This document shows, in pieces, positions 1 to 64,000 of a DNA stretch of 64,000 nucleotides (position 1 is the stretch's first letter; each line of letters starts with the position of its first letter). The position numbers and the translations under genes were made by a program. The stretch is from Candidatus Aminicenantes bacterium. GTDB lineage: Bacteria > Acidobacteriota > Aminicenantia > Aminicenantales > JAFGBC01. The stretch spans positions 6,084-70,083 of the forward strand of contig JALHUR010000084.1 in the NCBI GenBank assembly GCA_022867325.1. Reading direction: 5' to 3'. The notes under the pieces were generated by a model that was given only the letters and a program-made list of their open reading frames with translations, was not told the origin of the DNA and made no database searches.

Positions 1-139
1 CTCCCTCAAGCACCTTAAGGAAAACGTCAGCGAGGTCAAGAAGGATTACGAATGCGGAATCGGGGTCGAGAAGTTCAAGGACTTTCTGGCCGGGGACGTC
101 ATCGAGGCCTTCCTGACCGAGAAAGTCAAGCCCACCTGA
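1..139 (+). CDS. infB: translation initiation factor IF-2, C-terminal end (5'-partial)
   Basis: Frame open from window edge to TGA at 137-139. Tail ...GIGVEKFKDFLAGDVIEAFLTEKVKPT resembles the IF-2 C-terminus. Followed by the conserved infB-DUF503-rbfA-truB arrangement. Confidence 0.7.
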   Translation, partial: SLKHLKENVSEVKKDYECGIGVEKFKDFLAGDVIEAFLTEKVKPT

Positions 140-160
140 GCGGCGGCCGTCGAGAGGGTC

Positions 161-442
161 ATGATCATCGGGTTGCTCCGTCTTGAGTTTTTTCTCCCCT
201 ACGCCCATTCGCTCAAGGACAAACGAATGTTCCTCAGGAGCCTCAAGGACCGCCTGCGGACCCGATTCAACGTCGCCGTCGCCGAGCTCGATTTCCACGA
301 CAAATGGCAGCGGGCGGCGGTCGGGATCGTGACCCTCAACCAGCAAAGAGCCTTCGTCGAACAGGTTCTGGACAAGGTCCTCCGGGATATCGAGGCGACG
401 GCCGAGGCCGAGATCGTCGGGCGCCGGATCGAATTCCTCTGA
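161..442 (+). CDS. DUF503 family protein (YlxP-like)
   Basis: 93-aa ORF between infB and rbfA. Sequence and position are typical of DUF503. Confidence 0.7.
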   Translation: MIIGLLRLEFFLPYAHSLKDKRMFLRSLKDRLRTRFNVAVAELDFHDKWQRAAVGIVTLNQQRAFVEQVLDKVLRDIEATAEAEIVGRRIEFL

Positions 443-458
443 GGCCGGAACGGACGCC

Positions 459-800
459 ATGAGCGGCTATCGGGACAAGCGGATCGGGGCCCTGATCAAA
501 GAAGCCGTCTCGCCGCTTCTGATCAAGGAGTTCCAGGACGCCGGTTCGGGCTTCCTGACCGTGACCCGGGTCGAGATGACAGACGACCTGAGAACGGCCC
601 GGATCTTCATCTCCGTCTTCGGCTCGGCCGATCGGGCCGCCCTGCTCGACCGGCTCACCCGAAGCGCCGGATCCTTGCGCAAGGCTGTTGCCTCCCGGGT
701 CAAATTAAAGTATAATCCACTGCTTATTTTCGCCCTGGACCCGGGCCCGGACCATGAGGCCCGGATCGACGAACTTCTCAAGCTGGCGAAGAAGACATGA
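459..800 (+). CDS. rbfA: ribosome-binding factor A
   Basis: 113 aa with RbfA-like sequence, in the infB-rbfA-truB context. Confidence 0.85.
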   Translation: MSGYRDKRIGALIKEAVSPLLIKEFQDAGSGFLTVTRVEMTDDLRTARIFISVFGSADRAALLDRLTRSAGSLRKAVASRVKLKYNPLLIFALDPGPDHEARIDELLKLAKKT

Positions 801-1765
801 TGAACGACAGCACCCGGCGCATCGCCGACAAGATCCGCTCCTGCCGGCGGATCGCCATCACCTCCCACCTGAGACCCGACGGCGATTCGATCTGCACCAG
901 CCTCGCCCTGGCCCTGATGGCGGAGAGCCTGGGAAAAGAGGCCTGCGTCATCAACCAAGACCGGACGCCGTCCCCCTTCCACCGTTTTCCGGACGCGGAT
1001 CGGATCAGGATCGGCCAGATCGCCCCGCAGCCCTTCGACGCCGTCATTCTTCTCGAATGCGCCGACGTCTCCCGCTCCGGCCAGGATAATCTGGACGGAT
1101 ACTTCAAGATCAACATCGATCATCATTACTCGAACACCCCCTACGCCGACATCAACTGGATCGACCCCGAAGCTCCGGCCGTCGGCGAGATGGTCCTCGC
1201 CCTGGCCCAGACGCTTCCGGTCGGGTTCACGCCGATCATGGCCAACCATCTCTACTGCTCAATCGTCTCGGACACGGGATCGTTCCAGTTTTCGAACACG
1301 ACGGGCCGGGCGCTGGGGGCCTGCGCCAGGCTGGCCGAGTTGGGGGCGAGCCCGATCGATGTCTCCGAGCGGCTCTACAACAACAATCCTCCGGAAAAAA
1401 TCAAGCTCCTGGGCAAGGTCCTCACGACTCTCCAGCTCAACGCCCGGGGCAATGTCGCCGTCATCTCCATGTTCAAGGACGATTTGAAAGCTCTCAACCT
1501 CAAGGAAATCGACACCGAAGACATCACCACCCTGGCCCGCTCGATCAAGGACGTCGAGATCGTCCTTTTTTTCAAGGAAATGGACAGGGACACCTTCAGG
1601 ATCAGCCTTCGGTCCAAGGGCCGGGCCAACGCCGCCCGGGTGGCCGAACAATTCGGCGGAGGCGGCCATGTCCACGCCGCCGGGTTCACCGTCTACGGCC
1701 CTTATGACCGGCTGATCAAGGAAATCCCGCAAAGGGTCGAAAAGCTCCTGACCCGGGACGCCTGA
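797..1765 (+). CDS. nrnA: DHH-family phosphoesterase, NrnA-like bifunctional oligoribonuclease/pAp phosphatase
   Basis: 322 aa with a DHH motif region (ITSHLRPDGDSICTSLAL...DHH). Overlaps the rbfA stop by 4 nt. Confidence 0.75.
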   Translation: MMNDSTRRIADKIRSCRRIAITSHLRPDGDSICTSLALALMAESLGKEACVINQDRTPSPFHRFPDADRIRIGQIAPQPFDAVILLECADVSRSGQDNLDGYFKINIDHHYSNTPYADINWIDPEAPAVGEMVLALAQTLPVGFTPIMANHLYCSIVSDTGSFQFSNTTGRALGACARLAELGASPIDVSERLYNNNPPEKIKLLGKVLTTLQLNARGNVAVISMFKDDLKALNLKEIDTEDITTLARSIKDVEIVLFFKEMDRDTFRISLRSKGRANAARVAEQFGGGGHVHAAGFTVYGPYDRLIKEIPQRVEKLLTRDA

Positions 1766-1795
1766 CCGGCTCCGGACCGGACCATCCCCAAGACC

Positions 1796-2716
1796 ATGGA
1801 CGGAATCATCCTCGTCGCTAAACCCGCCCTGAAGACGTCCCACGACGTCGTTCTGGAATTGCGGCGGATCCTGAGAATCGGAAAAATCGGACATTTCGGA
1901 ACGCTCGATCCCATGGCGACCGGGGTTCTGATCGCGGCCTGCGGCCGGGCCGCACGCCTTTTTCCCTATTATTCCAGGCATGACAAGGCCTACCGGGGCC
2001 GGATCCGCCTCGGATTCTCGACGGATACCTATGATGCCCAGGGGAAACCCACTTCACAACCGGCGGACAGATTACCCGAGGAAGATGAGCTTCGCGCAGC
2101 CATGGCCAGTTTCCTGGGAAGCCTGAACCAAGTCCCGCCGGCCTATTCCGCCAAGAAATTCAAGGGGAAACCTTTGTATCGCTTGGCTCGGAACGCCGAA
2201 CCCGTGCCCCTGAAACCATCGCCCGTCGTCGTTCACGCTCTCAAGCTCGAATCCTACGCGCCGCCCGACTTCGATATTTCCGTCCGTTGCTCGGGAGGGA
2301 CCTACATTCGATCGCTCGCCCATGACATCGGTCTCAAGCTCGGCTGCGGCGGCCATCTCTTGGAGCTCGTCCGCACGGCCGTCGGGCCGTATACGCTGGA
2401 CCGCTGTTCATCCCTGGAGCGCATCCGGACGCTGGCCGAGGCGGAAGCGATCGGATCGTTCTTGCTACCCCTAGAAGCCCTCCTCCCCGACTTCCCCAAG
2501 CTGATCCTGACCGAAAAAGGGGAACGCTGCGCAAAAAACGGCAATTCGATCCTGCCCGAACACATTCTGTCCGCCGAGACGCCCGGGCCGCCGGCCGGTT
2601 CCCAAGCCGAAGACGAGGCTTTGTTCCGCCTGTTCGGACCCGGAGGAAGGTTCATCGCCCTGGCCCGAAGGGCGCCGGACAAAGCCGTCCTCCAGCCTAT
2701 CCTCGTTTTCAACTAA
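1796..2716 (+). CDS. truB: tRNA pseudouridine(55) synthase
   Basis: 306 aa with the TruB motif [43 protein letters not shown]. Confidence 0.9.
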   Translation: [306 protein letters not shown]

Positions 2717-2777
2717 ATCCAAATCATTGAATTCCGTCCTTGAATTTTCCCCCCTGATATTGTATTGTATCAGGGTT

Positions 2778-3056
2778 ATGAGGCTGAACAAAAATCAGAT
2801 CGAGCACCTGAGTTTCGTCATAGTCCGTAATTTAAACAAGGACGGCAAGGTGCTCATCGAAGACAGAGCCAGGATCCTTGATGAAGTAACGGCCCTGATC
2901 ACCGAGGAATTCATGAAGGAGGACAAGCTGGACCAGGAGGTCCGCGAGATCCTCAGCAAGCATATTGAGAAAATCCGCCGCGAGAATATCGAGTACCAGA
3001 CGATGTTCCGGATGATCAAGACCAAGCTGGCCAAGGAAAGGAACATCGTCCTATGA
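2778..3056 (+). CDS. DUF507 family protein (paralog 1)
   Basis: ORF track 2727..3056. Start moved to ATG 2778 (MRLNKNQIEHLSF...). DUF507-like charged helical protein. Confidence 0.6.
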   Translation: MRLNKNQIEHLSFVIVRNLNKDGKVLIEDRARILDEVTALITEEFMKEDKLDQEVREILSKHIEKIRRENIEYQTMFRMIKTKLAKERNIVL

Positions 3057-3343
3057 GCAATCGTCTGTCCAGGGAAAAGATCAATTTCATGGCCCGCCAG
3101 GTCCTCAACTGTCTCATGAAAAACGACCAGGTCGAGTTTCTGGACGACGATAACGAAATCCGCCTCGGCATCGTCCACTCCATCGAAGAAGAGATCCGGC
3201 TCTACGACCAGCTCGACAAGAAGGCGATCGAGAAAATCCAATCACAGAAACGGGCCATCGAGGAAGGGAGCCGGGAATGGGAGATCCTCTACCGCAAGTA
3301 TTATAACGAGGAGCTCTCGAAGCTCGGGAAGCTCACCGAATAG
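3053..3343 (+). CDS. DUF507 family protein (paralog 2)
   Basis: 96 aa. ATGA start/stop overlap with the upstream paralog. Ends with TAG at 3341-3343. Confidence 0.6.
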   Translation: MSNRLSREKINFMARQVLNCLMKNDQVEFLDDDNEIRLGIVHSIEEEIRLYDQLDKKAIEKIQSQKRAIEEGSREWEILYRKYYNEELSKLGKLTE

Positions 3344-3401
3344 CCCTCCCCCCTTTTCCTCCTCCAGCCGGCCGATAGGCAGCTCAAAAAGCAGTCCTTT
3401 C

Positions 3402-4256
3402 TCAGGGCCTTTTTCCGGTCAAGTAGTCCCCGAGGGCTTCTTGCCATGGGGAAAAGGGCGAAAGCCCGACGGCCTTGGCCCTTCGATTCTCGAGGACCGA
3501 ATAGGCCGGCCGGCGGGCTCGGGCCCCGAATTCCTTGCTGCTGACGGGCCGTATCTCGGCCTCGATCTCGGCCAGGGCGAGAATCGTTCGCGCGAATTCA
3601 TGCCAGGTGCAATCACCTTCGTTGGTCAGGTGATAAAGGCCGTAGGCCGAGGTCCGGATGAGCTCGTCGATCGTCCGGGCCAATTCCCGGGCCGATGTCG
3701 GAGTCGCTCTTTGATCGTCGACGACGCTGAGCGGTTGACCTTGCCGGGCCAGGTCGAGGATCCGGTCCACGAAATTCATGCCTTTTTCGAGACAGCCGGC
3801 CGCGCCGTAGAGCCCGCAGGTCCTGATCAGGAAATGCTTCTCCCAATACGTCCGGAGCAGGTATTCACCCGCCAATTTGGATACGGCATAGACGCTCAAC
3901 GGGCGGGGCGGATCCTCCTCGACGTAGGGAGAACCCTTGGCCCCGTCAAAGACATAATCCGTGCTGAAATGGACGAGCGGGCAGTCCAGCTCCCTGCAAA
4001 CCAGGGCGAGGTCGCGGACGGCCGTCGCATTGACTGCGAACGACTTGTCGGGATGCAGCTCGCATTCGTCGACCCGATGGTAGGCGGCCGTGTTGATGAC
4101 GCAGTCGGGCGCGAGTTCGGTAAAGACGCGGCGGACGCCGTCGGCCCGGGTCACGTCGAAGTCGGGATAATAGAGCGGGAGAAGGATGTCTCCGGTCAAG
4201 CGTCGGACGAGGTCGGACCCGAGCTGTCCGTCCGCCCCGATGATGGCTATCCTCAT
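3402..4256 (-). CDS. rfbD: dTDP-4-dehydrorhamnose reductase
   Basis: 284 aa: MRIAIIGADGQLGSDL... NAD-binding Rossmann N-terminus and overall RmlD-like sequence. Confidence 0.85.
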   Translation of the reverse strand: MRIAIIGADGQLGSDLVRRLTGDILLPLYYPDFDVTRADGVRRVFTELAPDCVINTAAYHRVDECELHPDKSFAVNATAVRDLALVCRELDCPLVHFSTDYVFDGAKGSPYVEEDPPRPLSVYAVSKLAGEYLLRTYWEKHFLIRTCGLYGAAGCLEKGMNFVDRILDLARQGQPLSVVDDQRATPTSARELARTIDELIRTSAYGLYHLTNEGDCTWHEFARTILALAEIEAEIRPVSSKEFGARARRPAYSVLENRRAKAVGLSPFSPWQEALGDYLTGKRP

Positions 4257-4289
4257 GACTGCAGATTATTATAACGCGGCCTCGGCCCG

Positions 4290-4335
4290 AATAAAATGGG
4301 CCGGGGGGCTTCAACGCGCCCCCGGCCCTTTGTCA
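4290..4335 (-). terminator. putative rho-independent terminator downstream of the PKD/beta-barrel OMP gene
   Basis: GC stem gggccggggg/cccccggccc followed on the minus strand by an A/T-rich tail (attttatt). Confidence 0.3.
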
Positions 4336-4352
4336 ATGCGGAGTCGGATCCC

Positions 4353-5810
4353 TTAAAAAATGTACCTGAACCCGAGCGCGAACTTGTGATAATCGTCAAA
4401 GGAGCGATCGCCGCCCAGCGGTGAGCGGAACTCGAAGAACAGGGCGCCGGCCGAGCGACCGCGGCCGAAAAGGTCGACGCCGACCTGGCCGACGAGATCG
4501 AGCCCGGATTTGCGGGTCACCTGATCCTTGCCGCTGTAACCGAGGCCGCCCGCGATGAAGGCGGGCCCGGCATGGAGATTGAGGAGGGCGTTCGCCAGGA
4601 AGAAAGTCCTCCAGGGGTCTCCCTTAAGCCGCGGCGCGACGCCGGCCGCCAGGATGAAGTCCAGATTGCCGGGGACGATATTGTAGAGGAAGCCGCCCCG
4701 AGCGAAGGCGAACATCGTATAGGTCCCCTTGGCCAGGAGAGGGCCGGCTTCGAAGAGGAGGAAAAACCGCCGCTGGGTGATATCGAACTCGAGCCGGCAG
4801 GGCTCCGTCGAAACGGCGCCCAGGTTGTCGGCCACGACGAGGGTCGCGGCGTATTTCCCGGCTTTTTGAAAAACCTTTTCGAAGGTGTACGGCTTCTCGC
4901 TGTCGACGAAAGTGTCGATGACCCGGCCCGTGGCGTCCGTGATTTCGAAGGTCGCCTTGGCGATATCGCCGTCGGGATCGGTCGATCCGTTGGCGTCGAA
5001 GACGACCGGGCGGCCCACGTAGTCTTCGCAGGGGAGGCAGGACGTCCACAGCTTACAGACGGGCGGGAAGTTCACGTAAACCTTGGCCGAGCAGCCGCTG
5101 CCCGAAAGCGAGCCCTTAAGGTCGAAGACCCGGGCCTTGAAGGTGTACTCGCCCGCCTTGGAAAGCGTCGTCTGCCACTTGGGCGATTCGGCCGTCAGCG
5201 TCTTGGAGCCGACTTTGGTTCCGGTCGCGTCGAAGACGTCGACCTCCATGGATTTAGCGTGCTGAGTCCCGCTCATGTCGACCGTGATCGGGTCGTTGAC
5301 GTTACATTTGCCGGGGCTGACGGTGATGTTGCAGACCGGGCCGGGGATGAGGTCGGTCGTTCCCTTGAGGGCGATATTGCCGCAGGGCCTGGGCATCAGG
5401 AACTCGTATTCCTTGAAATCCTTGACGACCTTGAAGACGAAAACGTCGAGAGGCTTGGCGCCCGCCCATTCGACCTCCCGCGCTACCTTGACCTTGCCCT
5501 GGGATCGGAACAGCATCCAGAGGACGCGATCGCCGACGGCGAGCTGCTTTTCCTCTAACTTGGCTGTTTTGAGCTGGTCCATGAAGGGAAGATAGAGATC
5601 GCCGTTCCCGGCCAGGTCGAAGCCGTACTTGATATCGCCCGAATAGCGATCAAACAGGGTTTTCATGACTTCGGAAGTCGGGACGTTCCCCCTGATGCGC
5701 ACGAACGTGTAGCGGCCGATGGTTTTGAGCTTGGTGGCGGCGAAGGTTGATCCGGCACAGATAATGGCGAGAAGAACCACGGTAACGATTAAGACTTTTC
5801 TGTTTCTCAC
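4353..5810 (-). CDS. outer-membrane protein: signal peptide, PKD/Ig-like repeat region, C-terminal beta-barrel ending ...FRYIF
   Basis: GTG start with GGAGG 7 nt upstream. Signal peptide LLAIICAGSTFAA. PKD-like motif FDANGSTDPDGDI. C-terminal about 190 aa of alternating amphipathic strands ending in a terminal aromatic (Phe). Confidence 0.6.
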   Translation of the reverse strand: MRNRKVLIVTVVLLAIICAGSTFAATKLKTIGRYTFVRIRGNVPTSEVMKTLFDRYSGDIKYGFDLAGNGDLYLPFMDQLKTAKLEEKQLAVGDRVLWMLFRSQGKVKVAREVEWAGAKPLDVFVFKVVKDFKEYEFLMPRPCGNIALKGTTDLIPGPVCNITVSPGKCNVNDPITVDMSGTQHAKSMEVDVFDATGTKVGSKTLTAESPKWQTTLSKAGEYTFKARVFDLKGSLSGSGCSAKVYVNFPPVCKLWTSCLPCEDYVGRPVVFDANGSTDPDGDIAKATFEITDATGRVIDTFVDSEKPYTFEKVFQKAGKYAATLVVADNLGAVSTEPCRLEFDITQRRFFLLFEAGPLLAKGTYTMFAFARGGFLYNIVPGNLDFILAAGVAPRLKGDPWRTFFLANALLNLHAGPAFIAGGLGYSGKDQVTRKSGLDLVGQVGVDLFGRGRSAGALFFEFRSPLGGDRSFDDYHKFALGFRYIF

Positions 5811-5863
5811 ATAAACCTCCTTCTTTGTCGTCTCCAGACCTTTACTCGCGTAAAAGCAAGATA

Positions 5864-5892
5864 ATTATAAGTCAATAGGAAAACGTTTTCAA
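5864..5892 (-). promoter_or_regulatory. sigma-70-type promoter TTGAAA-17-TATAAT for the OMP gene
   Basis: Minus strand reads gcTTGAAAacgttttcctattgactTATAATtat, about 45 nt upstream of the GTG start. Confidence 0.45.
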
Positions 5893-5920
5893 GCGATATT
5901 CGAATCATTTTTTTCCAAAA

Positions 5921-6315
5921 TCAGGCCGTTCGGCCAAACGGCCTGGCCGCCATGAAGACGGCCGTGATCCTCTTGATCAGCCCCGAATCCCTGGGCTCTC
6001 CCTTGAGGCCGGCTTCGAACAGGGCCCGCCGCACCGGGCTGCGATCGGCGAAATTCCGGAGCAGCTCCCTCCCCCGCTCGACCGATATTTCGGGATGGAT
6101 CTGAAAACCCCAGAGCGTTCCAGGATGGACGCTTCGGACCCGGTCAGTATGAGGTGCGTATAGCCGTCTCCGAGATCCGGGAGCCGTCCGTCCCTGGCCC
6201 GGAAGGAATCGAAGGGGACGCTCAGGAATTCCCCCCACTGGGCGCAGGGCGGGTAAGAGTCGGGATCGACCGAGTTGTCGATAAGGGCGAGTTTGACGGC
6301 TTGGGTCACGGCCAT
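5921..6315 (-). pseudogene. class I glutamine amidotransferase-like gene remnant (frameshifted, internal deletion)
   Basis: ORF 5977..6315 gives a GATase1 N-terminus (MAVTQAVKLALIDNSVDPDSYPP...LILTGSEASILER). Overlapping ORF 5921..6370 gives a GATase1 C-terminus in another frame (WGFQIHPEISVERGRELLRNFA...). The Cys/His catalytic core of about 100 aa is absent. Total locus is only about 130 codons. Confidence 0.5.
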
Positions 6316-6382
6316 GTCTCCCGGATCGAACTGAAAACTTATTATAGGCCTTCGACTCGTCCTTTTTCAAACACGAAGTCTC

Positions 6383-6410
6383 TTGTCTGGGCCGGGCGAT
6401 TTGATATAAT
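6383..6410 (+). promoter_or_regulatory. putative promoter TTGTCT-16-TATAAT upstream of the ACT-domain gene
   Basis: cTTGTCTgggccgggcgatttgaTATAATactc, then AAGGAGG RBS and GTG start at 6439. Confidence 0.35.
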
Positions 6411-6438
6411 ACTCGCCTGTGAACAAGGAGGCTTGACC

Positions 6439-6834
6439 GTGCACGCAGTCAAAGAGGACACCGAGCTTCATGTCGTTGTTCCCAACGATCCCGGTATACT
6501 GGGCCGTGTCCTGGGGACCATGGCCAATGCCGGGGTCAACGTGAAGGCCATGTGCGTCTCTTCCGAGGGCGATCGGGGGCATTTCCTCCTCGTCACCGAC
6601 AACTACCGGAAGGCCCAAACCGCCCTCAAGTCCCTCCGCTATAAAGTCATGCTGAATAAAGTCGTCACGGTGGCCGTCACCGACCGGATCGGCGCAGGCG
6701 CCGAGTTCGGCGCCTTGCTCGGCAACGCCGTCATCAATATTCTCTATGCCTACGGATCCTCCGGGGGCGCCGGCCAGTCGCTTCTCGTGTTTCACACCAA
6801 CAACAACAAGAGGGCCTTGGAGACCTTGAGATAA
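6439..6834 (+). CDS. ACT-domain protein (tandem ACT-like, about 131 aa)
   Basis: GTG start in frame within ORF 6154..6834, preceded by AAGGAGG. ACT-like ligand-binding fold motifs (GILGRVLGTMANAGVNV..., AVTDRIGAGAEFGALLGNAVINI). Confidence 0.55.
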   Translation: MHAVKEDTELHVVVPNDPGILGRVLGTMANAGVNVKAMCVSSEGDRGHFLLVTDNYRKAQTALKSLRYKVMLNKVVTVAVTDRIGAGAEFGALLGNAVINILYAYGSSGGAGQSLLVFHTNNNKRALETLR

Positions 6835-6889
6835 AGACCGCCCCGGAACGCCTCCGGATCTTGAGGACGGAGGGGACGCGAAGAAACCC

Positions 6890-7948
6890 ATGGCGAAGCG
6901 CATCCTGGTTGTGACCTCGGACGTCCCTTTCGTCGAGGGCGGGCACCTGGTCATCGCCCGAGGGACGGTTCGGGCCCTGCGCGAGGCGGGGCACGAAGCG
7001 GAACTCCTCCTGACTCCCCAGAACCGGTTCGGCCGGCAATTGCGGGCCTACGCGGCCACCCGATTCACGGATGTCGGGATGGACGGGCAGGGTCGTTCCA
7101 TCGACCAGGTCATTACCTTCCGTTTCCCGAGCTACGCCGTCCGGCATCCCGCCCACGTCTGCTGGCTGAACCACCGGATGCGGGAATACTACGACCTCTG
7201 GAGCCTCCTTTACAGCCGCCTCGGCTGGAAGGGCCGGATCAAGGAGACGGTCCGCCGGACGCTCATCCGCGCCATCGACAACCATCTTCTTAAGAGGAAC
7301 GTGACGAAGCTGTACACCATATCCAAGACCGTCCAGGCCAGGCTCCGGCGCTGGGGACGGATCCCTTCCGAAGTCCTCTACCCTCCCCCTCCTCAGAGGG
7401 CGTACCGGACCGAGAGCTACGGGAGCTTCATCTTCACGGTGTCGCGTCTCCACAGCCTCAAGCGGATCGACCTGCTCGTCGAGGCCATGGCCCTGGTTCA
7501 CAATCGCGCGTTCAAGGCCATCATCATGGGCGAAGGGCCGGAGCGTTCCAACCTGGCCGCGCTCATCAAGGCCCGTAATCTGGAAGGCCGGATCGTGCTT
7601 CTCGACGAGACCGACGAGGAGACCATGCTGGATCGCTACGCGCGCTGTCGGGCCGTCTTCTTCTCCCCTCTCCAGGAGGACTACGGGTTCGTGACGGCCG
7701 AGGCCTTTGCCTCACGAAAGCCGGTCTTAACGGCCACGGACAGCGGCGGCCCGGTCGAGCTCGTCGAGGACGGCCGGACCGGATTCGTCGTCCCGCCCAA
7801 TCCCGCGGAGATCGCCGCGAAGCTCGACCTCCTGGCCGAGGATAAAAAGCTGGCCGAGAGGCTGGGGGGAAACGGATATGACTTCATCTCCGGGATAACC
7901 TGGGAGAACGCCGTCGCTAAGCTCATCCTCGGGGAAAAAACTCGTTGA
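6890..7948 (+). CDS. glycosyltransferase family 1 (GT4-like)
   Basis: 352 aa with a C-terminal GT1 motif region (...[39 protein letters not shown]). Confidence 0.8.
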
Positions 7949-7973
7949 CAAATCCCCACCCTTTGCCTAAAAT
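7945..7973 (+). promoter_or_regulatory. near-consensus sigma-70 promoter TTGACA-17-TAAAAT upstream of exbD
   Basis: cgTTGACAaatccccaccctttgccTAAAATgtt. GAGGAGG RBS 6 nt before ATG 8013. Confidence 0.5.
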
Positions 7974-8012
7974 GTTACTCTATTGGCGTAGTCCAATATT
8001 GAGGAGGCGAAT

Positions 8013-8405
8013 ATGTCCCATGCCGAACCCAACGTCGTTCCCCTCTGTGACGTACTTCTCGTCCTTCTGATCATCTTCATGGTCATCACGCCCCTTGTCC
8101 AGAAGGGGGTCGACGTGCAATTGCCCGAAACGGTCCAGGGAGGGACAGATCCGCAGAATGTCCAAGGAGTAATCGTCCTGACGGTTAAAAAGGGCAATAC
8201 GGTCATGATCAATCAGCAGCCGATCGAGCTCCAAGCCCTCCAAGAACAGCTCCGCCAGTACTACGCCGCGCGCCAAGACAAGACCATCTTTGTCCGGGCC
8301 GATTCCAAGCTTCCCTTCAGCAAAGTCATGGAGGTCATCGACATCGCCAAGGGTGCCGGCGTCGAAAAGCTGGGGATCATTCCCGAACTCTTCACGGAAG
8401 AATAG
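8013..8405 (+). CDS. exbD: biopolymer transport protein ExbD/TolR (orphan, no adjacent exbB/tonB/tolQ)
   Basis: 130 aa with N-terminal TM (LLVLLIIFMVITPLV) and an ExbD periplasmic domain. Confidence 0.8.
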   Translation: MSHAEPNVVPLCDVLLVLLIIFMVITPLVQKGVDVQLPETVQGGTDPQNVQGVIVLTVKKGNTVMINQQPIELQALQEQLRQYYAARQDKTIFVRADSKLPFSKVMEVIDIAKGAGVEKLGIIPELFTEE

Positions 8406-8439
8406 GCGGCCGTTCTCCTTGTCCCGGAGACCGGACCCG

Positions 8440-8928
8440 ATGCGCGCCGTCCTCTCCATCGGTTTCTTTTTTCTAATCTCTATCGTATCCCTATCGGGAA
8501 CGGCTTATTCCCAAGAAGGCCAGGTTGAAATGGTCGGTCCGTTGACCCTGGAGGAAATCCTGCAGGCCCTTCCCGATTGGCAGGATAGGATGGTCGCCTA
8601 TGCTCCCAAGCTCGGCGCCGTCAACGAGTTGAAAGCCTTCCCGGATTTTGTCCAGGTCGAGGTCTATCTCGGGACCTGGTGCTCGGACAGCCAATCCCAC
8701 GTCACGGCCTTTTTCCAAGTCCTGAACTTTGTCAATTCCCCCCAAATCCAGGTCTCTTACATGGGCGTCCCCAAGGACAAGCCGTCCCGTGAGCCCTATA
8801 TCGCCGGAAAAGATATCGAGAAGCTTCCGACCTTTATCGTCCTGGTCAACGGAATCGTGAAAGGCCGGATCGTGGAAACCCCGACCCGCACGGTCGAGGA
8901 AGACCTCTTGGCCCTTCTCCGCCGCTGA
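8440..8928 (+). CDS. secreted thioredoxin-fold protein with monothiol WCSDS (CxxS) motif
   Basis: Start set at ATG 8440 (MRAVLSIGFFFLISIVSLSGTAYSQ signal peptide). Thioredoxin-like block VEVYLGTWCSDSQSHV. Confidence 0.55.
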   Translation: MRAVLSIGFFFLISIVSLSGTAYSQEGQVEMVGPLTLEEILQALPDWQDRMVAYAPKLGAVNELKAFPDFVQVEVYLGTWCSDSQSHVTAFFQVLNFVNSPQIQVSYMGVPKDKPSREPYIAGKDIEKLPTFIVLVNGIVKGRIVETPTRTVEEDLLALLRR

Positions 8929-8934
8929 AGGCGG

Positions 8935-10092
8935 CTACTTCGCGTCCCGGACGGGGCCGACCACTTCGTGGGCGATGACCAGGCGCTGAATCTCGTTCGT
9001 TCCCTCGTAGATCTGGAGAAGCTTCGCGTCCCGCATCAGCTTCTCCATCGGATAGTCTTTCATATAGCCGTACCCTCCGCAAATTTGAAGGGCTTCGGTC
9101 GTCGTCCGCATGGCCACGTCGCTGGCAAAGCACTTGGCCATGGCCGATTCTTTCCCGCAGGGTTTTCCCCGGTCCATCAGCCAGGCCGCGTTCCAGACGA
9201 GATGGCGGGCCGCGTTGATCTCCATGGCCATCTGGGCGATCTTGAGCTGGTTGGCCTGGAAAAGGGCGATCGCTTTCCCGAACTGGACCCGTTTCTTGGC
9301 GTACTCGACGGCATAGTCGAGCGCCGCCCGGGCGACCCCGACTCCGGCCGCCCCGACCGGGGCCCGTGTGTTGTCGAGCGTCTTCATGGCGACCATGAAT
9401 CCCAAGCCTTCCCGCCCCAGCAGGTTCGCCCGCGGAACCCGAACGTCGTCGAAGAAGACCTCGGCCGTGTTCGAGGCCCGGTGACCCATCTTGTCCTCGA
9501 CCTTTCCGACCGAGACTCCGGGCGTGTCGCGCGGGACGATGACGGCGCTGATTCCCCGCTTGCCCTTGCCGGGCGCGGTCAGGGCGAAGACGACGTAGAG
9601 GTCGGCGATCCCGCCGTTGGTGATGAAGCACTTGGACCCGTTGATGACGAAATCGGAGCCGTCCTTGAGGGCCCGGCTCTTGAGGCCGCCCGCGTCCGAA
9701 CCGGCTTCCCGCTCGGTCAGGCAGAAGGAGGCGAACGTCATCTTGCGGGTCGCGGGCGCCAGGAAGCGCTTTTTCTGTTCGGGCGAACCGAACAGGATGA
9801 GCGGCGTGTAGGCCAGGGAATTGGCCATGATCGTCGTGTACATGCCCGCGCAGCCGGCCGCCAGCTCTTCGCTGACGATGACCGTGTCGACGTTGCCCAG
9901 CTCTCCCCCGCCGTACTCGGCCGGAATGTTGCAGGTCATGAAGCCCGCCTCGAAAGCTTTCTGGAAGACGTCGGTCGGCGTCTCGTGGCCTTGATCGTAC
10001 TTGGCCGCCTTGGGTTTCATCTCTTTTTCGGCGAACTCGCGGGCCATTTCACGAAGGGCCAGCTGTTCTTCGGACAAGCTGAAATCAATCAT
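8935..10092 (-). CDS. acyl-CoA dehydrogenase
   Basis: 385 aa. Full-length ACAD similarity (MIDFSLSEEQLALREMAREFAEKEM ... YEGTNEIQRLVIA). Confidence 0.9.
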   Translation of the reverse strand: MIDFSLSEEQLALREMAREFAEKEMKPKAAKYDQGHETPTDVFQKAFEAGFMTCNIPAEYGGGELGNVDTVIVSEELAAGCAGMYTTIMANSLAYTPLILFGSPEQKKRFLAPATRKMTFASFCLTEREAGSDAGGLKSRALKDGSDFVINGSKCFITNGGIADLYVVFALTAPGKGKRGISAVIVPRDTPGVSVGKVEDKMGHRASNTAEVFFDDVRVPRANLLGREGLGFMVAMKTLDNTRAPVGAAGVGVARAALDYAVEYAKKRVQFGKAIALFQANQLKIAQMAMEINAARHLVWNAAWLMDRGKPCGKESAMAKCFASDVAMRTTTEALQICGGYGYMKDYPMEKLMRDAKLLQIYEGTNEIQRLVIAHEVVGPVRDAK

Positions 10093-12844
10093 TGTCTTTT
10101 CCTCTCCCGGGGCTCGGACGTTCGCCGAGACGTTGACCTTTTATACCCGAATCGAGAATCTCTGTCAAACCCTCGACTCCCCGGCCTGAAGGCCGGGGCT
10201 TGGTCAGGGTTGACCCTGAGCCGCCCTTTTCGTCCCCGCCTTGAAAGGAGGGGCTTAGCGTCGGCGAACGGGTCAATTTGGCCGTTTCCCCGCGCGGCGC
10301 GGCGGGGAGCACGGGCAGGAACCGGACTTCCTCACGGGCCATATCGTAGACCTGGTCCTCGAGGTTCAGGAGCTCGAAGACGACATCCTGGGGCCTGGGC
10401 GCTTTGCCGGGGCCTTGCGGGATGATCAGGACGAGGATCCGGGGAGGGCCCGACATTCGAATTTGGAGTCCGGACTCTCCTCCCTTGTCCTCGAGAAAGC
10501 GCCGGATCAGGGCGGAGAGCCTGTCGGCAAAGGAACCGTCCGGGATTTCTTTCCGGGCGCAGGCCGTCCGGACCGCTTCTTCCGCTTCGGGTCGATCAAG
10601 ATTCAGCGAATAGACCATGGAATGGACCGCCCGGGATAAAGGCGGCTCCGAATCGGCTAAAAGCCTAAGCTCAAGAAAACGGACGCCCTCCGGGGCCGAT
10701 GCGTTGAGGCGAACGATCGTCTCTTGGGCGGAGAGGGCGGTCCTGGATTTGAGCTCCAGGCAATCCTTTTTGGCCTCCATCCCCAGGGGAAGCGCGGGGA
10801 GAAACGAGACGATCATTTTGGGATGGAACCCTTCGGACATGGCGACCGAAAGGCCGGCCCTCCGGAATATTCTCTGGAGGACGTTGATGAGATCGAGATG
10901 GGACATGAAACGCGCCCGTCCTCCCTTTGAGTAAAAAAGACGGTAGCGAAGAGGCTGGGCGGAATCGCGGCCGAGACGAGGGAAAGGCTCTTCTCGATCG
11001 CCGGCCTCCCCTTCCTCGGAGGACCTGTCCAGGAAAGCGGGCAAGTCGCAGCCCCGGCAGTCGGCGCAAGTCCTTTCCAGACAGGACGGGGTCCTCTCCT
11101 CCGCCATGGCCCTGTCGAGCTCGCCTTGCAGGAATTCTTTCCTGACGCCGGTGTCGATATGGTCCCAGGGCAATAAGGCGTCGCGGTCCAGGGCGCCGAG
11201 ATAATCTCCTTTCTCGATGCCCGACGACATGAAGGCCTGCTCCCAACAGCGGGCCTGGAAACGGTCCTTCCAGCCGTCAAAACGGGCTCCATTCTCCCAG
11301 GCCGCCCTGAGAAGACGGGAGACCGCCCGATCTCCTCGCGAGAGTACCGCTTCCAGCACGGATTTCTCAACCGGATGGTCCTTGAAATCGATGAAACGGA
11401 ACCTTTTCAAACGATCCTTGAGGAAAGCCTGTTTTTCAAGGAGAGTCTCCGGTCCGTCCATGGCCTGCCATTGGAAGGGCGTATGCGGTTTAGGTATGAA
11501 TGAGGAGACGCTGAGGTTGAAGCGCGGCGGCGAATGGAGGATCGATCGGCCTTCCTCGACGAGGGCCTTGACGAGATCGACGATTGCAACCAGGTCTTCG
11601 TCCCGCTCCGTCGGCAGCCCGATCATGAAATAGAGCTTGAGAAGCCTCCAGCCATGGCGGAAAGCGCTCCGGGCCGCTTCGAAGATGTCGGCATCGTCGA
11701 GGTGCTTGTTAATGACCCGGCGCAACCTCTCGGTCCCGGCCTCGGGGACCAGGGTCAGGCCGGTCTTACGGACCGTGAGGATGCTCCGGACGATTTCGGT
11801 CGAGACGCCCTTGGGCCTCAATGACGACAGGGAGAGTGAAATCTTATCGGGCTCGAGCTCGGCCATGGCTTTCTTGATCAAACCGTCGAGGCCGGGATAG
11901 TCGCTCAGGGAAAGGGCGGTCAGGGACGCGTCTTCGTAGCCTGTCGCCCGCAGGCTTTTTTTCATCGTATTGAGGATGAACGCCCGGCTTTTGACCCGGA
12001 AGGGATGGTAGAGGGTTGTGGCCTGGCAGAACCTGCATTTATGGGGGCAGCCGCGGGCCGCCTCGACCGCGACGCGGTCGAATACGGCTTTAATGTTGGG
12101 GACGACGATGTCCTCCGGGAAATAAGACTCCCGGAACGACCGAACGATTCTTTTCTTTATGCGGGAAGGTTCCCCCGGCCCGGCCTTAACGGCCAGGAGT
12201 CTTGAGCGGTCCGGCCGATAGGTCTCGTAGAGGGACGGGACATAAACGCCGGGAATCCCGGCCAAATCCTTGAGAATCCGGCCCCTGTCTTGGGCGGCCC
12301 CTTTGAGCTCGATCAGCCGTTCGACGATTTCCGGGAATGCCTCCTCGCCGTCGCCGATCAGGAAGAGGTCGAAGAAATCCGCGACGGGCTCGGGATTGAA
12401 GGCGGACGGGCCGCCGGCGATGACGAGAGGATGGTTTCCGGTCCGGTTCGCCGCGAGAAGGGGGATCCGGCCCAAATCGAGCATGGTCAGGATGTTCGTC
12501 GCGTTGAGCTCGTAGAGGAGCGAAAAGCCCACGATGTCGAACCGGCCGAGCGGAGTGGCCGTCTCCAGCGAGAAGAGCGGAAGATCCCGCGCCCGGAGCT
12601 CGGCCTCGCAATCCGGCCAGGGCGCGAAGACGCGTTCGGCCTGGATATGGGGACGGTTGTTGAGGATGGCGTAGAGGATCTTCTGCCCCAGATACGACAT
12701 GCCGATTTCATAAACGTCGGGAAAGGCGAGCGCGACCCTGGCCCTGACGGCGGCCGGATCCTTGCGGCGGGCGTTCCATTCCCCTCCCGTGTAGCGGGCC
12801 GGCTTCTCGACCCGGCGCAGGACCCGGTCCAGGCCGTCAGACAT
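10085..12844 (-). CDS. B12-binding radical SAM protein (TIGR03960 family) fused to DUF2344 (TIGR03936)
   Basis: 919 aa with radical SAM Cys cluster AARGCPHKCRFCQ, followed by a DUF2344-like C-terminal half. The last about 65 codons read through repeat copy A1. 8-nt overlaps with rodA upstream and ACAD downstream. Confidence 0.8.
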   Translation of the reverse strand: MSDGLDRVLRRVEKPARYTGGEWNARRKDPAAVRARVALAFPDVYEIGMSYLGQKILYAILNNRPHIQAERVFAPWPDCEAELRARDLPLFSLETATPLGRFDIVGFSLLYELNATNILTMLDLGRIPLLAANRTGNHPLVIAGGPSAFNPEPVADFFDLFLIGDGEEAFPEIVERLIELKGAAQDRGRILKDLAGIPGVYVPSLYETYRPDRSRLLAVKAGPGEPSRIKKRIVRSFRESYFPEDIVVPNIKAVFDRVAVEAARGCPHKCRFCQATTLYHPFRVKSRAFILNTMKKSLRATGYEDASLTALSLSDYPGLDGLIKKAMAELEPDKISLSLSSLRPKGVSTEIVRSILTVRKTGLTLVPEAGTERLRRVINKHLDDADIFEAARSAFRHGWRLLKLYFMIGLPTERDEDLVAIVDLVKALVEEGRSILHSPPRFNLSVSSFIPKPHTPFQWQAMDGPETLLEKQAFLKDRLKRFRFIDFKDHPVEKSVLEAVLSRGDRAVSRLLRAAWENGARFDGWKDRFQARCWEQAFMSSGIEKGDYLGALDRDALLPWDHIDTGVRKEFLQGELDRAMAEERTPSCLERTCADCRGCDLPAFLDRSSEEGEAGDREEPFPRLGRDSAQPLRYRLFYSKGGRARFMSHLDLINVLQRIFRRAGLSVAMSEGFHPKMIVSFLPALPLGMEAKKDCLELKSRTALSAQETIVRLNASAPEGVRFLELRLLADSEPPLSRAVHSMVYSLNLDRPEAEEAVRTACARKEIPDGSFADRLSALIRRFLEDKGGESGLQIRMSGPPRILVLIIPQGPGKAPRPQDVVFELLNLEDQVYDMAREEVRFLPVLPAAPRGETAKLTRSPTLSPSFQGGDEKGGSGSTLTKPRPSGRGVEGLTEILDSGIKGQRLGERPSPGRGKDND
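10133..10168 (-). promoter_or_regulatory. putative internal promoter TTGACA-17-TATAAA for the acyl-CoA dehydrogenase gene; the -35 lies at the edge of repeat A1
   Basis: Minus strand: ggtTTGACAgagattctcgattcgggTATAAAagg, about 40 nt upstream of ACAD ATG at 10092. Confidence 0.35.
10181..10290 (-). repeat. palindromic mosaic repeat, family A copy 1 (minus orientation)
   Basis: Minus strand reads ttgacccgttcgccgacgcta...ggcggggacgaaaag...gctcagggtcaaccctga...ccccggccttcaggccgggg...gggtttgaca. Homologous to copies at 28880-29109 and 45287-45350. Confidence 0.7.
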
Positions 12845-13928
12845 TGGCGAAGCGCCTCATCTTGACGTTGAGGATCAATCCCACGGCCAGGAAGGTGGCC
12901 GTCAGGGACGAGCCTCCGTAGCTCAGGAGCGGAAGGGGAATTCCCGCGATGGGCAGGACGCCGATGATCATCAGGATGTTGATGAAGAATTGAAAGGCGA
13001 TGAAGGAGGAGGCCAGGAACGAGATATAAACGCCGGCCCTGTCCCGGGACTGTCCGACCGACTTGAACAGCCGGCCCAGGAACAAGTAATAGAGGATCAG
13101 GGCGGCCAGACTCCCGGCGAACCCGAATTCTTCGCCGATGACCGAAAAGATGAAATCGGTATGGCGGGCCGGCAGGAAGCGAAGCTGACTCTGGCTTCCT
13201 TTCTTGAAGCCTTTTCCTAAGAGCCCGCCGGACCCGATGGCGATCTTGGATTGGCGGATTTGATAGCCCGCCCCCTGCGTATCCTGACCCGGGGAGAGGA
13301 ACGTCATGATCCGCTTCTTCTGGTAGTCTTTGAGAGTCAAGTTCCAGGTCACCAGGCTCAGGAGAACTATGATGATGAGGAGGACGACGAGCGTCTTCTT
13401 GGTCCGGCCGGCCAGGATCAGGGCGGCCGCCAGGATCGGGATATAGCAAACGGCCGTGGCCAGGTCGGGCTGGAGGGCCACCAGGACGAACGGAACGAAG
13501 ACGGCGCCGGCGCCGGTTAAGGCGATTGTCCGCGTCACGAATGTTTTTTTGGCGGCCCCGAACAGCTGGGCCAGGACCAAGATCAGGACGACCTTAAGGA
13601 TCTCGGACGGCTGGATTTGGAAGAACGGCATCCGGATCCAGGACTTGGTCCCGGCCGTGGTCCGGGCGAACGGGATCATGGCGGCCAAGACGGCCACGAT
13701 CAAAACATAGACGGGCAGGGCGAAGGTCATCAGCGTTTTATAGTCGACGGCCAGGATGAAAAAGAGCATAACCAGGCTGAAGGCCGCGAAGGTGAATTGC
13801 TTCAGGAAATAGGCGCCGCCGGCTTGGTGAGAAGAGCTGTAGATGGCGGCGATGCCCAAGGCCGTATTCAGGAGCAGAAGAACGATCAACCTCCAGTCGA
13901 TTTCCTGGAAATGCTGTCTGTCAATCAT
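12837..13928 (-). CDS. rodA: rod shape-determining protein RodA (SEDS family)
   Basis: 363 aa, multi-TM, FtsW/RodA family. Confidence 0.9.
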   Translation of the reverse strand: MIDRQHFQEIDWRLIVLLLLNTALGIAAIYSSSHQAGGAYFLKQFTFAAFSLVMLFFILAVDYKTLMTFALPVYVLIVAVLAAMIPFARTTAGTKSWIRMPFFQIQPSEILKVVLILVLAQLFGAAKKTFVTRTIALTGAGAVFVPFVLVALQPDLATAVCYIPILAAALILAGRTKKTLVVLLIIIVLLSLVTWNLTLKDYQKKRIMTFLSPGQDTQGAGYQIRQSKIAIGSGGLLGKGFKKGSQSQLRFLPARHTDFIFSVIGEEFGFAGSLAALILYYLFLGRLFKSVGQSRDRAGVYISFLASSFIAFQFFINILMIIGVLPIAGIPLPLLSYGGSSLTATFLAVGLILNVKMRRFANV

Positions 13929-15732
13929 TCCTGGACCTACAGAGCTCGAACAGGGGTTTGGCCAGCGGGGCGGCGACCGCTCCGCCCATTCCGCCGTACT
14001 CGACGAGCACGGTCACGACGTAGCGGGACTTCTGGCGCGGGGCGAAGCCCGTGAACCAGGAATGGGTCTTGATCGTCCTCTTGAGCTTCTCCGCCTTCTC
14101 GGTGCTGATGATCTGAGTCGATCCCGTCTTGCCGCAGACGTCGAAGCCGTCGACCCGGGCCGCCCGCCCCGTCCCCTCCTCGTTCACCGAACGGTACATA
14201 CCCTCGATAACTTTCTCAAAACTGGAGGGCCGGATATCGACCCGGCCGGCCTGCTTGAAGGGATCGGCCGATGTTTTGGCCGTTTCGTCGACGGGCGCCA
14301 AAAAAAGACGGGGGACGACGGGCTCCCCGCGATTGGCGATGAGCGCCGTGTAAGCGGCGACCTGGAGTGGAGTCACAATCAGGGGGCCCTGTCCGATGGC
14401 CACCGAGATCGTCTCGCCCGCGAACCAGCCCGCCTTGTGGGTCCTTTTTTTCCAGTCCGGATGGGGTACCAATCCCTCTTTCTCACCCGGGAGATCGATT
14501 CCCGTCTTCCGTCCCAGGCCCATTTTTTCGGCCGTCTTGGCGATGTCCTCGATCCCCATTCGGCGGCCTATGTTGTAGAAATAGATGTTGCACGAGTAGC
14601 TGAGCGCATTGGGCAAGTTCAGGGAGCCGTGGCCCGCCTCGAACCAGCAGGCGAACGGATGACCGTAGATCTCGATCTTGCCGCCGCAATAATAAGTCGT
14701 GTCCTCGCCGATCAGGCCGGATTCGAGGGCGCCGATGGCCATGACCGGCTTGAAGACCGAGCCCGGGCTGTAAAGGCCCCGGATGGCCCGGTTCTCGAGC
14801 GGGTAGTTGGGGCTTCGGATCAAGGACAGCCATTCATCGACCGTGAATCGGTTGATGAACTTATTGGGATCGAAGGTCGGAAAACTCGCCAAAGCCAGGA
14901 CCTCGCCGTATTCAGCGTCGAGGACGACGATGGCCCCTTCCTTGCCCAGGAGAAGCTCCTCGGCCCTTTTCTGAAGGCTGATGTCGATCGAAAGCGTCAG
15001 GTTCTCCCCCTGTTTGGGCTCCTCCCTGGCCTCCTCTCCCTTGGGCTTTCCCACGCTGTCGACGATCTCCAGGATGCGGCCCTTCTTCCCGACCAGACGC
15101 GCTTCGTACTGCCGTTCAATCCCGTTCCTGCCGACAAGGTCTCCGGCCTGATGATCGCGAAAGCGGTTGGACCTCAGCTCTTCCAGCGTCAATTCCTGTA
15201 GATAGCCGAGGACATGGGCTGCAGCGCTTCCCTGAGGATAGATGCGCTTGGGTTCGGCCGTGACCAGGAGTTCGGGAAACTCGTACAGGCGCGCCTAGAT
15301 TCGCGAGACCTCCTCCCTGGTCAGGTTGTCCTTGACCGGGACCGGCTTATAGCCCGGCAACGAACCGAAGCGCCCGATGCGCGCCCGGATCGTCTCGACC
15401 GGAAGCCCGAGCAGGTCTCCGATCCGCCGGACGGAGGCATCGAGGTCGCCGCTATTGTCGCGGACGATCGAAGCCGTGAATGAGGCGGCGTTGTCGGCGA
15501 GCTTGACGCCGTTCCTATCCAGGATCAGTCCGCGCGGGGCGGCCAGAACGACCTCGCGGGTTCGATTGGACTCGGACAGGGCCCAGTACTTGGCATGATC
15601 CAAGATCTGAATTTTCCAGTAAAGAACGAGCACGGCCCCGAACAGGATCTTGACGATCGCAAATACGGCCTTCGACCGCCGGCAGACGAGCGTCAGGTCC
15701 TCGTAGATGCGTTCCGTATCCTGGGGGCTCAC
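13921..15732 (-). CDS. mrdA: penicillin-binding protein 2 (transpeptidase), interrupted by a single in-frame TAG at 15295-15297
   Basis: ORFs 15295..15732 (PBP dimerisation N-terminus) and 13921..15192 (transpeptidase domain) are in the same frame, 604 codons in total. The 34 codons between them translate coherently (ARLYEFPELLVTAEPKRIYPQGSAAAHVLGYLQE). The only disruption is one TAG. Confidence 0.8.
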
Positions 15733-16220
15733 GCTTGGGCGCGCCTTTCCCGACGGCGGCGGATGAAGTTAAAAACCAGACACCCCCCCAGGGCCGTATT
15801 GAGGGGTTGGAGAAAGAGGAGGCCGCCCGCCGTATCGGCTCGATGGCCGTAGATGAGGCTCGATAGAACCATCCAGACGGCGAGATCCGCGGCGGCGGCC
15901 GTGAACAGGAATAGAAACAGCCTGCGTAGAGGCGTCACGTCGAACTTCTGCGAAAAACTCCCCGCCAGGTAGCCGACCAGGGTCAGGGCGATCCCCGAGC
16001 TGCCCAGGACGCTCCGCGAGAAGGCGTCCTGGACGAGCCCGCAGGCCATGCCCATGACGGCCCCGGCCGCTTCGCCGCCCGTCATCGCGAAATGGAGGAC
16101 GACAAGCAGGAAGACGTTGAAGACAAGAAGTCCTGCCGGCGCGATCCTTCCCGCCAGCGTATAGACGGCGAACCCGAACAGAATCCCGAGCAGGGCTCTG
16201 GCGATATCCCGGGTTGTCAT
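15729..16220 (-). CDS. mreD: rod shape-determining protein MreD
   Basis: Start ATG 16220 overlaps the mreC TGA (ATGA). 163 aa polytopic membrane protein in mreBCD order. Confidence 0.7.
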   Translation of the reverse strand: MTTRDIARALLGILFGFAVYTLAGRIAPAGLLVFNVFLLVVLHFAMTGGEAAGAVMGMACGLVQDAFSRSVLGSSGIALTLVGYLAGSFSQKFDVTPLRRLFLFLFTAAAADLAVWMVLSSLIYGHRADTAGGLLFLQPLNTALGGCLVFNFIRRRRERRAQA

Positions 16221-17068
16221 CGCCCCCCCTCGGGGAAATAATCGCGGGCCGGACGCTTGAGGATGGCGACCTGGCCGAAGCCGGCGATGTCGAAGAAGGG
16301 CTTGACTCGAACCTTTTGAAAAAGGGTCCCGTCCCGCTTGACGTTGATAACTGTTCCCACCCGAATGCCTGGAGGATAGAGTCCGTCCAGCCCCGAGGTC
16401 AGAATCCGGTCGCCCGCCGCTAGGGTCGGGCCCGAGTCGAGCAGGTACTTGAGCTCGCACGTCCCGTCGCCCAGACCCTTCAGGATGACGACCGCGGGGG
16501 GCGACCCGGCCAGGACGCTGACGCCGCATTCCGAATCCGTGATGAGCTGGATATGGGCTTCGCGGCCGGCCACCGTTCCATAGACGCGCCCGATCAGACA
16601 ACCGTTTCTGTCCAGGACCGGCATGTCTTTGCGGACGCCGTGGACCGTTCCCCGGTCGATGACGGCCGAACGGTGGATATTGGTCGCGTCCAATCCGATG
16701 ACCGAGGCGATCTCCAGGTCGTCCCGCCAGCGGGCGGTCGCGTCGCGGATGTCCTTCTCGGATTTCAACTCACGGAGCCAGTTGCGGAGAAATTCGTTCT
16801 CTTCCCGGAGGACGAACAACTCGCGATGGAGAGCCTGGTTTTGGCGCTGGACGTGGCGGAGATAGGCGTATTGAATCCAGAGTCCGCGGACGCCTCCGAC
16901 GGCGCTGGCCAGCCCGTGCTGGACCGGGGACAGGACGGAGAAGATGATCCTGTTCAGCAAGGACACCTTGGCGCCGACCGGGACCTGAAGCGAGATAAGG
17001 AGGAATTGAACGACCAGGAGGACGACGAGCAGCCTGGGCTTTTTCCTGACTCTCAGTTCAAGGGGCAT
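16217..17068 (-). CDS. mreC: rod shape-determining protein MreC
   Basis: 283 aa with N-terminal TM and coiled coil, MreC-like. Confidence 0.8.
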   Translation of the reverse strand: MPLELRVRKKPRLLVVLLVVQFLLISLQVPVGAKVSLLNRIIFSVLSPVQHGLASAVGGVRGLWIQYAYLRHVQRQNQALHRELFVLREENEFLRNWLRELKSEKDIRDATARWRDDLEIASVIGLDATNIHRSAVIDRGTVHGVRKDMPVLDRNGCLIGRVYGTVAGREAHIQLITDSECGVSVLAGSPPAVVILKGLGDGTCELKYLLDSGPTLAAGDRILTSGLDGLYPPGIRVGTVINVKRDGTLFQKVRVKPFFDIAGFGQVAILKRPARDYFPEGGR

Positions 17069-17113
17069 GCCTCGTTCACGCCGCTTCCGGGGCCCGTTCC
17101 TAAGCCCCGCGGA

Positions 17114-18145
17114 CTATGACATCGCGATCTTCTTGAGGAGATCGAGGTTGTCCAGCATCTTCCCGGCGCCGAGAACGACCGTCGTCAGCGGATTCTCTGT
17201 GATGAAAACGGGGAGTTGGGTCTCTTCGCGGATCCGTTTGTCCAGGTTCTTGAGCAGGGCCCCGCCGCCGGTCAGGATGATGCCGTGATCGATGATATCG
17301 GCCGAAAGCTCGGGGGGCGTCTTTTCCAGGGCGATCCGGATGGCGTTGATGATGGCGGCGATGACGTCCTCGAGGGCTTCCCGGATCTCCTGGTCGTCGG
17401 CGACGATGGTCTTGGGGATGCCCTCGCGCAGGTCCCGGCCCGTGATCTCCATGGTCAAAGGCTGGTCGAGCGGGTAGGCGGAGCCGATCTGGATCTTGAC
17501 CAGCTCGGCCGTCCGTTCCCCGATCAGGAGGTTGTACTTCTTCTTGAGGAATTGGATGATGGCCTCGTCCATCTCGTTCCCGGCGACCCGGATCGAATGG
17601 TTGAAGACGATGCCGTTGAGGGAGATTATGGCGATGTCCGTCGTCCCGCCCCCGATATCGACGACCATGTTTCCGGTCGGTTCCGAAATGGGGAGGTCGG
17701 CCCCGACGGCCGCCGACATGGGCTGCTCGACCAGGTAGACCTCGGAGGCCTTGGCCCTCATCGCCACGTCCTTGACGGCGCGCCGCTCGACCTGGGTGAT
17801 GCCGGTCGGAATCCCGATGACGATCCGGGGCCGGAGCAGGAATCCCCGGTTGTTGGTCGCCTGCTTGATGAAATAATCCAGCATCTTCTCGGCGATCTCG
17901 AAGTCGGCGATGACGCCGTCCCGCATCGGCCGGATCGAGAGGATGTTGGCCGGCGTCTTGCCCAGCATCTCCTTGGCCCGCCGGCCGACGGCTTCGATCT
18001 TGCCGGTCAGCTTGTTGACGACGACGATCGAAGGCTCCTGGACGATGATCCCTTTTCCCTTCAGGTAGACGAGGGTGTTGGACGTACCCAGGTCTATGGC
18101 CAAGTCGCAAAATAGCCTATTCTTGAACCAGCCGATGACGCTCAT
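17114..18145 (-). CDS. mreB: rod shape-determining protein MreB (actin homolog)
   Basis: 343 aa: DLGTSNTLVY..., MreB signature throughout. Confidence 0.95.
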   Translation of the reverse strand: MSVIGWFKNRLFCDLAIDLGTSNTLVYLKGKGIIVQEPSIVVVNKLTGKIEAVGRRAKEMLGKTPANILSIRPMRDGVIADFEIAEKMLDYFIKQATNNRGFLLRPRIVIGIPTGITQVERRAVKDVAMRAKASEVYLVEQPMSAAVGADLPISEPTGNMVVDIGGGTTDIAIISLNGIVFNHSIRVAGNEMDEAIIQFLKKKYNLLIGERTAELVKIQIGSAYPLDQPLTMEITGRDLREGIPKTIVADDQEIREALEDVIAAIINAIRIALEKTPPELSADIIDHGIILTGGGALLKNLDKRIREETQLPVFITENPLTTVVLGAGKMLDNLDLLKKIAMS

Positions 18146-18305
18146 GTTAAACCTGCCGTCCGTACCCGACTATTACTAACACAATTCGTCCCGGGACGCA
18201 ATCGGAAACCGGACGCGCGGCCGGGGGGTAGAGGGGTTGACACGTTCGCCGAGCCTCAGTGTTACCCCTGGACAAGCCTTGGCACTTATGCCGGCGGTCG
18301 AGGGG

Positions 18306-18335
18306 TTGACTTTGGACAGGGAAATTGAATATAAA
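18306..18335 (+). promoter_or_regulatory. putative sigma-70 promoter TTGACT-18-TATAAA for the OPT transporter gene
   Basis: ggggTTGACTttggacagggaaattgaaTATAAAttatg. AAAGGAG RBS before ATG 18367. Confidence 0.4.
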
Positions 18336-18366
18336 TTATGCATTACGTCCCGCAAAGGAGTATCGG

Positions 18367-20412
18367 ATGAAGCATCAGCCCTACGTTCCCGAGAAAACCG
18401 AGATGAGGGAGTTCACCCTGCGGGCCCTCCTGATCGGATTGATCATGACGGTCATCCTGGGCGCCGCCAACGCCTATCTCGGTCTCCGGGCCGGGATGAC
18501 GATCGCGGCGACCTACCCGGCCGCCGTCATCGGCATGGCCGTTCTCAGGATCTTCAAGGGATCGATCCTTGAAGAAAACTTAGCGCGGACGGTCGGCTCG
18601 ATCGGCGAGTCCGTGGCCGCAGGCGCCATCTTCACCATACCCGCCTTCCTGATCGCCCGCGTCTGGGTGAAATTCAACACCGTCGAGGCCTACCTCAAGA
18701 CGTCCGCCCTCCTGTTCGTGGGCGGCGTCCTCGGAATTCTGTTCGTCACCTTCCTGCGCCGGGTCATGGTCAGCGATCCCGACCTGACCTTCCCGGAGTC
18801 GGTCGCCGCCGCCGAGATCCACAAGGCCGGCCAGAAAGGCAGCGCCGGGGCCAAGCACCTTTTCCAGGCGATGGGCCTGGGAGCCGTCTTCTACGCCCTG
18901 GGCGTCGCCCAGCTCTATGCCCAGAGCAAGGATTTCATCATCAAGATCGGAACGATCGCATCGAGCTTCGTGCGCTTCGGAACCGAACAGAACTCGCCCA
19001 AGATCGATGCGGGCGGCACGGTCGCCGTCTCCGGGCCCGGCATTTACCCGGCCTATCTCGGAGTCGGCTACATCATCGGCCCGCGGCTGGCTTCCCTCAA
19101 CTTCGCGGGCGGCGTGCTGGCCTGGGGTCTGTTCGCCCCCCTCCTCATGTTCGTCCTCGGCCCGCAGCTCATCGCCAAGTTCTACGGCCCGGGCATCGCC
19201 ATGGCCGACGTCGCCTGGCCGGACCTCGTGACCAACGTCTGGAAATTCATCATCCGTCCGATCGCGGTCGGCGGCATGCTCGTCGGCGCCGGCTACACCC
19301 TGTACCGGATGAGGAAAAACCTGGCGGCGGGCATGAAGCGATCGTTGGGCGACGTCAAGAAGGCCGCCGGGCAGGCCGAAACGACCTCCCGGCTCGAAAA
19401 AGACCTTAACATCAAGGTCGTCCTGGGCGGGCTGGGCCTGACGTTCGTCCTCATGATTCTCGTCTACCGGGTTTTCGCCGGCGCGTTCGGTCCGGCCGTT
19501 ATCGCGGCCATCGTCATGGCCTTGGCCGGATTCTTCTTCGCCGCCGTCTCGGGGAACCTGGTCGGCACGATCGGCTCTTCGAACAATCCGATCTCGGGTC
19601 TTACTTTATCGACGCTCATCATCGCCGCCCTCCTCATGGTCGTTGTCGGAGCTTCCGGAACGAGCGGAGTCTCCGCCGTCCTGGGCGTGGCCGCGGTCGT
19701 CTGCGTCTCCTCGGCCGTCGCCGGCGAGATGCTCCAAGACCTCAAAGTCGGGCATATCCTGGGCGGCACGCCCTGGAAGATGCAGGTCGGCAATATTTTC
19801 GGCATCCTTTTCGCTTCCCTGGTCCTCTATTTTCCCTTGATGCTCCTGATCGGCGCCTTCGAGCTCGGAAGCAAGGATCTAGCCGCTCCCCAGGCGGGAT
19901 TGATGGCGGCCCTCGCCCAGGGCATTGTCGGCGGCGAGATGGCCTGGCCGCTCGTCATCGTCGGCATGCTGATGGGCTTCGCCTTTATCCTGATCCAGGT
20001 TCGATCGCCGATGCTGGTCGCGGTCGGGATGTACCTCCCGCTCGAGACTACCTTCGCCATTTTCGTCGGCGGCATGTTCAAAGGGATCGTCGACAGGCTC
20101 GCCGCCAAGAGGGGGCTCAATGCGGCCCAGAAGGCGCGGACCGAAAACATCGGCATCCTCCTTGCGGCCGGACTGATCGCGGGCGAAAGCCTGACCGGGC
20201 TGCTGCGCGCCCTCTGGAAGTTCCTCTTCCTCCAAAACGTCCTCAAGTTCGACATCCCCAAGATCTTCAAGGGCACGAGCTATTTCGGCGGCTTCGACCT
20301 GTACTTCGGCGGGCTCGCCGTCCTCATCCTGATCGCGCTCTATCTCATCTACAAGCCGCTCCGGAACGCCGGGGCCGCCGACGAGCCGCCGCCGCCGTCG
20401 GCCATCATCTGA
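18367..20412 (+). CDS. OPT-family oligopeptide transporter
   Basis: Start ATG 18367 (MKHQPYVPEK...) after AAAGGAG. 681 aa polytopic membrane protein with OPT family similarity. Confidence 0.85.
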   Translation: MKHQPYVPEKTEMREFTLRALLIGLIMTVILGAANAYLGLRAGMTIAATYPAAVIGMAVLRIFKGSILEENLARTVGSIGESVAAGAIFTIPAFLIARVWVKFNTVEAYLKTSALLFVGGVLGILFVTFLRRVMVSDPDLTFPESVAAAEIHKAGQKGSAGAKHLFQAMGLGAVFYALGVAQLYAQSKDFIIKIGTIASSFVRFGTEQNSPKIDAGGTVAVSGPGIYPAYLGVGYIIGPRLASLNFAGGVLAWGLFAPLLMFVLGPQLIAKFYGPGIAMADVAWPDLVTNVWKFIIRPIAVGGMLVGAGYTLYRMRKNLAAGMKRSLGDVKKAAGQAETTSRLEKDLNIKVVLGGLGLTFVLMILVYRVFAGAFGPAVIAAIVMALAGFFFAAVSGNLVGTIGSSNNPISGLTLSTLIIAALLMVVVGASGTSGVSAVLGVAAVVCVSSAVAGEMLQDLKVGHILGGTPWKMQVGNIFGILFASLVLYFPLMLLIGAFELGSKDLAAPQAGLMAALAQGIVGGEMAWPLVIVGMLMGFAFILIQVRSPMLVAVGMYLPLETTFAIFVGGMFKGIVDRLAAKRGLNAAQKARTENIGILLAAGLIAGESLTGLLRALWKFLFLQNVLKFDIPKIFKGTSYFGGFDLYFGGLAVLILIALYLIYKPLRNAGAADEPPPPSAII

Positions 20413-20436
20413 TCCGATTTCGGTTTGTCGCTTCCA

Positions 20437-20470
20437 CGACCGGCCCTCCTCAGGGAGGGCCGGCTTTTTC
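20437..20470 (+). terminator. rho-independent terminator after the OPT gene
   Basis: gaccggccctcc tcag ggagggccggc followed by ttttt. Confidence 0.6.
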
Positions 20471-20502
20471 GTTGATTCGGGATCGCGCCGGCCCGCCCGG
20501 GT

Positions 20503-20531
20503 TTGACCGCCTTCAGGGCATCGTCTAAAAT
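20503..20531 (+). promoter_or_regulatory. putative promoter TTGACC-17-TAAAAT for def-fmt
   Basis: cccgggtTTGACCgccttcagggcatcgtcTAAAATag, 19 nt before def ATG. Confidence 0.45.
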
Positions 20532-20549
20532 AGTGTTGAGAAGACAGTC

Positions 20550-21065
20550 ATGGCCGTACGAAAAATTCTGACGATCGGACATCCGATCCTGACCAAGGTC
20601 GCCGAACCCATCACCGAGATCGACGATGAAATTCGCGCCCTGGCCGCGGATATGGTCGAAACCATGCACAAGGCGCCCGGTCTCGGCCTGGCCGCGCCCC
20701 AGGTCGACGTCTCCAAACGCCTGATCACGGTCGACCCTTCGATCGGCGAGAATCCCGAAGAGCTCCTTGTCTTGATCAACCCCGAAATCACGGACCAAGA
20801 AGGCCAGGTGACCTGCGAGGAGGGATGCCTTTCCGTCCCCGACGTTTCCGAGCCGGTGACCCGTCCGACCCGCGTCGTCGTCTCCTTCCTCGACCTCAAA
20901 GGCGTTCCCTGCAGCGTCGAGGGCTTCGACCTTATGGCCCGGGCGCTCTGCCACGAGATCGATCATCTCAACGGCAAGTTGTTCATCGAAAGGCTCTCCC
21001 CGCTCAAGCGGGCCCTGATCAAGAAGAAGCTCAAGAAGAAGCGGGACAAAGACGGAGAGAGATGA
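20550..21065 (+). CDS. def: peptide deformylase
   Basis: 171 aa with motifs GLGLAAPQ, EGCLS, HEIDHLNG. Confidence 0.9.
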   Translation: MAVRKILTIGHPILTKVAEPITEIDDEIRALAADMVETMHKAPGLGLAAPQVDVSKRLITVDPSIGENPEELLVLINPEITDQEGQVTCEEGCLSVPDVSEPVTRPTRVVVSFLDLKGVPCSVEGFDLMARALCHEIDHLNGKLFIERLSPLKRALIKKKLKKKRDKDGER

Positions 21066-21994
21066 GAATTGTTTTTTTCGGAAGTCCCGTTTCCGCGCTT
21101 CCCGCCCTGAAGAAGCTCGTCGCTTCGTCCCACCAGGTGACGCTCGTCGTCACCCAGCCCGACCGGGCTTCGGGAAGGGGGCGCAGAGAGACGGCCTGCC
21201 CGGTCAAAGCCTTCGCCCGTGAGCGCGGGCTTCCCGTCTACCAGCCCGAGCGGATCAGGAAAGACCCATCGGCGCTCGACAGGCTCCGGGACGCCCGTCC
21301 CGACTTGAACGTCATCGTCGCTTTCGGCCAGATCATGCCCGCCTCCGTCATCTACCTGCCGCCCTTCCATTCTCTCAACCTCCACTTCTCGCTTCTGCCC
21401 AAGTACCGCGGCGCCTCGCCGGTCCAATGGGCCATTCTCAGCGGTGAGGCCGTGACCGGGATCACGATTTTCGAGCTTGACGAGAAGATGGATGAAGGCC
21501 CCATCCTGGCTCAACGGGAGGTCCCGATCGCCCCGGGTGAAAAATCCTTCGAGCTCGAAGCCCATTTGGCCGAAATCGGGGCCGACCTCCTGCTCAAGAC
21601 CCTGGAGGAGCTGGGCCGAATCCGGCCCGCCGCCCAGGACCATGCTCTCGCCAGCTACGCCCCGAAAATCAAGAAGGAAGACGGCCGGATCGACTGGACG
21701 AACGACGCCGCGACCGTGGACAGGCGCGTCAGGGCTTTCGCCGGATGGCCGTCGGCCCATGCCCGGTTCAAGGAGCGGCGTCTGATCATCCATGACGGCC
21801 GGCCGCTCGGCGCCTTCGCGCGCGAAGGCCCCCCCGGAGAAGTCCTCCGTGTCTCGGAGGAAGGGATCGAGGTCCGCTGCGGCGGCGGCTCCTCTTATCT
21901 CATCAGGCGCCTCCAGGGCGAGAACGGTCGGGAGATGGACGCAGCCCCTTTCGCCAGGGGACACCGAATCTCGACGGGGTTGAAGCTCGACTAA
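21062..21994 (+). CDS. fmt: methionyl-tRNA formyltransferase
   Basis: ATG 21062 overlaps the def TGA (ATGA). MRIVFFGSP... with formyltransferase N- and C-domains. Confidence 0.9.
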   Translation: MRIVFFGSPVSALPALKKLVASSHQVTLVVTQPDRASGRGRRETACPVKAFARERGLPVYQPERIRKDPSALDRLRDARPDLNVIVAFGQIMPASVIYLPPFHSLNLHFSLLPKYRGASPVQWAILSGEAVTGITIFELDEKMDEGPILAQREVPIAPGEKSFELEAHLAEIGADLLLKTLEELGRIRPAAQDHALASYAPKIKKEDGRIDWTNDAATVDRRVRAFAGWPSAHARFKERRLIIHDGRPLGAFAREGPPGEVLRVSEEGIEVRCGGGSSYLIRRLQGENGREMDAAPFARGHRISTGLKLD

Positions 21995-22037
21995 AACGAT
22001 TTCTGAGGAAAGGGCGGGGATAAAGGACCGGAGGATG

Positions 22038-22961
22038 CTATTCTTCGTAAATATAGATAATCGGGTTTTGAGCCTTGTCGTTGACGCGGACTTCATAATG
22101 GAGATGGGGTCCTGTCGCTTTCCCCGATTTGCCGACCAGCCCGATGATGTCGCCCCTCTTGACCTTCTGGCCGGGACGGACCAGCCATTTGTCCAGGTGG
22201 AAAAAATGCGTCGTGACGCCCCAACCGTGGCTGATGACGACGACCTTGCCGGTTATCCGATCCGCTTTTGTTTCCACGACGATTCCGTCCGCCGACGCAA
22301 TGATCTGGTTGCCGTAGCTCGTGGCGATGTCGATGCCGTTGTGGAATTGCCGTTTCTGGGTAAAGGGGTCTGTCCTGTAACCGAACCCCCCCGCGACCCA
22401 TCCGACCGTAGGCCAAATCGTCGGCGTCGAGGCTAACTGGACCGACTTGTTCTCGGCGATATCGCTCAGCATCATCAGGTTCTTTTGAAGGCTGTCGGCC
22501 TTCCGGCTTAAATCTTGTACATGAGAAAGGCTTAGCTCTTGAGGAGGCGGAGCCTCGGAGGGACTCGACGCAAGATCCTGGGCGGGATCGTCGCCTCCGC
22601 CCAAGCCGGTCTCGGTGATTTTTTCGGTGTCCTTGAGACCCACGTAGACGTTTAGCTTTTTGACGTAGGACTCCATCCTATCGATGGTCGTCTGGAGGCC
22701 CCTGACCTGGTTCTCGTAGGTCGCCATGGTTTCTTCCTGCCATCGCGTTTGCTTCTGGAGCTCTCGGTATTTGACTCTGGTGACCGTCATCGTAAAATAA
22801 TCGACCAGGAAAGCGATGATAGCCAAGCTGAAGACAATCGCGCTTCCCAACAAGATCCGGGACGCCCGTTGGGACAGAGTGAAACGCCGGGTGTTCGATT
22901 TGGAATGGGGGACGATGAAGACTGACAGAGAACCCTTGGATTTAGTCATCGGCTTCCCCAT
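22038..22961 (-). CDS. M23 family metallopeptidase with N-terminal TM and coiled coil
   Basis: C-terminal LytM/M23 domain (HNGIDIATSYGNQIIASADGIVV...GPHLHYEV). Exact start uncertain (MGKPM or MTKSK). Confidence 0.8.
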   Translation of the reverse strand: MGKPMTKSKGSLSVFIVPHSKSNTRRFTLSQRASRILLGSAIVFSLAIIAFLVDYFTMTVTRVKYRELQKQTRWQEETMATYENQVRGLQTTIDRMESYVKKLNVYVGLKDTEKITETGLGGGDDPAQDLASSPSEAPPPQELSLSHVQDLSRKADSLQKNLMMLSDIAENKSVQLASTPTIWPTVGWVAGGFGYRTDPFTQKRQFHNGIDIATSYGNQIIASADGIVVETKADRITGKVVVISHGWGVTTHFFHLDKWLVRPGQKVKRGDIIGLVGKSGKATGPHLHYEVRVNDKAQNPIIYIYEE

Positions 22962-23034
22962 TCAATACCATAAGCCCCTTTTCCCTGTCAAGAGCTTCCT
23001 TTGGCGCTTTTAAGGGAGATAGCCCGCTTCGGCA

Positions 23035-23811
23035 TTATCCCCCGCAGAGGACGGATCCCCCGTTGACGTTGAGGATTTCGCCCGTAATGTGCCGGGCCAA
23101 ATCCGAAGCCAGGAAAACGATCGGCCCGGCAATGTCCTCGGGGGGCGGCACCCTCCTCAAGGGGATCGTATCCTCGACCTTCTTACGGTAGCCGGGGATG
23201 CTGAAGACCTCGCTGCACATGTCCGTATCGACCCAGCCGGGGGCGACCGTATTGACCCGGATATTGAAAGCGGCCAACTCGACGGCCAGGGATTTGGTCA
23301 GGGAGTGGAGGGCTCCCTTGCTGGCCGCATAGTGGGAATGGAAGGCCTCGCCCCGGACCGCGGCCGTCGAGGAGATATGGATGATGACTCCGAAGCTATG
23401 CTCCTTCATCAGGGGGACGACGGCATTGGTCGCTAGAAAAACGCCGCCCAGGTTGATGTCCATCGTTTCATCCCATAACGACTTGGTCATCTTTCCCATC
23501 TCGCCGTAGGTCCATATGCCCGCGTTGTTGACGAGAACATCGATCCGGCCCCAGGCCGACCGGCAGCCCTCGACCATGGCCAGGACATCCTTCTCATCCG
23601 AAATCTCGGCCTTGAAGACGAGGCATTCGCGCCCGAGTTTGCGGACCTCGTCGCGGACGAATCCCGCGGCCTCCGCCCGCTTTTGATAGTTGAGGGCGAC
23701 ATCGCAACCGGCCTTCGCGAACAGAAGGGCGGCGGCCCGGCCGATGCCCCGGGACCCGCCCGTGATCAGGACCTTGCGGCCCGCCAAACCCAGATCGATC
23801 CCGTGCGTCAT
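23035..23811 (-). CDS. SDR-family oxidoreductase (3-oxoacyl-ACP reductase-like)
   Basis: TGGSRGIGRA Rossmann motif and a YxxxK-type catalytic region. ATGA overlap with acnB upstream. Confidence 0.85.
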   Translation of the reverse strand: MTHGIDLGLAGRKVLITGGSRGIGRAAALLFAKAGCDVALNYQKRAEAAGFVRDEVRKLGRECLVFKAEISDEKDVLAMVEGCRSAWGRIDVLVNNAGIWTYGEMGKMTKSLWDETMDINLGGVFLATNAVVPLMKEHSFGVIIHISSTAAVRGEAFHSHYAASKGALHSLTKSLAVELAAFNIRVNTVAPGWVDTDMCSEVFSIPGYRKKVEDTIPLRRVPPPEDIAGPIVFLASDLARHITGEILNVNGGSVLCGG

Positions 23812-26351
23812 GGCAGGTATCCCAGGCTGAACGGCCCCATCTCATCGAACTGAAGATAACGGTAGATCTCGTCGACCTTGGGCATGATTTTCTCCCGCAT
23901 GACGGCGAAATAATCCTCGACCGTGGGGAGCTTGCCCCGCAGCGCGGCCACCGCGCTCAGCTCGGCCGAGCCCAAATAAACCCGGGCCCCGTCTCCCATC
24001 CGGTCGTCGAAGTTCCGGGTCGACGTCGAGATGATGGTCGCTTTGGGCCGGACCCGCGCCTGGTTTCCCATGCAGAGGGAGCAGCCCGGGATCTCCATCC
24101 TGGCCCCGGCGCAAACGAACAGTCCGTAGTAACCTTCGCGCATGAGCTGCGCCGCGTCCATCTTGGTCGGCGGGGTCATCCAGAGAGCGACCGGCAGGTA
24201 ACCTTCGCCTTCGAAGATCTTCCCGGCGGCCCGGAAATGCCCTATGTTCGTCATGCACGACCCGATGAAGACCTCGTCGATTTTGTCTCCGGCGACCTCG
24301 GAGAGAGGTTTGACGTCGTCCGGGTCGTTGGGACAGGCCAGGATCGGTTCCTTGATCTCGGACAGATCGACCTCGATGACGGCCGCGTACTCGGCCTTGG
24401 CGTCCCTCTTGACGAGAACCGGGTTCTCGAGCCAGCGCCGGCAGGCTTCGATCCGTCTTTGCAGGGTCGAAGCCGTTTGATAGCCCTCGGCGATCATGCG
24501 CTCCATCAGGGCGACGTTGCTCTTCAGGAACTTGGCAACGGTCGCTTCGCTCAGGGCGATCGTCCCGCCGGCGGCGGACCGTTCGGCCGTGGCGTCGGTC
24601 AGCTCGTAGGCTTGCTCGCAGGTCAGGTCGGGAAGGCCTTCCATCTCGATGATCCGGCCGTTGAAGATGTTCTTCTTCCCTTTCTTGGCCACGGTCAGAA
24701 GCCCCTTTTGGAGGGCGGCCAAGGGAATGGCGTTAACGACGTCGCGGAGGGTGATCCCCGGATTCAGAGAACCCGAGAACTTGACCAGGACGGACTCGGG
24801 CATGTCGAGGGGCATGAATCCGAGGGCGCCGGCGAAAGCGACCAGGCCCGATCCGGCCGGGAAGGACAGGCCGATCGGGAAACGAGTGTGGGAGTCGCCG
24901 CCCGTTCCCATCGTGTCGGGAAGGATGAGGCGGTTGAGCCAGGAGTGGATGACGCCGTCCCCCGGCTTGAGGGCGACGCCTTTCCGCTCGATGATGAACG
25001 GGGGCAGGGATTTGTGCATTTTGACGTCGGTGGTCTTGGGGTAGGCCGCCGTGTGGCAGAAGGACTGCATGAAGAGCTCGGACTGGAATTCGAGGCAGGA
25101 CAGCTCCTTGAGCTCGTCGGCCGTCATGGGGCCGGTCGTGTCCTGGGAGCCGACCGTCGTCATCTTGGGCTCACAGGAAGCGCCGGGCAGGACGCCCTGG
25201 CTTCCGCAGGCAAGGCCGACGATCTTCTGGGCCTGGCTGTAGCCCTGGCCTTTTCGGGGCGACGGCTGTTCGAGCTTGATGAAGAAATCGGCCTCGGGAA
25301 GATCGAGCGCCCTGCGCGCTTTATTGGTGAGCTGCCGGCCGACGATGAGGTTCAGCCGCCCGCCCGCCCTGTATTCGTCTCGAAGGGTCGACGGCTTGAG
25401 ATCGAAGGCGGCGACGGCATCCCCTTTTTCATTGACGATCGTCCCCGAGGCTGTCCGAATCGTGATCAGGTCGCCCGTCGCCAGCATGGAGACGTCGGCC
25501 GTGATCGGAAGACCGCCCGAGTCCTCGGTCGTGTTGAAGAAGATCGGCGCGATCAGGCCGCCGATGACGACCCCTCCCCTGCGCTTGTTGGGGACGAAGG
25601 GGATATCTTCGCCGATGTGCCACATGACCGAATTGCAGGCCGATTTGCGCGAGGAGCCGGTTCCGACGACGTCGCCGACGAAGACGACCCGGTGTCCCTC
25701 CTCGCGGAACTTGCGGATGAGGCCGATCCCGTCCGGAAAGCGCGTTTCGCCCATGACCAAGGCGTGGAGCGGAATGTCGGGACGGGTTGAGGCATGCTTG
25801 GCCGGCGAAAAGTCATCCGTGTTGATCTCGCCGTCGACCTTGAAGACCTTGAGCTCGAGCGTCTCGGGAAAGACCGGCCGGGACAGGAACCAGTCGCCCT
25901 TGGCCCAGGATTCGAGGATGCCCCGGGCCGCGGCGTTTGTCTTAGACTTGGACAGGACGGCTTCGAAAGCTCCGTAGACGAGGATCGTCTTCTTGAGGGC
26001 TTCGGCCGCGTCCGTCGCCAGCCCTCCGTCATCCAGCAGAAAGACGAGGGGATCCACGTTGTATCCGCCCAGCATGGTGCCCAGCATGAACACGGCGTCC
26101 TTCCCGGAGACGAGGGGCGGACGGATTTCGCCCTTTCCGACTTTAGCCAGCCATTCGGCTTTGACCTTAGCCGCCGGATCGACGCCGGGAGAGACCCTAT
26201 TCTTAAGCAAGCCGAGGGCGATCCTCGCCTCATCCCCGGAATCTTTTTCCAGGATCCGGCAGACTTCGGCCGTTTCCGGCGGGTTTAAGGGCAGGGGCGG
26301 AATGCCCTGGTTCTCGCGTTCTTTGGCCTGCTGGAAATAGGTCTCTAACAT
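23808..26351 (-). CDS. acnB: aconitate hydratase B / 2-methylisocitrate dehydratase
   Basis: Start ATG 26351 (MLETYFQQAKERENQGIPPLPL...) with AAGGAG 8 nt upstream. About 847 aa AcnB-type aconitase. Confidence 0.9.
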   Translation of the reverse strand: MLETYFQQAKERENQGIPPLPLNPPETAEVCRILEKDSGDEARIALGLLKNRVSPGVDPAAKVKAEWLAKVGKGEIRPPLVSGKDAVFMLGTMLGGYNVDPLVFLLDDGGLATDAAEALKKTILVYGAFEAVLSKSKTNAAARGILESWAKGDWFLSRPVFPETLELKVFKVDGEINTDDFSPAKHASTRPDIPLHALVMGETRFPDGIGLIRKFREEGHRVVFVGDVVGTGSSRKSACNSVMWHIGEDIPFVPNKRRGGVVIGGLIAPIFFNTTEDSGGLPITADVSMLATGDLITIRTASGTIVNEKGDAVAAFDLKPSTLRDEYRAGGRLNLIVGRQLTNKARRALDLPEADFFIKLEQPSPRKGQGYSQAQKIVGLACGSQGVLPGASCEPKMTTVGSQDTTGPMTADELKELSCLEFQSELFMQSFCHTAAYPKTTDVKMHKSLPPFIIERKGVALKPGDGVIHSWLNRLILPDTMGTGGDSHTRFPIGLSFPAGSGLVAFAGALGFMPLDMPESVLVKFSGSLNPGITLRDVVNAIPLAALQKGLLTVAKKGKKNIFNGRIIEMEGLPDLTCEQAYELTDATAERSAAGGTIALSEATVAKFLKSNVALMERMIAEGYQTASTLQRRIEACRRWLENPVLVKRDAKAEYAAVIEVDLSEIKEPILACPNDPDDVKPLSEVAGDKIDEVFIGSCMTNIGHFRAAGKIFEGEGYLPVALWMTPPTKMDAAQLMREGYYGLFVCAGARMEIPGCSLCMGNQARVRPKATIISTSTRNFDDRMGDGARVYLGSAELSAVAALRGKLPTVEDYFAVMREKIMPKVDEIYRYLQFDEMGPFSLGYLP

Positions 26352-26525
26352 GCGCGATCTCCTTGGTCGAATAAAGATGTCTCGCTCCCAAGTTTTATAA
26401 TGGGTTTTGGCGGATTTGTCAAAGACAGGGCGCCTTATAGTCATTGCTTTTCCCGAGAAAAAAAGTTACAATAACCTGCCTTTTCAAGCTCCATTTAAAA
26501 TATTTTGTATTTGGAGGACAATCGG

Positions 26526-27725
26526 ATGGATAAGGCCGCGATCGCAAGAGCCACGGAGCACTTCGGCAAGTTGCTGGAAGTTCAGATGAAGCGCATGGAG
26601 CGGGTCAAGGCCGCTCCGGACTGGATCGACTACAGCAAGGTCAAGCCCCTCAAAATCGGTATTCTCGCCGGCGACGGCATCGGCGTCTATATCGCCGCCG
26701 AGTCCAAGCGGGTCCTCGAGTTCCTGCTCAAGGACGAGGTCAAGGCCGGAACGGTCATCATCAAGAATATCGAGGGACTGACGATCGAGAACCGGGCTGC
26801 CCACAAAAAAGCCATCCCGGATGACGTCCTGGCCGAAATCAAGGAATATCAAATAACCCTCAAGGGCCCGACCACGACCCCGCGCAAGGGCGACCCCTGG
26901 CCCAACATCGAGAGCTGCAACGTGGCCCTGCGGAAGGAGCTGGACCTGTTCGCCAACGTCCGGCCCATCCGCATCCCCAAGCAGGGGATCGACTGGATCT
27001 TCTTCCGCGAGAACACCGAAGATCTCTACGCCCTCGGCCCCTACGGCATCGACGTCGACGCCGATATCTCGATCGACTTCAAGCTGATCACCGGACCCGG
27101 TTCCGACCGGATCTGCAGGCTGGCCTTCGAACACGCCAAGAAGAACAACCGCAAGAAGGTCACTTGCGTCACCAAGGCCAACGTCGTCAAGACGACCGAC
27201 GGCCGCTTCCTGGAGAACTTCTACCGGATCGCCAAGGATTATCCCGGAATCGAGGTTGACGACTGGTACATCGACATCATGACAGCCAAGCTCGTCGACG
27301 AGAAGCGCCGCCGCGACTTTCAGGTCATGGTCCTGCCCAACCTCTACGGCGACATCCTGACCGACGAGGCCGCCGAGTTCCAGGGCGGCGTCGGGACGGC
27401 CGGCAGCGCCAACATCGGCAAGCAGTTCGCCATGTTCGAGGCCATTCACGGCTCCGCGCCGCGGATGGTCACCGAGGGCCGCGCCCAGTATGCCGACCCC
27501 TGCTCGATGATCCGGGCCGCCGCCATGCTCCTCGGCCACGTCGGCTACCCCGAGAAGAGCCGGAAGCTCGAGATGGCCCTGGACATCACCGGCCAGTACG
27601 AGAAGAAGCTCGCCATCACCGGCCGCAACACCGGCGCGACCGGCAAGGCCTTCACCGACTACATCATGGAATGGATCGTCAGCCCCAAGCTCCAGGCGGC
27701 CTGGGAAGGCTACGTCAAGGGCTGA
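26526..27725 (+). CDS. icd: isocitrate dehydrogenase (isocitrate/isopropylmalate dehydrogenase family)
   Basis: ATG 26526 after GGAGGA. About 399 aa with IDH/IMDH family sequence. Divergent from acnB. Confidence 0.8.
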   Translation: MDKAAIARATEHFGKLLEVQMKRMERVKAAPDWIDYSKVKPLKIGILAGDGIGVYIAAESKRVLEFLLKDEVKAGTVIIKNIEGLTIENRAAHKKAIPDDVLAEIKEYQITLKGPTTTPRKGDPWPNIESCNVALRKELDLFANVRPIRIPKQGIDWIFFRENTEDLYALGPYGIDVDADISIDFKLITGPGSDRICRLAFEHAKKNNRKKVTCVTKANVVKTTDGRFLENFYRIAKDYPGIEVDDWYIDIMTAKLVDEKRRRDFQVMVLPNLYGDILTDEAAEFQGGVGTAGSANIGKQFAMFEAIHGSAPRMVTEGRAQYADPCSMIRAAAMLLGHVGYPEKSRKLEMALDITGQYEKKLAITGRNTGATGKAFTDYIMEWIVSPKLQAAWEGYVKG

Positions 27726-27794
27726 GGGAAGGGCATCGATTTGAGACCCGGCCATGAGGTTCGGGCATCACATTCATTAAAAGGAGGCTTTTCG

Positions 27795-28727
27795 ATGAGA
27801 AAGAAGATCGCTCTCGTCGGCGGCGGCCAGATCGGACAGAACCTGGCCATGCTCGCCGCCCAGAAGGAGCTCGGGGATATCGTCATCCTCGACGTCGAGG
27901 CTTACGTCAACGCGGCCAAGGGAAAGGCCCTCGACCTCATGGAGATGGCACCCCACGGGAACTATGACGCCAACATCTCCGCGACCTCGGACTACAAGGA
28001 CATCGCGGAGGCCGACGTCGTCATCGTCACGGCCGGCAAACCCCGCGAGGCCGGGATGACCCGCGAGGACCTCCTCGCCGTCAACCTGAAAATCATCACC
28101 GATGTCGCCGCCGGCGTCAAGCAGTACGCGCCCAAGGCCTTCTGCATCATCGTCACCAATCCGCTCGACGCCATGGTCTACGCGTTCTACAAGCTGACCG
28201 GCTTCCCCAAGAGCCAGGTCCTTGGCATGGCCGGAACCCTGGACACGGCCCGCTGGCGCGCCTTCATCGCCATGGAGCTCGGCGTGTCCGTCGGCGACGT
28301 CGCCGGCACCGTCCTGGGCGGCCACGGCCCCGACATGGTTCCCCTGCCCCGGCTGACGACCGTCGGCGGCGTCCCGCTGACCGAAATCGCGACCAAGGAG
28401 CAGATCGACAAGCTCGTCCTCAGGACGCGCGAGGCCGGGACCGAAATCGTCAAGCTCTTCGGCAAGGGATCGGCCTTCTTCAGCCCGGCCTGGAGCGCGA
28501 TCGTGATGGCCGAGAGCTACCTCAAGGACAAGCACCGGGTGCTACCCGCCTGCGCCCTGTGCGAGGGCGAGTACGGCGTCAAGGGGCTGTTCATCGGAGT
28601 CCCTTGCCTGATCGGCGCCAAGGGACTGGAGAAAATCTACGAGATCAAGCTCGCCGAGGACGAAAAGGCCCAGCTCGAAAAGACGATCACCTCCGTCAAG
28701 AAGACCGTCGAAGAAACCAAGCTCTGA
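27795..28727 (+). CDS. mdh: malate dehydrogenase (LDH-like MDH)
   Basis: ATG 27795 after AAAGGAGG. MRKKIALVGGGQIGQ... over the full length. Confidence 0.9.
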   Translation: MRKKIALVGGGQIGQNLAMLAAQKELGDIVILDVEAYVNAAKGKALDLMEMAPHGNYDANISATSDYKDIAEADVVIVTAGKPREAGMTREDLLAVNLKIITDVAAGVKQYAPKAFCIIVTNPLDAMVYAFYKLTGFPKSQVLGMAGTLDTARWRAFIAMELGVSVGDVAGTVLGGHGPDMVPLPRLTTVGGVPLTEIATKEQIDKLVLRTREAGTEIVKLFGKGSAFFSPAWSAIVMAESYLKDKHRVLPACALCEGEYGVKGLFIGVPCLIGAKGLEKIYEIKLAEDEKAQLEKTITSVKKTVEETKL

Positions 28728-28792
28728 CGGTCCAGCCCCTGGGCAGAAGGCTGAATCGTCCCCCCCGGGTGGGGCGCTCCAGCCGCTCGGAA

Positions 28793-28827
28793 AGCCGGTG
28801 ATAGGAATCTATCACCGGCTTTTTTTT
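28793..28827 (+). terminator. rho-independent terminator after mdh
   Basis: agccggtgatag-gaat-ctatcaccggct followed by T7-9. Confidence 0.7.
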
Positions 28828-28879
28828 GGGCCGCGACCCCCCCCATACGCTTTTCGCCGACCGTGTCCGGCCCGTCAAA

Positions 28880-29109
28880 GCTCCTCCCGGTTGACGGACC
28901 GGATGCGAATTTGACCCGTTCGCCGACGCTACCCCGCCCTGAAAGGCGGGGACGAGAAGCGACACTTTTGTACTCAGCCCCTTGAGAGGAGATGGGGCTG
29001 AGTGGGCTCAGGGTTAACCCTGAGCAAGCCCCGCCTTGCAGTACTCAAGGAGCCGAAACAACGGCTCCTTGGGTGCCGGCATTCATGCCGGGGCGTCGAT
29101 GGGTTGACA
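28880..29109 (+). repeat. palindromic mosaic repeat, family A copy 2 (longest copy, with an extra internal hairpin module)
   Basis: ...cggttgacggaccggatgcgaatttgacccgttcgccgacgctaccccgccctgaaaggcggggacgagaagcgac[ctcagcccc..ggggctgag]ggctcagggttaaccctgag...ccggcattcatgccggggcgtcgatgggTTGACA. Confidence 0.7.
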
Positions 29110-29132
29110 CCTGCATGCGGCCGGGCGATAAT
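29104..29132 (+). promoter_or_regulatory. sigma-70 promoter TTGACA-17-GATAAT for the MBL-fold gene; the -35 hexamer is the terminal motif of repeat A2
   Basis: gggTTGACAcctgcatgcggccgggcGATAATcg, 40 nt before ATG 29172. Confidence 0.45.
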
Positions 29133-29171
29133 CGACAATAAGAGATGTTCATCTCATCAAGGAGACCGTTC

Positions 29172-30050
29172 ATGAAACGCCTTCCAACCTTCATTTTCGC
29201 CATCAGCATGATCGTGACGGCCGGGCTCATCCCCGCCCTGCAGGCGGGAGGCCAGACGCCCCCGCCCCTCGCGGCTCAAGTCATCAAGCCCGGGCTCTAT
29301 TGGGTCGAGGGCGGAGCCGGCGCCAACACGGGCTTCTGGATCGGCAAGGACGCGGTCGTGGTCATCGACGCCAAGATGACTCCGGACGCGGCGCGCGAAA
29401 TGCTGGCCAAGATCAAGGAGCTGACACCGAATCCGGTCCAGTCTATCGTTTTAACCCACAGCGACGGCGACCATGTCAACGGATTGACCGGCTTTCCCCA
29501 AGGGCTCAAAATCGTGAGCCAGGAGACGTGCAAGACGGAACTCGAAGCGGCTTTCACGGATCCGGCCCTTCGCGCCTATCTGCCCACGGTCACTTTCAAG
29601 GACCGGATGGACCTTCTCCTTCCGGGAGGATCCATCCGGCTTCTCCATTTCGGCTCGGCCCACACCAGCGGAGACGCGATCGTTCTCTTCCCCGCCGAAA
29701 AAGTCGCGTTCATAGGGGATCTCGCCTTCATCGGGAGGGATCCCTTGATTCACAAAAGCAAGGGCGGGACATCGTTCGGATTGACCGCAACCTTGAAGTC
29801 CATCCTGGCGCTCGAGGCCGACACCTTCATCCCCGGTCACGGCAAACCCCTGGCCAAATCCGACATCGAGGGACTTCTCAAGAGCGTCGAGGACAAGCAG
29901 GCTCAAGTCAAGGACATGGTCGCCCGGGGGAAGTCCTTGGATGAGGTCAAGAAAGCGTTCGGCATCGAGGAGGAGACGGCGCAGCCGGGACGCCGGCGTT
30001 GGCCGAGCCTGGTCGAGGTCATTTATCTCGATCTGACGGAGAAAAAATAA
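29172..30050 (+). CDS. secreted MBL-fold metallo-hydrolase
   Basis: AGGAGA RBS. Signal peptide MKRLPTFIFAISMIVTAGLIPALQA. Metallo-beta-lactamase motif LTHSDGDHVNG plus HTSGD and PGHG. Confidence 0.8.
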   Translation: MKRLPTFIFAISMIVTAGLIPALQAGGQTPPPLAAQVIKPGLYWVEGGAGANTGFWIGKDAVVVIDAKMTPDAAREMLAKIKELTPNPVQSIVLTHSDGDHVNGLTGFPQGLKIVSQETCKTELEAAFTDPALRAYLPTVTFKDRMDLLLPGGSIRLLHFGSAHTSGDAIVLFPAEKVAFIGDLAFIGRDPLIHKSKGGTSFGLTATLKSILALEADTFIPGHGKPLAKSDIEGLLKSVEDKQAQVKDMVARGKSLDEVKKAFGIEEETAQPGRRRWPSLVEVIYLDLTEKK

Positions 30051-30082
30051 CGAAGTTCGCCGCGGTCGTCGGGGAGGATCCC

Positions 30083-33034
30083 ATGAAGCGTTCCCGGTGG
30101 GGCCGGGGCTTTTTCGCTCTCGCCGCCGCGATTGTCGCCCTCGCAAGCTGCGGCCGTTCCGGCTGGACGACGATCGAAGACAAAGCCCAGGTTTTCAAGA
30201 CTTACGCTTATTCGGAACCGGACCCGGTGCCGGTCTTCGCCCGGCCGGGCTCGGGCGGCCGGGGCGAACGCCTCTATCCCTATTTCTTCTTCGACGGGTT
30301 CTCAAGGACCGCGATCGAGAAATCCTGGAACGTGGTCAGGCTCGAAAACCCCTATCTCTCGGTTTCGGTCCTTCCCCAGGTCGGCGGCAAGGTCTGGGGA
30401 GCAACCGACAAACGCGACGGCGCCGAATTCCTATACACGAACCATGTCATGAAGTTCAGAGAAATCGCGTTGCGCGGTCCCTGGACCTCGGGCGGGATCG
30501 AATTCAACTTCGGGTTCATCGGCCATACGCCGTCGACGGCCGCCCCGGTCGACTACGCCCTTCGCCGCAACAGAGACGGAAGCGTCTCCTGTGTCGTCGG
30601 GAACCTCGATCTTCCCTCCAGGACGTTCTGGAGCGTCGAAGTCAACCTGCCTCCGGATAAGGCCTTCTTCCGGACGCGAACCCAATGGTTCAACCCGACC
30701 CCCTTCCATCAATCCTATTATAACTGGATGACGGCGGCTTTGCCGACCGCGGGCGATCTGGAGTACATCTCGCCCGGCCGCTTCCAAATCGGCCATGATT
30801 ATTCGGTGCCGCTCGAACCCTGGCCCTTGGACGGGCGTGGTCACGATCTTTCCAAATACCGCGATAACGCCTTCGGGTCCTCCAAGAGCTACTTTACGGT
30901 CGGAGAGTACGAAGACACGAGCGGGGCTTACTACCGGGATGCCGACAAAGGCTTCGGCCACTGGGCCCTCTACGACGATATGCCGGGCCGTAAAATTTGG
31001 ATCTGGGACTTGTCCCGGGCCGGAGCCATCTGGGAAGACCTGCTGACCGATGAAGACGGCCAGTATAGCGAACCCCAGTTCGGCCGGCTGTTCAACCAAT
31101 CCGATCATGAATTCTTGACGCCGTCCCGGACGGATCGCTGGTCCGAGGTCTGGTTCCCTTATTCCAAAATCGGGCCCCTGGTCAAGGCGTCACCCTGGGC
31201 CGTTCTGAACGCGGAGCATCGGGACGGGGCTCTGAAGATCGCCCTTTTCTCCCTTCAAGCCCTCGACGACGACCTGACCGTGACGGCCGGCGGCGCCGAA
31301 ATTTTCCGCGAACGCCTCCGGCTCGAACCCGCCCGCGTCTATCGGAAAACGGTTCGACTCGAGTCCGCCGGCGTTCCGTACGAAATCCGCCTGGCGGCGA
31401 ACAAGCTCGTCTACCGGAGCGACCCCAAGGCCAACGACATCGAGAGGCCTTTACGTTTCCGGCCCGACGACGAGTCCACGACCGAGGGCATTTATCTGGC
31501 CGCGGACAGACTTCACAAGGAGCGCCAATACGGCCTCGCGCTCGAAAAGTATCTCGCCTGCATCGCCCGCGAGCCGCGCCATGTCCGGTCGCTGGTCCGG
31601 ACCGCCGAACTCTTCAGCCGGCGCGGCGAGGACGGGAAAGGCCTCGGCTATGCGCGGACGGCCCTCGAGCATTCCATGTACGACCCGGCGGCGAACTATA
31701 TTTACGGCGTGATATCACGGCGGCTGGAACGGCTCGTCGACGCCAAGGAAGCCCTCGGCTGGGCGGCCCGCTCCCTCGAATTCCGGTCAGGCGCCTACGG
31801 ACTCCTGGCCGAGATCGCCCTCCAGGAAAATGACGCCGACTTAGCGCTGGAATACGCCGGCCGCGCCCTCGAAACTAACGCATTCAACTTCAACGCCTTG
31901 GACGTCCGGGCGACCGCCCTCCGTCTGAACGACGAGCGCGGACCTGCCGTCAACGTTATAAACCGCATCCTGGACGCCGATCCCCTCCACCATCTCGCCC
32001 GCTTTGAAGGGTATCTTCTCAACCCGGGTCCGGCCTCCCTCAAGGCATTCCAGTCGAATATCCGAAACGAATTCCCCCAGGAGACTTATCTGGAATTAGC
32101 GCTCTACTATGTCCGGCTCGGCCTCCACCGAGACGCCGTCCGCCTCCTCAAACTGTCCCCCGAATCGCCGACGGTCTGCGCCAGGCTTGCCTATTTAACG
32201 AAGGCGGATTCGCCGGCCGAGAGCGCCGCCCATCTCAAGAAGGCCTTCCAACTCTCTCCCTGGCTCGTCTTCCCCTTCCGCGAGGAGGACATCCCGGTCT
32301 ACGAATGGGCGATCCGGGAACGGCCGTCGGATTGGAAACCCCAATATTATCTCGGCCTCCTTCTTTGGTCGAAGGGAAGGCTCGACGAAGCCAAGGCGCT
32401 TTTCGAGGGCTGTTCCGGAGTCGATTTCGCGCCGTTCTTCCTGACGCGGTCCGCGCTTTATCTCGACGGCGCGCCCGGTAAGGCGGCGGCAGACCTCAGG
32501 CAAGCGTTGGCGCTGGACCCCAAGACATGGCGAACCTGGCACGCTTTAAGCCGGTTTACCATCGAAACGGGACTCAAGGCCGAGTCTCTCGAAACGACGG
32601 CCAGGGCCATGGAGCTCTTCCCCGATGACGTTTCCATACAGGTGGACCGGGTCAAGGCCCTGCTCGGGAACGGGCTCCCGCGCGACGCCGCGGCCCTCCT
32701 CGACCGGATCGAAGCCCTGCCGTCCGAAGGCGCGAGCGCTCTCCATTCCCTTTTCGTGAGGAGCCATATCTTAATCGCTCTGGATGAAATCCGAAAACGA
32801 GACTACCGGGCCGCTCTCAAGAGCTTGGATCTGGCCAAGACCTATCCCGAACGCCTGGGCAGCGGACAGCCGTTCGATCCCGACTGGAGGCTTCAGGACT
32901 ACCTCCGGGCCGTTTGCTTCGAGAGGCTCAACGATAAGGATCAAGCCGCGGCGATCAGGACAACGATTCGTGATCTGACGGATGCCGAACTCGAAAGCCG
33001 GCTCCGGTCGCTTCGCCGTGCCCATAAGCCGTAA
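30083..33034 (+). CDS. DUF5107-domain lipoprotein with long TPR-repeat C-terminal region
   Basis: Start ATG 30083 (MKRSRWGRGFFALAAAIVALASCG lipobox). About 984 aa with a DUF5107-like N-terminal domain and TPR-like helical repeats. Confidence 0.65.
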   Translation: MKRSRWGRGFFALAAAIVALASCGRSGWTTIEDKAQVFKTYAYSEPDPVPVFARPGSGGRGERLYPYFFFDGFSRTAIEKSWNVVRLENPYLSVSVLPQVGGKVWGATDKRDGAEFLYTNHVMKFREIALRGPWTSGGIEFNFGFIGHTPSTAAPVDYALRRNRDGSVSCVVGNLDLPSRTFWSVEVNLPPDKAFFRTRTQWFNPTPFHQSYYNWMTAALPTAGDLEYISPGRFQIGHDYSVPLEPWPLDGRGHDLSKYRDNAFGSSKSYFTVGEYEDTSGAYYRDADKGFGHWALYDDMPGRKIWIWDLSRAGAIWEDLLTDEDGQYSEPQFGRLFNQSDHEFLTPSRTDRWSEVWFPYSKIGPLVKASPWAVLNAEHRDGALKIALFSLQALDDDLTVTAGGAEIFRERLRLEPARVYRKTVRLESAGVPYEIRLAANKLVYRSDPKANDIERPLRFRPDDESTTEGIYLAADRLHKERQYGLALEKYLACIAREPRHVRSLVRTAELFSRRGEDGKGLGYARTALEHSMYDPAANYIYGVISRRLERLVDAKEALGWAARSLEFRSGAYGLLAEIALQENDADLALEYAGRALETNAFNFNALDVRATALRLNDERGPAVNVINRILDADPLHHLARFEGYLLNPGPASLKAFQSNIRNEFPQETYLELALYYVRLGLHRDAVRLLKLSPESPTVCARLAYLTKADSPAESAAHLKKAFQLSPWLVFPFREEDIPVYEWAIRERPSDWKPQYYLGLLLWSKGRLDEAKALFEGCSGVDFAPFFLTRSALYLDGAPGKAAADLRQALALDPKTWRTWHALSRFTIETGLKAESLETTARAMELFPDDVSIQVDRVKALLGNGLPRDAAALLDRIEALPSEGASALHSLFVRSHILIALDEIRKRDYRAALKSLDLAKTYPERLGSGQPFDPDWRLQDYLRAVCFERLNDKDQAAAIRTTIRDLTDAELESRLRSLRRAHKP

Positions 33035-33038
33035 CACG

Positions 33039-33243
33039 GCTGATGGGTGCGCTCGATCCGTTGACGGACGGCGAATCCCCTCCGCGCCATTCCACGGACG
33101 TCAGTCCGTGGAGGGATAGCGTATCGTCGCTTCGGGGACAGGCAGCGGTTTCGCAGTACTCATGAACCGGAAACGGTTCATGGGTGCGCTCCACCGCCTT
33201 CGACGGGCAGATCCCCGGACGTAAGTTCGTGGAGCTTCAGTCC
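33039..33243 (+). repeat. palindromic mosaic repeat, family B copy 1 (tandem units bounded by ccacggacgtNagtccgtgg hairpins)
   Basis: Begins 5 nt after the DUF5107 stop. Contains atgggtgcgctc modules, gaaccgGAAAcggttc and ccacggacgtcagtccgtggag / ccccggacgtaagttcgtggagcttcagt. Confidence 0.7.
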
Positions 33244-34006
33244 TATCCGCGATCCCAGCGCCGGTAAGGGATGACGCTCAAGTCCTGGGCGCGGGCCAAC
33301 CGGATGATATCGAAGAAGTTTCCGGCTTCGGGGACGAGCTTATAGGTCCGGTAGCGGATGAAGCCGTACTCGGACTGGGGCTCGAGCAGGCACGGGATAA
33401 GAACGGCGCCGGGCTGGGTGGATCGTGGCGCGAGGCGCCCTCCTGGATGAAGGACAGGGTTTGGAAAATCCCCGGGCTGTTGCGGCCGTCGTTGAGGTCC
33501 GTCGTGCTGAAGCGCGTCATCTCCTCCCGTCCGGCCGTATCCTCGGGGCGGAGGGCGGCGCCGGCCGAGGTATTGACGCCCATTTCCTCCGTCACCAGAT
33601 ACTCCTGAAAAGTCACTCCGTCCTTGGCCAGGCTTTTCTCGACCGAGGCCAGAAGCCGATTCCTGGAAAAGTCCTGGAGACGCCGATCGATATTGGCGTT
33701 CGAGACGCAGCCGATCGAGACCCGGTAATAGTCGTCGCCTTTTTCGTGGACGTCGATGGTGACCTCGGGCATCCAGGCCCTGAAAACGGCATGGACGGCC
33801 TTGACCTCCTCGGATTCGATCTTGACGTGGTCCCGGTTGAGGTCGATCCCGTACTCGTTGGCCCGGACGTCGAAATAATTTCCGTAGGGATTGGTTTGGG
33901 GAATGACCAGGACGTTGATCCTATCCAGGAGGCGCCCCCATTCTCCGGCGGCCAGATCCCGGATCAGCCCGAGGGCGGCCTCCTTGGGTGAGAGATTTTT
34001 AATCAT
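33243..34006 (-). pseudogene. M14-family zinc carboxypeptidase gene remnant (N-terminally truncated, frameshifted near 33410)
   Basis: ORF 33278..34006 has M14 motifs (IPQTNPYGNYFDVRANEYGIDLNRDH) but lacks the HxxE zinc site, and its C-terminus degenerates into P/S-rich out-of-frame sequence. The plausible continuation (PGAVLIPCLLEPQSEYGFIRYRTYKLVPEAGNFFDIIRLARAQDLSVIPYRRWDRG) is in another frame and ends at TAG about 33243, directly abutting repeat B1. Confidence 0.5.
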
Positions 34007-34084
34007 CTCCTCATCGTCCTCTAAACAGGGATCGGCTATAATAGCGATCCCATGAACGATTTCATCCCGAAAGGAGTTCGAATC

Positions 34085-35395
34085 ATGAACAGAACGCGCG
34101 TCATCTCCATCTTGACCGTTCTCATCCTAGCAACCATGACATCGGGAGCCGTCCTGGCCCAGGACGCCGAAGACGACCAGGGCCTTGAGGATATCGCCGT
34201 CATCAAGCAGAAAGCGCCCAAGGTTTACATCGACTGTGAGCATTGCGACCTTGATTAGGTCCGGACCGAGATCCCCTACGTCAATTATGTCCGTGACCGC
34301 AAGGAGGCCGACGTCCACATCCTGATCACGACCCAGACGACCGGGAGCGGCGGCACGGAATATACGATGGCCTTCATCGGCCGGGGCGCCTACGAAACGA
34401 TCAACAGCACCCTCGTCTATGCTTCGGGTAAGACGAATACCGAGGATGAAGTTCGCCGCGGCTATGTTCAGGTGCTTAAAATGGGGCTGATGCATTATGC
34501 GTCGCGGACGCCGATCTGCAGCTTAATCGATATCGGCTTCCGTCGCACCGTCAAGCCGACCGACGTCATCGATCCCTGGAAGTTTTGGGTGTTCAGCTTG
34601 GGCCTGGGCGGAGATCTCCGGGGCGAATCGCAGGCCAAAAACAGCATGTTCTACGCCAACTTCTCGGCGAATAAAGTCACGCCGGACATCAAGCTCCGGC
34701 TCGGTCTGACAGGCTGGTTCGAAAACAGCAGCTTCGACTATGACGGCAAAGTCATCGACAGCTCGTCGGAAAGCGGATCAATCAACGCCCTCGTTGTCAA
34801 GAGCCTCTCCGACCACTGGTCGGCCGGCGCCCTGCTGTCCGTCGAGACTTCGACCTACAGCAACCTTAAGTCTAGGATTACGCCCTCGCCCGCCCTTGAA
34901 TACAATCTTTTCCCCTATGCCGAATCGACCCGCCGCCAGCTCCGCTTTCTCTATCGTGTCGGCTACGAGATGACCCGTTACCGGGATATGACCATTTACG
35001 ACAAGATGAAGGAAAATCTCCTGAGCGAGGCCCTCTCGGCCACCATCGAGGTCAACGAACCCTGGGGGACGATCGAGGCGTCCTTGGAGGGGTCCCACTA
35101 TTTCCACGATTTTAAAAAGAACAGGCTCGAGTTTGGGGGCGAGGTGTCCTTCCGTATCTTCAAGGGCCTCAGCCTGGAGATCGACGGCCGCTACGAGCGC
35201 GTTCGCGATCAGCTCGCTCTGGCCAAGGGAAACTTGAGCCTGGACGAGATCCTTCTCCGACGCCGGGAGTTGGCCACCGACTATAACTACTTCGTCTTTC
35301 TGAGCCTTAGCTACACGTTCGGATCCATTTACAGCAACGTCGTCAACCCCCGCTTCGGGGATTGGGGCGTCCCCCATATGGAGGAATATGACTGA
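34085..35395 (+). CDS. DUF4835-like secreted/outer-membrane protein, interrupted by an in-frame TAG at 34256-34258
   Basis: AAAGGAG RBS and signal peptide (MNRTRVISILTVLILATMTSGAVLA). ORFs 34052..34258 and 34367..35395 are in the same frame with a coherent read-through (CEHCDLD*VRTEIPYVNYVRDRKEADVHILITTQTTGSGG). The stop aligns with an aromatic (Tyr) position of the DUF4835 CD..Y..EI motif as recalled from family members. Confidence 0.5.
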
Positions 35396-35457
35396 GAGGA
35401 CGGCGGGGGACGCCCGAAGGCCTCTTCAATGAGAGGGATTTCCCCTATAATAAGGAC

Positions 35458-36138
35458 ATGAGGATTCTTGTTGTCGAGGACGACCGGAAGGTCGGCGCCT
35501 TCCTGCAGAAAGGGCTGCGCGAGGAGCACTACGCGGTCGACTTGGCCCGCGACGGGGAGGCGGCCCTGGAGCTGGCCCAGGTCCATTCCTACGACGTCAT
35601 TCTCCTCGACGTCATGCTCCCGCGCAGGGAAGGTTTCTCCGTCTGCCGCGAGCTGCGCCAGAAAGGAATCCTGACGCCCGTCCTGATGCTGACGGCCAAG
35701 GACACGGTCGAGGACAAGGTCGCCGGCCTGGGCGAGGGCGCCGACGACTATCTGACCAAGCCTTTCTCCTTCGAAGAGCTGCTGGCCCGGATCCGGGCCC
35801 TGCTCCGCCGCAGCCAGGATTACAAGACCAAGGTCCTCAAGGTCGCCGACCTCGAGCTCGACCCGGTCAGCCGCCGGGTGAGCCGGGCCGGCAAACCGGT
35901 CGCGCTGACCGGCCGCGAATACGCCCTGCTCGAGTTTCTCATGCGCAACAAGGGCCGCATCCTGACCGAGTCCCGGATCATCGAGCACGTCTGGGACATG
36001 AATTACGAGGGGACGAGCAACATCGTCAGCGTTTACATCAAATACCTTCGCGGGAAGATCGACAACGCTTCCCCGCTCAAGCTTATCCGGACCGTCCGGG
36101 GCCACGGCTATGTCATCGATGAGAATCGCGAAGACTAA
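35458..36138 (+). CDS. OmpR-family response regulator
   Basis: 226 aa with REC domain (VVEDD...LLDVMLP...LMLTAK) plus a winged-helix trans_reg_C domain. Confidence 0.9.
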   Translation: MRILVVEDDRKVGAFLQKGLREEHYAVDLARDGEAALELAQVHSYDVILLDVMLPRREGFSVCRELRQKGILTPVLMLTAKDTVEDKVAGLGEGADDYLTKPFSFEELLARIRALLRRSQDYKTKVLKVADLELDPVSRRVSRAGKPVALTGREYALLEFLMRNKGRILTESRIIEHVWDMNYEGTSNIVSVYIKYLRGKIDNASPLKLIRTVRGHGYVIDENRED

Positions 36139-37537
36139 GTCTCTGACCTTCCGGCTGACGGTTTGGTACATCGTCATCCTGGGCCTCCTCGTATCCGCGT
36201 CCGGAGCCTTCCTCTATCAAGGATTCCGGACCAGCCTTCTGGACGAGATGGACCGGTCGCTGCGGGAAATCGCCTACCGCGTCAACTCCTTCTGGCAGCG
36301 GACGCGGGGCACCTCCTGGGCGGACGCCATCCGGCGGGCCGAGGAGGAATTCAGGAGACAGGAACCGTTCATCCTGGTCGTCGAGCTCAGCGAGGATGAA
36401 GGGGCCCGGATCGAGAACGTTTACGGCTCCGGACGTTTCGCCAAGGACGCGTTTCTGTTCGAACTCGAGACCTACAAGGGAGCCGAGGACGCGAGCTGGG
36501 ACAAGGCGCCGATATTGAACTGGAACGGGCGGGCTCTCGCGGGATCCCCGTTGCGGGTCGTTTTCCTGCCGGCCCGCGGCGATCATATCATCCAGGTCGG
36601 GCTGTCCCTGGGATACGTATCCGGCGAGCTGCGGCGCTTGACCCTGATCCTGGTCCTGGCCGGACTCCTTCTTCTCCTGTTCGCCTCGTTCGGCGGGAGC
36701 TTTATCATCCGCAAGGCCCTGCGGCCCGTCCGGAGCGTCGTCGAGACGGCCCGACGCATCTCGGCCGACGACCTCGGTCTCCGGATCGACGCCCCCAAGC
36801 GAAAGGACGAGATCGGCGAGCTGGTCGCCACGATCAACGACATGATCGCCCGGCTGGACGGCTCGGTCAACAAGATCCGGAAGTTCTCGGGCGACGTCTC
36901 CCACGAGCTCCGGACCCCGCTGACCATCATCCGGGGCGAGATCGAGGTCGTGCTGCGCAAGGAGCGGCGCGAGAAGGAATACCGGGCGACACTCGACAGC
37001 GTCCTCGAGGAAACCTATCACATGGAGAAGATCATCGAGGACCTTCTCTTCCTGTCCCGGATCGAAGCCGTCCGCAAGACGCGGTTCGACCAGGAAGTCC
37101 CTCTCTCGGACATCCTGGCCCGGGTCCGGGAAAGCCGGGCCCCGGCCGCGAAGACAAAACAGGTCGGGCTTGAGATGGGGGCCTGCCTGGACCTCCTCGT
37201 CTTGGGAGACCGCACCCTGCTCGAGCGGCTCGTCGCCAACCTGGTCGACAACGCCATTCGTTACACGCCCTCGGGAGGCCGCGTCGAGTTGAGCTGCGAG
37301 GACAGGGACGGCCGGGCGGCCCTGGCCGTCCGGGATACCGGAATCGGAATTCCCGAGGAGTCCCTCCCCTTCATTTTCGACCGCTTCTACGTCGTCGATC
37401 CCTCGCGCTCCAAGGAGAGCGGCGGATCGGGGCTGGGCCTGTCCATCGTCAAGTCCGTTGCCGAAATTCATGGCGCCGCGATCCAGGTCGAGTCCCAACT
37501 CGGGGCCGGGACCGTGTTCAGGGTCGTCTTTCCCTAA
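36110..37537 (+). CDS. sensor histidine kinase (HAMP-HisKA-HATPase_c)
   Basis: Two TM segments. H-box DVSHELRTPLT. G-boxes DTGIGIP...GGSGLGLSIV. Overlaps the response-regulator 3' end. Confidence 0.85.
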   Translation: MSSMRIAKTKSLTFRLTVWYIVILGLLVSASGAFLYQGFRTSLLDEMDRSLREIAYRVNSFWQRTRGTSWADAIRRAEEEFRRQEPFILVVELSEDEGARIENVYGSGRFAKDAFLFELETYKGAEDASWDKAPILNWNGRALAGSPLRVVFLPARGDHIIQVGLSLGYVSGELRRLTLILVLAGLLLLLFASFGGSFIIRKALRPVRSVVETARRISADDLGLRIDAPKRKDEIGELVATINDMIARLDGSVNKIRKFSGDVSHELRTPLTIIRGEIEVVLRKERREKEYRATLDSVLEETYHMEKIIEDLLFLSRIEAVRKTRFDQEVPLSDILARVRESRAPAAKTKQVGLEMGACLDLLVLGDRTLLERLVANLVDNAIRYTPSGGRVELSCEDRDGRAALAVRDTGIGIPEESLPFIFDRFYVVDPSRSKESGGSGLGLSIVKSVAEIHGAAIQVESQLGAGTVFRVVFP

Positions 37538-37558
37538 GCCGGAACGGAAGGAATCGCC

Positions 37559-38709
37559 ATGGACGTCGCCAAGCCTCATGCGGCCAAAACGCTCCGGACC
37601 TTCGCCCTGGCCTCGTTCCTGAACGACCTGGGATCGGACATCGTCTACCCGATCTGGCCCCTGTTCGTCACCCAAGTCCTGAAGGCCAACATGGCCGCCC
37701 TCGGGTTTCTGGACGGGCTGGGCGAAGCCCTCGTCTCCCTCTCCCAGGCCGCGTCCGGCTATCTTTCGGACAAGCTGCGCCGGCGCAAGATCTTCATCTG
37801 GACCGGCTATTTCTGCGGAGGGCTGTCGCGCCTGGGCTATGCCGCCTCGTCGATCTGGCAGCACCTTATTCCTTTTCGCGTCCTGGACCGCGCCGGCAAG
37901 ATCAGGGCCGCTCCGCGCGACGCCCTGATCGCCGACATCTCCGACGACGACAACCGGGGCCGCCACTTCGGCTTGCTCCGGACCATGGACAACCTGGGCG
38001 CCGTTGCCGGAATCCTCATCTGTATCGCCTTCGTCAGCCTGCTCGGCTACAAGCTGTTATTCGCTCTGGCGGCCCTGCCGTCTCTGGCCGCGGGCCTGCT
38101 CATCCTGACTCGGATCCGGGAACAGCGCCCGGACGGGCGGCGCGTTTACAAAGGCCTGTCCATCAAAGAACTCGGCCCGAATCTCCGCCTCTATGTCCTG
38201 CTTAACGCGATTTTCGCCCTGGGCGCCTTCAGCTATTCGTTCCTGCTCATCTACGCCAAGGGCGCCGGTTTCAAGGTCGTCTTCATCCCTGTCCTCTACC
38301 TCGTCTCTACGGCGACGGCGAGCCTCTTGTCCTACCCTTTCGGAAGGCTCTCGGACCAGATCGGCCGCAAGCCCGTCCTGTTTATCGCCTTCGGCCTGTG
38401 GGTCGCGGTCTGCCTGGGCATCCTGATCGGCCGAAATACAATCCTGGTTGCCGCTCTTTTTGTCCTCTACGGGGCCCACAAGGCGGCGCTCGACCCGGTC
38501 CAGAAAACCTTGGTCTGCGAGCTGTCCCCCTTGTCATTCCGGGCCAGCTGCTTGGGCGGGTTTCAGATGATCGTCGGGCTCTGCGCGCTGCCGGCCTCGT
38601 TCCTGGCCGGTATCCTCTGGGACCGGATGGGGATGTCGGCCCCCTTCATTCTAAGCCTGGCTTTGACGGCCGCCGCCTGCGGCCTGCTCGTTTTCGTTAA
38701 AGAGCGGCT

Positions 38710-38713
<4 letters not shown>
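37559..38713 (+). CDS. MFS transporter
   Basis: 384 aa, 12-TM-like hydropathy with MFS-type motifs. Confidence 0.75.
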
Positions 38714-40806
<2,093 letters not shown>

Positions 40807-40978
40807 GTCGATGCCTCCAAGTCCAACTCGGTAAAAGATTATACATAATACACTAAAACCGCGGCTCTTCTCAAGAACAAAACCGCAAAGTTGACTTCGG
40901 GCCGGAGGATGTGATAAGTGTTGAGCGTACAATGAGTTCGAAAGATGGAGTGAATCGGATCAAGGAGGGAGATCGTCC

Positions 40979-41632
40979 ATGAAAAACCCGAGGATCGCCG
41001 TCTGCGTCTTCGCCGTCCTGGCCGTTTCCGCCGCCTGCGGCGTGAATATGATGCCGTCCAAGGACGCCTGGTATACCCAGCATTATTTCGTGATGCAGGA
41101 CTTCGAACGCCAGGCCTATAAGGACTTTTCGCCCCAGGCGCGGATCGAATTCCAGAAAATTTTCTGGGAAGCCCGCGAGCTCGGCTCGAAGAAAGAGTTT
41201 GAAAAGCGGATGGACTATATCCAGAAAACCTACAAAAGGGACAACAGCCAGCAGCCCTGGAACTGCGACCGGGCCCGAATCTTTCTTCTCAACGGACCTC
41301 CCGCCTCCATCGACTATAAGCAGATGGACGACTGGGCGACCAACGTCACTCAAGGAGCGGCTCGCACCAATGCCTCGACCGACCGGTCAAACGAGGACAT
41401 CTCCGCCACCTCGGCCGAAATCTGGACCTATCCCTACAATAATCAGTTCGTCCAATATGCCTTCGCTTTTAAGCCGCCGAACGAATGGCGGCTGGCCCCG
41501 GCCGCTTTCGCCGGCAACAGGTTTATCGGAGCCCTGGAAGCCCTGAACAAGGAACAAGTGTACGGGGTATTGAATTTAGACCAATATCAACGCCGGATCG
41601 AAGAATTGAAGAAAATTAAGGACGTTAAATAA
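40979..41632 (+). CDS. GWxTD-domain protein (small secreted paralog 1)
   Basis: AGGAGGG RBS and signal peptide MKNPRIAVCVFAVLAVSAACG. Shares the block ...W.[SC][DE]..RI(Y/F)..G.P... with the two downstream GWxTD paralogs. Confidence 0.55.
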   Translation: MKNPRIAVCVFAVLAVSAACGVNMMPSKDAWYTQHYFVMQDFERQAYKDFSPQARIEFQKIFWEARELGSKKEFEKRMDYIQKTYKRDNSQQPWNCDRARIFLLNGPPASIDYKQMDDWATNVTQGAARTNASTDRSNEDISATSAEIWTYPYNNQFVQYAFAFKPPNEWRLAPAAFAGNRFIGALEALNKEQVYGVLNLDQYQRRIEELKKIKDVK

Positions 41633-41645
41633 CGCTCGATTGTTT

Positions 41646-41808
41646 TAATCCCCTTCGAGGGATTCCACGGACGTTAGTCCATGGAGGAACCCCCTTTCGG
41701 GGGCTGGCAGCGATTTTGCAGTGCCCTTGAACCGGAAACGGTTCGTGTGCGCGCTCCGACGCCTGCAAAGGGTAGATCCCATGGACGTAAGTCCGTGGAG
41801 CTTCAGTA
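41646..41808 (+). repeat. palindromic mosaic repeat, family B copy 2
   Basis: Begins 14 nt after the GWxTD1 stop. attccacggacgttagtccatggag ... gaaccgGAAAcggttc ... gcgcgctccgacgcctgcaaagggtagatcccatggacGTAAgtccgtggagcttcagt. Confidence 0.7.
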
Positions 41809-41914
41809 GATGTTCCAAGATTCATTTAATTGGATAAATACATTTTTTTGTATTTCGTTCCCCCCAACGTTTTCCTAAACTATTGAATATATTTAAATTA
41901 TCTTTCCAATTTTT

Positions 41915-41930
41915 TGGCATGAATATTGCT
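41915..41930 (+). promoter_or_regulatory. sigma-54 (RpoN) -24/-12 promoter TGGCAT-N5-TTGCT inside a 300-bp AT-rich island upstream of the TBDR-like gene
   Basis: ttTGGCATgaataTTGCTtaaa matches the TGGCAC-N5-TTGCW spacing exactly. Lies about 190 nt upstream of ATG 42120. Local GC is far below the window average. Confidence 0.4.
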
Positions 41931-42119
41931 TAAATAGATTTGGAAAGAAATGTTTAGGAACTATGAGAGAGGAGGTGAAACAAGCGGGGAATTAACTAAT
42001 CTGGTCAAAGGTTGGAGCGGTTCATTGCAGCCGCTCCTGGTGGGGGGAAAAACGAGTTTTGCTTCTATCCTCAATCCACCGATTGGGAAAGAAGGGTGAA
42101 AAAGGAGAATTTCCAGAGA

Positions 42120-45100
42120 ATGCGTAAATCATGGACTTTAGCTTTGCTTGCGCTCCTCCTGGTCGCCGGATTCGCTTCAGCCCAGGGCCGCCCTGAAGGC
42201 AAGTTCGTCGGCAAAGTCAGCGACGATCAGGGCAACCCGCTCCCCGGCGTCACGGTCGAGGCGATAAGCCCCAAACTGGTCGGTAAAGCGGCGACGGTCA
42301 CGGATCAGACCGGAACCTTCCGGCTGTTCCAGCTGCCTTCCGGGCTGTATGAAATCAACTTCACCCTGCCCGGGTTCAAAACGATGTCCCGTAAGGACGT
42401 CGTCCTGCAGCTGTCGCAGACCGTGACCCTCAACATCACGATGGAGCCGTCCACTCTCGAAGAGACGGTGACCGTCATCGGGATGAGCCCCCTGATCGAC
42501 GTCAAGAGCACGGTCAAGGGCCAGACTATGACGCGGGAAGTGTTCATGAAGCTTCCCAAGAGCCGGAACTTCGACGGCCTGCTGAGCACGGTCCCCGGCG
42601 TTCAGTATGACAACGTCGGAGGCGGCCTGCTGGTCGACGGCGCCACCGGTACCGAGAACATGTGGTACATGGACGGCGCCGACGTCACCCAGCCGCATAT
42701 CGGAACCCGGGCCCAGAGCGTGGTCATGGAGATCATCGAGGAGGTCAAGGTTACGGCCTCCGGGTACAATGCCGAGTTCGGCGGCTCGATGGGCGGCGTC
42801 GTCAACGTCGTCACCCGTTCGGGCGGCAACGCCTTCCACGGCGATGCCATCGGCTATTACGAGGGCAACAGCCGGCTGATGCAAGGCAAAGCCCGCGATT
42901 ACGGCCGCTGGAATCCCTACGACGACGAGATCTATGAGTACGTCAACGAAGACGACCTTTATTTTGACGGCGGCAAGAAGCGGGATGTCTATAATCGCTT
43001 CGAGGGCGTCTTCAACCTGGGCGGCTATATCATGCGGGACAAGCTGTGGTTCTTCGCCTCCTTCAACCCCCAGTACAGCCACCAGACGTTCGACCGGTAC
43101 TTCCTGAGCGAACAGGGCAAGCCGATTCATCAATTCAGGAGAAATTGGAACTGGTGGAACGGCCAGGTCAAGGTAACGGCGGCCCCGCTGGCCGGGATGC
43201 GCTTGAGCGCCAGCTTCGTCAACAATTTTTCCAAGTACAGAGGCGGGGGCAATAACGATCGTAGCGCGAACGGGATGCCGAGCCTCGCCGGCACGAGCAA
43301 CGCCACCTACAAATGGGACCAAGAAGGCTATGACTATCCCAACTGGAGCGCGGCCTTCCTGCTGGACTACAGCATCAGCAACTCCCTGCTGCTGAGCATG
43401 CGCGGCGGCTACCACATGCAGGACACGGCGAACCAGCAGATCAAGAACGACTTCACCACCTATTATTTCAACCAAAGCAACTACGGCTATAAGAGCGACC
43501 CGTTCTTCATTGCGAATCCCAATCTGCTCGGCTACGCCGGAACCGCCAACTATGGCGGCAGCACCATGATCACCGAACGCTACAAATTGGAGAAGTACTC
43601 CGGCAACTTCGACCTGTCCTACTATCTCAACCTGGCCGGCGATCACGCCTGGAAGGCCGGCCTGCAGTGGATCCGCGACGCGGAAGACGTCTTCAACGGC
43701 CGTCCCAAGCCTATGGTCAACATCTATTGGGGCCGCGGATACTACGGCCTGGCCAGCGGCGAGCCCGTTCTGGGCACCTACGGCCATTACGAGATCCGGA
43801 GCGGCTGGACGTCGCCCTACGGCTATGTCTGGAAAATTCAAAGAGACAGCTGGTCCCTCTATCTCCAGGATTCCTGGACGATCGGCAACAAGCTGACCGT
43901 CAACGCCGGTCTCCGGACCGAAAGCGAGTACATCCCGGCCTTCACCGCCGACACGGCCCTGGTAGGCTACCAGGCCAAACCCATCAAGTTCGGTTTCGAC
44001 AAGAAGCTGGCTCCCCGCCTCGGCGCCGTCTATGACGTCTTCGGCGATTCCACCCTGAAGATTTTCGGCAGCTTCGGAATCTACTACGACGTCATGAAGC
44101 TGTACATGGCCGAGGGCGCCTTCGGCGGCTTCAAGTGGAAAACCGACTATTACGAGCTGAACAACCCGAACTACCTCCTGATCGCGGCCAGCGGAACTCT
44201 GGATGATCGGGCCAGTCAGGAAGCGGGTGGACGGTACGTCGGCACCATGGATTGGCGCATCCCCTCCTGGGACACGACCGATCCCGACATGCTGCCCGTC
44301 TCCCAGAGAGAAATCTCGTTGGGCGCCGAGTACAAGCTCGCCGAGAACGTTTCCCTGTCGGCCCGCCTGGTCCAGAAGCACCTCATGCGGACGATCGAGG
44401 ACATCGGAGTCCTGACGCCGGCAGGCGAGATGTACTACAACGCCAATCCCGGTTTCGGGTGGTCTCGCAGCATCAAGAACGGCGGGAAGTTCGACGACAT
44501 GTACTGGGAGTGTCCCAAGGCCACGAGAGAGTACTACGGAATGAACCTCTCTCTCGAAAAGCGGTTCAGCAACAACTGGCAGGGCGGCGTCAACTACACC
44601 CTGAGCCGCGTCGCCGGCAATTACGGCGGCCTGTCGTCCCCCGACGAGGTCAACCGGAACTCCCCGAACGTCGAGCGCTATTTCGACCTCTGGTTCATGG
44701 CCTATGATCTGAAGGGCAATGTCCTCGACGGCCCGCTGCCCCAGGACAGAAGCCACTACGTCAAGGCCTACGGCTCCTACGCCTTCCCGTTCGGGCTGAC
44801 GGTCGGCGTCGTCGGCTATGCCAGAAGCGGCATGCCGTTGACAACCGAGCTCTTTGCCAACAACGTCTCGGGATATTATCCCAACCAGCGCGGCGACCTC
44901 GGCCGCGCGCCCTGGACGGTCTGGGCCGACGTGTACATGGAATACACGTTGAACCTCGGCCGGAACACCCTCAACTTCAACGTCCAGATAAACAACATCA
45001 CCAACACCAAGACGTGGCAGTGGTACAACAACCGCATCAACAGACTCTCCATGCGCATCACCGACGAGGAGATCCTGAGCAAGACGTTCGACTGGCAGTC

Positions 45101-45197
45101 CAGGGTCGCCGACTACTGGCCCAACGCTTCGTTCAACAAGCCGAGCTGGCAGTTCGGAACCTGGTCGGCCCGCGTCGGCACCCGGTTCTCGTTCTAA
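42120..45197 (+). CDS. TonB-dependent receptor-like outer membrane protein with N-terminal carboxypeptidase-regulatory-like domain
   Basis: AAGGAG RBS and signal peptide MRKSWTLALLALLLVAGFASAQG. CarbopepD_reg-like block GKVSDDQGNPLPGVTVEAISP...TGTFRLFQLPSGLYEINFTLPGFK. Plug-like region, then about 1025 aa barrel ending ...VGTRFSF. Confidence 0.75.
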   Translation: MRKSWTLALLALLLVAGFASAQGRPEGKFVGKVSDDQGNPLPGVTVEAISPKLVGKAATVTDQTGTFRLFQLPSGLYEINFTLPGFKTMSRKDVVLQLSQTVTLNITMEPSTLEETVTVIGMSPLIDVKSTVKGQTMTREVFMKLPKSRNFDGLLSTVPGVQYDNVGGGLLVDGATGTENMWYMDGADVTQPHIGTRAQSVVMEIIEEVKVTASGYNAEFGGSMGGVVNVVTRSGGNAFHGDAIGYYEGNSRLMQGKARDYGRWNPYDDEIYEYVNEDDLYFDGGKKRDVYNRFEGVFNLGGYIMRDKLWFFASFNPQYSHQTFDRYFLSEQGKPIHQFRRNWNWWNGQVKVTAAPLAGMRLSASFVNNFSKYRGGGNNDRSANGMPSLAGTSNATYKWDQEGYDYPNWSAAFLLDYSISNSLLLSMRGGYHMQDTANQQIKNDFTTYYFNQSNYGYKSDPFFIANPNLLGYAGTANYGGSTMITERYKLEKYSGNFDLSYYLNLAGDHAWKAGLQWIRDAEDVFNGRPKPMVNIYWGRGYYGLASGEPVLGTYGHYEIRSGWTSPYGYVWKIQRDSWSLYLQDSWTIGNKLTVNAGLRTESEYIPAFTADTALVGYQAKPIKFGFDKKLAPRLGAVYDVFGDSTLKIFGSFGIYYDVMKLYMAEGAFGGFKWKTDYYELNNPNYLLIAASGTLDDRASQEAGGRYVGTMDWRIPSWDTTDPDMLPVSQREISLGAEYKLAENVSLSARLVQKHLMRTIEDIGVLTPAGEMYYNANPGFGWSRSIKNGGKFDDMYWECPKATREYYGMNLSLEKRFSNNWQGGVNYTLSRVAGNYGGLSSPDEVNRNSPNVERYFDLWFMAYDLKGNVLDGPLPQDRSHYVKAYGSYAFPFGLTVGVVGYARSGMPLTTELFANNVSGYYPNQRGDLGRAPWTVWADVYMEYTLNLGRNTLNFNVQINNITNTKTWQWYNNRINRLSMRITDEEILSKTFDWQSRVADYWPNASFNKPSWQFGTWSARVGTRFSF

Positions 45198-45236
45198 GCT
45201 CGAGCTGAAGCAGGACACGCAGAAGTAGAAGCACAA

Positions 45237-45273
45237 ACCCCGTCCCGCCCTTCGGCGGGGCGGGGTTTTTTTT
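45237..45273 (+). terminator. rho-independent terminator after the TBDR-like gene
   Basis: ccccgtcccgcc-cttc-ggcggggcgggg followed by T8. Confidence 0.8.
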
Positions 45274-45286
45274 GTCGTCTCTTTCA

Positions 45287-45424
45287 CCCGTTCGCCGACG
45301 CTACGCCGCCCTGAAAGGCGGGGACGAGAAGCGAGGCTCAGGGTTAACTTCCGCGCTTCGGGGACAGGCGCTCCAACACCTGCAAAGGGCAGATCCCACG
45401 GACGTAAGTCCGTGGAGCTTCAGT
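45287..45424 (+). repeat. composite repeat: family A copy 3 fused to a short family B copy 3
   Basis: cacccgttcgccgacgctacgccgccctgaaaggcggggacgagaagcgaggctcagggttaac | ttccgcgcttcggggacaggcgctccaacacctgcaaagggcagatcccacggacGTAAgtccgtggagcttcagt. Confidence 0.7.
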
Positions 45425-45557
45425 TCGCTTGTTTCAGATTGCCGATTAGTAGCGAGAATCAGCGGGAGCCTCAAGGGGGTATAATTTTCGGCTACCGCAA
45501 AATTTAAAACGCTTCCCGCTGACGACCTATCTCATTGATATAAAATAAGATATGATT

Positions 45558-45596
45558 AAAGAAAACCGAGGAATCGAAAACGATCTCGGTCCGATC
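45558..45596 (-). terminator. putative terminator for the minus-strand sulfatase/TPR/GWxTD operon
   Basis: Minus strand: ccgagatcgttttcgattcctcgg followed by ttttctttaat. Confidence 0.35.
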
Positions 45597-45616
45597 TTAG
45601 CTGAAGCCCTCTTCCT

Positions 45617-47875
45617 TCACTTAGAGGGATTAGCTTCAAGCCTCTGAAGTTCGGCCCGGGCGGCCCGGATGCTCTTTTCAGGCTCGCCCCGCGGATCGTC
45701 CAGGTATAATTTCAGATAACGGACGGCCTCTCCGAAATCGCCCGTCTTACGGTAAGCGGTCGAAAGGTTATAATAAGCGGTAGGCGTGGGTTTCAGATAA
45801 ACGGCCTGTTTCAGGCTCTCGATCGACTTGGCGTAATCGCCGGAAAAGCCGTAGGCGATGCCCAAATACTGGAATAGGACCTGATCCTCCGGATAATCCA
45901 GGGTGAGCTCCTCGTAAGTCTCGATCGCTCGGTCGAGCCGTCCGCTCGAAGCCAGGTTGTTGGCGTAGCTCATGCGCAGGTACTTGTTTTCGGGCTCGAT
46001 GGCAATGGCCCGCTCGTAGAACGACCGCGCTTCGTCCTTGCGCCGCAGCGTATCCAGGACTCCGGCCGTGACCGTCAAGGCGTCCACATTCTTGGGGTTG
46101 ATCCTCAGAACCTCGGCCATCGTATCCAGCGCTTCTCCGAGGCGGTTGGTGACGAGATAGGTGTGCCCGAGTCGGGCCAGCAGGATCTCCGAGCCGGGGA
46201 TTTTTTTTATACCCGATTTCAGGGTTTGAACGGCCTCGTCGAATTTACCCCGGCGCGCCCGGCTCAGGGCCAGGTTGACGTAGGACGCCGGCGCGTCGGG
46301 AATGAGGTCCAGGAGTCGCTCATAGACGGCGGCCGCTTCGGCGTATCGCCCCTGGAATTCGAATCCCTCGGCCTGTTGAGTCAGACGCAGGACATCGGTT
46401 TTATCCTTGGGGTCGGGATAGGACGCGCGGGCGCCTCCGTCCGAGAAACTCGTGTATCCCAGCGAACGCAGGCGCTCCTGGACCTCGGCCGAGGGGGTTC
46501 GCCCCCCGGCCGACGCCAAGCCGGCGCCCGCCTTGACCAGCTCCTCCAGACGGGCATTCAGGTCCGAGGCCCGTTTGGCCGCCGAGGCGATGAGATTCCT
46601 GTTCTCGCCGGGATCGGCCGCCAAGTTGTAGAGCTCGGGCTTGGGAGCCCGGATGAACTTCCAATCCCCCCGGACCAGTCCGACGAGCTCCGACCAACCG
46701 TAGTTCTCCCTGGGATAGAAAGTTTCCAGATAAATGTCCAGGTCCTCGCGGCTTCGTCCCTCGATCGCGGGAATCAGGCTCTCCCCGGTCGTTCCGGCCG
46801 GCGCGGGAATTTCCAGGATATCCAGGATGGAAGGCATGATATCGATCAGCCGGACCCGGGATTTGACGACGGCCCGGGGAGGGATGCGATGATCGGCCAG
46901 GATTATCAGGGGGACCCGCATCGTCCCGTCATAGATAAAGATACCGTGCCCGGTCTCGACCTTCTCCCCGAAGGCCTCCCCGTGGTCTCCGGCCAGAACG
47001 ATCAGGGTCTTGTCCCGCAGCCCCTTCTCGGCGAGCTTGTCGACGACCCGGCCGACGTGAAAATCCATGAAAGCGACCTCTCCATCGTAGGGATCGGCGG
47101 CGAACTCCTCGCTGTAGGGCGGGGGGGGCTGGTAAGGAAGATGGGGGTCGAAAAAATGGACCCAAGCGAAAAATTGCGCATCGGCGTTCCGATCGAGCCA
47201 GCTCGAAAAAACGGCGCTGATCTGATCCGCTTTCCGCTCGGAGTTCAGCGGCTTGAAGGGAAGTCCGGTCTGAAAATTGTCGTCGTAGACGTCGAATCCC
47301 TGGCCGAGCCCGAACCTGGAATCGACCGAGAAGGAGGCTACAAAGGCGGCGGTCCGGAACCCCGCATTCTTAAGGACTTCGGCCAAGGTCTCCCACCCGG
47401 TCGCAAGCTCGTAGCTGCCGTTGTTGTGAACGCCGTGGGAGACCGGCGTCAACCCGGTCATGATCGAGCAATGCGAGGGGAGGGTCAGCGGAGCCGGGCA
47501 ATAGACGTTTTCAAACCGGACTCCCTTTCCGGCCAGACCGTCGATGTTCGGGGTCCTGCCCTTGGAATATCCGTAACAGCCGAGCCGGTCGGCCCGGGTT
47601 GTGTCCAGAGTGATGAGCAAAACGTTCAGCCGACCGTCCTTTTGGATTCGGGTCCGGCCGCCGGGACTGAAAACCACGAAAAGCGCTGCCGCCAGAGCCA
47701 TCACTCCGACGGCGATGAACGGGAGTTTCGAGACCGGGCGTTTTCGGGCCTCTCTCCCGCCGGCGAGCCGGGGAGCGGCCGGACCCGAGCGGCCGACCTG
47801 CGGACACGGCGCGCCGCTGGGATTGGGATCCGTCCGGCTCCTTCCGCGGCGGCGGGAGCGTCTTTTTTTTCCCAT
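45617..47875 (-). CDS. sulfatase-like hydrolase/transferase (alkaline-phosphatase superfamily) fused to C-terminal TPR repeats, N-terminal membrane anchor
   Basis: 752 aa. TM segment LPFIAVGVMALAAALFVVF. AP-superfamily core (LLITLDTTRADRLGCYGY...DHGE). No canonical CxPxR sulfatase motif. TPR-like C-terminal third. Confidence 0.7.
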   Translation of the reverse strand: MGKKRRSRRRGRSRTDPNPSGAPCPQVGRSGPAAPRLAGGREARKRPVSKLPFIAVGVMALAAALFVVFSPGGRTRIQKDGRLNVLLITLDTTRADRLGCYGYSKGRTPNIDGLAGKGVRFENVYCPAPLTLPSHCSIMTGLTPVSHGVHNNGSYELATGWETLAEVLKNAGFRTAAFVASFSVDSRFGLGQGFDVYDDNFQTGLPFKPLNSERKADQISAVFSSWLDRNADAQFFAWVHFFDPHLPYQPPPPYSEEFAADPYDGEVAFMDFHVGRVVDKLAEKGLRDKTLIVLAGDHGEAFGEKVETGHGIFIYDGTMRVPLIILADHRIPPRAVVKSRVRLIDIMPSILDILEIPAPAGTTGESLIPAIEGRSREDLDIYLETFYPRENYGWSELVGLVRGDWKFIRAPKPELYNLAADPGENRNLIASAAKRASDLNARLEELVKAGAGLASAGGRTPSAEVQERLRSLGYTSFSDGGARASYPDPKDKTDVLRLTQQAEGFEFQGRYAEAAAVYERLLDLIPDAPASYVNLALSRARRGKFDEAVQTLKSGIKKIPGSEILLARLGHTYLVTNRLGEALDTMAEVLRINPKNVDALTVTAGVLDTLRRKDEARSFYERAIAIEPENKYLRMSYANNLASSGRLDRAIETYEELTLDYPEDQVLFQYLGIAYGFSGDYAKSIESLKQAVYLKPTPTAYYNLSTAYRKTGDFGEAVRYLKLYLDDPRGEPEKSIRAARAELQRLEANPSK

Positions 47876-47919
47876 GGGACTGCCTGGTGGCGAGTGACGG
47901 CGGGCCGGCTCCGGACCCT

Positions 47920-48870
47920 TTATTTCTTGATGGAATCCAGGATGGCTCTGGCCTGGGCGGCCTTTTCGGCGTTGGACTCGAGCTTGATATACGCCTCGAG
48001 AGATTCGGCCGCCTTGGCCATGTCGCCCTTGTTGAGGTGGACGTACCCCATCTTGAGATAGGGATCGGGCCAGTCCGGCTTGATCCGGATGGCCAGATCG
48101 AAATACCGGACGGCCTCGTCGATCTGCTGATTGGAAAAACAGATCTCGCCCACGTTGTAGGCCAGATTCTCGTCCTGGGGATCGGTTTCGATCGACTGCT
48201 TGAAGTAGTTCTGGGCTTCGCTGAGGTTGTTCTGCCGCAAATAACAGAGTCCGACGGCGGCCAGCGCCTTGGCCGTCATGTTTTTCCCCATCGACGCGTC
48301 GTTCTTGGCCCGCTCGATAACCGTGTTGTAGTCGGCGATAGCTTTTTCGTATTCGGCCTTTTCCCGACGGCAGTCGCCGATATTGAGGATGACCTGATAG
48401 ACCGCGGGGTTTTTCTCCAAGAATTGCTCAAACATGAGGCGCGCCGTGTTGTACTTGCCGTCCGCGTAGAAAGCGTTGGCATCATCCAGGAGCTGCAAAG
48501 AGGAATCATCCTGAACCAGGCCGGACGACTTTTCGACCCTGGTCAATTTGACGTTCAGCCGGGGATTTTTGTCCAGCTGCCTGACGTAGTAGCTGACGCT
48601 AGCCGGCAGGTAACCCTCGGCGGAGGCCGTGATCGTCCAATTGCCGGTGCCGAGCCCGATGATCGACCACTCGCCCTTGTCGTTAGCGGTCGCTTCCTTC
48701 TTGACTCCGCCATCCTGCTGGAACTCGGCCAGGATCTTCGCGTCCGGGATCGGATTGCCGGCCAGGTCCTCGACGTTTCCGACCAGACGCGCTAATCCCA
48801 TCCCAGCCTGAGCCGAGGCGGTTCCGGCCGTCAGCACGACCGCGACCGCGATCGCGGCCGCGATTCTCAA
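47920..48870 (-). CDS. secreted TPR-repeat protein with carboxypeptidase-regulatory-like N-terminal domain
   Basis: Track ORF 47920..48903. Likely TTG start at 48870 giving signal peptide MRIAAAIAVAVVLTAGTASAQA. CarbopepD-like block LVGNVEDLAGNPIPDAKILAEF, then TPR repeats. Confidence 0.55.
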   Translation of the reverse strand: MRIAAAIAVAVVLTAGTASAQAGMGLARLVGNVEDLAGNPIPDAKILAEFQQDGGVKKEATANDKGEWSIIGLGTGNWTITASAEGYLPASVSYYVRQLDKNPRLNVKLTRVEKSSGLVQDDSSLQLLDDANAFYADGKYNTARLMFEQFLEKNPAVYQVILNIGDCRREKAEYEKAIADYNTVIERAKNDASMGKNMTAKALAAVGLCYLRQNNLSEAQNYFKQSIETDPQDENLAYNVGEICFSNQQIDEAVRYFDLAIRIKPDWPDPYLKMGYVHLNKGDMAKAAESLEAYIKLESNAEKAAQARAILDSIKK

Positions 48871-48916
48871 CCCGTTTTCATTTTCATCCTCTCCTCCCTG
48901 CACTCGGCGTTATCAA

Positions 48917-49819
48917 TTATAAAACAAGTTTCGCCTTTTTTTCAATGCGAGCCCCGGGAAAAACGTTAAGAAGCGTAATGCGGAGATCATACTCTCCCCG
49001 AGGAAGTTTGATCGGAACCTTGATTAGGTACGTCTCTCCGCGGATTTTCATGAATTCATCCTTGGAGAACGAGAGCGGATAGCTCTGCTCTTCCTGCCAA
49101 GCCCGCGCTCCGGCGGCGTCGGTCGCTTCGACCGAGAGTCGAAGCGTCGTCGTCATCCGGTCGCCGTCGAGATTGAGCCAGATATCCTTGTAGGGAAGCT
49201 TAACCAGGACGATGGCCTCCCCCGGCCCGGCCTTTTGAATTTCCAACAGCACGTCCTTCATCCAGGAATCCGAGCCGACCTTCGGCCTGAGCATGACCTG
49301 GGTCTTGGTCATTTCGCCGATCTGGGCGGCGCTCTGCGGATCGAGCCGGTAGTTGCCGGTCCAGTTGTCGTCGACGAACATGACGGGGAAGAAACCGTAA
49401 TACCAGACCTCGGTCGGTTTCCCATAGAAAGTGACTCCGCGCGGATAGGTCACCCGGTTCTCGGGCGGTCCGAGCGTAATATACAGCCTGCCCCGTTCGC
49501 TCATCCAGCCGGGTGTCGTCCCCTCCTTGAACAGGAAATTGGCCCCGTCGATCCGGGCGAAATATTCGATCTTGAACTCGTTGGCCTCGGTGTCCGGGTC
49601 GGGATCCCGCTTCTTCCAGAAATCCTCGCTAAAGGCCTTTCGGTCTTCCGGATCGGCCAAACCGAGGAAGGCCGTTCGTTCGTCTTTGCCGATCAGGTAG
49701 CGGACCTTGGACAGGAATTCCCTGCTTTCGGGGTCGAGAGAACCCAGCGCCGGCCGCAAGAAGCAGGCCAAGCTCAGGCAGATGCCCGCCAACACCAGCC
49801 CCCAACCTGTTTTCCTCAT
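48917..49819 (-). CDS. GWxTD-domain protein (paralog 2)
   Basis: Start ATG 49819 (MRKTGWGLVLAGICLSLACFL) forms an ATGA overlap with the upstream gene stop. Motif GTTPGWMSERGRLYITLGPP. Confidence 0.55.
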   Translation of the reverse strand: MRKTGWGLVLAGICLSLACFLRPALGSLDPESREFLSKVRYLIGKDERTAFLGLADPEDRKAFSEDFWKKRDPDPDTEANEFKIEYFARIDGANFLFKEGTTPGWMSERGRLYITLGPPENRVTYPRGVTFYGKPTEVWYYGFFPVMFVDDNWTGNYRLDPQSAAQIGEMTKTQVMLRPKVGSDSWMKDVLLEIQKAGPGEAIVLVKLPYKDIWLNLDGDRMTTTLRLSVEATDAAGARAWQEEQSYPLSFSKDEFMKIRGETYLIKVPIKLPRGEYDLRITLLNVFPGARIEKKAKLVL

Positions 49820-51882
49820 TTTTTTTCCTTGTGCGACTTGACCACAGCCTTGATCGTGTCCTGATTGGGGTTGATCTCGAGAGATTTTTCGTAGGCGAGC
49901 AGGGCCTCGGGAATATTGACCAGCTGGCGGTAGCAATCTCCTATGCTGTTGAGAATATTCAAGTTGGTCCCGAGGCGAACAAGATAGTCCTTGTAATACG
50001 CGATGGCCTCCGCGAATTCGCCCAAGGCATGCGAGGATTGGCCGAGGAGCTCCAAGAAATCAAACTTCTGCATGTCCCTGACGAAGGGCAGGGCGATTGT
50101 CTTTACCTGGAGATAGTCCTGGGCCTTATACAGGAACCGGCAGTAATCGAGGGCGAAGGCCGGAGAAGCCGGATCCTTGCGGTAGGCTTGTTCGAGGTAG
50201 GCGCGGGCCTTGGTGGTATCCTTCACGTTCATGTACTGGATGCCCAAGGCGTTGAGCGTCTCGGCATCGTCGTCGGCCGGCTTGGGCATTGACAAAATCC
50301 AGGGCCGGGGCAGCGTCGGCACGTAGCTGATGTAGAAAAGGGCCTTATCCGAGAGAAGAACGGTTTGGCCTCCGTCGGACAGCGTGGCCGTGATTTCGTA
50401 GTTGGCCGGCGCGAGATCGGCCAGGCTGAATAGCTCCAGAATATTGAGCGGGTCGGGGATGTCGGCCAGTTTCCGTGTCCTCGACAGGAGCTTGGCGTCT
50501 CCCCTATGGAGCGCGAACTCCAGGCTGCCGTTCCGGCGAAGGTCCCCGCCCAAGCCCTGGAGTTGGATGAAAACGAAAAGCGTGTCCTTTGCGGTAAAAT
50601 CGTGCCGGGGGGAGGGAATGAGCTGGGCGCGCCCCAGCAGGAAAGGCTTGTTCTGGCCGACGTATTTCGAGTTCACGTCGGCCCGGCTGGCCAGCAGGAT
50701 CGGGCTCATTCTAAGATCCGCCCTATCCGGAACGGTGATCTCGGATTCCAACGAGGTGAATTCCTTGGAAACGGTGTTCTTGAAGAGAATGCTCAATTTG
50801 TAGCGCCCGGCGATGAGCGGCAGCATATCCTGGAAGCTGAAGAGCTTAGGACGGATCGCCGCGATCTGATCCCGGTTCATTTCGATCGGGGCCTTGCGCT
50901 CGAATTGATAGACAAGATTCCCGTTGGGGTCCGTGACGTTGCCGTTGATCTCGAGGTTGGACAGGAACCGATTATCGTACTGCTCGAAGGTTAGGCGGGC
51001 CGGCTCGATCAGATAGTGGACATAGAACAGACCGGTCGCATCCTGGAAGACCCGGACGAGGGCGTCGGAGTCCATGTAGTTGGCCGAGTACTCGACGTCG
51101 ATGATGTCTTTAAGGGCCAGCAGCTTTTCGGCATAGGAATCCTTGACCTTGACCATGGGGGCCATGGGGATTTTCTGATGGACGAGGGCCTCCGAGGCGA
51201 TCGAGGGGCTGGTGACATTTTGTGTTTCCCCTTCGATCAGGGTCAGAGAGATGTGGGCGATCGACGGTTCGATCCGGAACAACTGGTCGTAGGCCGTTGC
51301 GTATTCCGTCATGTCCCCGCTGTAATGGGGCATCAGGTACTGGGGGCCGAACCTGATCGGAGTGTACAGCTCGTACTCGCCGACGCCGTCCTTCTTGAAG
51401 AAGACGACGGAGAAGGCGTTGGGCAAACCGAACTCAAGCATCCCGCTGTAGAACCAGATTTCGATCGGATAGACCTCGCTCCGGTTATCGAAGCGATCGG
51501 TCGAATTCGGCTCGCCCAGCGTGATGTAGATCCGTCCCTGGTCCGACCGCCAGCCCGGCCCCGGAGAGCTCTTGCCGTAGCGTTCGTTGGCGAAGGCGAT
51601 CCGGCGCATGTGTTCGATCTTGAATTCGTTTTCGGGTGTCGCCGGGTTCGGGTCCCGCTGCTTCCAGAAGGCCTCGATGAACATCTCCCGCTGCCGGTCG
51701 TTGTCGAGCTGGAGGAAAACCTCTTTTTCCTTGGCGGTAATGATGAAAACCACCTCTTCCTGCAGCCATTTCCGGTAGAAAGGGCCCAAGTCCTTGACGG
51801 ACTTCTTCGTCTGCGCAAAGGTAGATATAATCGTAAAGACGGCAACCGCCCCGAGAACGCTGAGGACGAGGGTTTTCTTCAT
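49816..51882 (-). CDS. GWxTD-domain protein fused to C-terminal TPR repeats (paralog 3)
   Basis: Start set at ATG 51882 to give signal peptide MKKTLVLSVLGAVAVFTIISTFAQT (track ORF extends to 51960). Motif GPGWRSDQGRIYITLGEP. TPR-like C-terminus. TATAAT lies 8 nt upstream of the ATG. Confidence 0.55.
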   Translation of the reverse strand: MKKTLVLSVLGAVAVFTIISTFAQTKKSVKDLGPFYRKWLQEEVVFIITAKEKEVFLQLDNDRQREMFIEAFWKQRDPNPATPENEFKIEHMRRIAFANERYGKSSPGPGWRSDQGRIYITLGEPNSTDRFDNRSEVYPIEIWFYSGMLEFGLPNAFSVVFFKKDGVGEYELYTPIRFGPQYLMPHYSGDMTEYATAYDQLFRIEPSIAHISLTLIEGETQNVTSPSIASEALVHQKIPMAPMVKVKDSYAEKLLALKDIIDVEYSANYMDSDALVRVFQDATGLFYVHYLIEPARLTFEQYDNRFLSNLEINGNVTDPNGNLVYQFERKAPIEMNRDQIAAIRPKLFSFQDMLPLIAGRYKLSILFKNTVSKEFTSLESEITVPDRADLRMSPILLASRADVNSKYVGQNKPFLLGRAQLIPSPRHDFTAKDTLFVFIQLQGLGGDLRRNGSLEFALHRGDAKLLSRTRKLADIPDPLNILELFSLADLAPANYEITATLSDGGQTVLLSDKALFYISYVPTLPRPWILSMPKPADDDAETLNALGIQYMNVKDTTKARAYLEQAYRKDPASPAFALDYCRFLYKAQDYLQVKTIALPFVRDMQKFDFLELLGQSSHALGEFAEAIAYYKDYLVRLGTNLNILNSIGDCYRQLVNIPEALLAYEKSLEINPNQDTIKAVVKSHKEKK

Positions 51883-51970
51883 TTGATTATTATAGGCAAT
51901 ATTCGTCGCTTCTTCAAGAAGCTTCCGATCCGCCGCCTGCATCCGATGAGTCTGGGACAAGGGCCGCCGA

Positions 51971-52906
51971 TCAGGTTTCGGGGGGACGGACCGCGGAGGC
52001 CCTGAGCTTGTCCAGGATCGTGTCGAGCTCCAGGGGGAGGGGCGAGAAGAACTCGACCCATTCCATCCGGACCGGATGGATGAAGCCCAGGCGTTGGGCG
52101 TGGAGGAAGACCCTGAGCTCGAAGCCCTTCGCCCTCATCGGCCCGTAGAGCCTATCCCCGTAGAGCGGATGGCCGGCCGCGGCCAGATGAACGCGGATCT
52201 GGTGGGTCCGGCCCGTCAGGGGCTTGATCTCGAGAAGGGCGAAATCGTTGAACTGCTCCAGGACCCGGAAACAGGTCTTGGCCTCCTTGGGTTTCCGGGT
52301 CTTGATCGAGAAGCGCTGGCCGTCTTTGACGTGGCGGCCGATCGGCCAGTTGATCCGGCCTTCCTCGTCCGGCCGGCCCCGGGCCAGCCCCAAGTAGGTC
52401 TTCTGGACGACCCGGTACTTGAATTGCCTCTGAAGGTCAGAGTAAGCCCGCTCGGTCCGGGCGACGACCATGACCCCCGAGGTCTCCTTATCCAATCGAT
52501 GGACCAGCCCCGGACGCTCGGGGGCGCCGACGCGCCGGACTTCGGGAAAATGATGGAGGAGGGCGTTGATGAGCGTCCCCGAGTGGACCCCGGCCCCGGG
52601 GTGGACGACCAGCCCCGAGGGCTTGTCGATGACGGCGACGTCCTCGTCCTGGTAGATGATCAGGAGAGGGATGGGCTCGGGGTCGAGGGAGGGCGGTTCG
52701 AAGTCCCGGACCTTGATGACGACGACGTCCCCGGGCCTGAGACGGGTGCCGGATTTCCGGGTTCGTTCGTTGACCGTGACCAGGCCCTGCTCGATGTGAT
52801 CCTGGATCTGGGCCCGGGTCAGGTCCCGGACCTGGTCGACCAGGTAGACGTCGAGCCTGAGGTTGTCATCCTCGCCGTGAACAAACCTGAATTCCCGTTC
52901 AGACAC
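51971..52906 (-). CDS. rluD: RluA/RluD-family 23S rRNA pseudouridine synthase
   Basis: 311 aa with S4-like N-terminus and catalytic HRLDKETSG motif. Confidence 0.85.
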   Translation of the reverse strand: MSEREFRFVHGEDDNLRLDVYLVDQVRDLTRAQIQDHIEQGLVTVNERTRKSGTRLRPGDVVVIKVRDFEPPSLDPEPIPLLIIYQDEDVAVIDKPSGLVVHPGAGVHSGTLINALLHHFPEVRRVGAPERPGLVHRLDKETSGVMVVARTERAYSDLQRQFKYRVVQKTYLGLARGRPDEEGRINWPIGRHVKDGQRFSIKTRKPKEAKTCFRVLEQFNDFALLEIKPLTGRTHQIRVHLAAAGHPLYGDRLYGPMRAKGFELRVFLHAQRLGFIHPVRMEWVEFFSPLPLELDTILDKLRASAVRPPET

Positions 52907-53696
52907 GTTGGCGTCGTTTGAAAATCAGGCCCGCCAGGATCCCGGCCCCGAGACCCAACAGGCAAAAAAGCTGAGGATAGGACACGCTCAAGTAGGGCGA
53001 GGGGCCCTGGATGAGGTAAGCCCGGCCCGGATGGTCGCCCCGGAAGAATTCGGTGATATAGCGGATGACCGAATAATTGACGATATATAAAGAAAAAACC
53101 TGGCCGTCGAACTTTTTCCGTCTCAGGATCAGGAACAGGATGCCGAAGTTGAGGAAATTGAGGGCTGCTTCATACAGCTGAACGGGATGAAGGCGCTCCC
53201 CGAGCGGAATTCCGGTCAGGTTGTGGGCATAATCGTCCTTGAACACGACCCCCCAGGGCGCGTCGCAGACCCTGCCGTAACAACATCCGGCGGCAAAGCA
53301 GCCGATCCGTCCGACGGCGTGGCCCAGGGCGAGGGCGGGGACAATGATGTCGGCCGCCTTCCAGGTCGGGATCTTCTTCCGCCGGAAGTACCAGAGCGCG
53401 AAGACGACGCCGAAGGCCAACCCCCCCTGAAAGACGCCGCCCGACCGGGCCAGGCTGAAAAGCTCGCCCGGGTAGCTCGTGTAATAATCGAAGTTGGAAA
53501 TGAAGAGAATGAGCTTGGCGCCGACGAGCGAAATCAGGATCGTGTAAAAAGCGGCGTCGATCAGCTTGACGGTGTCGAGCCCCCGCTTCTTGGCCTGAAC
53601 GTAGAAAAACCAGAGCCCGAGGCCGACGCCCAGGGCCATCATCAGTCCGTAGCTGTGGAGCGTCAACGGGCCGAGCTTGAAGACGATGGGGATCAT
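52899..53696 (-). CDS. lgt: prolipoprotein diacylglyceryl transferase
   Basis: 265 aa polytopic, Lgt signature (G..R.G...G). Confidence 0.9.
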   Translation of the reverse strand: MIPIVFKLGPLTLHSYGLMMALGVGLGLWFFYVQAKKRGLDTVKLIDAAFYTILISLVGAKLILFISNFDYYTSYPGELFSLARSGGVFQGGLAFGVVFALWYFRRKKIPTWKAADIIVPALALGHAVGRIGCFAAGCCYGRVCDAPWGVVFKDDYAHNLTGIPLGERLHPVQLYEAALNFLNFGILFLILRRKKFDGQVFSLYIVNYSVIRYITEFFRGDHPGRAYLIQGPSPYLSVSYPQLFCLLGLGAGILAGLIFKRRQRV

Positions 53697-54169
53697 GCCG
53701 GTTTTCTCCTGAAAAGAACGATAAGGAGGAGGCAGGCGCCGATCGAAATGCAGGAATCGGCGAGGTTGAAGATCGGCCAGTGCCAGCGCTTGATGTAGAC
53801 GTCCATGAAGTCGATGACCGAGCCGCGCAGGATCCGGTCGACGTTGTTGCCGACGGCCCCGGCCAGGATCAAGGACAACGCGGCCAGCATCAGGACGTCC
53901 CGGCCCGGAGTCTTTATGAAATAGAAGACGACCAGCCCCAGGGCCAGGAAAGACGCCAGGGCCAGAATCCAGCGAAAGGCCGGGTTTCCGGCGTGGGACA
54001 GAAAGCCGAAGATGGCCCCGTCGTTGCGATTATAGGTAAGGTTGATAAACCCCCGGATGATGGGCCGGCTTTCATAGAGGGTCATGCTCTTGGCGATCAG
54101 GGACTTGGTCCATTGGTCCAGGACGACCGTAAGGCCGATCAATCCCAGGGCGAGTCCTTTCCGTTTCAC
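53693..54169 (-). CDS. lspA: lipoprotein signal peptidase II
   Basis: GTG start at 54169 overlapping the ileS TGA (GTGA). LspA motifs NRNDGAIFGF, FNLADSCISIG. Track ORF extends further upstream but would overlap ileS. Confidence 0.75.
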   Translation of the reverse strand: MKRKGLALGLIGLTVVLDQWTKSLIAKSMTLYESRPIIRGFINLTYNRNDGAIFGFLSHAGNPAFRWILALASFLALGLVVFYFIKTPGRDVLMLAALSLILAGAVGNNVDRILRGSVIDFMDVYIKRWHWPIFNLADSCISIGACLLLIVLFRRKPA

Positions 54170-56943
54170 GTCCGATTCCCTTCCAGGACTCCGGAGCAGC
54201 GACTGCAGCAGTTGGGAAAAGCCTTGGACAAGCCGACCGTCGTTGCGTAGTTCCAGCAGCGCTCGCATTTCTCCCCCGGGGCCCGGCCGACCCGGACCTC
54301 CAGCTCCGGGCCTCCCCCCTCCCCGAGCGTCACGGCCGAAACGATGAACAGGGCCGGGAGGGCGGCCTCGTGCTTTCGGAGAAGCCCGAGCTGGGCTTGG
54401 GGCGCGGCCAGGCTCAGCGACGCCTCGAGCGAATTCCCGATGAGTTTGTCCACACGGGCCTTCTCGAGCTCCTTGAGGACCTTCTCCCGGACGGCCATCA
54501 GAGCTTCCTGTTCGTTGAAGGGGTCCGGTTCGAGCCATCTTTCCTCGAAAGCGGGAAACAATCCCAAGTGGACGGACTCCGTTTTGCCGGAGAAAGCCGG
54601 CATGGCCTCCCAGGCCTCTTCGGTCGTGAAGGGGAGGATGGGCGCCATGAGGGCCAGCGTATCCTTAAGGATCCGGAACAGGGCCGTCTGGGCCGAACGC
54701 CTAAGGCGCGACTTTTTGGCCGAGCAGTAGAGCCGGTCCTTGATGATGTCGAGATAGACGGCGCACATCTCGACCGTGAAGAACTGGTAAAGGGAGTGGA
54801 AAACGACGTGGTACTCATAGTCTTGGTACCCCTGCAGGATGCGTCGGCCGGTCCGGGCCGTCGTCTCCAGCGCCCAGCCGTCGAAGATCTCCATCTCGGC
54901 GGCCGGGACGGCATCGGCGGCCGGGTCGAAATCGTAGAGGTTGCCGAGCAAGTAGCGCCAGGTGTTGCGGATCTTGCGGTAGGCCTCGACCAGGCGCTGG
55001 AGGATCTCGGTCCCGAACCGGGCGTCCTCCTTGAAGTTCAGCATGGCGACCCACAGCCGCAGGATCTCCGCCCCGTTCTGGGCGATGATCCGGCCGGGAT
55101 CGATGACATTCCCCATCGATTTCGACATCGCCCTCCCCTGCTCGTCCAGGACAAAGCCGTGGGTGATGCAAGTCCGGTAGGGCGATCCGCCTTTGGCTCC
55201 GACTCCGATCACGATCGAGCTGTTGAACCAGCCCCGGTACTGGTCGTGACCCTCGACGTAGACGTCGGCGGGCCAGGGCAGGTCGGGCCGTTTGCCCAGT
55301 TCGCCTTGGCTGGCCCCGGATTCGAACCAGACGTCGATGATGTCGTTGGCTTTTTCGAACTCCGCGGCGCCGCAGGAGGCGCAGGACGTTCCCCGGGGGA
55401 TGAGATCCCCGGCCGGCTTGATGTACCAGGCGTTCGAACCCTCCCTTGAAAAGACATCGGCGACGTGGCGGGCGATGCTGTCGCCGGCCACGACGGCCCC
55501 GCATCGGACTCAGTGAAAGGCCGGGATGGGTACGCCCCACAGGCGCTGGCGCGAGATGCACCAGTCGGGGCGGCCGCTCATCATATTGGCGATCCGCTCC
55601 TCGCCCCAGGCCGGAATCCAGCGGACCTTGCCGACCGCTGCCTGGGTTCGATCCCTCAGGCCGGCCGCGTCCATCGAGATGAACCATTGCTCGGTGGCCC
55701 GGAAGATGACGGGGTTCTTGCAGCGCCAGCAGTGGGGGTAGGAGTGGCTGATGGCTGTTTCCTTGAGGAGGCTCCCGTCCTTCTTCATGTCTTCGCTGAT
55801 GGGCTTATTGGCCTTGAAAACGTTGAGGCCGGCGTACTTGGCGACGTCGGGCGTGAAGTTCCCGGCGCCGTCGACGGGCGTGTAGATGTCGAGGCCGTAA
55901 GCCATGCCGGTCAGATAGTCGTCGTGGCCGTGTCCGGGCGCGGTGTGTACGGCGCCCGTCCCGTCCTCGAGAGTCACGTAATCGCCCAGGACGAAGACCG
56001 ATTCCCTGTCGATGAAGGGATGGCGGGCCTTGAAGCCCTCGAGTTCGCCGCCCAGGAAAGTCGCCAGGAGCTTAGTTTCCTTGAATCCGAGCTCTTCGGC
56101 CACCACCGGGACGAGGCGCTTGGCCAGGAGATAAACTTCGGCGCCGACCTCGACGGCCGCGTACTCGTGCTCGGGATGGAAGGCGATGGCCAGGTTGGCC
56201 GGCAGGGTCCAGGGCGTCGTCGTCCAGATCAGGACGTAGACCGTCTTTCCTTTGAGGGCCGGCGCTTTGGCGGACAGGTCGGAGACGACCGGAAACCGGA
56301 CGTAGATCGAAGGCGACGTCTTGTCCCTATACTCGATCTCGGCCTCGGCCAGGGCCGTTTGACAGTGGAAGCACCAATGGACCGGCCGCTTCCCTTTATA
56401 GACATTGCCCGAGGCAAAGAAAGCGGCCAGGTAGCGAATCGTCTCGGCCTCGTACTCGGGATTCATGGTCAGGTAGGGCGTTTCCCATTCGCCCAGGACG
56501 CCCAGCCGGATGAATTCGGAGCGCTGGATGTCGATGTATTGAAGGGCGTACCGCCGGCACTCTTCGCGGATCTGGGTGATCGACATGGATTTCTTTGCGT
56601 CGCCCAACTGCTTGTCGACCTGGATCTCGATCGGCAGGCCGTGGCAGTCCCAGCCGGGCAGGTAGGCGGCCTGGAATCCCTGCATGCTCTTGGTCTTGAC
56701 GATAAAATCCTTTAGGATCTTGTTGAGGGCCGTCCCGAGGTGGATGTGGCCGTTGGCGTAGGGAGGCCCGTCATGGAGGACGAAGCAGGGGCGGCCTTTC
56801 CGGGATTCCAGGATTTTCTTGTAGAGACCGATGGCGTCCCAGGCCTTGATGATTTCGGGTTCGTTCTGGGCCAGCTTGGCCTTCATCGAGAAAGACGTCT
56901 GGGGCAGGTTCAGGCTGAGCTTGAGATCCTTGTCGTCCGACAT
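54166..56943 (-). CDS. ileS: isoleucine--tRNA ligase, interrupted by a single in-frame TGA at 55510-55512
   Basis: ORFs 55510..56943 (HIGH-region half: PYANGHIHLG) and 54166..55491 (KMSKS half: KMSKSMGNV, C-terminal Zn-finger CERCW...CSRC) are in the same frame, 926 codons in total, with a coherent link ...WGVPIPAFH*VRCGAVVAGDSIARHVADVF. The stop sits where many IleS sequences have Cys (FYCExCG). Confidence 0.85.
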
Positions 56944-57014
56944 GTGCGACTCCCATAGATACGGCCGGAAATTAACTCATTATAAATCAATTTATTCTAT
57001 CCGACCAGCCCTAA

Positions 57015-57512
57015 ATGTCAATTCCGCGCGCGGTCAAAGCGCTCGTCAAGGATTACGACCTGGTTTTAAGCGCGGTCCCGGGCGCGCTGGGATTCCAAAC
57101 GCTGCGCGCCGTAATCGAAGCCCGCCGAACCGTCGTCGACATCGCCTTTTTCCCCGAAGATCCATTCGCCCTGTCGGAGGCGGCCGATAAAGCCGGCATC
57201 CAGGCCGTCGTCGACTGCGGGGTCGCCCCGGGCCTGAGCAATGTCCTGGTCGGACACGTCCAAACCCGGCTCGACGAAACGCGATCGGCGGCCATCTACG
57301 TCGGAGGCTTGCCCGAGGTCAGGGAGCGCCCCTTCGAGTATAAGGCCGTTTTCTCGCCCTCCGACGTCATCGAAGAGTACTTAAGGCCGGCCCGGCTTAT
57401 TCAAAACGGACGCCTCGTCGTCCGGCCCGCGCTATCCGAACCGGAGCTCATGGATTTTCCGGGCGTCGGGACGCTCGAGGCCTTCAACACCGATGAAGAA
57501 GTCGGGACTTGA
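57015..57512 (+). pseudogene. saccharopine-dehydrogenase-like gene fragment (central portion only)
   Basis: 165-aa ORF resembles only the middle of about 400-aa saccharopine dehydrogenase-like NAD(P) enzymes (DLVLSAVPGALGFQTLRAVIEARRTVVDIAFFPEDP...). No Rossmann GxGxxG N-terminus and no C-terminal domain. Squeezed between the ileS promoter region and a convergent radical SAM gene. Confidence 0.4.
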
Positions 57513-57533
57513 GGGAATGAGCCGTCTCCGGCT

Positions 57534-58490
57534 TCACTCCGGAATCCGGCGCAGGTCGTAGCTGTACCCGGAAGCAAGCCGATCCGCCGCCTCGAGGTGT
57601 TTCCTGAGGTATTGGCCGCAGTTGCTGCCGATCAGGTTTTCCTCGGGCTCGCCGATGCTGACCAGAACCTGATAGCCGGCCGACTTGAGCGCTTCGACGA
57701 TCCCATACCGCTCATCCTCCCGGAACGGGTCGATATAAGACGACAGCCCGTGCCGCTCGGCCTGGTAGGTCGGGTTGAGGGGCGTGATTTTCAGAAGGAA
57801 CCGGTCCGGATGGAAATGGGCCAAGAGGACGTCGGGATCGACGGGCATCCCGTGGGCCAAGGCGAAGTTCAAGGCGATCTTCCGGTCTCCGGGTTCGAAG
57901 AATTCGTCCCCGTAGGCGGCCATCCGGCCGAAATCCCATTTGGGGATCGGCATGAACCGGTCCCTCAGCACGGAGTCGGTCGTATGGATTGAAAATTGGA
58001 ATTGAAAGCGTCCGCCCCGATACCTGTCTTTCTTGATCCTCAGCAACCTTCGGAAAAATGAGCCGGAGCCCAGCGGGGCGATCGTCGATAGCGAGGGCAT
58101 GAAACCGGGAGCCCGATAGCGGTCGGGAAACGTCTCGAGGACGTCCAGGACGGCCGGGTTGAGGGCGGGCTCGCCCATCCGGGCGAACTGGATCTTGAAC
58201 TGGGCTTGGGGAATCCGGCCGTCCGGATACCGGCCGCGGACCATGTAATCGACCTGGGCGAAGATGTCCTCGACTCCGGCGTTCCCCCGGAACAGGCCGC
58301 CCGCGTCGCACATCCGGCAGCCGACGGGACAGCCGAACATCGTCGACACCAGCAATACCCATTTGGATCCCTGACGGATCCCGGGCTGATAGGCATCCAC
58401 GAATTCCGCGTATCGGCCTTCCCCGAAATCGGCCAGGTAGACGACGGCCACGCCTTCTTTCCCGGCCGAGCCGATCACTTTCATGGCCAT
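57534..58490 (-). CDS. radical SAM enzyme, function unknown
   Basis: 318 aa. Single CxxxCxxC cluster (FGCPVGCRMCDAGG). GGE-like SAM motif ARMGEPALNP. Confidence 0.6.
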   Translation of the reverse strand: MAMKVIGSAGKEGVAVVYLADFGEGRYAEFVDAYQPGIRQGSKWVLLVSTMFGCPVGCRMCDAGGLFRGNAGVEDIFAQVDYMVRGRYPDGRIPQAQFKIQFARMGEPALNPAVLDVLETFPDRYRAPGFMPSLSTIAPLGSGSFFRRLLRIKKDRYRGGRFQFQFSIHTTDSVLRDRFMPIPKWDFGRMAAYGDEFFEPGDRKIALNFALAHGMPVDPDVLLAHFHPDRFLLKITPLNPTYQAERHGLSSYIDPFREDERYGIVEALKSAGYQVLVSIGEPEENLIGSNCGQYLRKHLEAADRLASGYSYDLRRIPE

Positions 58491-59380
58491 GCGAGTTGAC
58501 CCGTTTTCGATTCGGCGGCTATCTTCATGGCCGCCCGGACTCCGTCCCCAACGGCGATCGAGGCCTGGCGGAAAAGACCGTTTTTCACGTCGCCCACGAA
58601 ATGAAGCCGGCCGCGGAGCTTCCCCAGGCGCGATGCTCTGTCCAAGCGTTCGGTTAGAAAATCCCGACTTGGCTCACGGCCGACGGCCGTCACCAAATAA
58701 TCGACCTTGAGCAGGAACGTACCCGACGGTCCCCGTCCCTCCAGGCAAATCGCCCGAGGTCCGGCCGGCCAGACCCTTTCGATCCTTGTCTTGGGAACAT
58801 ATCGAATGCGGGGCCGCGCCAGGACTCGGTCCAGGAGGAGCGGCAGGCAGCGCGGAGAATTCCCACGATCGAAAACGATCACCCGGTTGGCCCCGGCCAG
58901 GTTGAGCGCGTAATCCATCGCCGCGTCGCCCGCTCCGATGACGGCGATATCGCGGCCGGAGACATTCCCGATCGGGACGATTTCGCCGACGACCCGGCGG
59001 CGGGCCTCGGGGGCGATCTCGAGTCCGGCCGGAGGCTTGGCTTTGGTTCCGGTCGCCACGACGACGATCCCGGATTGGAGCAGCCTTCGCCTGGTTTTAA
59101 GGACGAAGCGTCCTCGAACGACGTCCAGGCGCAAGACTTCGTCGAAGATGACGCGGAGCCCGATCCGCTCGGCCTGCTTTTCCAGCCGCCGAACGAGGCT
59201 CGGACCGCCGATCCCGCCCGGGAATCCCGGGTAATTCTCGACGCGAAAGGCATTGCGCAACAGTCCGCCCAGCGCCTCCTTCTCCACGAGAAGCGGGTTC
59301 AGTCCCGACCGCTGGAGCTGGACGGCCGCCGCGATCCCGGCCGGGCCGCCGCCGACGACGGTGACGAACTCATTCCCCAT
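58481..59380 (-). CDS. thioredoxin-reductase-like FAD/NAD(P)-dependent oxidoreductase (no CxxC redox motif)
   Basis: VVGGGPAGIAAA FAD motif, second dinucleotide motif VIGAGDAAMDYA. C-terminal GD motif HFVGDV. Confidence 0.7.
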   Translation of the reverse strand: MGNEFVTVVGGGPAGIAAAVQLQRSGLNPLLVEKEALGGLLRNAFRVENYPGFPGGIGGPSLVRRLEKQAERIGLRVIFDEVLRLDVVRGRFVLKTRRRLLQSGIVVVATGTKAKPPAGLEIAPEARRRVVGEIVPIGNVSGRDIAVIGAGDAAMDYALNLAGANRVIVFDRGNSPRCLPLLLDRVLARPRIRYVPKTRIERVWPAGPRAICLEGRGPSGTFLLKVDYLVTAVGREPSRDFLTERLDRASRLGKLRGRLHFVGDVKNGLFRQASIAVGDGVRAAMKIAAESKTGQLAWP

Positions 59381-60041
59381 CGGACCTCACCGCCTTCAAA
59401 ACTTCTCGCACCAGGACGGGCAGGGCGAAGCCGTAGGACAGGTTCAGGAGGCTGGCCCGATGATAAGCCTCCCGGTAAGTCGCGGTCCCATCAACGGCGA
59501 AGAAGACCTCGAAGCCGCGGACGAATGCCGATCTGGCCGTCGTTTCGCAACAGAGATGGGTCATGACCCCGCAAATGACGAGTTGGGTCACGGAGCGTTC
59601 CTTGAGGAACGCTTCCAGGGACGTCTCATGGAAGGCGTCATATTGGTTTTTGTCCAGGATCGTTCCCCGGCCGACATCGAGACGGCGGGTGATCGAACTC
59701 AAGGGATTGTCCTCCGTCAACAGCTCCCGCCACCAGATCCCCATTCGGCCCGCATCCCCGGCGGCGTTGAGATGTCGGGTGAAGCAGACGGGCCGGCCGG
59801 ACCGTCCGAAACCGGCGATCATCGCCCGAATGCCCGGGACGATCGCGGGCGCGCTGGGGATGAACGCATGCGAGGCGGGCTCGAGGAAATAGTCCTGCAT
59901 GTCGAGGACGAGCAAGGCCGCCCGCCCCCGCTTCAGCCCCAAGGCGCGCCGTTTCCGGAACGAGGCCAGCCGCCGCATCATCTCTCCCGATTTCAGGCGG
60001 ATGGTGGATGTCTTGAAATAGGCCTGTCTGGAATTGTCCAT
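59370..60041 (-). CDS. isochorismatase-family cysteine hydrolase (possibly nicotinamidase-like)
   Basis: ALLVLDMQDYF... and LVICGVMTHLCC (catalytic Cys context). Sits between the flavoprotein and nadB. Confidence 0.7.
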   Translation of the reverse strand: MDNSRQAYFKTSTIRLKSGEMMRRLASFRKRRALGLKRGRAALLVLDMQDYFLEPASHAFIPSAPAIVPGIRAMIAGFGRSGRPVCFTRHLNAAGDAGRMGIWWRELLTEDNPLSSITRRLDVGRGTILDKNQYDAFHETSLEAFLKERSVTQLVICGVMTHLCCETTARSAFVRGFEVFFAVDGTATYREAYHRASLLNLSYGFALPVLVREVLKAVRSDGE

Positions 60042-60073
60042 GTTCGTTCTCGAGGCCGGTCTTGGTCCCCCCC

Positions 60074-61648
60074 TCAATCCTTCCGGAAGTGCGCGCCGCG
60101 CGAGACGGGATTGCTGAGGGCGGCCCGCGTGATCATCAGGGCGACCAGGATCCCGTTGCGGAGCCCTACGATTTCGGCGTCCATCTGGGCTTCACGGTAG
60201 AACTTTTCGATCCGATGGAGGAGGTATTCGAGGTCGGCCTTCGCCCTTTCCAGGCGCTTCCGGGTCCGGATGATCCCGGCGTAGTTCCATAGCGTGGAGC
60301 GGATGGTCAGCCAGTCCTGCTGGATGAGGGCCGGGTCGATCTCCTCTTCTTTGCGCGGATAATACCAGAGATGGATCTCGGACGGCTTGACCGGAATCGC
60401 CGGCTCGAACCGCTCGGCGATGCGACGTCCGGCCCTAGTTCCCCAGACAAGTCCCTCCAGAAGCGAGGTCGAGGCGAGACGATTCGCGCCGTGGACGCCC
60501 GTGCAGGAAACTTCGCCGACGGCATAGAGGCCGGGGAGGGTCGTCTGTCCCCAGTCGTCGACCAGGACGCCGCCGCAGCAGTAATGGGCGGCCGGGACGA
60601 CCGGGATGGGCTCTTTGCTGATGTCGATCCCGTAAAGGCGACAGGTCTTATAGATGTTGGGAAAACGCTTCTTGACGTCGGATTTGGCGTAGGAGGCGAG
60701 GTCGAGAAGGACGTAGGGCGTGTTCGTCGCGATCATCTCCTCATAGATGGCCCGGGTGACCTCGTCGCGCGGCGCCAGATCGCGCCGGGGGCTATATTTC
60801 TCCATGAATGTCCGGCCGTCTCTGGTCTTGAGACGCCCCCCTTCGCCCCGGACGGTCTCCGAGATCAAAAAGCCCTCGGAATCCCTGTGGTAGAGGGAAG
60901 TCGGATGGAACTGGATGTATTCCATGTTCACGATCCGGGCCCCGGCCCGCAGGGCCATCGCATAGCCGTCCCCGATCGATTCGCGCGGGTTCGAGGTATA
61001 GAGAAAGACGGCCCCGCAGCCGCCCGTGGCCAGGACGGTCGTCGAAGCGAAAACGGACCGGACTTTCCCGGTCTTGTTGTCCAAGATGTAGGCGCCGATG
61101 CAGGCCGGCGATCGGTAGTAGGCGATCGGGTTCTTGGAGTGGTGGGGAACGGTCAGAAGGTCGACGGCCGTGTGGTCGGCCAGCAGGGTCACGGACTTGC
61201 GTTTCTTGAGGGCGGCGACGAACCGCTCCTCGATCGTCCGCCCCGTCGTATCCTGGACGTGGAGGATCCGGCGCCGCGAGTGACCCGCCTCCTGGGCGTA
61301 GTCGAGCTCGTCCGGCGCGTTCCGGGTGAAGGGGATGGCGAGCTCTTCGATCAGGATCCGCTCGACGAGCTCCTTCCCCTCCCCGGCCAGGACCTCGACC
61401 GCCTTCGGATCGCTCGTCCCGTCGCCCTTCTCGATGATATCGGCGACGAGCAGGACCGGCGCGTCGTTCCTACCCAGCGAGACGATCCCGCCCTGGGCGT
61501 AGAACGTATTGGACTCCTCGATCCGGGAGGATTTGTTGACGACCAGGACCTTCAGCCCGGACTTGGAGGCTTGGAGGGCCGCGCTGGCGCCGGCGATCCC
61601 GGAGCCGATGACCAGGACATCGGTATGGAGAATGTCGCCGCGGGTCAT
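60074..61648 (-). CDS. nadB: L-aspartate oxidase
   Basis: DVLVIGSGIAGASAAL FAD motif and NadB/succinate-dehydrogenase-flavoprotein family throughout. Start chosen at ATG 61648 with AAGAGG RBS (ATG 61666 also possible). Confidence 0.9.
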   Translation of the reverse strand: MTRGDILHTDVLVIGSGIAGASAALQASKSGLKVLVVNKSSRIEESNTFYAQGGIVSLGRNDAPVLLVADIIEKGDGTSDPKAVEVLAGEGKELVERILIEELAIPFTRNAPDELDYAQEAGHSRRRILHVQDTTGRTIEERFVAALKKRKSVTLLADHTAVDLLTVPHHSKNPIAYYRSPACIGAYILDNKTGKVRSVFASTTVLATGGCGAVFLYTSNPRESIGDGYAMALRAGARIVNMEYIQFHPTSLYHRDSEGFLISETVRGEGGRLKTRDGRTFMEKYSPRRDLAPRDEVTRAIYEEMIATNTPYVLLDLASYAKSDVKKRFPNIYKTCRLYGIDISKEPIPVVPAAHYCCGGVLVDDWGQTTLPGLYAVGEVSCTGVHGANRLASTSLLEGLVWGTRAGRRIAERFEPAIPVKPSEIHLWYYPRKEEEIDPALIQQDWLTIRSTLWNYAGIIRTRKRLERAKADLEYLLHRIEKFYREAQMDAEIVGLRNGILVALMITRAALSNPVSRGAHFRKD

Positions 61649-61668
61649 GCCTCTTGCCTTTTTCATTT

Positions 61669-62502
61669 TCAAGCCTCGAACTCGAGGCTGATGTCGAGGG
61701 ACCGGAAGGAGTGGGTCAGCGCGCCCACCGAGATATAATCGACACCCAGCCGGGCGACGGTCCGGACGCCCTCCAGGCCCATTCGGCCCGAGGCCTCGAC
61801 CGGGACCCGGCCCGCGATCCAGTCCACGACCTCCCGCATCTCCTCTGGGGCCATGTTGTCGAGCATGAGCATGGTCGCTCCGCCGGCCAAGGCTTCGCGC
61901 GCCTGCTCCAGGCTCCTGACCTCGACCTCGACGGCCATCCCGGCGGGGACTCTGCCCCGGATCCGGTTGAGGGCCTCGCCCACGCTCCCGGCCAGGGCGA
62001 GATGGTTGTCCTTGACGAGGACCATGTCCGAGAGGCTCATTCTGTGATTGACGCCGCCGCCCATCCGGACCGCGTATTTCTCCAGGGCGCGCCAGCCGGG
62101 CGTCGTCTTGCGCGTATCCAGGATCCTGGTCTTTGTCCCCCGGACGGCTTCAACGAATGCCCGGGTGTAGGTGGCGATGCCCGAGAGCCTCTGTAAAAAA
62201 TTGAGGGACGTCCGCTCCGCCTTGAGCAGCCAGAGGGACGGACCGTTCACGGTCGCCAAAACGTCCCCGAACGCGAAGGATTCGCCGTCGTTCTTGGCCT
62301 TCTCGAATCGGATCGAGGCGTCGATTCTTTCGAAGACCCGGCCGGCGACGTCGATCCCGGCCAGGACGCCGTCCTCCTTGGCCAGAAAGACGCCCTTGGA
62401 GACGGAGCCTTCCGCCACGATGCTCTCCGAAGTCGGATCGCCGCCGGGGAGGTCTTCCCGGATGGCGAGGTCGATGAGAAGATCCGTTCCTTCGGGCAGC
62501 AT
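61669..62502 (-). CDS. nadC: nicotinate-nucleotide diphosphorylase (carboxylating)
   Basis: Start ATG 62502 (MLPEGTDLLIDLAIREDLPGGD...). QPRTase family, 277 aa. Confidence 0.9.
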   Translation of the reverse strand: MLPEGTDLLIDLAIREDLPGGDPTSESIVAEGSVSKGVFLAKEDGVLAGIDVAGRVFERIDASIRFEKAKNDGESFAFGDVLATVNGPSLWLLKAERTSLNFLQRLSGIATYTRAFVEAVRGTKTRILDTRKTTPGWRALEKYAVRMGGGVNHRMSLSDMVLVKDNHLALAGSVGEALNRIRGRVPAGMAVEVEVRSLEQAREALAGGATMLMLDNMAPEEMREVVDWIAGRVPVEASGRMGLEGVRTVARLGVDYISVGALTHSFRSLDISLEFEA

Positions 62503-62513
62503 CCGGAAAAACC

Positions 62514-62918
62514 TTATTCCTTTTGCCTCAAGTAATGGAGGGCTTGAACGGCCGCCACGCACCCCTCCCCCGCCGCGGACACGACTTGCAGGCCGCCGCA
62601 GGTCACGCAATAGCTTACGCCCATGCCGAGGAGCCTCTCCTCGCCCGGAATCATCCTCTCTTTGGGCAGGGGCTTGCCGGAGGCGATGATGACGGCTCCG
62701 GCCTCGATGAAGGCGTCCTTGGTCGCGACGTACTTGACCTGGCCGGACAGGTTGAAGTCGATGGACAGGCGGGATCCGGCGCCCCCCTCGAGGATCAGCG
62801 TCTTCTTGCCGGCGCGGGCCGCGTAGAGACCCGCCGTCAGCCCGGCCGGACCTCCGCCCAGGACGAGAACATCGGCTTTTTTCGCAGACGCGCTTGCGCC
62901 GCTTGCCGTCATTGACAT
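62514..62918 (-). CDS. 134-aa thioredoxin-reductase-like mini-flavoprotein (possible decayed gene or novel truncated form)
   Basis: Retains the FAD N-terminus VLVLGGGPAGLTAGLYAARAG, a CxxC-containing block GVSYCVTCGG and the C-terminal FAD helix. Lacks about 170 residues, including the NADPH domain, relative to canonical TrxR. Confidence 0.4.
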   Translation of the reverse strand: MSMTASGASASAKKADVLVLGGGPAGLTAGLYAARAGKKTLILEGGAGSRLSIDFNLSGQVKYVATKDAFIEAGAVIIASGKPLPKERMIPGEERLLGMGVSYCVTCGGLQVVSAAGEGCVAAVQALHYLRQKE

Positions 62919-63021
62919 CTCCTTGGAGGCCGGCCGGCCTCGGAGTCGTTTATACCAGACTTGGCCCGCCTATTCAACTTTCCGGGCCCAACGGTTTTCC
63001 CGGGCGGCTCCCGAAGTTGCC

Positions 63022-63459
63022 CTACTCCATCAGCGTCCCGCTGTCGGCGACCTTCCAAGCCCCCTTGACCTCGATGTAGAGGATGGTCCTTTGAACCTCG
63101 CGGCCTTTTTCGTTCTTGAACTTGAGGTCGATGAGTTTCCAATCCTCGAGCCCGGGATTCATGGCGAGCAGGACGCCTTCCCGCGCCCCTGCGAAGTTCA
63201 TCCCCTTGAAGCGGCCGAGGGCCTTTCGGTTCCGGCCGTAGTTCTTGACATAGACCGGGAGCAGCCCTTTGGCGACCGCATCGTTTTTAATATACGCCTC
63301 GACATCGTCCTCGGGCGTGTAGTTCAGGTCGATGGTCTTCCAGACCACGGCCGAGGCCTCCCGGGCCGCCGCTGACTGGCTCTTGTAGAGGAGATAGCCT
63401 CCGACCACGATGGCATCGAATATCAGGAAGATGATCAGGATCTTGGCCGTCTTGTTCAT
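63022..63459 (-). CDS. hypothetical membrane-anchored protein
   Basis: Start at MNKTAKILIIFLIFDAIVVGGYLLY (single N-terminal TM). No recognisable domain. Confidence 0.4.
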   Translation of the reverse strand: MNKTAKILIIFLIFDAIVVGGYLLYKSQSAAAREASAVVWKTIDLNYTPEDDVEAYIKNDAVAKGLLPVYVKNYGRNRKALGRFKGMNFAGAREGVLLAMNPGLEDWKLIDLKFKNEKGREVQRTILYIEVKGAWKVADSGTLME

Positions 63460-63567
63460 GTCCCTCCTCACCGGATTCAAGCTGACTCCATGATAGGAAT
63501 GGACCCGTTAAAAGTCAACCATCGAGGATTTGACAAAACCCGGCGCCCTTCCTAAGATACACGGAAG

Positions 63568-64000
63568 ATGAACAAGAAGTGGCGGTACGCTCTCGTCTCG
63601 CTGGCCTTATCCTTTTTGCTCATGGGACTCCTGTTGAAGCAAATCGAGCCCGGCCAGATCGCCCGGACCTTGAGGGCCATTCACATCCCGGCCCTCCTCG
63701 CCTACCTGGCCCTGATGCTGGCCGGGTCGGTCGTGCGCGCCCTCCGCTACAAATGGTTTCTCAAGCCGACCGAGATCGGCTGGGGCCCGATCCTGCTCAC
63801 GACTTTCATCCGGAACAGCCTGGTCGACCTTCTTCCGGCGCGCTTGGGATCCCTGTCCTTTATCTACATCCTGAACCGAAGGCTCGGCTACACCTTCGAG
63901 CTGGCTTCCTCCACTTTCATCCTGGCTTTTATCTTCGATTTCCTGACCTTGAGCCCGTTCGTCGTTGCCGCCGTTCTCATCGTCGGTTTCGGCTCGACGG
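63568..64000 (+). CDS. flippase-like / lysylphosphatidylglycerol-synthase-TM-region family membrane protein (3'-partial)
   Basis: MNKKWRYALVSLALSFLLMGLL... multi-TM. UPF0104/LPG_synthase_TM-like. Runs off the window end. Confidence 0.55.
   Translation, partial: MNKKWRYALVSLALSFLLMGLLLKQIEPGQIARTLRAIHIPALLAYLALMLAGSVVRALRYKWFLKPTEIGWGPILLTTFIRNSLVDLLPARLGSLSFIYILNRRLGYTFELASSTFILAFIFDFLTLSPFVVAAVLIVGFGST

What the first reader, a model, noticed from the sequence alone, without database searches (positions are those of the whole stretch)
29085..29135. Repeat ends donate -35 hexamers: element-terminal gtcgaNgggTTGACA precedes -10 boxes of ACAD and MBL genes
Repeats A1 and A2 both terminate in ccggcNttcaNgccggggNgtcgaNggg(t)TTGACA. 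In both cases the non-repeat flank 17 nt further on carries a good -10 box: TATAAA for the acyl-CoA dehydrogenase and GATAAT for the MBL hydrolase. The result is hybrid promoters aimed at the downstream gene, reminiscent of IS-borne outward -35 boxes. The same G-rich extended -35 (gaggggTTGAC) occurs twice in tandem upstream of the OPT transporter gene (18223-18241 and 18290-18311), and once upstream of def (cccgggTTTGACC, 20494-20508). This may reflect a lineage-specific extended -35/UP-like motif or a transcription-factor site that the repeats have captured or spread.
Basis: seen in the sequence. Interest (0 to 1): 0.6.

Follow-up and report, generated by a model that had tools for sequence, protein, structure and literature searches.

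The report
Mobile repeat that rebuilds promoter -35 boxes
A roughly 110-base mobile hairpin repeat, found in two phyla of uncultured anaerobic bacteria, inserts into the TTGAC "-35" box of promoters that already exist and ends in its own TTGAC, so it rebuilds the promoter rather than creating a new one.

Summary
Repeats A1 (10164-10276, minus) and A2 (28911-29108, plus) both end in ...GCCGGGGnGTCGAnGGnTTGAC. The next base plus 17 nt leads to TATAAA (ACAD) or GATAAT (MBL).

The motif is the 3' end of a canonical 113-nt element with two hairpins. It occurs in many copies in Aminicenantes MAGs and in Syntrophaceae/Thermodesulfobacteriota MAGs. Homology stops exactly after TTGAC, and the element is also preceded by TTGAC.

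Across 60 copies, -10-like boxes peak 16-18 nt downstream. TANNNT occurs at 10-13% per position there, against about 1-2% elsewhere.

Empty sites settle the interpretation:
- A metagenome contig with a 97%-identical ACAD has ...caaaTTGACAgagattctcgattcgggTATAAA..., lacking exactly the 108-nt insert.
- MBL and OPT orthologues also carry intact TTGACA-N17/18-TAnnnN promoters without the element.

So the promoters came first. The element inserts at TTGAC and restores the -35. It does not create hybrid promoters, and the G-rich "extended -35" is simply the element's end. The def site is an ordinary promoter.

The geometry matches IS608: TTGAC, 18 nt, hairpin ... hairpin, 10 nt, TTGAC. This suggests an IS200/IS605-type non-autonomous element, but no transposase was found.

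The parts
10164..10276 (-). A1: canonical 113-nt copy. It is a 108-nt insert plus the duplicated TTGAC. Layout: TTGAC, 18 nt, hairpin 1 (CCCCTCC/GGCGGGG), central GGGTCAACCC, hairpin 2 (CCCCGGCC/GGCCGGGG), 10 nt, TTGAC.
   Evidence: 123 bits, model positions 1-113. The insert is absent from L126, whose flanks join exactly at a single TTGACA.
10272..10276 (-). Left TTGAC of A1. This copy of the target pentamer is displaced 108 nt upstream of the -10.
10163..10168 (-). Rebuilt -35 hexamer TTGACA of the ACAD promoter. TTGAC is the element's end; A is the original flank.
10140..10145 (-). -10 box TATAAA of the ACAD promoter, 17 nt after the -35, in unique flank DNA.
   Evidence: It sits at the same position as TAnnnT/A in ACAD orthologues. 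It fails the scan tool's final-T rule.
8935..10092 (-). Acyl-CoA dehydrogenase gene served by that promoter.
28911..29108 (+). A2: 198-nt copy of the same element, with the same head and the same tail. It is enlarged by nested hairpin modules.
   Evidence: Absent between mdh and MBL in OY969696.1 (L063), and absent upstream of MBL in L065.
28963..29005 (+). Extra hairpin module nested inside A2 (ACTCAGCCCC...GGGGCTGAGT).
   Evidence: Comparison with the canonical copy. The same module is present in L064 and in the third element copy in L010.
29034..29078 (+). 45-nt hairpin module (CCTTGCAGTACTCA...TGGGTGCCG) nested in the 5' arm of hairpin 2 of A2.
   Evidence: The same module type interrupts hairpin 1 in L056.
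29104..29109 (+). Rebuilt -35 hexamer TTGACA of the MBL promoter.
   Evidence: 11/12 consensus match. The orthologous empty promoter in L065 is TTGACA-N17-CATAAT.
29127..29132 (+). -10 box GATAAT of the MBL promoter.
29172..30050 (+). MBL-fold hydrolase gene. The start is taken at the ATG preceded by aaggag.
18220..18241 (+). Remnant resembling an element 3' end (GCCGGGGGGTAGAGGGGTTGAC). Its TTGAC served as the target for the next insertion.
18242..18310 (+). Short 69-nt copy that lacks hairpin 1, ending in GGTCGAGGGGTTGAC.
   Evidence: 49.6 bits. It has the same architecture as the 75-nt copies in L010 and L035. It is absent from L193-195.
18306..18335 (+). OPT promoter: TTGACT, 18 nt, TATAAA. 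The OPT ATG is at 18367.
   Evidence: The empty orthologue is TTGACA-N18-TATACA.
45283..45365 (+). A3: the head half of the element (TTCACCCGTTCGCCGACGC, hairpin 1, GGGTTAAC), fused to a different repeat family (B). It has no TTGAC tail.
   Evidence: 44.8 bits.

Best explanation
The motif is the right end of a small, non-coding, mobile element. The canonical form is 108 nt, or 113 nt counting both TTGACs.

Shown:
- The element integrates at the pentanucleotide TTGAC.
- After insertion it is bracketed by TTGAC on both sides. The left copy stays with the old upstream DNA. The right copy, which ends the element, is joined to the original sixth base, spacer and -10.
- Because TTGAC is the conserved core of the sigma-70 -35 hexamer, surviving insertions are concentrated in promoters. 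Each such insertion regenerates the -35 it split. The promoters pre-exist, and the element is close to neutral for them. DNA upstream of -35 is moved about 110 nt away.
- The same element can sit in-frame inside genes, as 36 codons in the frame xTG ACC.

Inferred:
- It is a non-autonomous IS200/IS605-type element (PATE-like), moved as single-stranded DNA by a Y1 HUH transposase supplied in trans.
- TTGAC would serve both as the target (TAM) on the left and as the terminal cleavage motif (TEM) on the right.
- The two similar subterminal hairpins would be the transposase binding sites.
For: (1) Sharp boundaries and copy number. In 58 genuine hits from Aminicenantes and Syntrophaceae/Thermodesulfobacteriota MAGs, homology ends exactly after TTGAC and begins at TTGAC. 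The modal length is 113 nt, and copies within one MAG are identical.

(2) Precise empty site. L126 (ACAD 97% identical) has caaaTTGACAgagattctcgattcgggTATAAA. The window has caaaTTGAC[108 nt ...GGGTTTGAC]Agagattctcg....

(3) Further empty sites:
- MBL in L065 (TTGACA-N17-CATAAT).
- OPT in L193-195.
- A2 and the B2 repeat are absent from the syntenic, 86%-identical OY969696.1.

(4) Independent, different insertions at the same OPT -35 in sister lineages: the window, L192 and L196.

(5) -10 boxes are enriched at spacer 16-18 after the element end. The base after TTGAC is A or T in 57/60.

(6) In-frame copies sit inside a sulfatase gene and an LpxR gene, and in the tail of ORF 10085-12844.

(7) IS608-like geometry. 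TTGAC lies 18 nt 5' of the hairpin 1 foot, and 10 nt 3' of the hairpin 2 foot. The documented IS608 distances are 19 and 10 nt. The two hairpins and their flanks are alike in the same orientation (AAG-CCCCGSC-loop-GSCGGGG-A..CGAG).

(8) Known IS605 elements have near-identical TAM and TEM pentamers, and PATE derivatives. TTGAC has been computationally proposed as a TAM for one TnpB, but no editing was detected.

(9) The hairpins are conserved with compensatory changes: 95.6% paired, 6 pairs changed on both sides, 0-1 of 500 shuffles as good.

(10) The weak best Rfam similarities are to HgcC and sot0042, the UUCA-loop hairpin of IS1341-type right ends.
Against: - No transposase was found. There is no Y1 motif in 853 kb of fetched loci, and the ORFs next to tail-only copies are ordinary genes.
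- The 5-nt repeat could equally be a target-site duplication made by a DDE enzyme.
- A short imperfect terminal inverted repeat exists (CCNTTCG / CGAAGGG, 5-6 of 7).
- The exact cut is unresolved. A related 72-nt unit in L192 has left junction TTGCC and a 12-nt flanking repeat. Variant copies keep AC on the left and TTG on the right. This points to TTG^AC rather than TTGAC^.
- The GC-skew strand test is inconclusive.
- Roughly half of the copies have no recognisable -10.
- The ACAD and OPT -10 boxes are TATAAA, without the canonical final T.
- There are no transcription data.
- The -10 statistics come from copies selected with a pattern that required TTGAC.
Confidence: 0.62

Rival explanations
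1. One reading: the repeat carries an outward-facing -35, and wherever it lands about 17 nt before a chance -10 it creates a new hybrid promoter that switches on the downstream gene, as with IS1, IS2 or ISAba1.
For: The -35 is physically element DNA, and it is followed by -10 boxes in a third to a half of copies. Hybrid promoters from IS ends are well documented (review PMC9330008).
Against: Three independent empty sites show the same promoter, with the same spacer and -10, and no element. The ACAD promoter is conserved across dozens of orthologous loci that lack the element. Random insertion could not place a -10 at 16-18 nt in about 35-50% of copies.
Confidence: 0.07
2. GTCGAnGGGTTGAC is a lineage-specific extended -35, UP-like element or transcription-factor site that the repeats captured. 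It is used genome-wide, independently of the repeats.
For: G-rich sequence precedes TTGAC at the def promoter here and in OY969696.1.
Against: - The motif is always the terminus of the element or of its remnants.
- The covariance model finds nothing at def.
- Empty ACAD promoters have A-rich, not G-rich, sequence upstream.
- The identical motif occurs in two phyla with different base composition.
- def shares only GGG plus TTGAC.
Confidence: 0.03
3. The biology is the same (a mobile element targeting TTGAC), but the element is a classical MITE moved by a DDE transposase. That enzyme would recognise short terminal inverted repeats and duplicate a 5-bp TTGAC target.
For: There is a direct TTGAC repeat on both sides. 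There is a short imperfect inverted repeat next to it: CC(A/G)TTCG ... CGA(A/G)GGG. Some DDE families make TSDs of a few bp (own knowledge).
Against: - The inverted repeat is only 5-6 of 7 bp.
- The conserved subterminal hairpins and their flanks are in direct, not inverted, orientation.
- The left and right pentamers differ in 8 of 50 copies, with variation confined to different positions on each side.
- The L192 unit has TTGCC on the left and TTGAC on the right.
- Strict pentanucleotide specificity is unusual for DDE enzymes (own knowledge).
Confidence: 0.18
4. The element integrates as a small circle by conservative site-specific recombination (tyrosine, serine or DEDD recombinase; integron-attC-like or IS110-like). 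TTGAC would be the crossover core.
For: It is bracketed by identical cores. The sequence is a palindrome-rich folded structure resembling attC. Tandem head-to-tail copies share one core.
Against: Copies are scattered singly across housekeeping loci, not in cassette arrays. No integrase was seen in the fetched loci. The hairpin-to-core distances match IS608.
Confidence: 0.06
5. The repeat is a family of structured non-coding RNA genes or cis-regulatory leaders, and the promoter association reflects their own expression.
For: Conserved helices with compensatory changes and G-U pairs. PATE-derived RNAs are expressed in haloarchaea.
Against: - No Rfam family reaches threshold.
- The element lies upstream of the promoter it abuts, so it is not in the downstream transcript.
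- Presence or absence varies between near-identical strains.
- Copies occur inside coding genes.
- Internal modules come and go.
Confidence: 0.04

Closest known systems
Non-autonomous IS200/IS605 derivatives (PATEs), and the IS608/ISDra2/ISGst paradigm of single-strand 'peel and paste' transposition
   Same: - Short, protein-less, multi-copy elements.
- Two similar imperfect hairpins near both ends on the same strand.
- A fixed pentanucleotide immediately left of the element and a near-identical one as its last bases.
- Hairpin-to-motif distances of 18 and 10 nt, against 19 and 10 nt in IS608.
- TAM and TEM are almost the same in ISGst elements.
- ISDra2 uses TTGAT.
- The GC-rich UUCA-loop hairpin resembles IS1341-type right ends.
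   Different: - No TnpA or TnpB partner was found.
- TAM and TEM would be identical, and equal to the -35 core, so insertion into a promoter is functionally scarless. This has not been described for this family, as far as the searched literature shows.
- The cut position may be TTG^AC.
- The hosts are Aminicenantes and Syntrophia-type bacteria.
IS elements with outward-facing -35 boxes that form hybrid promoters (IS1, IS2, IS257, ISAba1 and others; review PMC9330008)
   Same: The -35 hexamer lies in the terminal bases of a mobile element, and the -10 lies in the flanking DNA.
   Different: In those cases a new promoter is created and activates a silent or weak gene. Here the promoter existed before, and the element merely substitutes an identical -35. 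Those IS elements do not target -35 boxes.
Correia elements (CREE) of Neisseria, and other bacterial MITEs (ERIC, RUP, BOX, BIME/REP). Comparison from my own knowledge.
   Same: Small, abundant intergenic repeats with strong secondary structure, mosaic or modular composition, and effects on neighbouring promoters and transcripts.
   Different: Correia elements have 26-nt inverted repeats and a TA target duplication. REP/REPIN pairs are inverted and linked to RAYT genes. None is reported to home to TTGAC or -35.
Rickettsia palindromic elements (RPE). Comparison from my own knowledge.
   Same: Palindromic repeats that can sit in-frame inside protein-coding genes and be translated as an extra peptide. 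Here that is 36 residues, in a sulfatase, in LpxR and in the tail of ORF 10085-12844.
   Different: There is no evidence of sequence relatedness. RPEs are not associated with promoters or a TTGAC target.

Membership tests
IS200/IS605-derived non-autonomous element (PATE) | Subterminal imperfect hairpins at both ends, alike and in the same orientation on one strand | tested here: met
   AAG-CCCCGCC-UUUCAA-GGCGGGG-ACGAG and AAG-CCCCGGC-AUUCAU-GCCGGGG-AGUCGAG. The pairs are conserved, with compensatory changes.
IS200/IS605-derived non-autonomous element (PATE) | A conserved tetra- or pentanucleotide flanking the left end (TAM) and a similar one ending the right end (TEM), at fixed distances from the hairpins (IS608: 19 nt and 10 nt) | tested here: met
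   TTGAC on the left in 42/50 copies and on the right in 49/50. The right-hand count is biased by the search pattern. Distances are 18 nt and 10 nt.
IS200/IS605-derived non-autonomous element (PATE) | No target-site duplication and no terminal inverted repeats | tested here: inconclusive
   The TTGAC...TTGAC bracket fits either TAM+TEM or a 5-bp TSD. Only a weak 5-6/7 inverted repeat is present.
IS200/IS605-derived non-autonomous element (PATE) | An autonomous relative with the same ends encoding a Y1 HUH TnpA (with or without TnpB) in the same genomes | not testable with these tools
   No Y1 motif in 853 kb of fetched loci. ORFs beside tail-only copies are not TnpB-like.
IS200/IS605-derived non-autonomous element (PATE) | Orientation bias relative to replication (top strand on the lagging-strand template) | tested here: inconclusive
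   Local GC skew is positive on the element strand in 9/22 Aminicenantes loci and 22/32 delta loci. This is a noisy proxy and is confounded with gene orientation.
IS200/IS605-derived non-autonomous element (PATE) | Similarity of the end hairpin to known right-end / omega-RNA-associated RNA families | tested here: inconclusive
   HgcC 15-20 bits (gathering score 50). sot0042 16.9 bits (gathering score 88). E is 0.01-0.5 in targeted searches. The similarity is restricted to the CCCCGCC-UUCA-GGCGGGG hairpin (context).
REP / REPIN mobilised by RAYT | Palindromic units of 20-40 nt with a conserved 5' GTAG-type tetranucleotide, typically paired in inverted orientation | tested here: not met
   The two hairpins and their flanks are in direct orientation, and there is no inverted doublet. 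The presence of RAYT was not testable.
DDE-type MITE | Terminal inverted repeats of about 10 bp or more, recognised by one transposase at both ends | tested here: not met
   Only CCNTTCG versus CGAAGGG (5-6 of 7), directly inside the TTGAC repeats.
IS-borne outward -35 forming a hybrid promoter | The element terminus carries a -35 facing outward, with the -10 in the flank | tested here: met
IS-borne outward -35 forming a hybrid promoter | The promoter owes its existence to the insertion (there is no promoter in the empty allele) | tested here: not met
   Empty alleles L126, L065 and L193-195 have complete TTGACA-N17/18-TAnnnN promoters.
Lineage-specific extended -35 / UP element / TF site | The motif occurs upstream of -35 boxes independently of the repeat | tested here: not met
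   None of 53 ACAD loci has the GTCGAnGG tail. The model does not match def. All motif instances sit at element ends.
Curated RNA family (Rfam 15) | A match at or above a family's gathering score | tested here: not met
   No matches in the window at gathering thresholds.
Integron gene-cassette attC site | Arrays of cassettes next to an integrase, with the crossover at G|TT of the core site | tested here: not met
   Copies are single and scattered between housekeeping genes in the window and in 60 loci.
In-frame palindromic elements (RPE-like behaviour) | The repeat is inserted in-frame within a conserved protein domain | tested here: met
   L040: the Sulfatase domain spans the insert. L046: the LpxR domain is split by it. 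This is a likeness of behaviour only; relatedness was not tested.

The most novel reading that the evidence does not exclude
This would be a previously undescribed family of promoter-homing selfish elements. Its integration site is the sigma-70 -35 core, and its terminus doubles as that core. On this reading the right half of the element (central stem plus UUCA hairpin plus GAGTCGAGGGGTTGAC) is a TnpB/omega-RNA-like scaffold. Its transcript would read into the promoter spacer as a guide. A trans-encoded RNA-guided nuclease, or a nuclease-dead TldR-like repressor, could then home to, defend or regulate individual promoters.
Probability: 0.07. Interest if true: 0.9.

Novelty: new variant of a known kind. 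Interest (0 to 1): 0.68.

Why it matters
It changes the reading of a common pattern. A "repeat end followed by a -10 box" may not mean that the repeat built the promoter. It can mean that the repeat uses the promoter's most conserved pentamer as a safe landing site and repairs it on arrival.

That would be a neat strategy for low-cost persistence of selfish DNA. It is comparable to Tn7 at attTn7, or to introns behind terminators.

It also has practical consequences:
- The elements mark real promoters in uncultured Aminicenantes and Syntrophia-type bacteria, for which no promoter maps exist.
- They displace upstream regulatory DNA by about 110 nt at many genes.
- They stack up as tandem or nested arrays at hot promoters.
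- They coincide with synteny breaks.
- They can be translated inside genes.

If the IS200/IS605 link holds, it predicts a TnpA, and possibly a TnpB, with TTGAC specificity.

Tried and rejected
- Rfam at gathering thresholds on the window: no matches. With E-value thresholds on element copies, only weak hairpin-level matches appeared.
- tRNA/tmRNA scan: none.
- Exact-protein look-up of the window's ACAD: not on record.
- Viral-contig scans. The tail motif gave 0 hits. The head motif gave 44 hits, none of which continues into the element. By my reading, many encode an LDPFGGAGT-like motif of DNA methyltransferases. I treat all 44 as chance or coding matches, not elements.
- Search for an autonomous copy. 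Every 'orphan' head in the loci turned out to have a variant tail. There was no Y1 HUH motif in 853 kb. ORFs abutting tail-only copies look like ordinary genes by eye, e.g. an oxidoreductase-like ORF.
- Searching the 36-aa element-encoded peptide against 5.8 billion proteins returned only 43 tiny hypothetical ORFs (42-80 aa). These are presumably miscalled on intergenic copies. There was no transposase.
- GC-skew test for replication-strand bias: inconclusive.
- Literature searches found nothing describing this element: TTGAC-targeting IS605, PATEs, MITE plus TTGACA, Aminicenantes repeats, and the literal end sequences.
- I considered a terminator or insulator role and set it aside: the hairpins lack a U-tract, and no terminator-like site was called.
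- I considered an integron attC site and set it aside: there are no arrays.
Full report
**1. The observation**

- On the plus strand, A2 ends ...ccggcattcatGCCGGGGcGTCGAtGGGTTGACA. TTGACA is at 29104-29109, followed by a 17-nt spacer and GATAAT at 29127-29132. The MBL start is most plausibly the ATG at 29172, behind aaggag.
- On the minus strand, A1 ends ...ccggccttcagGCCGGGGaGTCGAgGGTTTGACA (10168-10163), followed by 17 nt and TATAAA (10145-10140). The ACAD ATG is at 10092.
- Upstream of the OPT gene the same end sequence occurs twice, at 18228-18242 and 18297-18311. The second is followed by 18 nt and TATAAA.
- The def site (TTGACC 20503-20508, 17 nt, TAAAAT) also exists.
- The tool's strict consensus scan calls the MBL promoter (11 of 12). 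It does not call ACAD or OPT, because TATAAA lacks the final T it demands.

**2. What the motif belongs to**

I scanned one genome per species for GCCGGGGNGTCGANGGNTTGAC. Four of the 62 are coding-sequence chance matches.

The other 58 come from Candidatus Aminicenantes MAGs and from MAGs labelled delta proteobacterium, Syntrophaceae or Thermodesulfobacteriota. At least 14 copies are in the complete chromosome OY969696.1.

Lined up on the motif, all copies share about 90 further bases upstream and nothing downstream. Homology stops exactly after TTGAC. On the other side it starts at another TTGAC.

The modal unit is 113 nt including both pentamers:

TTGAC-CCGTTCGCCGACGCTAAG-[CCCCGCC TTTCAA GGCGGGG]-ACGAGAAGCGAGGCTCA-GGGTTAACCC-YGAGCAAG-[CCCCGGC ATTCAT GCCGGGG]-AGTCGAGGGG-TTGAC

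There is a distinct but clearly homologous subtype in the delta-type MAGs. Copies within one MAG can be identical (L017, L027 and L047 over the full 113-nt unit; L050 over the shared part shown), which indicates recent amplification.

The window's copies are:
- A1, canonical.
- A2, 198 nt, with the same head and tail plus nested extra hairpin modules.
- A 69-nt short form in front of OPT.
- A3, a head-only fragment fused to another repeat family.

A covariance model built from 23 distinct copies finds these and nothing else in the 64 kb. In particular it finds nothing at def.

**3. The -10 association generalises**

In 60 copies, TANNNT occurs at 10%, 13% and 13% of copies at spacers 16, 17 and 18. 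At other offsets it occurs at about 0-3%.

A -10 weight-matrix score of at least 4 bits at spacer 15-18 is seen in 19 of 60. In equally wide control windows further downstream it is seen in 1-3 of 60.

I also compared element ends with all other TTGAC[AT] sites in the same loci. These control sites themselves include real promoters.

| Cut-off (spacer 16-18) | Element ends | Other TTGACW sites | p |
|---|---|---|---|
| PWM >= 4 bits | 34% | 15% | 8e-4 |
| PWM >= 2 bits | 54% | 24% | 4e-6 |

The trend is the same in both phyla. The base after TTGAC is A in 22 copies, T in 35, C in 3 and G in none.

A crude longest-ORF test puts the downstream gene on the same strand in at least two thirds of cases. 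This underestimates the true figure in GC-rich DNA.

**4. Empty sites decide the interpretation**

ACAD. A metagenome scan with the ACAD protein returned 80 loci. L126, whose ACAD is 97% identical, reads:

...cgcgcggagaaacggacaaaTTGACAgagattctcgattcgggTATAAAaggtcaacg...

The window reads:

...cgcgcggggaaacggccaaaTTGAC[CCGTTCG...108 nt...GAGGGTTTGAC]AgagattctcgattcgggTATAAAaggtcaacg...

The difference is exactly the element, bracketed by one extra TTGAC. Of 53 ACAD loci with enough upstream sequence, 36 show TTGACN-N16-18-TAnnn[TA]. None has the element's tail. The promoter is therefore old and the insertion recent.

MBL. The orthologue in L065 (65% identity) has tatTTGACAggccgcccggcccgggcCATAAT with no element. 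The 86%-identical, syntenic OY969696.1 region lacks A2 altogether.

OPT. L193-195 (90% identity) have gtccTTGACAggagccggggaaattgaaTATACA. The other lineages differ at the same site:
- The window has the 69-nt short element behind that TTGAC.
- L192 (99% identity) has the same element plus a further 72-nt related unit.
- L196 (89% identity) has two tandem units of that related type.

Each arrangement still ends in GGGGTTGA(C/T)-T, then the spacer, then TATA(A/C)A.

Three promoters therefore predate the insertions. One of them has been hit repeatedly and independently.

**5.

The -35 in front of these genes is indeed element DNA. But the element did not create the promoter. It split an existing TTGACA and put back an identical TTGAC. 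What changes is everything upstream of -35. For example, the A-rich stretch before the ACAD -35 is replaced by GAGGGT, and the old upstream DNA moves 108-193 nt away.

The 'G-rich extended -35' is simply the last 15 nt of the element. It is absent from empty promoters.

The def promoter shares only GGG plus TTGAC. It is conserved as an ordinary promoter in OY969696.1 and is not matched by the element model.

**6. Insertions outside promoters**

Two copies in OY969696.1 lie inside genes, in-frame, in the open frame xTG ACC CGT...:
- One is within a Sulfatase domain (L040).
- One splits an LpxR domain (L046).

Each adds the peptide (L/M)TRSPT...RGVEGLT. The 108-nt insert equals 36 codons.

In the window, A1 itself lies in that same frame in the C-terminal tail of the stop-to-stop ORF 10085-12844. 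That ORF runs across the ACAD promoter.

A divergent copy in L114 sits between convergent genes, with junctions CTGAT... and ...GGGTTGGT.

Targeting is therefore to the short sequence, not to promoters as such. I infer that promoters dominate among survivors because intergenic TTGACs are mostly -35 boxes, and because insertion there is self-repairing.

**7. Mechanism**

Shown: site-specific integration at TTGAC, recent mobility, and regeneration of the -35.

Inferred: the enzyme. The anatomy matches the IS200/IS605 single-strand transposition paradigm better than any other.

- In IS608, the left cleavage motif lies outside the element, 19 nt 5' of the left hairpin's foot. The right motif is the element's last bases, 10 nt 3' of the right hairpin's foot. 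Guide bases lie just 5' of each hairpin. Here the distances are 18 and 10 nt.
- The two hairpins and their immediate flanks are alike in direct orientation.
- The bases 5' of both hairpins are YAAG/CAAG. These could pair with TT-G-(A)-C much as IS608's AAAG pairs with TTAC. This last point is my inference.
- ISDra2 targets TTGAT.
- ISGst elements have nearly identical left and right pentamers, and protein-less PATE derivatives.
- TTGAC has been computationally proposed as a TAM for one TnpB, although no editing was detected with it.
- The hairpins are supported by conservation and compensatory change: 95.6% of cells paired, six pairs changed on both sides, and 0-1 of 500 shuffles as good.
- The best sub-threshold Rfam similarities are to HgcC and sot0042. 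Their shared feature is the UUCA-loop hairpin of IS1341-type right ends.

**8. What speaks against, or remains open**

- No transposase was found. The fetched 853 kb contain no Y1 motif. ORFs next to tail-only copies are ordinary genes. A search with the element-encoded peptide returned only small miscalled ORFs. Whole genomes could not be scanned.
- The TTGAC bracket could be a 5-bp target duplication by a DDE enzyme, and a weak 7-bp inverted repeat flanks it.
- The exact phosphodiester is unresolved. The 72-nt unit in L192 has TTGCC at its left junction and a 12-nt flanking repeat, GTCGAGGGGTTG. In variant copies the left pentamer varies in its first three bases and the right one in its last two. 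This fits a cut at TTG^AC, with an element that begins with AC and ends with TTG. Alternatively, that unit arrived by recombination between shared ends.
- The replication-strand test by GC skew is inconclusive.
- About half of the copies lack a recognisable -10.
- No transcription data exist.

**9. Comparison and novelty**

The closest known things are PATE-type derivatives of IS200/IS605 (mechanistic likeness, membership unproven) and IS-borne outward -35 boxes. The latter give the same physical arrangement, but their defining feature, a promoter created by the insertion, was tested and not met.

I found no description of this element or of -35-targeted, -35-restoring insertion. I searched for TTGAC-targeting IS605, PATEs, MITE plus TTGACA, Aminicenantes repeats and the literal end sequences.

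I rate it a new variant of a known kind, with interest 0.68. My confidence that it is a mobile element inserting at TTGAC of pre-existing promoters and rebuilding the -35 is about 0.9. My confidence that it is mobilised by an IS200/IS605-type Y1 transposase is about 0.45.

Noticed in passing
window 33058-33240 (+), 41647-41807 (+), 45350-45424 (+); L063 13966-14102: A second hairpin-mosaic repeat family ('B'). Its ends look like AATCCCCTTCGAGGGATT-CCACGGACGTNAGTCCGTGG... and ...CCACGGACGTAAGTCCGTGGAGCTTCAGT. The 41647-41807 copy is absent from the syntenic OY969696.1 region. At the 33058 site, OY969696.1 carries a B-type element in the opposite orientation, between the same convergent genes.
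   Followed up: partly
window 29034-29078; L056 (element near 2555-2693, minus); L064 480-590: A hairpin module of about 45 nt (CCTTGCAGTACTCA-hairpin-TGGGTGCCG) is nested inside the 5' arm (after AAGCCCCG) of hairpin 2 in A2 and of hairpin 1 in L056. The same module type is a building block of the B repeats. It looks like a second-order parasite of the element's hairpins.
   Followed up: partly
L040 1339-1451; L046 5546-5658 (both OY969696.1); window 10164-10276 within ORF 10085-12844 (-): The 108-nt element is inserted in-frame (36 codons, peptide LTRSPT...RGVEGLT) inside a Sulfatase-domain gene and an LpxR gene. In the window it lies in the C-terminal tail of the ORF upstream of ACAD. This is reminiscent of Rickettsia palindromic elements.
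   Followed up: partly
L064 1-345 versus window 28728-28911: A contig whose MBL is 98% identical carries an A2-like element with different internal modules. Synteny with the window breaks exactly at the element's left end. The upstream neighbour is a divergent small gene instead of mdh. This suggests rearrangement at, or movement together with, the element.
   Followed up: no
L095 1310-1422 and L114 (same position upstream of ACAD): An unrelated 105-nt insert with its own inverted repeat (GCAATCGCGGC...GCCGCGATTAC) sits at the very same ACAD -35. It is flanked by an 11-nt direct repeat, AAATTGACAGG. Another kind of element has therefore also landed in this hexamer.
   Followed up: no
L192 about 7290-7530: In the 99%-identical relative, the mreB-OPT spacer also holds an insert of about 250 nt with terminal inverted repeats (CGTCGATCGGTTTTC ... 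GAAAACTGATCGACG). It is a conventional MITE and is absent from the window.
   Followed up: no
L192 7609-7680; L196 2800-2945: A related unit of about 70 nt (TTGCC-CCATSCGCAARNCSGATGGG...hairpin...GTCGAGGGGTTG) forms tandem arrays at the OPT -35. Its left junction reads TTGCC rather than TTGAC, which bears on where the strand is cut.
   Followed up: partly
L148-L191 (viral contigs): The element's first 19 nt (TTGACCCRTTCGNCGNCGC) coincide with DNA that, by my reading, encodes an LDPFGGAG-like motif of phage DNA methyltransferases in many of the hits. A head-motif scan of viral contigs therefore returns only coding matches. This is a trap for pattern searches.
   Followed up: yes
window 10150-10290 (-); L016 553-660 (-); L017 3468-3490 (-): The best sub-threshold Rfam similarities of the element are to HgcC (RF00062) and sot0042 (RF02656). 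A 2015 paper links these families through the UUCA-loop hairpin of IS1341-type transposon right ends.
   Followed up: partly
window 41810-42011 and 45430-45620: Two strikingly AT-rich intergenic stretches in an otherwise GC-rich window. The first is conserved in OY969696.1 (L063 20690-20888) and lies upstream of the large gene 42012-45197. Both directly follow B-type repeat ends.
   Followed up: no

What the first reader, a model, noticed from the sequence alone, without database searches (positions are those of the whole stretch)
33039..33243. Family B repeats built from GNRA-loop hairpins (ccacggac-GTAA-gtccgtgg, gaaccg-GAAA-cggttc)
Copies at 33039-33243, 41646-41808 and 45350-45424 (the last fused directly to a family A copy) share two modules. 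One is gcgctccRaCgcctKcRaagggYagatccc-MYggacgtaagtYcgtggagcttcagt. The other is an upstream ttccacggacgtYagtccRtggag hairpin, so each full element is bounded by the same 8-bp-stem hairpin. Two copies also contain gaaccgGAAAcggttc. GTAA and GAAA are GNRA tetraloops, a hallmark of structured RNA rather than simple DNA palindromes. All copies start within 5-15 nt of a stop codon. A and B modules recombine in mosaic fashion: a shared ccgttgacggacNg-gcgaat block occurs in both A2 and B1. This looks like an undescribed repeat or small-RNA family. Plausible roles are 3'-UTR stabiliser, RNase target or riboregulator.
Basis: seen in the sequence. Interest (0 to 1): 0.7.

Follow-up and report, generated by a model that had tools for sequence, protein, structure and literature searches.

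The report
Small hairpin-ended mobile DNA repeat
The "family B" repeats are real, but they look like gene-less miniature copies of an IS200/IS605-type single-strand DNA transposon scattered through Aminicenantes genomes, not a structured small RNA; this is a new family of a known kind.

Summary
The three window copies exist; true limits are 33076-33240, 41649-41806 and 45349-45423. The 25-nt 3' core occurs 3 times against 0 expected. The same element is multi-copy in about a dozen Aminicenantes genome bins (39 loci).

It has a 46-nt short form, a ~125-nt long form, and longer forms carrying nested inserts. The gaaccgGAAAcggttc hairpin belongs to one such insert, module E.

Evidence for a mobile DNA element:
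- The right end is sharp (...CTTCAG). The left flank is a target-like tTCAA. There is no target duplication and no terminal inverted repeat.
- Empty and filled copies of family A's hairpin loop show precise insertion 3' of TTTCAA.
- The 4 nt before each end hairpin (GATT left, GATC right) pair with TCAA and TCAG by the published IS608 guide/cleavage rule.
- Related genomes differ in presence, absence and orientation of copies.
- Orientation is random relative to genes but biased to the G-rich strand.

Against an RNA role: no Rfam match, both strands fold equally, no terminator, and the left-end loops are mostly not GNRA.

No matching transposase was found, so the mechanism is inferred (confidence ~0.65). 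Verdict: new member of a known kind, moderate interest.

The parts
33076..33240 (+). B1: full long-form element carrying a nested E module. Left flank CGAA 33072-33075; guide CATT 33088-33091; left-end hairpin CCACGGAC-GTCA-GTCCGTGG 33092-33111; right-end hairpin about 33213-33232 (1-nt deletion in the 5' arm, one G:T pair); terminal TCAG 33237-33240.
33144..33187 (+). Module E nested in B1 (AGCGGTTTCGCAGTACTCATG-AACCG-GAAA-CGGTT-CATGGGTGC), inserted between ACAGGC and GCTCC of the B consensus.
   Evidence: (uninterrupted consensus ACAGGCGCTCC)
33055..33075 (+). Separate block ccgttgacggacggcgaa abutting B1's left end. Related to 28881-28905 upstream of family A. Contains CCG-TTGA-CGG, the reverse complement of a TCAA-loop hairpin.
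41649..41806 (+). B2: full long-form element with a nested E module. Target-like TTAA 41645-41648; first hairpin TCCCCTTCGAGGGA 41649-41662; guide GATT 41661-41664; left-end hairpin 41665-41684; guide GATC 41775-41778; right-end hairpin 41779-41798; terminal TCAG 41803-41806.
41709..41752 (+). Module E nested in B2 (AGCGATTTTGCAGTGCCCTTGAACCGGAAACGGTTCGTGTGCGC).
   Evidence: (D6)
45349..45423 (+). B3: 5'-truncated element (consensus positions about 55-130). Guide GATC 45392-45395; right-end hairpin 45396-45415; AGCTTCAG 45416-45423. Joined to a truncated A copy, so this is a deletion junction and not a precise insertion.
45282..45348 (+). Family A copy, truncated at the centre of its GGGTTAAC palindrome. 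Lies after terminator 45235-45268.
   Evidence: (D17)
28912..29109 (+). Family A composite: core 28912-28962 with hairpin CCCCGCC-CTGAAA-GGCGGGG, palindrome GCTCAGGGTTAACCCTGAGC, nested E-like module 29033-29075, terminal TTGACA 29104-29109. Absent from the orthologous gap in OY969696.1.
10164..10276 (-). Family A copy on the minus strand. Its hairpin loop reads TTTCAA on the - strand (+ strand TTGAAA, 10241-10246). This is an empty version of the site that B occupies in five other loci.

Best explanation
Family B is a non-autonomous (gene-less) mobile DNA element built like the two ends of an IS200/IS605-family insertion sequence. It is a PATE- or MITE-like derivative.

**Proposed mechanism (inferred)**
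1. When the top strand is single-stranded, for example on the lagging-strand template, its subterminal hairpins (CCACGGAC-GTNA-GTCCGTGG) are bound by a Y1 (HUH) transposase supplied in trans.
2. The 4 nt 5' of each hairpin act as guides. GATT at the left end pairs with the flanking target TCAA. GATC at the right end pairs with the element's own terminal TCAG.
3. The strand is cut 3' of TCAA and 3' of TCAG and excised as a circle.
4. It is re-inserted 3' of another (T)TCAA without duplication, often in the loop of another hairpin repeat or at a T-TGA-A stop codon.

**Origin of the different forms**
- The 46-nt short form arises by deletion between the two copies of the hairpin.
- The longer forms arise by nested insertion of other small palindromic modules (E, C, D).

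**Shown versus inferred**
- Shown: family membership, element limits, the target motif, absence of duplication, one empty/filled site pair, differences between genomes, fit to the guide/cleavage pairing rule, and strand asymmetry.
- Inferred: the enzyme, the single-strand intermediate, and whether the element is still active.
For: **1. Distribution**
- 39 loci carry the exact 24-nt right end. Nearly all are Aminicenantes or Aminicenantia bins, with 3-8 per genome.
- No copy lies inside a called gene.

**2. Element limits**
- The right end is invariant (...GGAGCTTCAG, 44/45), followed by variable sequence.
- The left flank decays gradually: t 18/35, t 24/35, T 34/35, C 30/35, then A, A, then the element (TCCCC). 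That is the look of a target preference.
- There is no variable duplication and no terminal inverted repeat.

**3. Empty versus filled site**
- Family A's hairpin reads CCCCGCC-TTTCAA-GGCGGGG in L001 (twice), and with one stem mismatch (CCCCTCC) in window 10164-10276.
- In L008, L014, L015, L020 and L023 the same hairpin reads ...TTTCAA[TCCCC...CTTCAG]GGCGGGG.
- L002 has a precise head-to-tail junction, CTTCAG|TCCTCTTCGCGGGA.

**4. IS608 rule** (guide base 1 pairs with cleavage position -3, base 2 with -4, base 4 with -1; GL AAAG/CL TTAC, GR GAAT/CR TCAA; PMC5934647 and PMC3201880)
- B fits at both ends. GATT/TCAA at the left end gives three Watson-Crick pairs in 15 of 23 long forms, and one G:T plus two Watson-Crick pairs in 4 more. 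GATC/TCAG at the right end fits in 31 of 45, plus 9 with one wobble.
- Independent co-variation: T:A at the left end versus C:G at the right end; the diverged L028 copy has AAAT with TTAA; window B1 has CATT with CGAA.
- Geometry is similar. The target ends 16 nt 5' of the left hairpin (IS608: 19 nt). TCAG ends 8 nt 3' of the right hairpin (IS608: 10 nt). A small second hairpin (GGAAT-AGCGA-ATTCC) follows the left hairpin, as in IS608.

**5. Differences between related genomes**
- The window is orthologous to OY969696.1 (79-87% identity). Both carry a B in the same gap, but inverted and of different composition.
- L031 and L032 show the same pattern. L022 has a copy where L016 has none.

**6. 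Strand asymmetry**
- The top strand lies on the locally G-rich strand in 29 loci versus 10.
- After controlling for gene strand, beta = +0.021, t = 4.6, p = 6e-5.
- In the complete chromosome, copies are + at 0.59-2.66 Mb and - at 3.58 Mb.
- G:T pairs on the top strand outnumber A:C pairs 29 to 13.

**7. Stop codons**
- Ten of 45 copies abut an ORF of at least 300 codons that ends at the TGA formed by the element's terminal TCA. The other two frames give 2 and 3.
- This is as expected for insertion at T-TGA-A, with the right end restoring the stop codon.

**8. Flanks**
- The two flanks tend to pair with each other, placing TCAA in a hairpin loop. Mean stem length is 3.45 versus 2.66 bp, and 13 versus 4.9 stems reach 5 bp or more.

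**9. Enzyme family present in the clade**
- Y1 transposases exist here: L012 carries one matching PF01797 at 5e-40, and many homologues are annotated as Aminicenantes.
Against: - **No cognate transposase was found.** None of the 45 copies encloses a gene.
- **The one nearby TnpA is not its partner.** The only TnpA in the 337 kb examined (L012, about 95 nt from a B copy) has different end hairpins (CCCCGYGG-CTTG-CCRCGGGG). Its homologues elsewhere have no B beside them.
- **The targeted metagenome scan was uninformative.** A scan for a B-type hairpin followed by a Y1 motif gave one hit (L040). It shares only the stem, which is roughly what chance predicts.
- **No RAYT-like ORF** was found.
- **Copy number is modest.**
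- **Left-end hairpins carry many uncompensated mismatches**, so many copies may be dead.
- **The GC-skew proxy is indirect.** It uses 8-kb pieces and partly related loci.
- **Right-end invariance is partly built in**, because the search pattern was the right end itself.
- **The five filled A sites may descend from one insertion event.**
Confidence: 0.65

Rival explanations
1. B is a REP/BIME-type system. The hairpins would be domesticated genome-structuring repeats spread and maintained by a single-copy REP-associated tyrosine transposase (RAYT, TnpA-REP), not the remnant of an insertion sequence.
For: - The elements are short, GC-rich, extragenic palindromes in mosaic clusters with other repeats.
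- Family A's inner hairpins occur as an inverted doublet with a linker, like a BIME.
- The chemistry would also be Y1/HUH on single-stranded DNA, so the strand asymmetry fits this reading too.
Against: - There is no GTAG-type 5' tetranucleotide.
- Copies are single and directional, not inverted pairs.
- Copy number is 3-8 exact copies per genome, not hundreds.
- The elements have distinct left and right ends, with a target outside and a cleavage motif inside, as an IS has.
- No RAYT homologue was found in 337 kb, though that is a small sample.
Confidence: 0.12
2. B is a structured RNA element: a 3'-UTR stabiliser, an sRNA or a riboregulator. Alternatively it is an omega-RNA-like guide scaffold of the kind that PATEs can encode for TnpB/IscB acting in trans.
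For: - The folds are strongly stable (z = -5 to -6).
- 88.8% of stem cells are paired, with some double changes: 7 pairs against 1.9 in shuffles.
- Top-strand G:T pairs outnumber A:C pairs.
- The right-end loop GTAA is a GNRA loop.
- PATEs are reported often to encode omega-RNAs (PMC10055086).
- The three window copies all follow a gene on the same strand.
Against: - Orientation relative to genes is random across 45 copies.
- The bottom strand folds as well as the top.
- There is no Rfam match, even at E < 5.
- There is no terminator or promoter within the copies, and copy 3 lies behind a terminator.
- Left-end loops are mostly non-GNRA.
- A +1 slide of the pairing partners gives as many double-change pairs as the true structure.
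- The 46-nt short form is too small to be a guide scaffold.
- No tnpB or iscB lies next to any copy.
Confidence: 0.1
3. B is moved by a different mechanism that also leaves no duplication and needs a short target. Candidates are rolling-circle IS91/Helitron-like elements, IS110/IS1111-type insertion into palindromes, or spread purely by recombination or gene conversion between repeats.
For: - Insertion is 3' of a short motif without duplication.
- The element starts with TC.
- A hairpin lies 8 nt from the 3' end, and 25 of 45 copies are followed by T. All four features are also typical of rolling-circle elements.
- Truncated and fused copies such as B3 show that recombination does reshuffle the modules.
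Against: - The 3' end is TCAG, not CTRR or an IS91 terminus.
- The same hairpin occurs at both ends with matching guide tetranucleotides, which is specific to the IS200/IS605 scheme.
- Recombination alone does not explain the conserved TCAA flank at unrelated sites.
Confidence: 0.06
4. B is a fixed cis-regulatory or protein-binding DNA site that is conserved by selection and is not mobile.
For: The 24-32 nt right end is identical across bins whose coding DNA is only 69-88% identical. It is also identical in a 41% GC 'Auribacterota' contig.
Against: - That identity was imposed by the search pattern.
- Copies sit in all four gene contexts.
- Copies differ in presence and orientation at orthologous gaps.
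- Copies are nested inside other repeats.
Confidence: 0.04

Closest known systems
IS608 and other IS200/IS605-family insertion sequences (Y1 TnpA, 'peel and paste' single-strand transposition)
   Same: - Subterminal hairpins at both ends.
- No terminal inverted repeats and no target duplication.
- Insertion 3' of a fixed tetra- or pentanucleotide that stays outside the element.
- A related cleavage motif sits inside the right end. B's TCAA is the same tetranucleotide as IS608's right cleavage site.
- The guide tetranucleotide 5' of each hairpin pairs with the cleavage site by the same rule.
- Similar spacing, and a second small hairpin after the left hairpin.
- Strand-biased orientation (PMC5027513 and PMC6006769 abstracts).
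   Different: - B has no tnpA or tnpB gene, and no autonomous partner was found.
- The hairpins are perfect 8-bp stems with 4-nt loops, with no bulged base.
- An extra 5' hairpin (TCCC-CTTCGC-GGGA) lies between the target and the guide.
- The target and the right-end motif differ by one base (TCAA versus TCAG).
PATEs (palindrome-associated transposable elements) and PATE-like minimal IS200/IS605 elements, e.g. in haloarchaea and Geobacillus stearothermophilus
   Same: Gene-less elements made only of IS200/IS605-type ends, thought to be mobilised in trans (PMC10055086; PMC3119063 listed).
   Different: - Described PATEs share their ends with identifiable tnpA- or tnpB-bearing elements in the same genome, and often carry omega-RNAs.
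- For B no such relative is known.
- The short form is only 46 nt.
REP/BIME sequences with RAYT (TnpA-REP), e.g. in E. coli and Pseudomonas
   Same: - Extragenic GC-rich hairpins.
- Mosaic clusters with other motifs.
- Y1/HUH enzymology proposed.
- Possible secondary effects on mRNA stability (established knowledge; PMC3333891 and PMC8266576 abstracts).
   Different: - B has no GTAG-type head and no inverted-pair (REPIN) organisation.
- Copy number is low.
- The left and right ends are distinct.
- No RAYT was found.
Modular pneumococcal BOX elements and the nested small dispersed repeats of cyanobacteria (recalled from memory, not tested here)
   Same: Fixed 5' and 3' modules with variable internal modules, and small repeats nested within one another.
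   Different: - Their sequences are unrelated.
- Their mode of movement is unknown or different.
- No guide/cleavage logic is described for them.

Membership tests
IS200/IS605-type non-autonomous element (PATE-like) | Subterminal hairpins at both ends, and no terminal inverted repeats | tested here: met
   The hairpin CCACGGAC-GTNA-GTCCGTGG occurs near both ends of long forms. The termini TCCCC... and ...CTTCAG are not inverted repeats.
IS200/IS605-type non-autonomous element (PATE-like) | Insertion 3' of a conserved tetra- or pentanucleotide, without target duplication | tested here: met
   The left flank is T 34/35, C 30/35, then A, A, and no variable duplication is present. The family A hairpin loop TTTCAA is found both empty and filled.
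IS200/IS605-type non-autonomous element (PATE-like) | A conserved cleavage motif inside the right end, a few nt 3' of the right hairpin | tested here: met
   TCAG is present in 44/45 copies and ends 8 nt after the hairpin foot.
IS200/IS605-type non-autonomous element (PATE-like) | Guide tetranucleotide 5' of each hairpin pairs with its cleavage site (IS608 rule: g1 with -3, g2 with -4, g4 with -1) | tested here: met
   GATT/TCAA and GATC/TCAG fit the rule. Co-varying cases are L028 (AAAT/TTAA) and window B1 (CATT/CGAA). The rule is taken from PMC5934647 and PMC3201880. Most copies share these bases by descent, so the independent support is 3-4 co-variations.
IS200/IS605-type non-autonomous element (PATE-like) | Orientation biased with respect to replication (top strand on the lagging-strand template) | tested here: inconclusive
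   The top strand lies on the G-rich strand in 29 versus 10 loci. After correcting for gene strand, p = 6e-5. The chromosome positions are compatible with this. No replication origin was mapped and the loci are only 8 kb long.
IS200/IS605-type non-autonomous element (PATE-like) | A Y1 transposase-bearing relative with the same ends | tested here: not met
   None was found among 45 copies, 337 kb of sequence, one targeted metagenome scan or two viral scans.
REP/BIME with RAYT | Conserved GTAG-like head, inverted REP pairs, very high copy number, and a RAYT gene flanked by REPs | tested here: not met
   The head is GATT or GATC. Copies are single and directional. There are 3-8 exact copies per genome. 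phmmer with E. coli RAYT (PDB 4ER8) found nothing.
Classical MITE | Terminal inverted repeats plus a target-site duplication | tested here: not met
   Neither feature is present.
Known RNA family (Rfam 15) | Covariance-model match | tested here: not met
   No hit at gathering scores across the whole window. No hit with E < 5 on any B copy.
Intrinsic terminator | GC-rich hairpin followed by a T run | tested here: not met
   No terminator-like site overlaps B1, B2 or B3. The nearby terminator at 45235-45268 is a separate feature.
GNRA-tetraloop structured RNA | GNRA loops conserved across copies, and orientation tied to transcription | tested here: not met
   Left-end loops are mostly GTTA, GTCA or GTGA. 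Module E loops vary. Orientation is random relative to genes.

The most novel reading that the evidence does not exclude
B is an orphan, cross-phylum PATE whose ends have been tuned for harmless landing, and possibly for RNA function.

- **Harmless landing.** The right end TTCAG mimics the target TTCAA. Insertion at a T-TGA-A stop codon therefore restores the stop and changes the last codon only from NNT to NNC, which is synonymous.
- **Possible RNA function.** The conserved 57-nt 3' core might double as an omega-RNA-like scaffold used in trans by a TnpB/IscB nuclease, or as an mRNA 3'-end protector.
- **Possible enzyme.** A Y1 enzyme not linked to any B copy, possibly a host-retained one, would move it.
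Probability: 0.12. Interest if true: 0.6.

Novelty: new member of a known kind. Interest (0 to 1): 0.4.

Why it matters
**What it adds**
- It gives the uncultivated Aminicenantes (candidate division OP8) a first described family of miniature single-strand transposon derivatives.
- Target, cleavage motif and guide bases can all be read directly from the sequence.
- It shows that the intergenic "mosaics" in these genomes are layers of small palindromic elements inserted into one another's hairpin loops.

**Practical consequences**
- These repeats break assemblies. Several copies sit at contig ends.
- They can be mistaken for small RNAs or CRISPR-like repeats.
- They can supply stop codons to neighbouring genes.

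**If a partner transposase is found**
The simple TCAA/GATT logic would make a compact system for studying, or retargeting, single-strand DNA insertion.

Tried and rejected
- **Rfam.** Gathering scores on the whole window and E < 5 on 28700-45500 found nothing on B.
- **Terminator or promoter role.** No such sites lie within B.
- **Sense-strand 3'-UTR element.** Rejected because orientation is random.
- **TIR/TSD MITE.** Rejected.
- **L012 IS200-type TnpA as B's partner.** The gene lies about 95 nt upstream of a B copy. Rejected as a specific partner because it has its own hairpins and ends, and three homologous elements (L041, L043, L044) have no B nearby.
- **Targeted metagenome scan.** The pattern was a B hairpin, then 95-155 nt, then the YH....PKYR motif. 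The single hit (L040) shares only the 8-bp stem. Its contig ends inside tnpA, and a search with its 41-residue N-terminus found nothing.
- **Other collections.** Viral contigs, plasmids and phages gave no copies.
- **RAYT search** by phmmer gave no hit.
- **Base-level empty sites at orthologous loci.** The intergenic DNA is too diverged, so only presence, absence and orientation could be scored.
- **GC skew of IS200 copies as a positive control.** Uninformative: four data points, confounded by gene strand.
- **Repeat downstream of A in L008, L020 and L023.** No transposase ORF was seen.
Full report

Yes. The 25-nt 3' core occurs three times on the + strand with at most 1 mismatch, against 0.00 expected in shuffles. 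An unbiased repeat search recovers the 57-nt core, the 85-nt block shared by copies 1 and 2, and the four copies of the 8-bp hairpin. Family A is also real, at 28910-28962 (+), 45282-45334 (+) and 10209-10270 (-). The window has about 61% GC. Its region 25.2-33.0 kb is 79-87% identical to Candidatus Aminicenantes chromosome OY969696.1, which identifies the lineage.

**2. The family outside the window**

One scan of representative genomes with the 24-nt right end returned 39 loci. Almost all are Aminicenantes or Aminicenantia bins, with 3-8 per genome. A few bins carry other labels:
- L025 has Aminicenantes-like GC (63%) and is probably mis-binned.
- L028 ("Auribacterota", 41% GC) carries a diverged copy in AT-rich DNA.

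Viral contigs, plasmids and phages hold none. Rfam has no match. A full-text search found no paper linking Aminicenantes with such repeats.

**3. Anatomy**

Aligning 45 copies shows three size classes.
- **Short form, 46 nt:** TCCCCTTCGCGGGATT-CCACGGAC-GTAA-GTCCGTGG-AGCTTCAG.
- **Long form, about 125 nt:** the same 5' hairpin and a first copy of the 8-bp hairpin, then a small hairpin GGAAT-AGCGA-ATTCC, then CCCCGCTTCGGGG, then CAGGCG-CTCCAA-CGCCTG, then the second 8-bp hairpin and AGCTTCAG.
- **Longer forms:** these carry foreign inserts.

Window copies 1 and 2 are long forms. Each has a 44-nt module E (AGCRGYYTYGCAGTACTCATG-stem-loop-CATGRGTGC) between ACAGGC and GCTCC. Module E is where gaaccgGAAAcggttc comes from. 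E also sits in the family A composite at 29033-29075 and forms tandem arrays in L003. Its loops elsewhere are GGAA, AAACAA and AATAAA.

Window copy 3 is a 5'-truncated B joined to an A copy that is itself truncated at the centre of its palindrome. That junction is a deletion, not a precise insertion.

**4. Element limits and target**

The right end is sharp. GGAGCTTCAG is invariant (44/45) and is followed by variable sequence. On the left, conservation fades gradually upstream of TCCCC: A and A, then C 30/35, T 34/35, t 24/35 and t 18/35. That is the pattern of a target preference. No variable duplication and no terminal inverted repeat are present.

The clearest evidence comes from family A.
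- Its inner hairpin reads CCCCGCC-TTTCAA-GGCGGGG in two L001 copies. The window copy at 10164-10276 has the same hairpin with one stem mismatch (CCCCTCC).
- In L008, L014, L015, L020 and L023 the homologous hairpin reads CCCCGCC-TTTCAA-[TCCCC...CTTCAG]-GGCGGGG.

B therefore sits exactly 3' of TTTCAA, with nothing gained or lost. L002 holds a head-to-tail pair with the junction CTTCAG|TCCTCTTCGCGGGA.

More generally, the two flanks of a copy pair with each other more than mismatched flanks do. Mean stem length is 3.45 versus 2.66 bp, and 13 versus 4.9 stems reach 5 bp or more. TCAA therefore often sat in a hairpin loop. Five of those stems are the A sites, which may not be independent.

**5. 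Fit to the IS200/IS605 scheme**

For IS608 the published rule is as follows.
- The element is cut 3' of TTAC, which lies 19 nt 5' of the left hairpin and outside the element.
- It is also cut 3' of TCAA, which lies 10 nt 3' of the right hairpin and inside the element.
- The sites are read by the four bases 5' of each hairpin (AAAG and GAAT). Guide base 1 pairs with position -3, base 2 with -4 and base 4 with -1.
- A second small hairpin follows the left one (PMC3201880; PMC5934647).

B has the same layout.
- Left end: TCAA ends 16 nt 5' of the left hairpin, and the guide is GATT. The pairs are G:C, A:T and T:A.
- Right end: TCAG ends 8 nt 3' of the right hairpin, and the guide is GATC. The pairs are G:C, A:T and C:G.

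The single base that differs between the two guides matches the single base that differs between the two cleavage motifs.

Two diverged copies co-vary further. L028 has guide AAAT with flank TTAA. Window copy 1 has guide CATT with flank CGAA. Four copies with flank TTAA keep GATT, giving one G:T pair.

Most copies share these bases by descent, so I count this as three or four independent agreements, not forty. Even so, a random tetranucleotide would satisfy three pairs at both ends about once in 4,000 trials.

**6. Signs of movement**
- The window and OY969696.1 both hold a B in the same gap between convergent genes. The two copies are in opposite orientation and differ in internal make-up.
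- L031 and L032 show the same pattern.
- L022 has a short form where L016 has none.
- The window's A composite is missing from the orthologous gap in OY969696.1.

The intergenic DNA is too diverged to define empty sites base by base.

**7. DNA or RNA?**

Evidence on orientation and folding:
- No copy lies inside a called gene.
- Orientation relative to neighbours is random. The upstream gene is on the same strand in 16 cases and opposite in 20. The four gene contexts number 8, 12, 8 and 8 (the gene calls come from a crude GC3-based caller).
- Both strands fold equally well.
- No terminator-like or promoter-like site lies inside the window copies, and copy 3 follows a true terminator.

Evidence from the stems:
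- 88.8% of stem cells are paired.
- Double changes are few: 7 pairs and 8 cells against 1.9 pairs in shuffles. A +1 slide of the partners also gives 7 pairs.
- Left-end loops are mostly not GNRA.

Evidence for strand asymmetry at the DNA level:
- The top strand lies on the locally G-rich strand in 29 loci versus 10.
- This holds after correcting for gene strand (beta +0.021, t 4.6, p 6e-5). Coding strands in this clade are C-rich.
- On the complete chromosome, copies are + at 0.59, 0.62, 0.74, 1.03, 2.60 and 2.66 Mb and - at 3.58 Mb. One replichore could hold all the + copies.
- Top-strand G:T pairs outnumber A:C pairs 29 to 13.

This fits the known lagging-strand-template bias of IS608 and ISDra2 (abstracts of PMC5027513 and PMC6006769). 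It remains indirect, because no replication origin was mapped.

**8. Stop codons**

On the bottom strand the right end reads C-TGA. Ten of 45 copies abut an ORF of at least 300 codons that ends at exactly that TGA. The other two frames give 2 and 3. My gene caller found eight such cases.

The target TTCAA reads T-TGA-A on the other strand. An insertion at such a stop codon therefore restores the stop, and it changes the last codon only from NNT to NNC, which is always synonymous. The adaptive reading is inference.

**9. The missing enzyme**

- I built a Y1 profile from IS608, 2EC2, 2F4F and 2XM3. It finds one TnpA in the 337 kb examined: L012 2008-1565 (-), matching PF01797 at 5e-40, about 95 nt upstream of a B copy.
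- That element has its own hairpins (CCCCGYGG-CTTG-CCRCGGGG). Its many Aminicenantes homologues sit at different loci with those hairpins and no B beside them. I treat the adjacency as coincidence.
- A RAYT query found nothing.
- A metagenome scan for a B-type hairpin followed by a Y1 motif gave one contig (L040). It shares only the stem, which is about what chance predicts.
- None of the 45 copies encloses a gene.

The transposase is therefore inferred, not shown.

**10. Comparison and verdict**

B works like, and is built like, the ends of an IS200/IS605 element. It fits best with the gene-less PATE-like derivatives described in haloarchaea and Geobacillus (PMC10055086).

It fails the defining features of these alternatives:
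- REP/RAYT systems: no GTAG head, no inverted pairs, low copy number, no RAYT found.
- Classical MITEs.
- Intrinsic terminators.
- Any Rfam family.

The one unmet membership feature is a transposase-bearing relative, and the search for it was limited. I file B as a new member of a known kind, with confidence about 0.65 in the mechanism and moderate interest (0.4).

The small-RNA reading is not supported, although a secondary RNA effect or an omega-RNA-like role is not excluded.

Noticed in passing
window 28912-29109 (+), 10164-10276 (-); L001 about 4432-4600 and 1336-1450; L014 about 658-900: The family A composite starts tT|GACCCGTTCGCC and ends GTCGAGGGKTTGAC(A/T). Its terminal TTGACA forms the -35 box of the best sigma-70-like site in the region (29104-29132, TTGACA-17-GATAAT, 11/12 matches), just upstream of the metallo-beta-lactamase-fold gene at 29145. 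A similar -35/-10 arrangement follows A copies in L001, L014 and at window 10164 (-). This may be a portable promoter.
   Followed up: partly
L001 4432-4520 and 7301-7390; window 28932-28951: Family A's inner hairpins (CCCCGCC-loop-GGCGGGG) occur as an inverted doublet. The first loop is CTAAAA or CTGAAG, then comes a linker (cttaaaatcggag or ctaaaatcggag), then a second loop TTTCAA. This resembles a BIME-type REP pair. Single-hairpin A copies look like deletions between the two.
   Followed up: partly
L016 4690-4860, L035 3276-3345, L039 about 4520-4590, L019 (-) about 1909-2057: A further repeat, family C (GCCATCAAGAGGC...CTCTTGATGACTGCGGGGGGTT...CCCCCGGCT), is inserted exactly between the 5' arm and the loop of B's left hairpin (GGAC|GTNA). 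L016 has two tandem copies. On the bottom strand this site is 3' of TKAC, an IS608-like target.
   Followed up: partly
L019 2985-3075; L039 about 610-700 and 3767-3927 (-): Family D is a long, perfect inverted-repeat element (AAAAATGGGGACGGTCCTGTTTTTCCC...GGGAAAAACAGGACCGTCCCCATTTT). It replaces the middle of some B copies.
   Followed up: no
window 33144-33187, 41709-41752, 29033-29075; L003 about 6470-6600; L024 3225-3310: Module E is a 44-nt palindromic repeat with a conserved outer stem (ACTCATG...CATGAGT) and a co-varying inner stem with a variable loop. It occurs inside B, inside A and as tandem arrays.
   Followed up: partly
L012 about 2130-1534 (- strand): A complete IS200-type insertion sequence with a 147-aa Y1 transposase (PF01797) and its own end hairpins lies about 65 nt from a B copy. 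Homologues with 70-96% identity are common in Aminicenantes metagenome bins, at different loci.
   Followed up: yes
L008 about 4450-4620 (-), L020 6840-7000, L023 2715-2870, L015 about 7334-7500: Another repeat of about 150 nt or more (ctacggggagcagtaaatatattacataatccttgctgctccccgagtactagccggg...) is inserted at the TTAA centre of family A's palindrome in several places in one genome. In L023 the cluster of repeats starts right after a tRNA gene. No transposase ORF was seen downstream.
   Followed up: partly
L040 1-260 (- strand): A metagenome contig of about 45% GC (estimated by eye, not computed) has a Y1 transposase gene preceded by a hairpin with exactly B's stem (CCACGGAC-TTCA-GTCCGTGG) but otherwise unrelated flanks. 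The contig ends inside the gene. This is probably a chance match.
   Followed up: partly
L028 457-584 (- strand); L011 190-238: B copies also occur in AT-rich DNA from bins labelled Auribacterota (41% GC) and Eubacteriales (a 37% GC contig end). The L028 copy is diverged in the middle, with compensated stems, yet has an identical right end. This hints at horizontal spread, or at chimeric contigs.
   Followed up: no
all loci: In these Aminicenantes sequences the coding strand is C-rich overall (GC skew -0.034). Local GC skew in short pieces therefore mostly reflects gene orientation and must be corrected before it is used as a proxy for replication direction.
   Followed up: yes

What the first reader, a model, noticed from the sequence alone, without database searches (positions are those of the whole stretch)
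34256..34258. In-frame TAG in a DUF4835-like outer-membrane protein gene at a Tyr-aligned position
ORFs 34052..34258 and 34367..35395 share a frame. The read-through sequence ...CEHCDLD-TAG-VRTEIPYVNYVRDRKEADVHILITTQTTGSGG... is a contiguous DUF4835-type domain. The TAG occupies a position that is usually aromatic (Tyr/Phe) in this family, and TAT/TAC to TAG is a single substitution. This is the third case of the same pattern in the window: nonsense codon at a conserved residue, no indel.
Basis: partly seen in the sequence, partly recalled or inferred. Interest (0 to 1): 0.55.

Follow-up and report, generated by a model that had tools for sequence, protein, structure and literature searches.

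The report
Point-mutation stop splits membrane-protein gene
A single-letter change (TAT to TAG) unique to this metagenome-assembled Aminicenantes genome puts an ordinary stop codon into an otherwise intact outer-membrane protein gene, so it is a broken gene or an uncorrected sequence error, not a case of unusual genetic decoding.

Summary
Window 34085..35395 (+) is one 436-codon gene interrupted only by TAG at codon 58 (34256-34258). Homologues have Tyr (108/120) or Phe (12/120) there. The nearest relatives have TAT, so this is a single T>G change with no indel.

The interpretation needs trimming. No family member matches DUF4835. It is an unannotated family with a signal peptide, a periplasmic alpha/beta domain and a roughly 12-strand outer-membrane barrel.

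TAG is not recoded here:
- TAG is the conserved terminator of mreB and other genes in the window and its relatives.
- The window's second in-frame TAG (PBP2) replaces Glu, not Tyr. The in-frame TGA (IleRS) replaces an invariant zinc-site Cys.
- No suppressor tRNA, Rfam element or significant RNA structure is present.
- All 13 relatives at 90% identity or more are full length with Tyr58. Degenerate DNA scans found no TAG at this site elsewhere.

The window comes from a GenBank MAG that already splits the gene into MUQ00_03520 and MUQ00_03525. Two neighbouring genes are eroded remnants.

Best reading: a recent, MAG-specific nonsense substitution, either a real allele or a consensus error. Only the reads can tell these apart. 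It is ordinary and of low interest.

The parts
34085..35395 (+). Full reading frame of the interrupted gene: 436 codons, an exported outer-membrane beta-barrel protein of an unannotated family
   Evidence: Collinear with no gaps to the 436-aa P0001/L001 gene at 94.5% aa identity, with one internal stop. The model of P0001 shows a signal helix at 2-27, an alpha/beta domain at 44-147 and a barrel at 169-413. PDB fold matches are OmpG, NanC and autotransporter barrels.
34256..34258 (+). In-frame TAG at codon 58, replacing Tyr (TAT in the nearest relatives): a third-position T>G transversion
   Evidence: All 13 cluster relatives at 90% identity or more have Tyr here.
34072..34076 (+). Shine-Dalgarno AGGAG, 8 nt upstream of the true start ATG at 34085
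   Evidence: Read directly from the sequence. The start position agrees with the homologues.
34085..34258 (+). 5' fragment as it would be translated: signal peptide plus 32 residues (57 aa). Annotated in GenBank as hypothetical protein MUQ00_03520 (MCJ7586953.1).
   Evidence: Exact-sequence look-up.
34367..35395 (+). 3' fragment ORF (342 aa) from the first in-frame ATG after the stop. It lacks the signal peptide and the first third of the periplasmic domain. Annotated as hypothetical protein MUQ00_03525 (MCJ7586954.1).
   Evidence: It clusters at 90% or more with 13 full-length proteins of 435-447 aa.
13921..15732 (-). PBP2 (mrdA) gene with in-frame TAG at 15295-15297 replacing Glu146 (GAG in the relative). 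Same class of lesion.
   Evidence: There is no protein accession between RodA (MCJ7586939) and MreD (MCJ7586940), so it is evidently annotated as a pseudogene.
54166..56943 (-). Isoleucyl-tRNA synthetase gene with in-frame TGA at 55510-55512 replacing the invariant Cys478 of the CxxC motif (TGC in the relative). Same class of lesion.
   Evidence: One locus tag without a protein lies between lspA (MCJ7586967) and MUQ00_03600.
33240..33991 (-). Eroded remnant of the M14 peptidase gene immediately upstream of the target. It lacks 615 bp and 443 bp present in relative L001, where the gene is 567 aa.
   Evidence: One deletion junction lies between copies of the 11-bp direct repeat GGCCTCCTTGG. An independent Logan contig, L006, is 100% identical across both junctions.
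57015..57494 (+). Eroded remnant of a saccharopine-dehydrogenase-like gene. Only residues 55-214 of 382 are kept.
   Evidence: Annotated as hypothetical protein MUQ00_03600, while 10 of the 14 other listed cluster members are 382 aa.

Best explanation
The TAG is an ordinary nonsense substitution: Tyr58 TAT to TAG, one T>G change. It arose very recently on the branch leading to this one metagenome-assembled Aminicenantes genome, and it is read as a normal stop.

Taken at face value, translation ends after 57 residues (signal peptide plus 32 aa). The 342-codon remainder has no signal peptide, lacks part of the periplasmic domain and has only a weak ribosome-binding context. So no functional outer-membrane protein is made, and the gene is a fresh pseudogene.

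It belongs to a thin layer of recent, poorly purged changes in this assembly. That layer includes two other nonsense codons (PBP2, IleRS) and sits next to two older, eroded gene remnants.

Shown: the substitution, its uniqueness, normal use of TAG as a terminator, and the absence of recoding signals.

Inferred: that the truncated products are non-functional, and that the allele is real rather than a consensus error.
For: 1. Single-base difference from the sense codon of the nearest relatives, with no indel. The rest of the gene shows past purifying selection: 45 synonymous versus 24 nonsynonymous codon differences.
2. Uniqueness. Tyr/Phe in 120/120 homologues. Tyr in all 12 full-length relatives in the 90%-identity cluster whose motif could be read (12 of 13; P0416 was not matched by the motif search but aligns X58Y) plus the partial P0428, the closest differing at only 6/436 residues. 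Zero hits for a degenerate TAG-at-this-position pattern in 185,579 species genomes and 241 million metagenome records.
3. TAG is a working, conserved terminator. mreB and a 145-aa gene end in TAG in both the window and its relatives. About 8 of some 53 genes end in TAG.
4. The second in-frame TAG replaces Glu, not Tyr, and the TGA replaces Cys. The stops therefore share only the property of being one mutation away from the ancestral codon.
5. No tRNA, no Rfam family and no structure beyond shuffled controls after any of the stops.
6. The lineage does carry genuine gene decay. The M14 remnant has microhomology-flanked deletions and is reproduced 100% by an independent assembly.
7. Across nine genes the window has 16 unique missense plus 3 nonsense changes in 3,370 codons. 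This is consistent with a recent, barely filtered mutation layer.
8. The GenBank record already treats the gene as split, and evidently treats PBP2 and IleRS as pseudogenes.
Against: - No independent assembly confirms the TAG itself. The same-strain Logan contigs stop 7 nt before it (L006) and resume 219 nt after it (L003). The 57-aa and 342-aa fragments exist only in this MAG's record.
- One companion stop destroys a zinc-ligand Cys of IleRS, normally an essential single-copy enzyme. That is hard to reconcile with a viable genome unless a second ileS exists. It raises the possibility that some or all three stops are consensus errors or minority/defective alleles.
- Downstream of the stop there is almost no sign of relaxed constraint, only one unique missense change (P137H). 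The event is therefore either very recent or not real.
Confidence: 0.55

Rival explanations
1. Consensus or base-call artefact. The organism's real gene has TAT/TAC (Tyr) and is intact. The G at 34258, and likewise the stops in PBP2 and IleRS, are errors of a low-coverage or strain-mixed metagenome assembly.
For: - Three nonsense codons in about 55 genes, including the normally essential ileS at an invariant Cys.
- All three are transversions.
- There is no independent record of the TAG.
- The independent Logan assembly of the same strain is fragmented into 1.1-kb and 2.9-kb contigs. It breaks on either side of the TAG, in a strain-variable stretch. That suggests low coverage or heterogeneity there.
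Against: - The sequence is otherwise of high quality: no frameshift in 22 genes compared with relatives, and 100% identity to L006 over 1,100 nt.
- There is no excess of unique changes at invariant residues.
- Random errors dense enough to give three stops should give tens of other changes, with a roughly even spread.
- The unique changes show no single damage signature.
Confidence: 0.33
2. Tolerated or programmed read-through. UAG (and UGA) in these genes are decoded at useful efficiency by a suppressor or near-cognate tRNA (Tyr at this UAG, Cys or Sec at the IleRS UGA), so full-length proteins are still made.
For: - The stops lie in genes that should be needed (IleRS, PBP2).
- This TAG sits at a Tyr codon position and the TGA at a Cys position, which are the near-cognate amino acids.
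- The gene downstream of the TAG is undamaged.
- A hairpin follows the IleRS TGA and is slightly stronger than in the Cys-encoding relatives.
Against: - The PBP2 TAG replaces Glu, so no single suppressor restores both TAG sites.
- TAG and TGA are the normal, conserved terminators of neighbouring genes.
- No tRNA, SECIS or other Rfam element is present.
- Downstream structures are no better than shuffles.
- The stop occurs in none of 13 close relatives, none of 120 homologues and no public contig scanned.
- Any nonsense mutation must by definition be one step from a sense codon, so the 'near-cognate' match carries no weight.
Confidence: 0.05
3. Genome-wide reassignment of TAG to a sense codon, or pyrrolysine-type decoding.
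For: Two in-frame TAGs occur at conserved positions within 64 kb.
Against: - TAG terminates mreB and other genes at exactly the homologous ends, in this genome and in its relatives.
- About 15% of genes end in TAG.
- The two sites align to chemically unrelated residues, Tyr and Glu.
- No relative needed a non-standard code to give full-length proteins.
Confidence: 0.01
4. Functional split gene. Translation restarts at ATG 34367 and the 342-aa product works on its own.
For: An in-frame ATG lies 36 codons after the stop, and the ORF is annotated as a protein.
Against: - The product would lack the signal peptide needed to reach the outer membrane, and residues 44-94 of a confidently folded domain.
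- There is no clear Shine-Dalgarno before 34367.
- All relatives keep the gene in one piece.
Confidence: 0.02

Closest known systems
Nonsense-mutation pseudogenes ('internal stop' pseudogenes as flagged by NCBI PGAP) in bacterial genomes and MAGs
   Same: - A single-base change from a sense codon of close relatives.
- An otherwise intact, collinear gene.
- The standard stop codon is used normally elsewhere.
- Neighbouring genes carry the same class of lesion, and the public record evidently annotates them as pseudogenes.
   Different: Nothing essential. The only peculiarity is that this gene has no curated family model, so the annotation pipeline called two 'hypothetical proteins' (MUQ00_03520 and MUQ00_03525) instead of one pseudogene.
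Stop-codon reassignment or suppression systems (TAG to Gln in some phages, pyrrolysine at UAG, selenocysteine at UGA, suppressor tRNAs)
   Same: In-frame stop codons at conserved positions of otherwise intact genes.
   Different: - The stop is still used as a terminator.
- The interrupted sites align to different amino acids.
- It is unique to one assembly.
- No tRNA or RNA element was found.
Outer-membrane beta-barrel proteins with a periplasmic N-terminal domain (fold neighbours OmpG, NanC, PcoB, autotransporter beta-domains)
   Same: Signal peptide, a barrel of about 12 strands, and Foldseek E-values of 1e-7 to 1e-5 to these barrels.
   Different: Sequence identity is only 9-14%. No Pfam or NCBIfam family is reached. 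The N-terminal alpha/beta domain has no counterpart in those structures. The function of the family is unknown.

Membership tests
   - No DUF4835 hit for the window's read-through protein at E<=0.01.
- None for intact P0001 at E<=10.
- None for any of 66 family members at E<=1.
- NCBIfam gives no hit.
Outer-membrane beta-barrel protein (general class) | N-terminal Sec signal peptide and a closed antiparallel beta-barrel of amphipathic strands | tested here: met
   - Hydrophobic N-terminus ending in VLA|QD.
- The AlphaFold model has 12 long strands at 169-413 with pLDDT 70-94.
- Foldseek matches to OmpG, NanC, EstA/EspP barrels and PcoB.
- Scattered weak Pfam hits to barrel families.
Nonsense-mutation pseudogene | The stop codon is one substitution from the sense codon of close intact orthologues, with no other lesion | tested here: met
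   TAT in L001/L002 versus TAG here. Both genes are 1311 nt with no gaps.
Nonsense-mutation pseudogene | The lesion is lineage-specific (orthologues intact) | tested here: met
   13 of 13 relatives at 90% identity or more are full length, and all 120 top homologues are intact. DNA pattern scans found no other TAG at the site.
Nonsense-mutation pseudogene | The stop is real in the organism's DNA (not a sequencing error) and no full-length product is made | not testable with these tools
   No reads or expression data are available. Independent contigs of the same strain stop 7 nt short of the site.
Nonsense-mutation pseudogene | Relaxed selection after inactivation | tested here: inconclusive
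   Only one unique missense change (P137H) lies downstream, and there are no indels. This fits a very recent event and equally fits an artefact.
TAG sense-codon reassignment | TAG is no longer used as a terminator, and in-frame TAGs align to one consistent amino acid | tested here: not met
   TAG ends mreB and other genes at conserved positions. The in-frame TAGs align to Tyr and to Glu.
TAG sense-codon reassignment | A tRNA with a CUA anticodon is present and release factor 1 is lost | tested here: inconclusive
   There is no tRNA gene in the 64-kb window. The rest of the genome was not available.
Selenocysteine or pyrrolysine recoding | A cis-acting RNA element (SECIS) after the stop, and dedicated machinery | tested here: not met
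   No Rfam hit. The 80 nt after each stop fold no better than shuffles (z = +0.69, -0.44, +0.33). The machinery genes could not be checked outside the window.

The most novel reading that the evidence does not exclude
This Aminicenantes population tolerates in-frame UAG and UGA codons in needed genes (IleRS, PBP2 and this outer-membrane protein). It could do so because termination is leaky or a suppressor activity exists. Alternatively, it is a lineage in early genome decay, with about 9% of genes broken in this window. Either would be unreported for this phylum.
Probability: 0.04. Interest if true: 0.6.

Novelty: already known. Interest (0 to 1): 0.1.

Why it matters
It matters mainly as a clean negative. 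An eye-catching 'stop at a conserved residue, three times in one window' pattern turns out to be ordinary point lesions in a metagenome-assembled genome, not an alternative genetic code or programmed read-through.

Practical consequences:
- MUQ00_03520 and MUQ00_03525 in the public record are two halves of one gene and should be annotated as a single pseudogene, or corrected.
- The same assembly carries stops in ileS and mrdA that deserve read-level checking before the MAG is used for metabolic or essential-gene inference.
- The gene belongs to a large family (more than 6,700 hits) of outer-membrane proteins that has no annotation at all. That family may deserve a model of its own.

Tried and rejected
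- TAG reassignment: rejected. TAG is a conserved terminator, and the two in-frame TAGs align to different residues.
- mreB/mreC as another 'interrupted' frame: rejected. These are two adjacent genes that share a frame, and TAG is the true mreB stop.
- Selenocysteine at the IleRS TGA: there is no Rfam SECIS hit and no significant structure. The hairpin is only marginally stronger than in Cys-encoding relatives.
- Synthetic or planted mutation: rejected. The exact 57-aa and 342-aa fragments are in GenBank under MUQ00_03520/03525, and the deletion junctions show natural microhomology.
- General sequence-error load: no frameshifts in 22 genes and no excess of changes at invariant residues.
- Oxidative-damage signature: the three stops plus P137H looked like 8-oxoG-type transversions. 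The wider set of 19 unique changes has a mixed spectrum, so this was dropped.
- A local error cluster around the TAG: D118N and P137H are at only moderately conserved sites, and the region is simply strain-variable.
- Interrupted ileS in a related 4.3-Mb contig (L007): this is a frameshift at a different site in a long-read assembly, and unrelated.
- Searches that found nothing:
  - exact-flank and degenerate DNA scans of genome and metagenome collections;
  - look-ups of truncated fragments and mreD;
  - literature on Aminicenantes with stop codons or pseudogenes, and on the sample accession;
  - the afdb50 fold library, which was unavailable.

Full report
**Observation.** ORFs 34052..34258 and 34367..35395 share a frame and are separated only by TAG at 34256-34258. 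The real start is probably ATG 34085. It has an AGGAG 8 nt upstream and coincides with the start of the homologues. The gene is therefore 436 codons with the stop at codon 58. A protein search returned more than 6,700 homologues of about 430 aa, mostly from Candidatus Aminicenantes. In an alignment of the best 120, the TAG column is Tyr in 108 and Phe in 12, inside the strongly conserved motif D-Y-I-R-T-E-I-P-F-V-N-Y-V-R-D.

**Nearest relatives.** Two Logan contigs (L001, L002) encode a 94%-identical, uninterrupted protein and have TAT at codon 58. The window differs by one T>G change. The genes have the same length and differ at 45 synonymous and 24 nonsynonymous codons, so the gene was under purifying selection until very recently. 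The 342-aa fragment falls in a 90%-identity cluster with 13 full-length proteins (435-447 aa). All of them have Tyr58, and the closest differs at only 6 of 436 positions. A degenerate DNA pattern requiring TAG at this position, followed by the conserved motif, found nothing in 185,579 species genomes or in 241 million metagenome records. The stop is thus unique to this assembly.

**The 'pattern'.** A codon-usage scan for stops with coding signal in the same frame on both sides gives three true interruptions:

| Position | Gene | Stop | Residue in homologues | Codon in nearest relative |
|---|---|---|---|---|
| 34256-34258 (+) | target | TAG | Tyr 108/120, Phe 12/120 | TAT |
| 15295-15297 (-) | PBP2 | TAG | Glu 110/120 | GAG |
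| 55510-55512 (-) | IleRS | TGA | Cys 120/120 (CxxC motif) | TGC |

Each stop is a single transversion with no indel. The two TAGs replace chemically unrelated residues, so no single decoding rule explains them. What they share is what every nonsense mutation has: it is one step from a sense codon.

**Is TAG a stop here?** Yes. MreB ends in TAG and mreC follows in the same frame. The relatives end mreB and a 145-aa gene with TAG at the same positions. About 8 of roughly 53 predicted genes end in TAG. The window has no tRNA gene and no Rfam match. The 80 nt after each of the three stops fold no better than shuffled sequence. A hairpin after the IleRS TGA is slightly stronger than in the Cys-encoding relatives, but not significantly so.

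**Context of gene decay.** A gene-by-gene comparison with relatives over about 21 kb shows 17 of 22 genes perfectly collinear, 3 with a nonsense codon, 2 surviving only as fragments, and no frameshifts.

- The M14 peptidase gene directly upstream of the target lacks 615 bp and 443 bp.
- A saccharopine-dehydrogenase-like gene keeps only residues 55-214.
- The deletion junctions show microhomology, in one case an 11-bp direct repeat, as natural deletions do.
- An independent contig from run SRR19116065 (L006) is 100% identical to window 33150-34249. It spans both M14 junctions, so that lesion is real.
- L006 ends 7 nt before the TAG. The other same-strain contig (L003, 99.76% identical) starts 219 nt after it. 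The TAG itself therefore has no independent confirmation.
- The stretch in between is strain-variable, which probably explains the assembly break.

**Quality of the sequence.** Apart from the stops, the window has no excess of unique changes at invariant residues. Over nine genes (3,370 codons) with several close relatives, it carries 16 unique missense and 3 nonsense changes with a mixed mutational spectrum. That looks like a thin layer of very recent, poorly purged substitutions, or an equivalent low rate of consensus errors. It does not look like a heavily error-laden assembly.

**Source.** Exact-sequence look-ups place the window on a 74,763-bp contig of a GenBank MAG named Candidatus Aminicenantes bacterium.

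- The two halves of the gene are annotated as hypothetical proteins MUQ00_03520 (57 aa, MCJ7586953.1) and MUQ00_03525 (342 aa, MCJ7586954.1).
- PBP2 and IleRS have no protein accession between their numbered neighbours, and exactly one locus tag is skipped at IleRS. They were evidently annotated as pseudogenes.
- The TAG is therefore in the deposited record and was not introduced later.

**What the protein is.** No Pfam or NCBIfam family is reached. In particular there is no DUF4835, for this protein or for any of 66 family members; only a sub-threshold LptD_2 hit and scattered weak barrel hits appear. An AlphaFold model of the intact 94% homologue (mean pLDDT 81) shows three parts:

- a signal helix;
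- a compact alpha/beta domain at residues 44-147, with pLDDT about 95, containing Tyr58 in a short helix;
- a beta-barrel of about 12 strands at residues 169-413.

Foldseek against the PDB returns OmpG, NanC, PcoB, Tsx and autotransporter barrels. 'Outer-membrane protein' is supported. 'DUF4835-like' is not.

**Mechanism and verdict.** Read with the standard code, which this lineage demonstrably uses, translation stops after the signal peptide plus 32 residues. The downstream ORF lacks the export signal and part of a folded domain, and has no clear ribosome-binding site. No functional product is expected; this step is an inference.

- Most likely (about 0.55): a recent, assembly-specific nonsense allele in a lineage that shows other gene loss.
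- Main rival (about 0.33): the G is a consensus error. This is made more plausible by the companion stop in the normally essential ileS and by the lack of independent confirmation.
- Programmed read-through, code reassignment or a functional split gene together deserve well under 0.1.
- Only the reads can separate the first two. Neither is novel.

Noticed in passing
window 15295-15297 (-), gene 13921..15732: The PBP2 (mrdA) gene carries an in-frame TAG replacing Glu146 (GAG in the 95% relative L005; Glu in 110/120 homologues). The GenBank record has no protein for it between RodA and MreD.
   Followed up: yes
window 55510-55512 (-), gene 54166..56943: Isoleucyl-tRNA synthetase carries an in-frame TGA replacing the invariant first Cys of a CxxC motif (TGC in relative L004). 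A 13-bp hairpin starts about 17 nt downstream. It is slightly more stable than in the Cys-encoding relatives but not beyond shuffled controls. An essential gene with a stop is the strongest hint that the assembly's stops may not all be real.
   Followed up: partly
window 33240-33991 (-): The M14 peptidase gene is reduced to fragments by two deletions (615 bp and 443 bp relative to L001), one of them between 11-bp direct repeats. An independent Logan contig (L006) confirms this at 100% identity. Other relatives carry 220-aa and 164-aa versions in the same protein cluster, so the erosion may be shared by several strains.
   Followed up: partly
window 57015-57494 (+): A saccharopine-dehydrogenase-like gene is reduced to residues 55-214 of 382 by two flanking deletions with short microhomology. 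It is annotated as hypothetical protein MUQ00_03600.
   Followed up: partly
window 33092-33113, 33213-33234, 41665-41686, 41779-41800, 45396-45417: A 22-nt palindromic motif (CCACGGACGTCAGTCCGTGGAG) occurs 5 times in intergenic DNA (0 expected by chance), twice as pairs about 120 nt apart. This is a REP- or MITE-like element. The copy at 33087-33239 replaces a shorter, unrelated spacer in relative L001.
   Followed up: partly
window 34085..35395 and homologues P0001-P0120: The gene belongs to a large family (more than 6,700 database hits, mostly Aminicenantes/Acidobacteriota) of roughly 430-aa outer-membrane proteins. They have a conserved N-terminal alpha/beta domain and a 12-strand barrel, and no Pfam or NCBIfam model. 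The function is unknown.
   Followed up: partly
window 34400-34550 (codons ~109-155 of the target gene): This is a strain-variable stretch, with 14-19 differences per 100 nt versus L001 against 1-7 elsewhere in the gene. It has many amino-acid replacements and lies in the periplasmic domain and linker. It is possibly a recombination tract or a surface under diversifying pressure.
   Followed up: no
L007 6001-8779 (4.3-Mb contig of a related Aminicenantes): ileS is split into 759-aa and 160-aa ORFs by a frameshift, and nadB is also shortened on the same contig. This looks like indel error in a long-read assembly and is unrelated to the window's TGA.
   Followed up: partly
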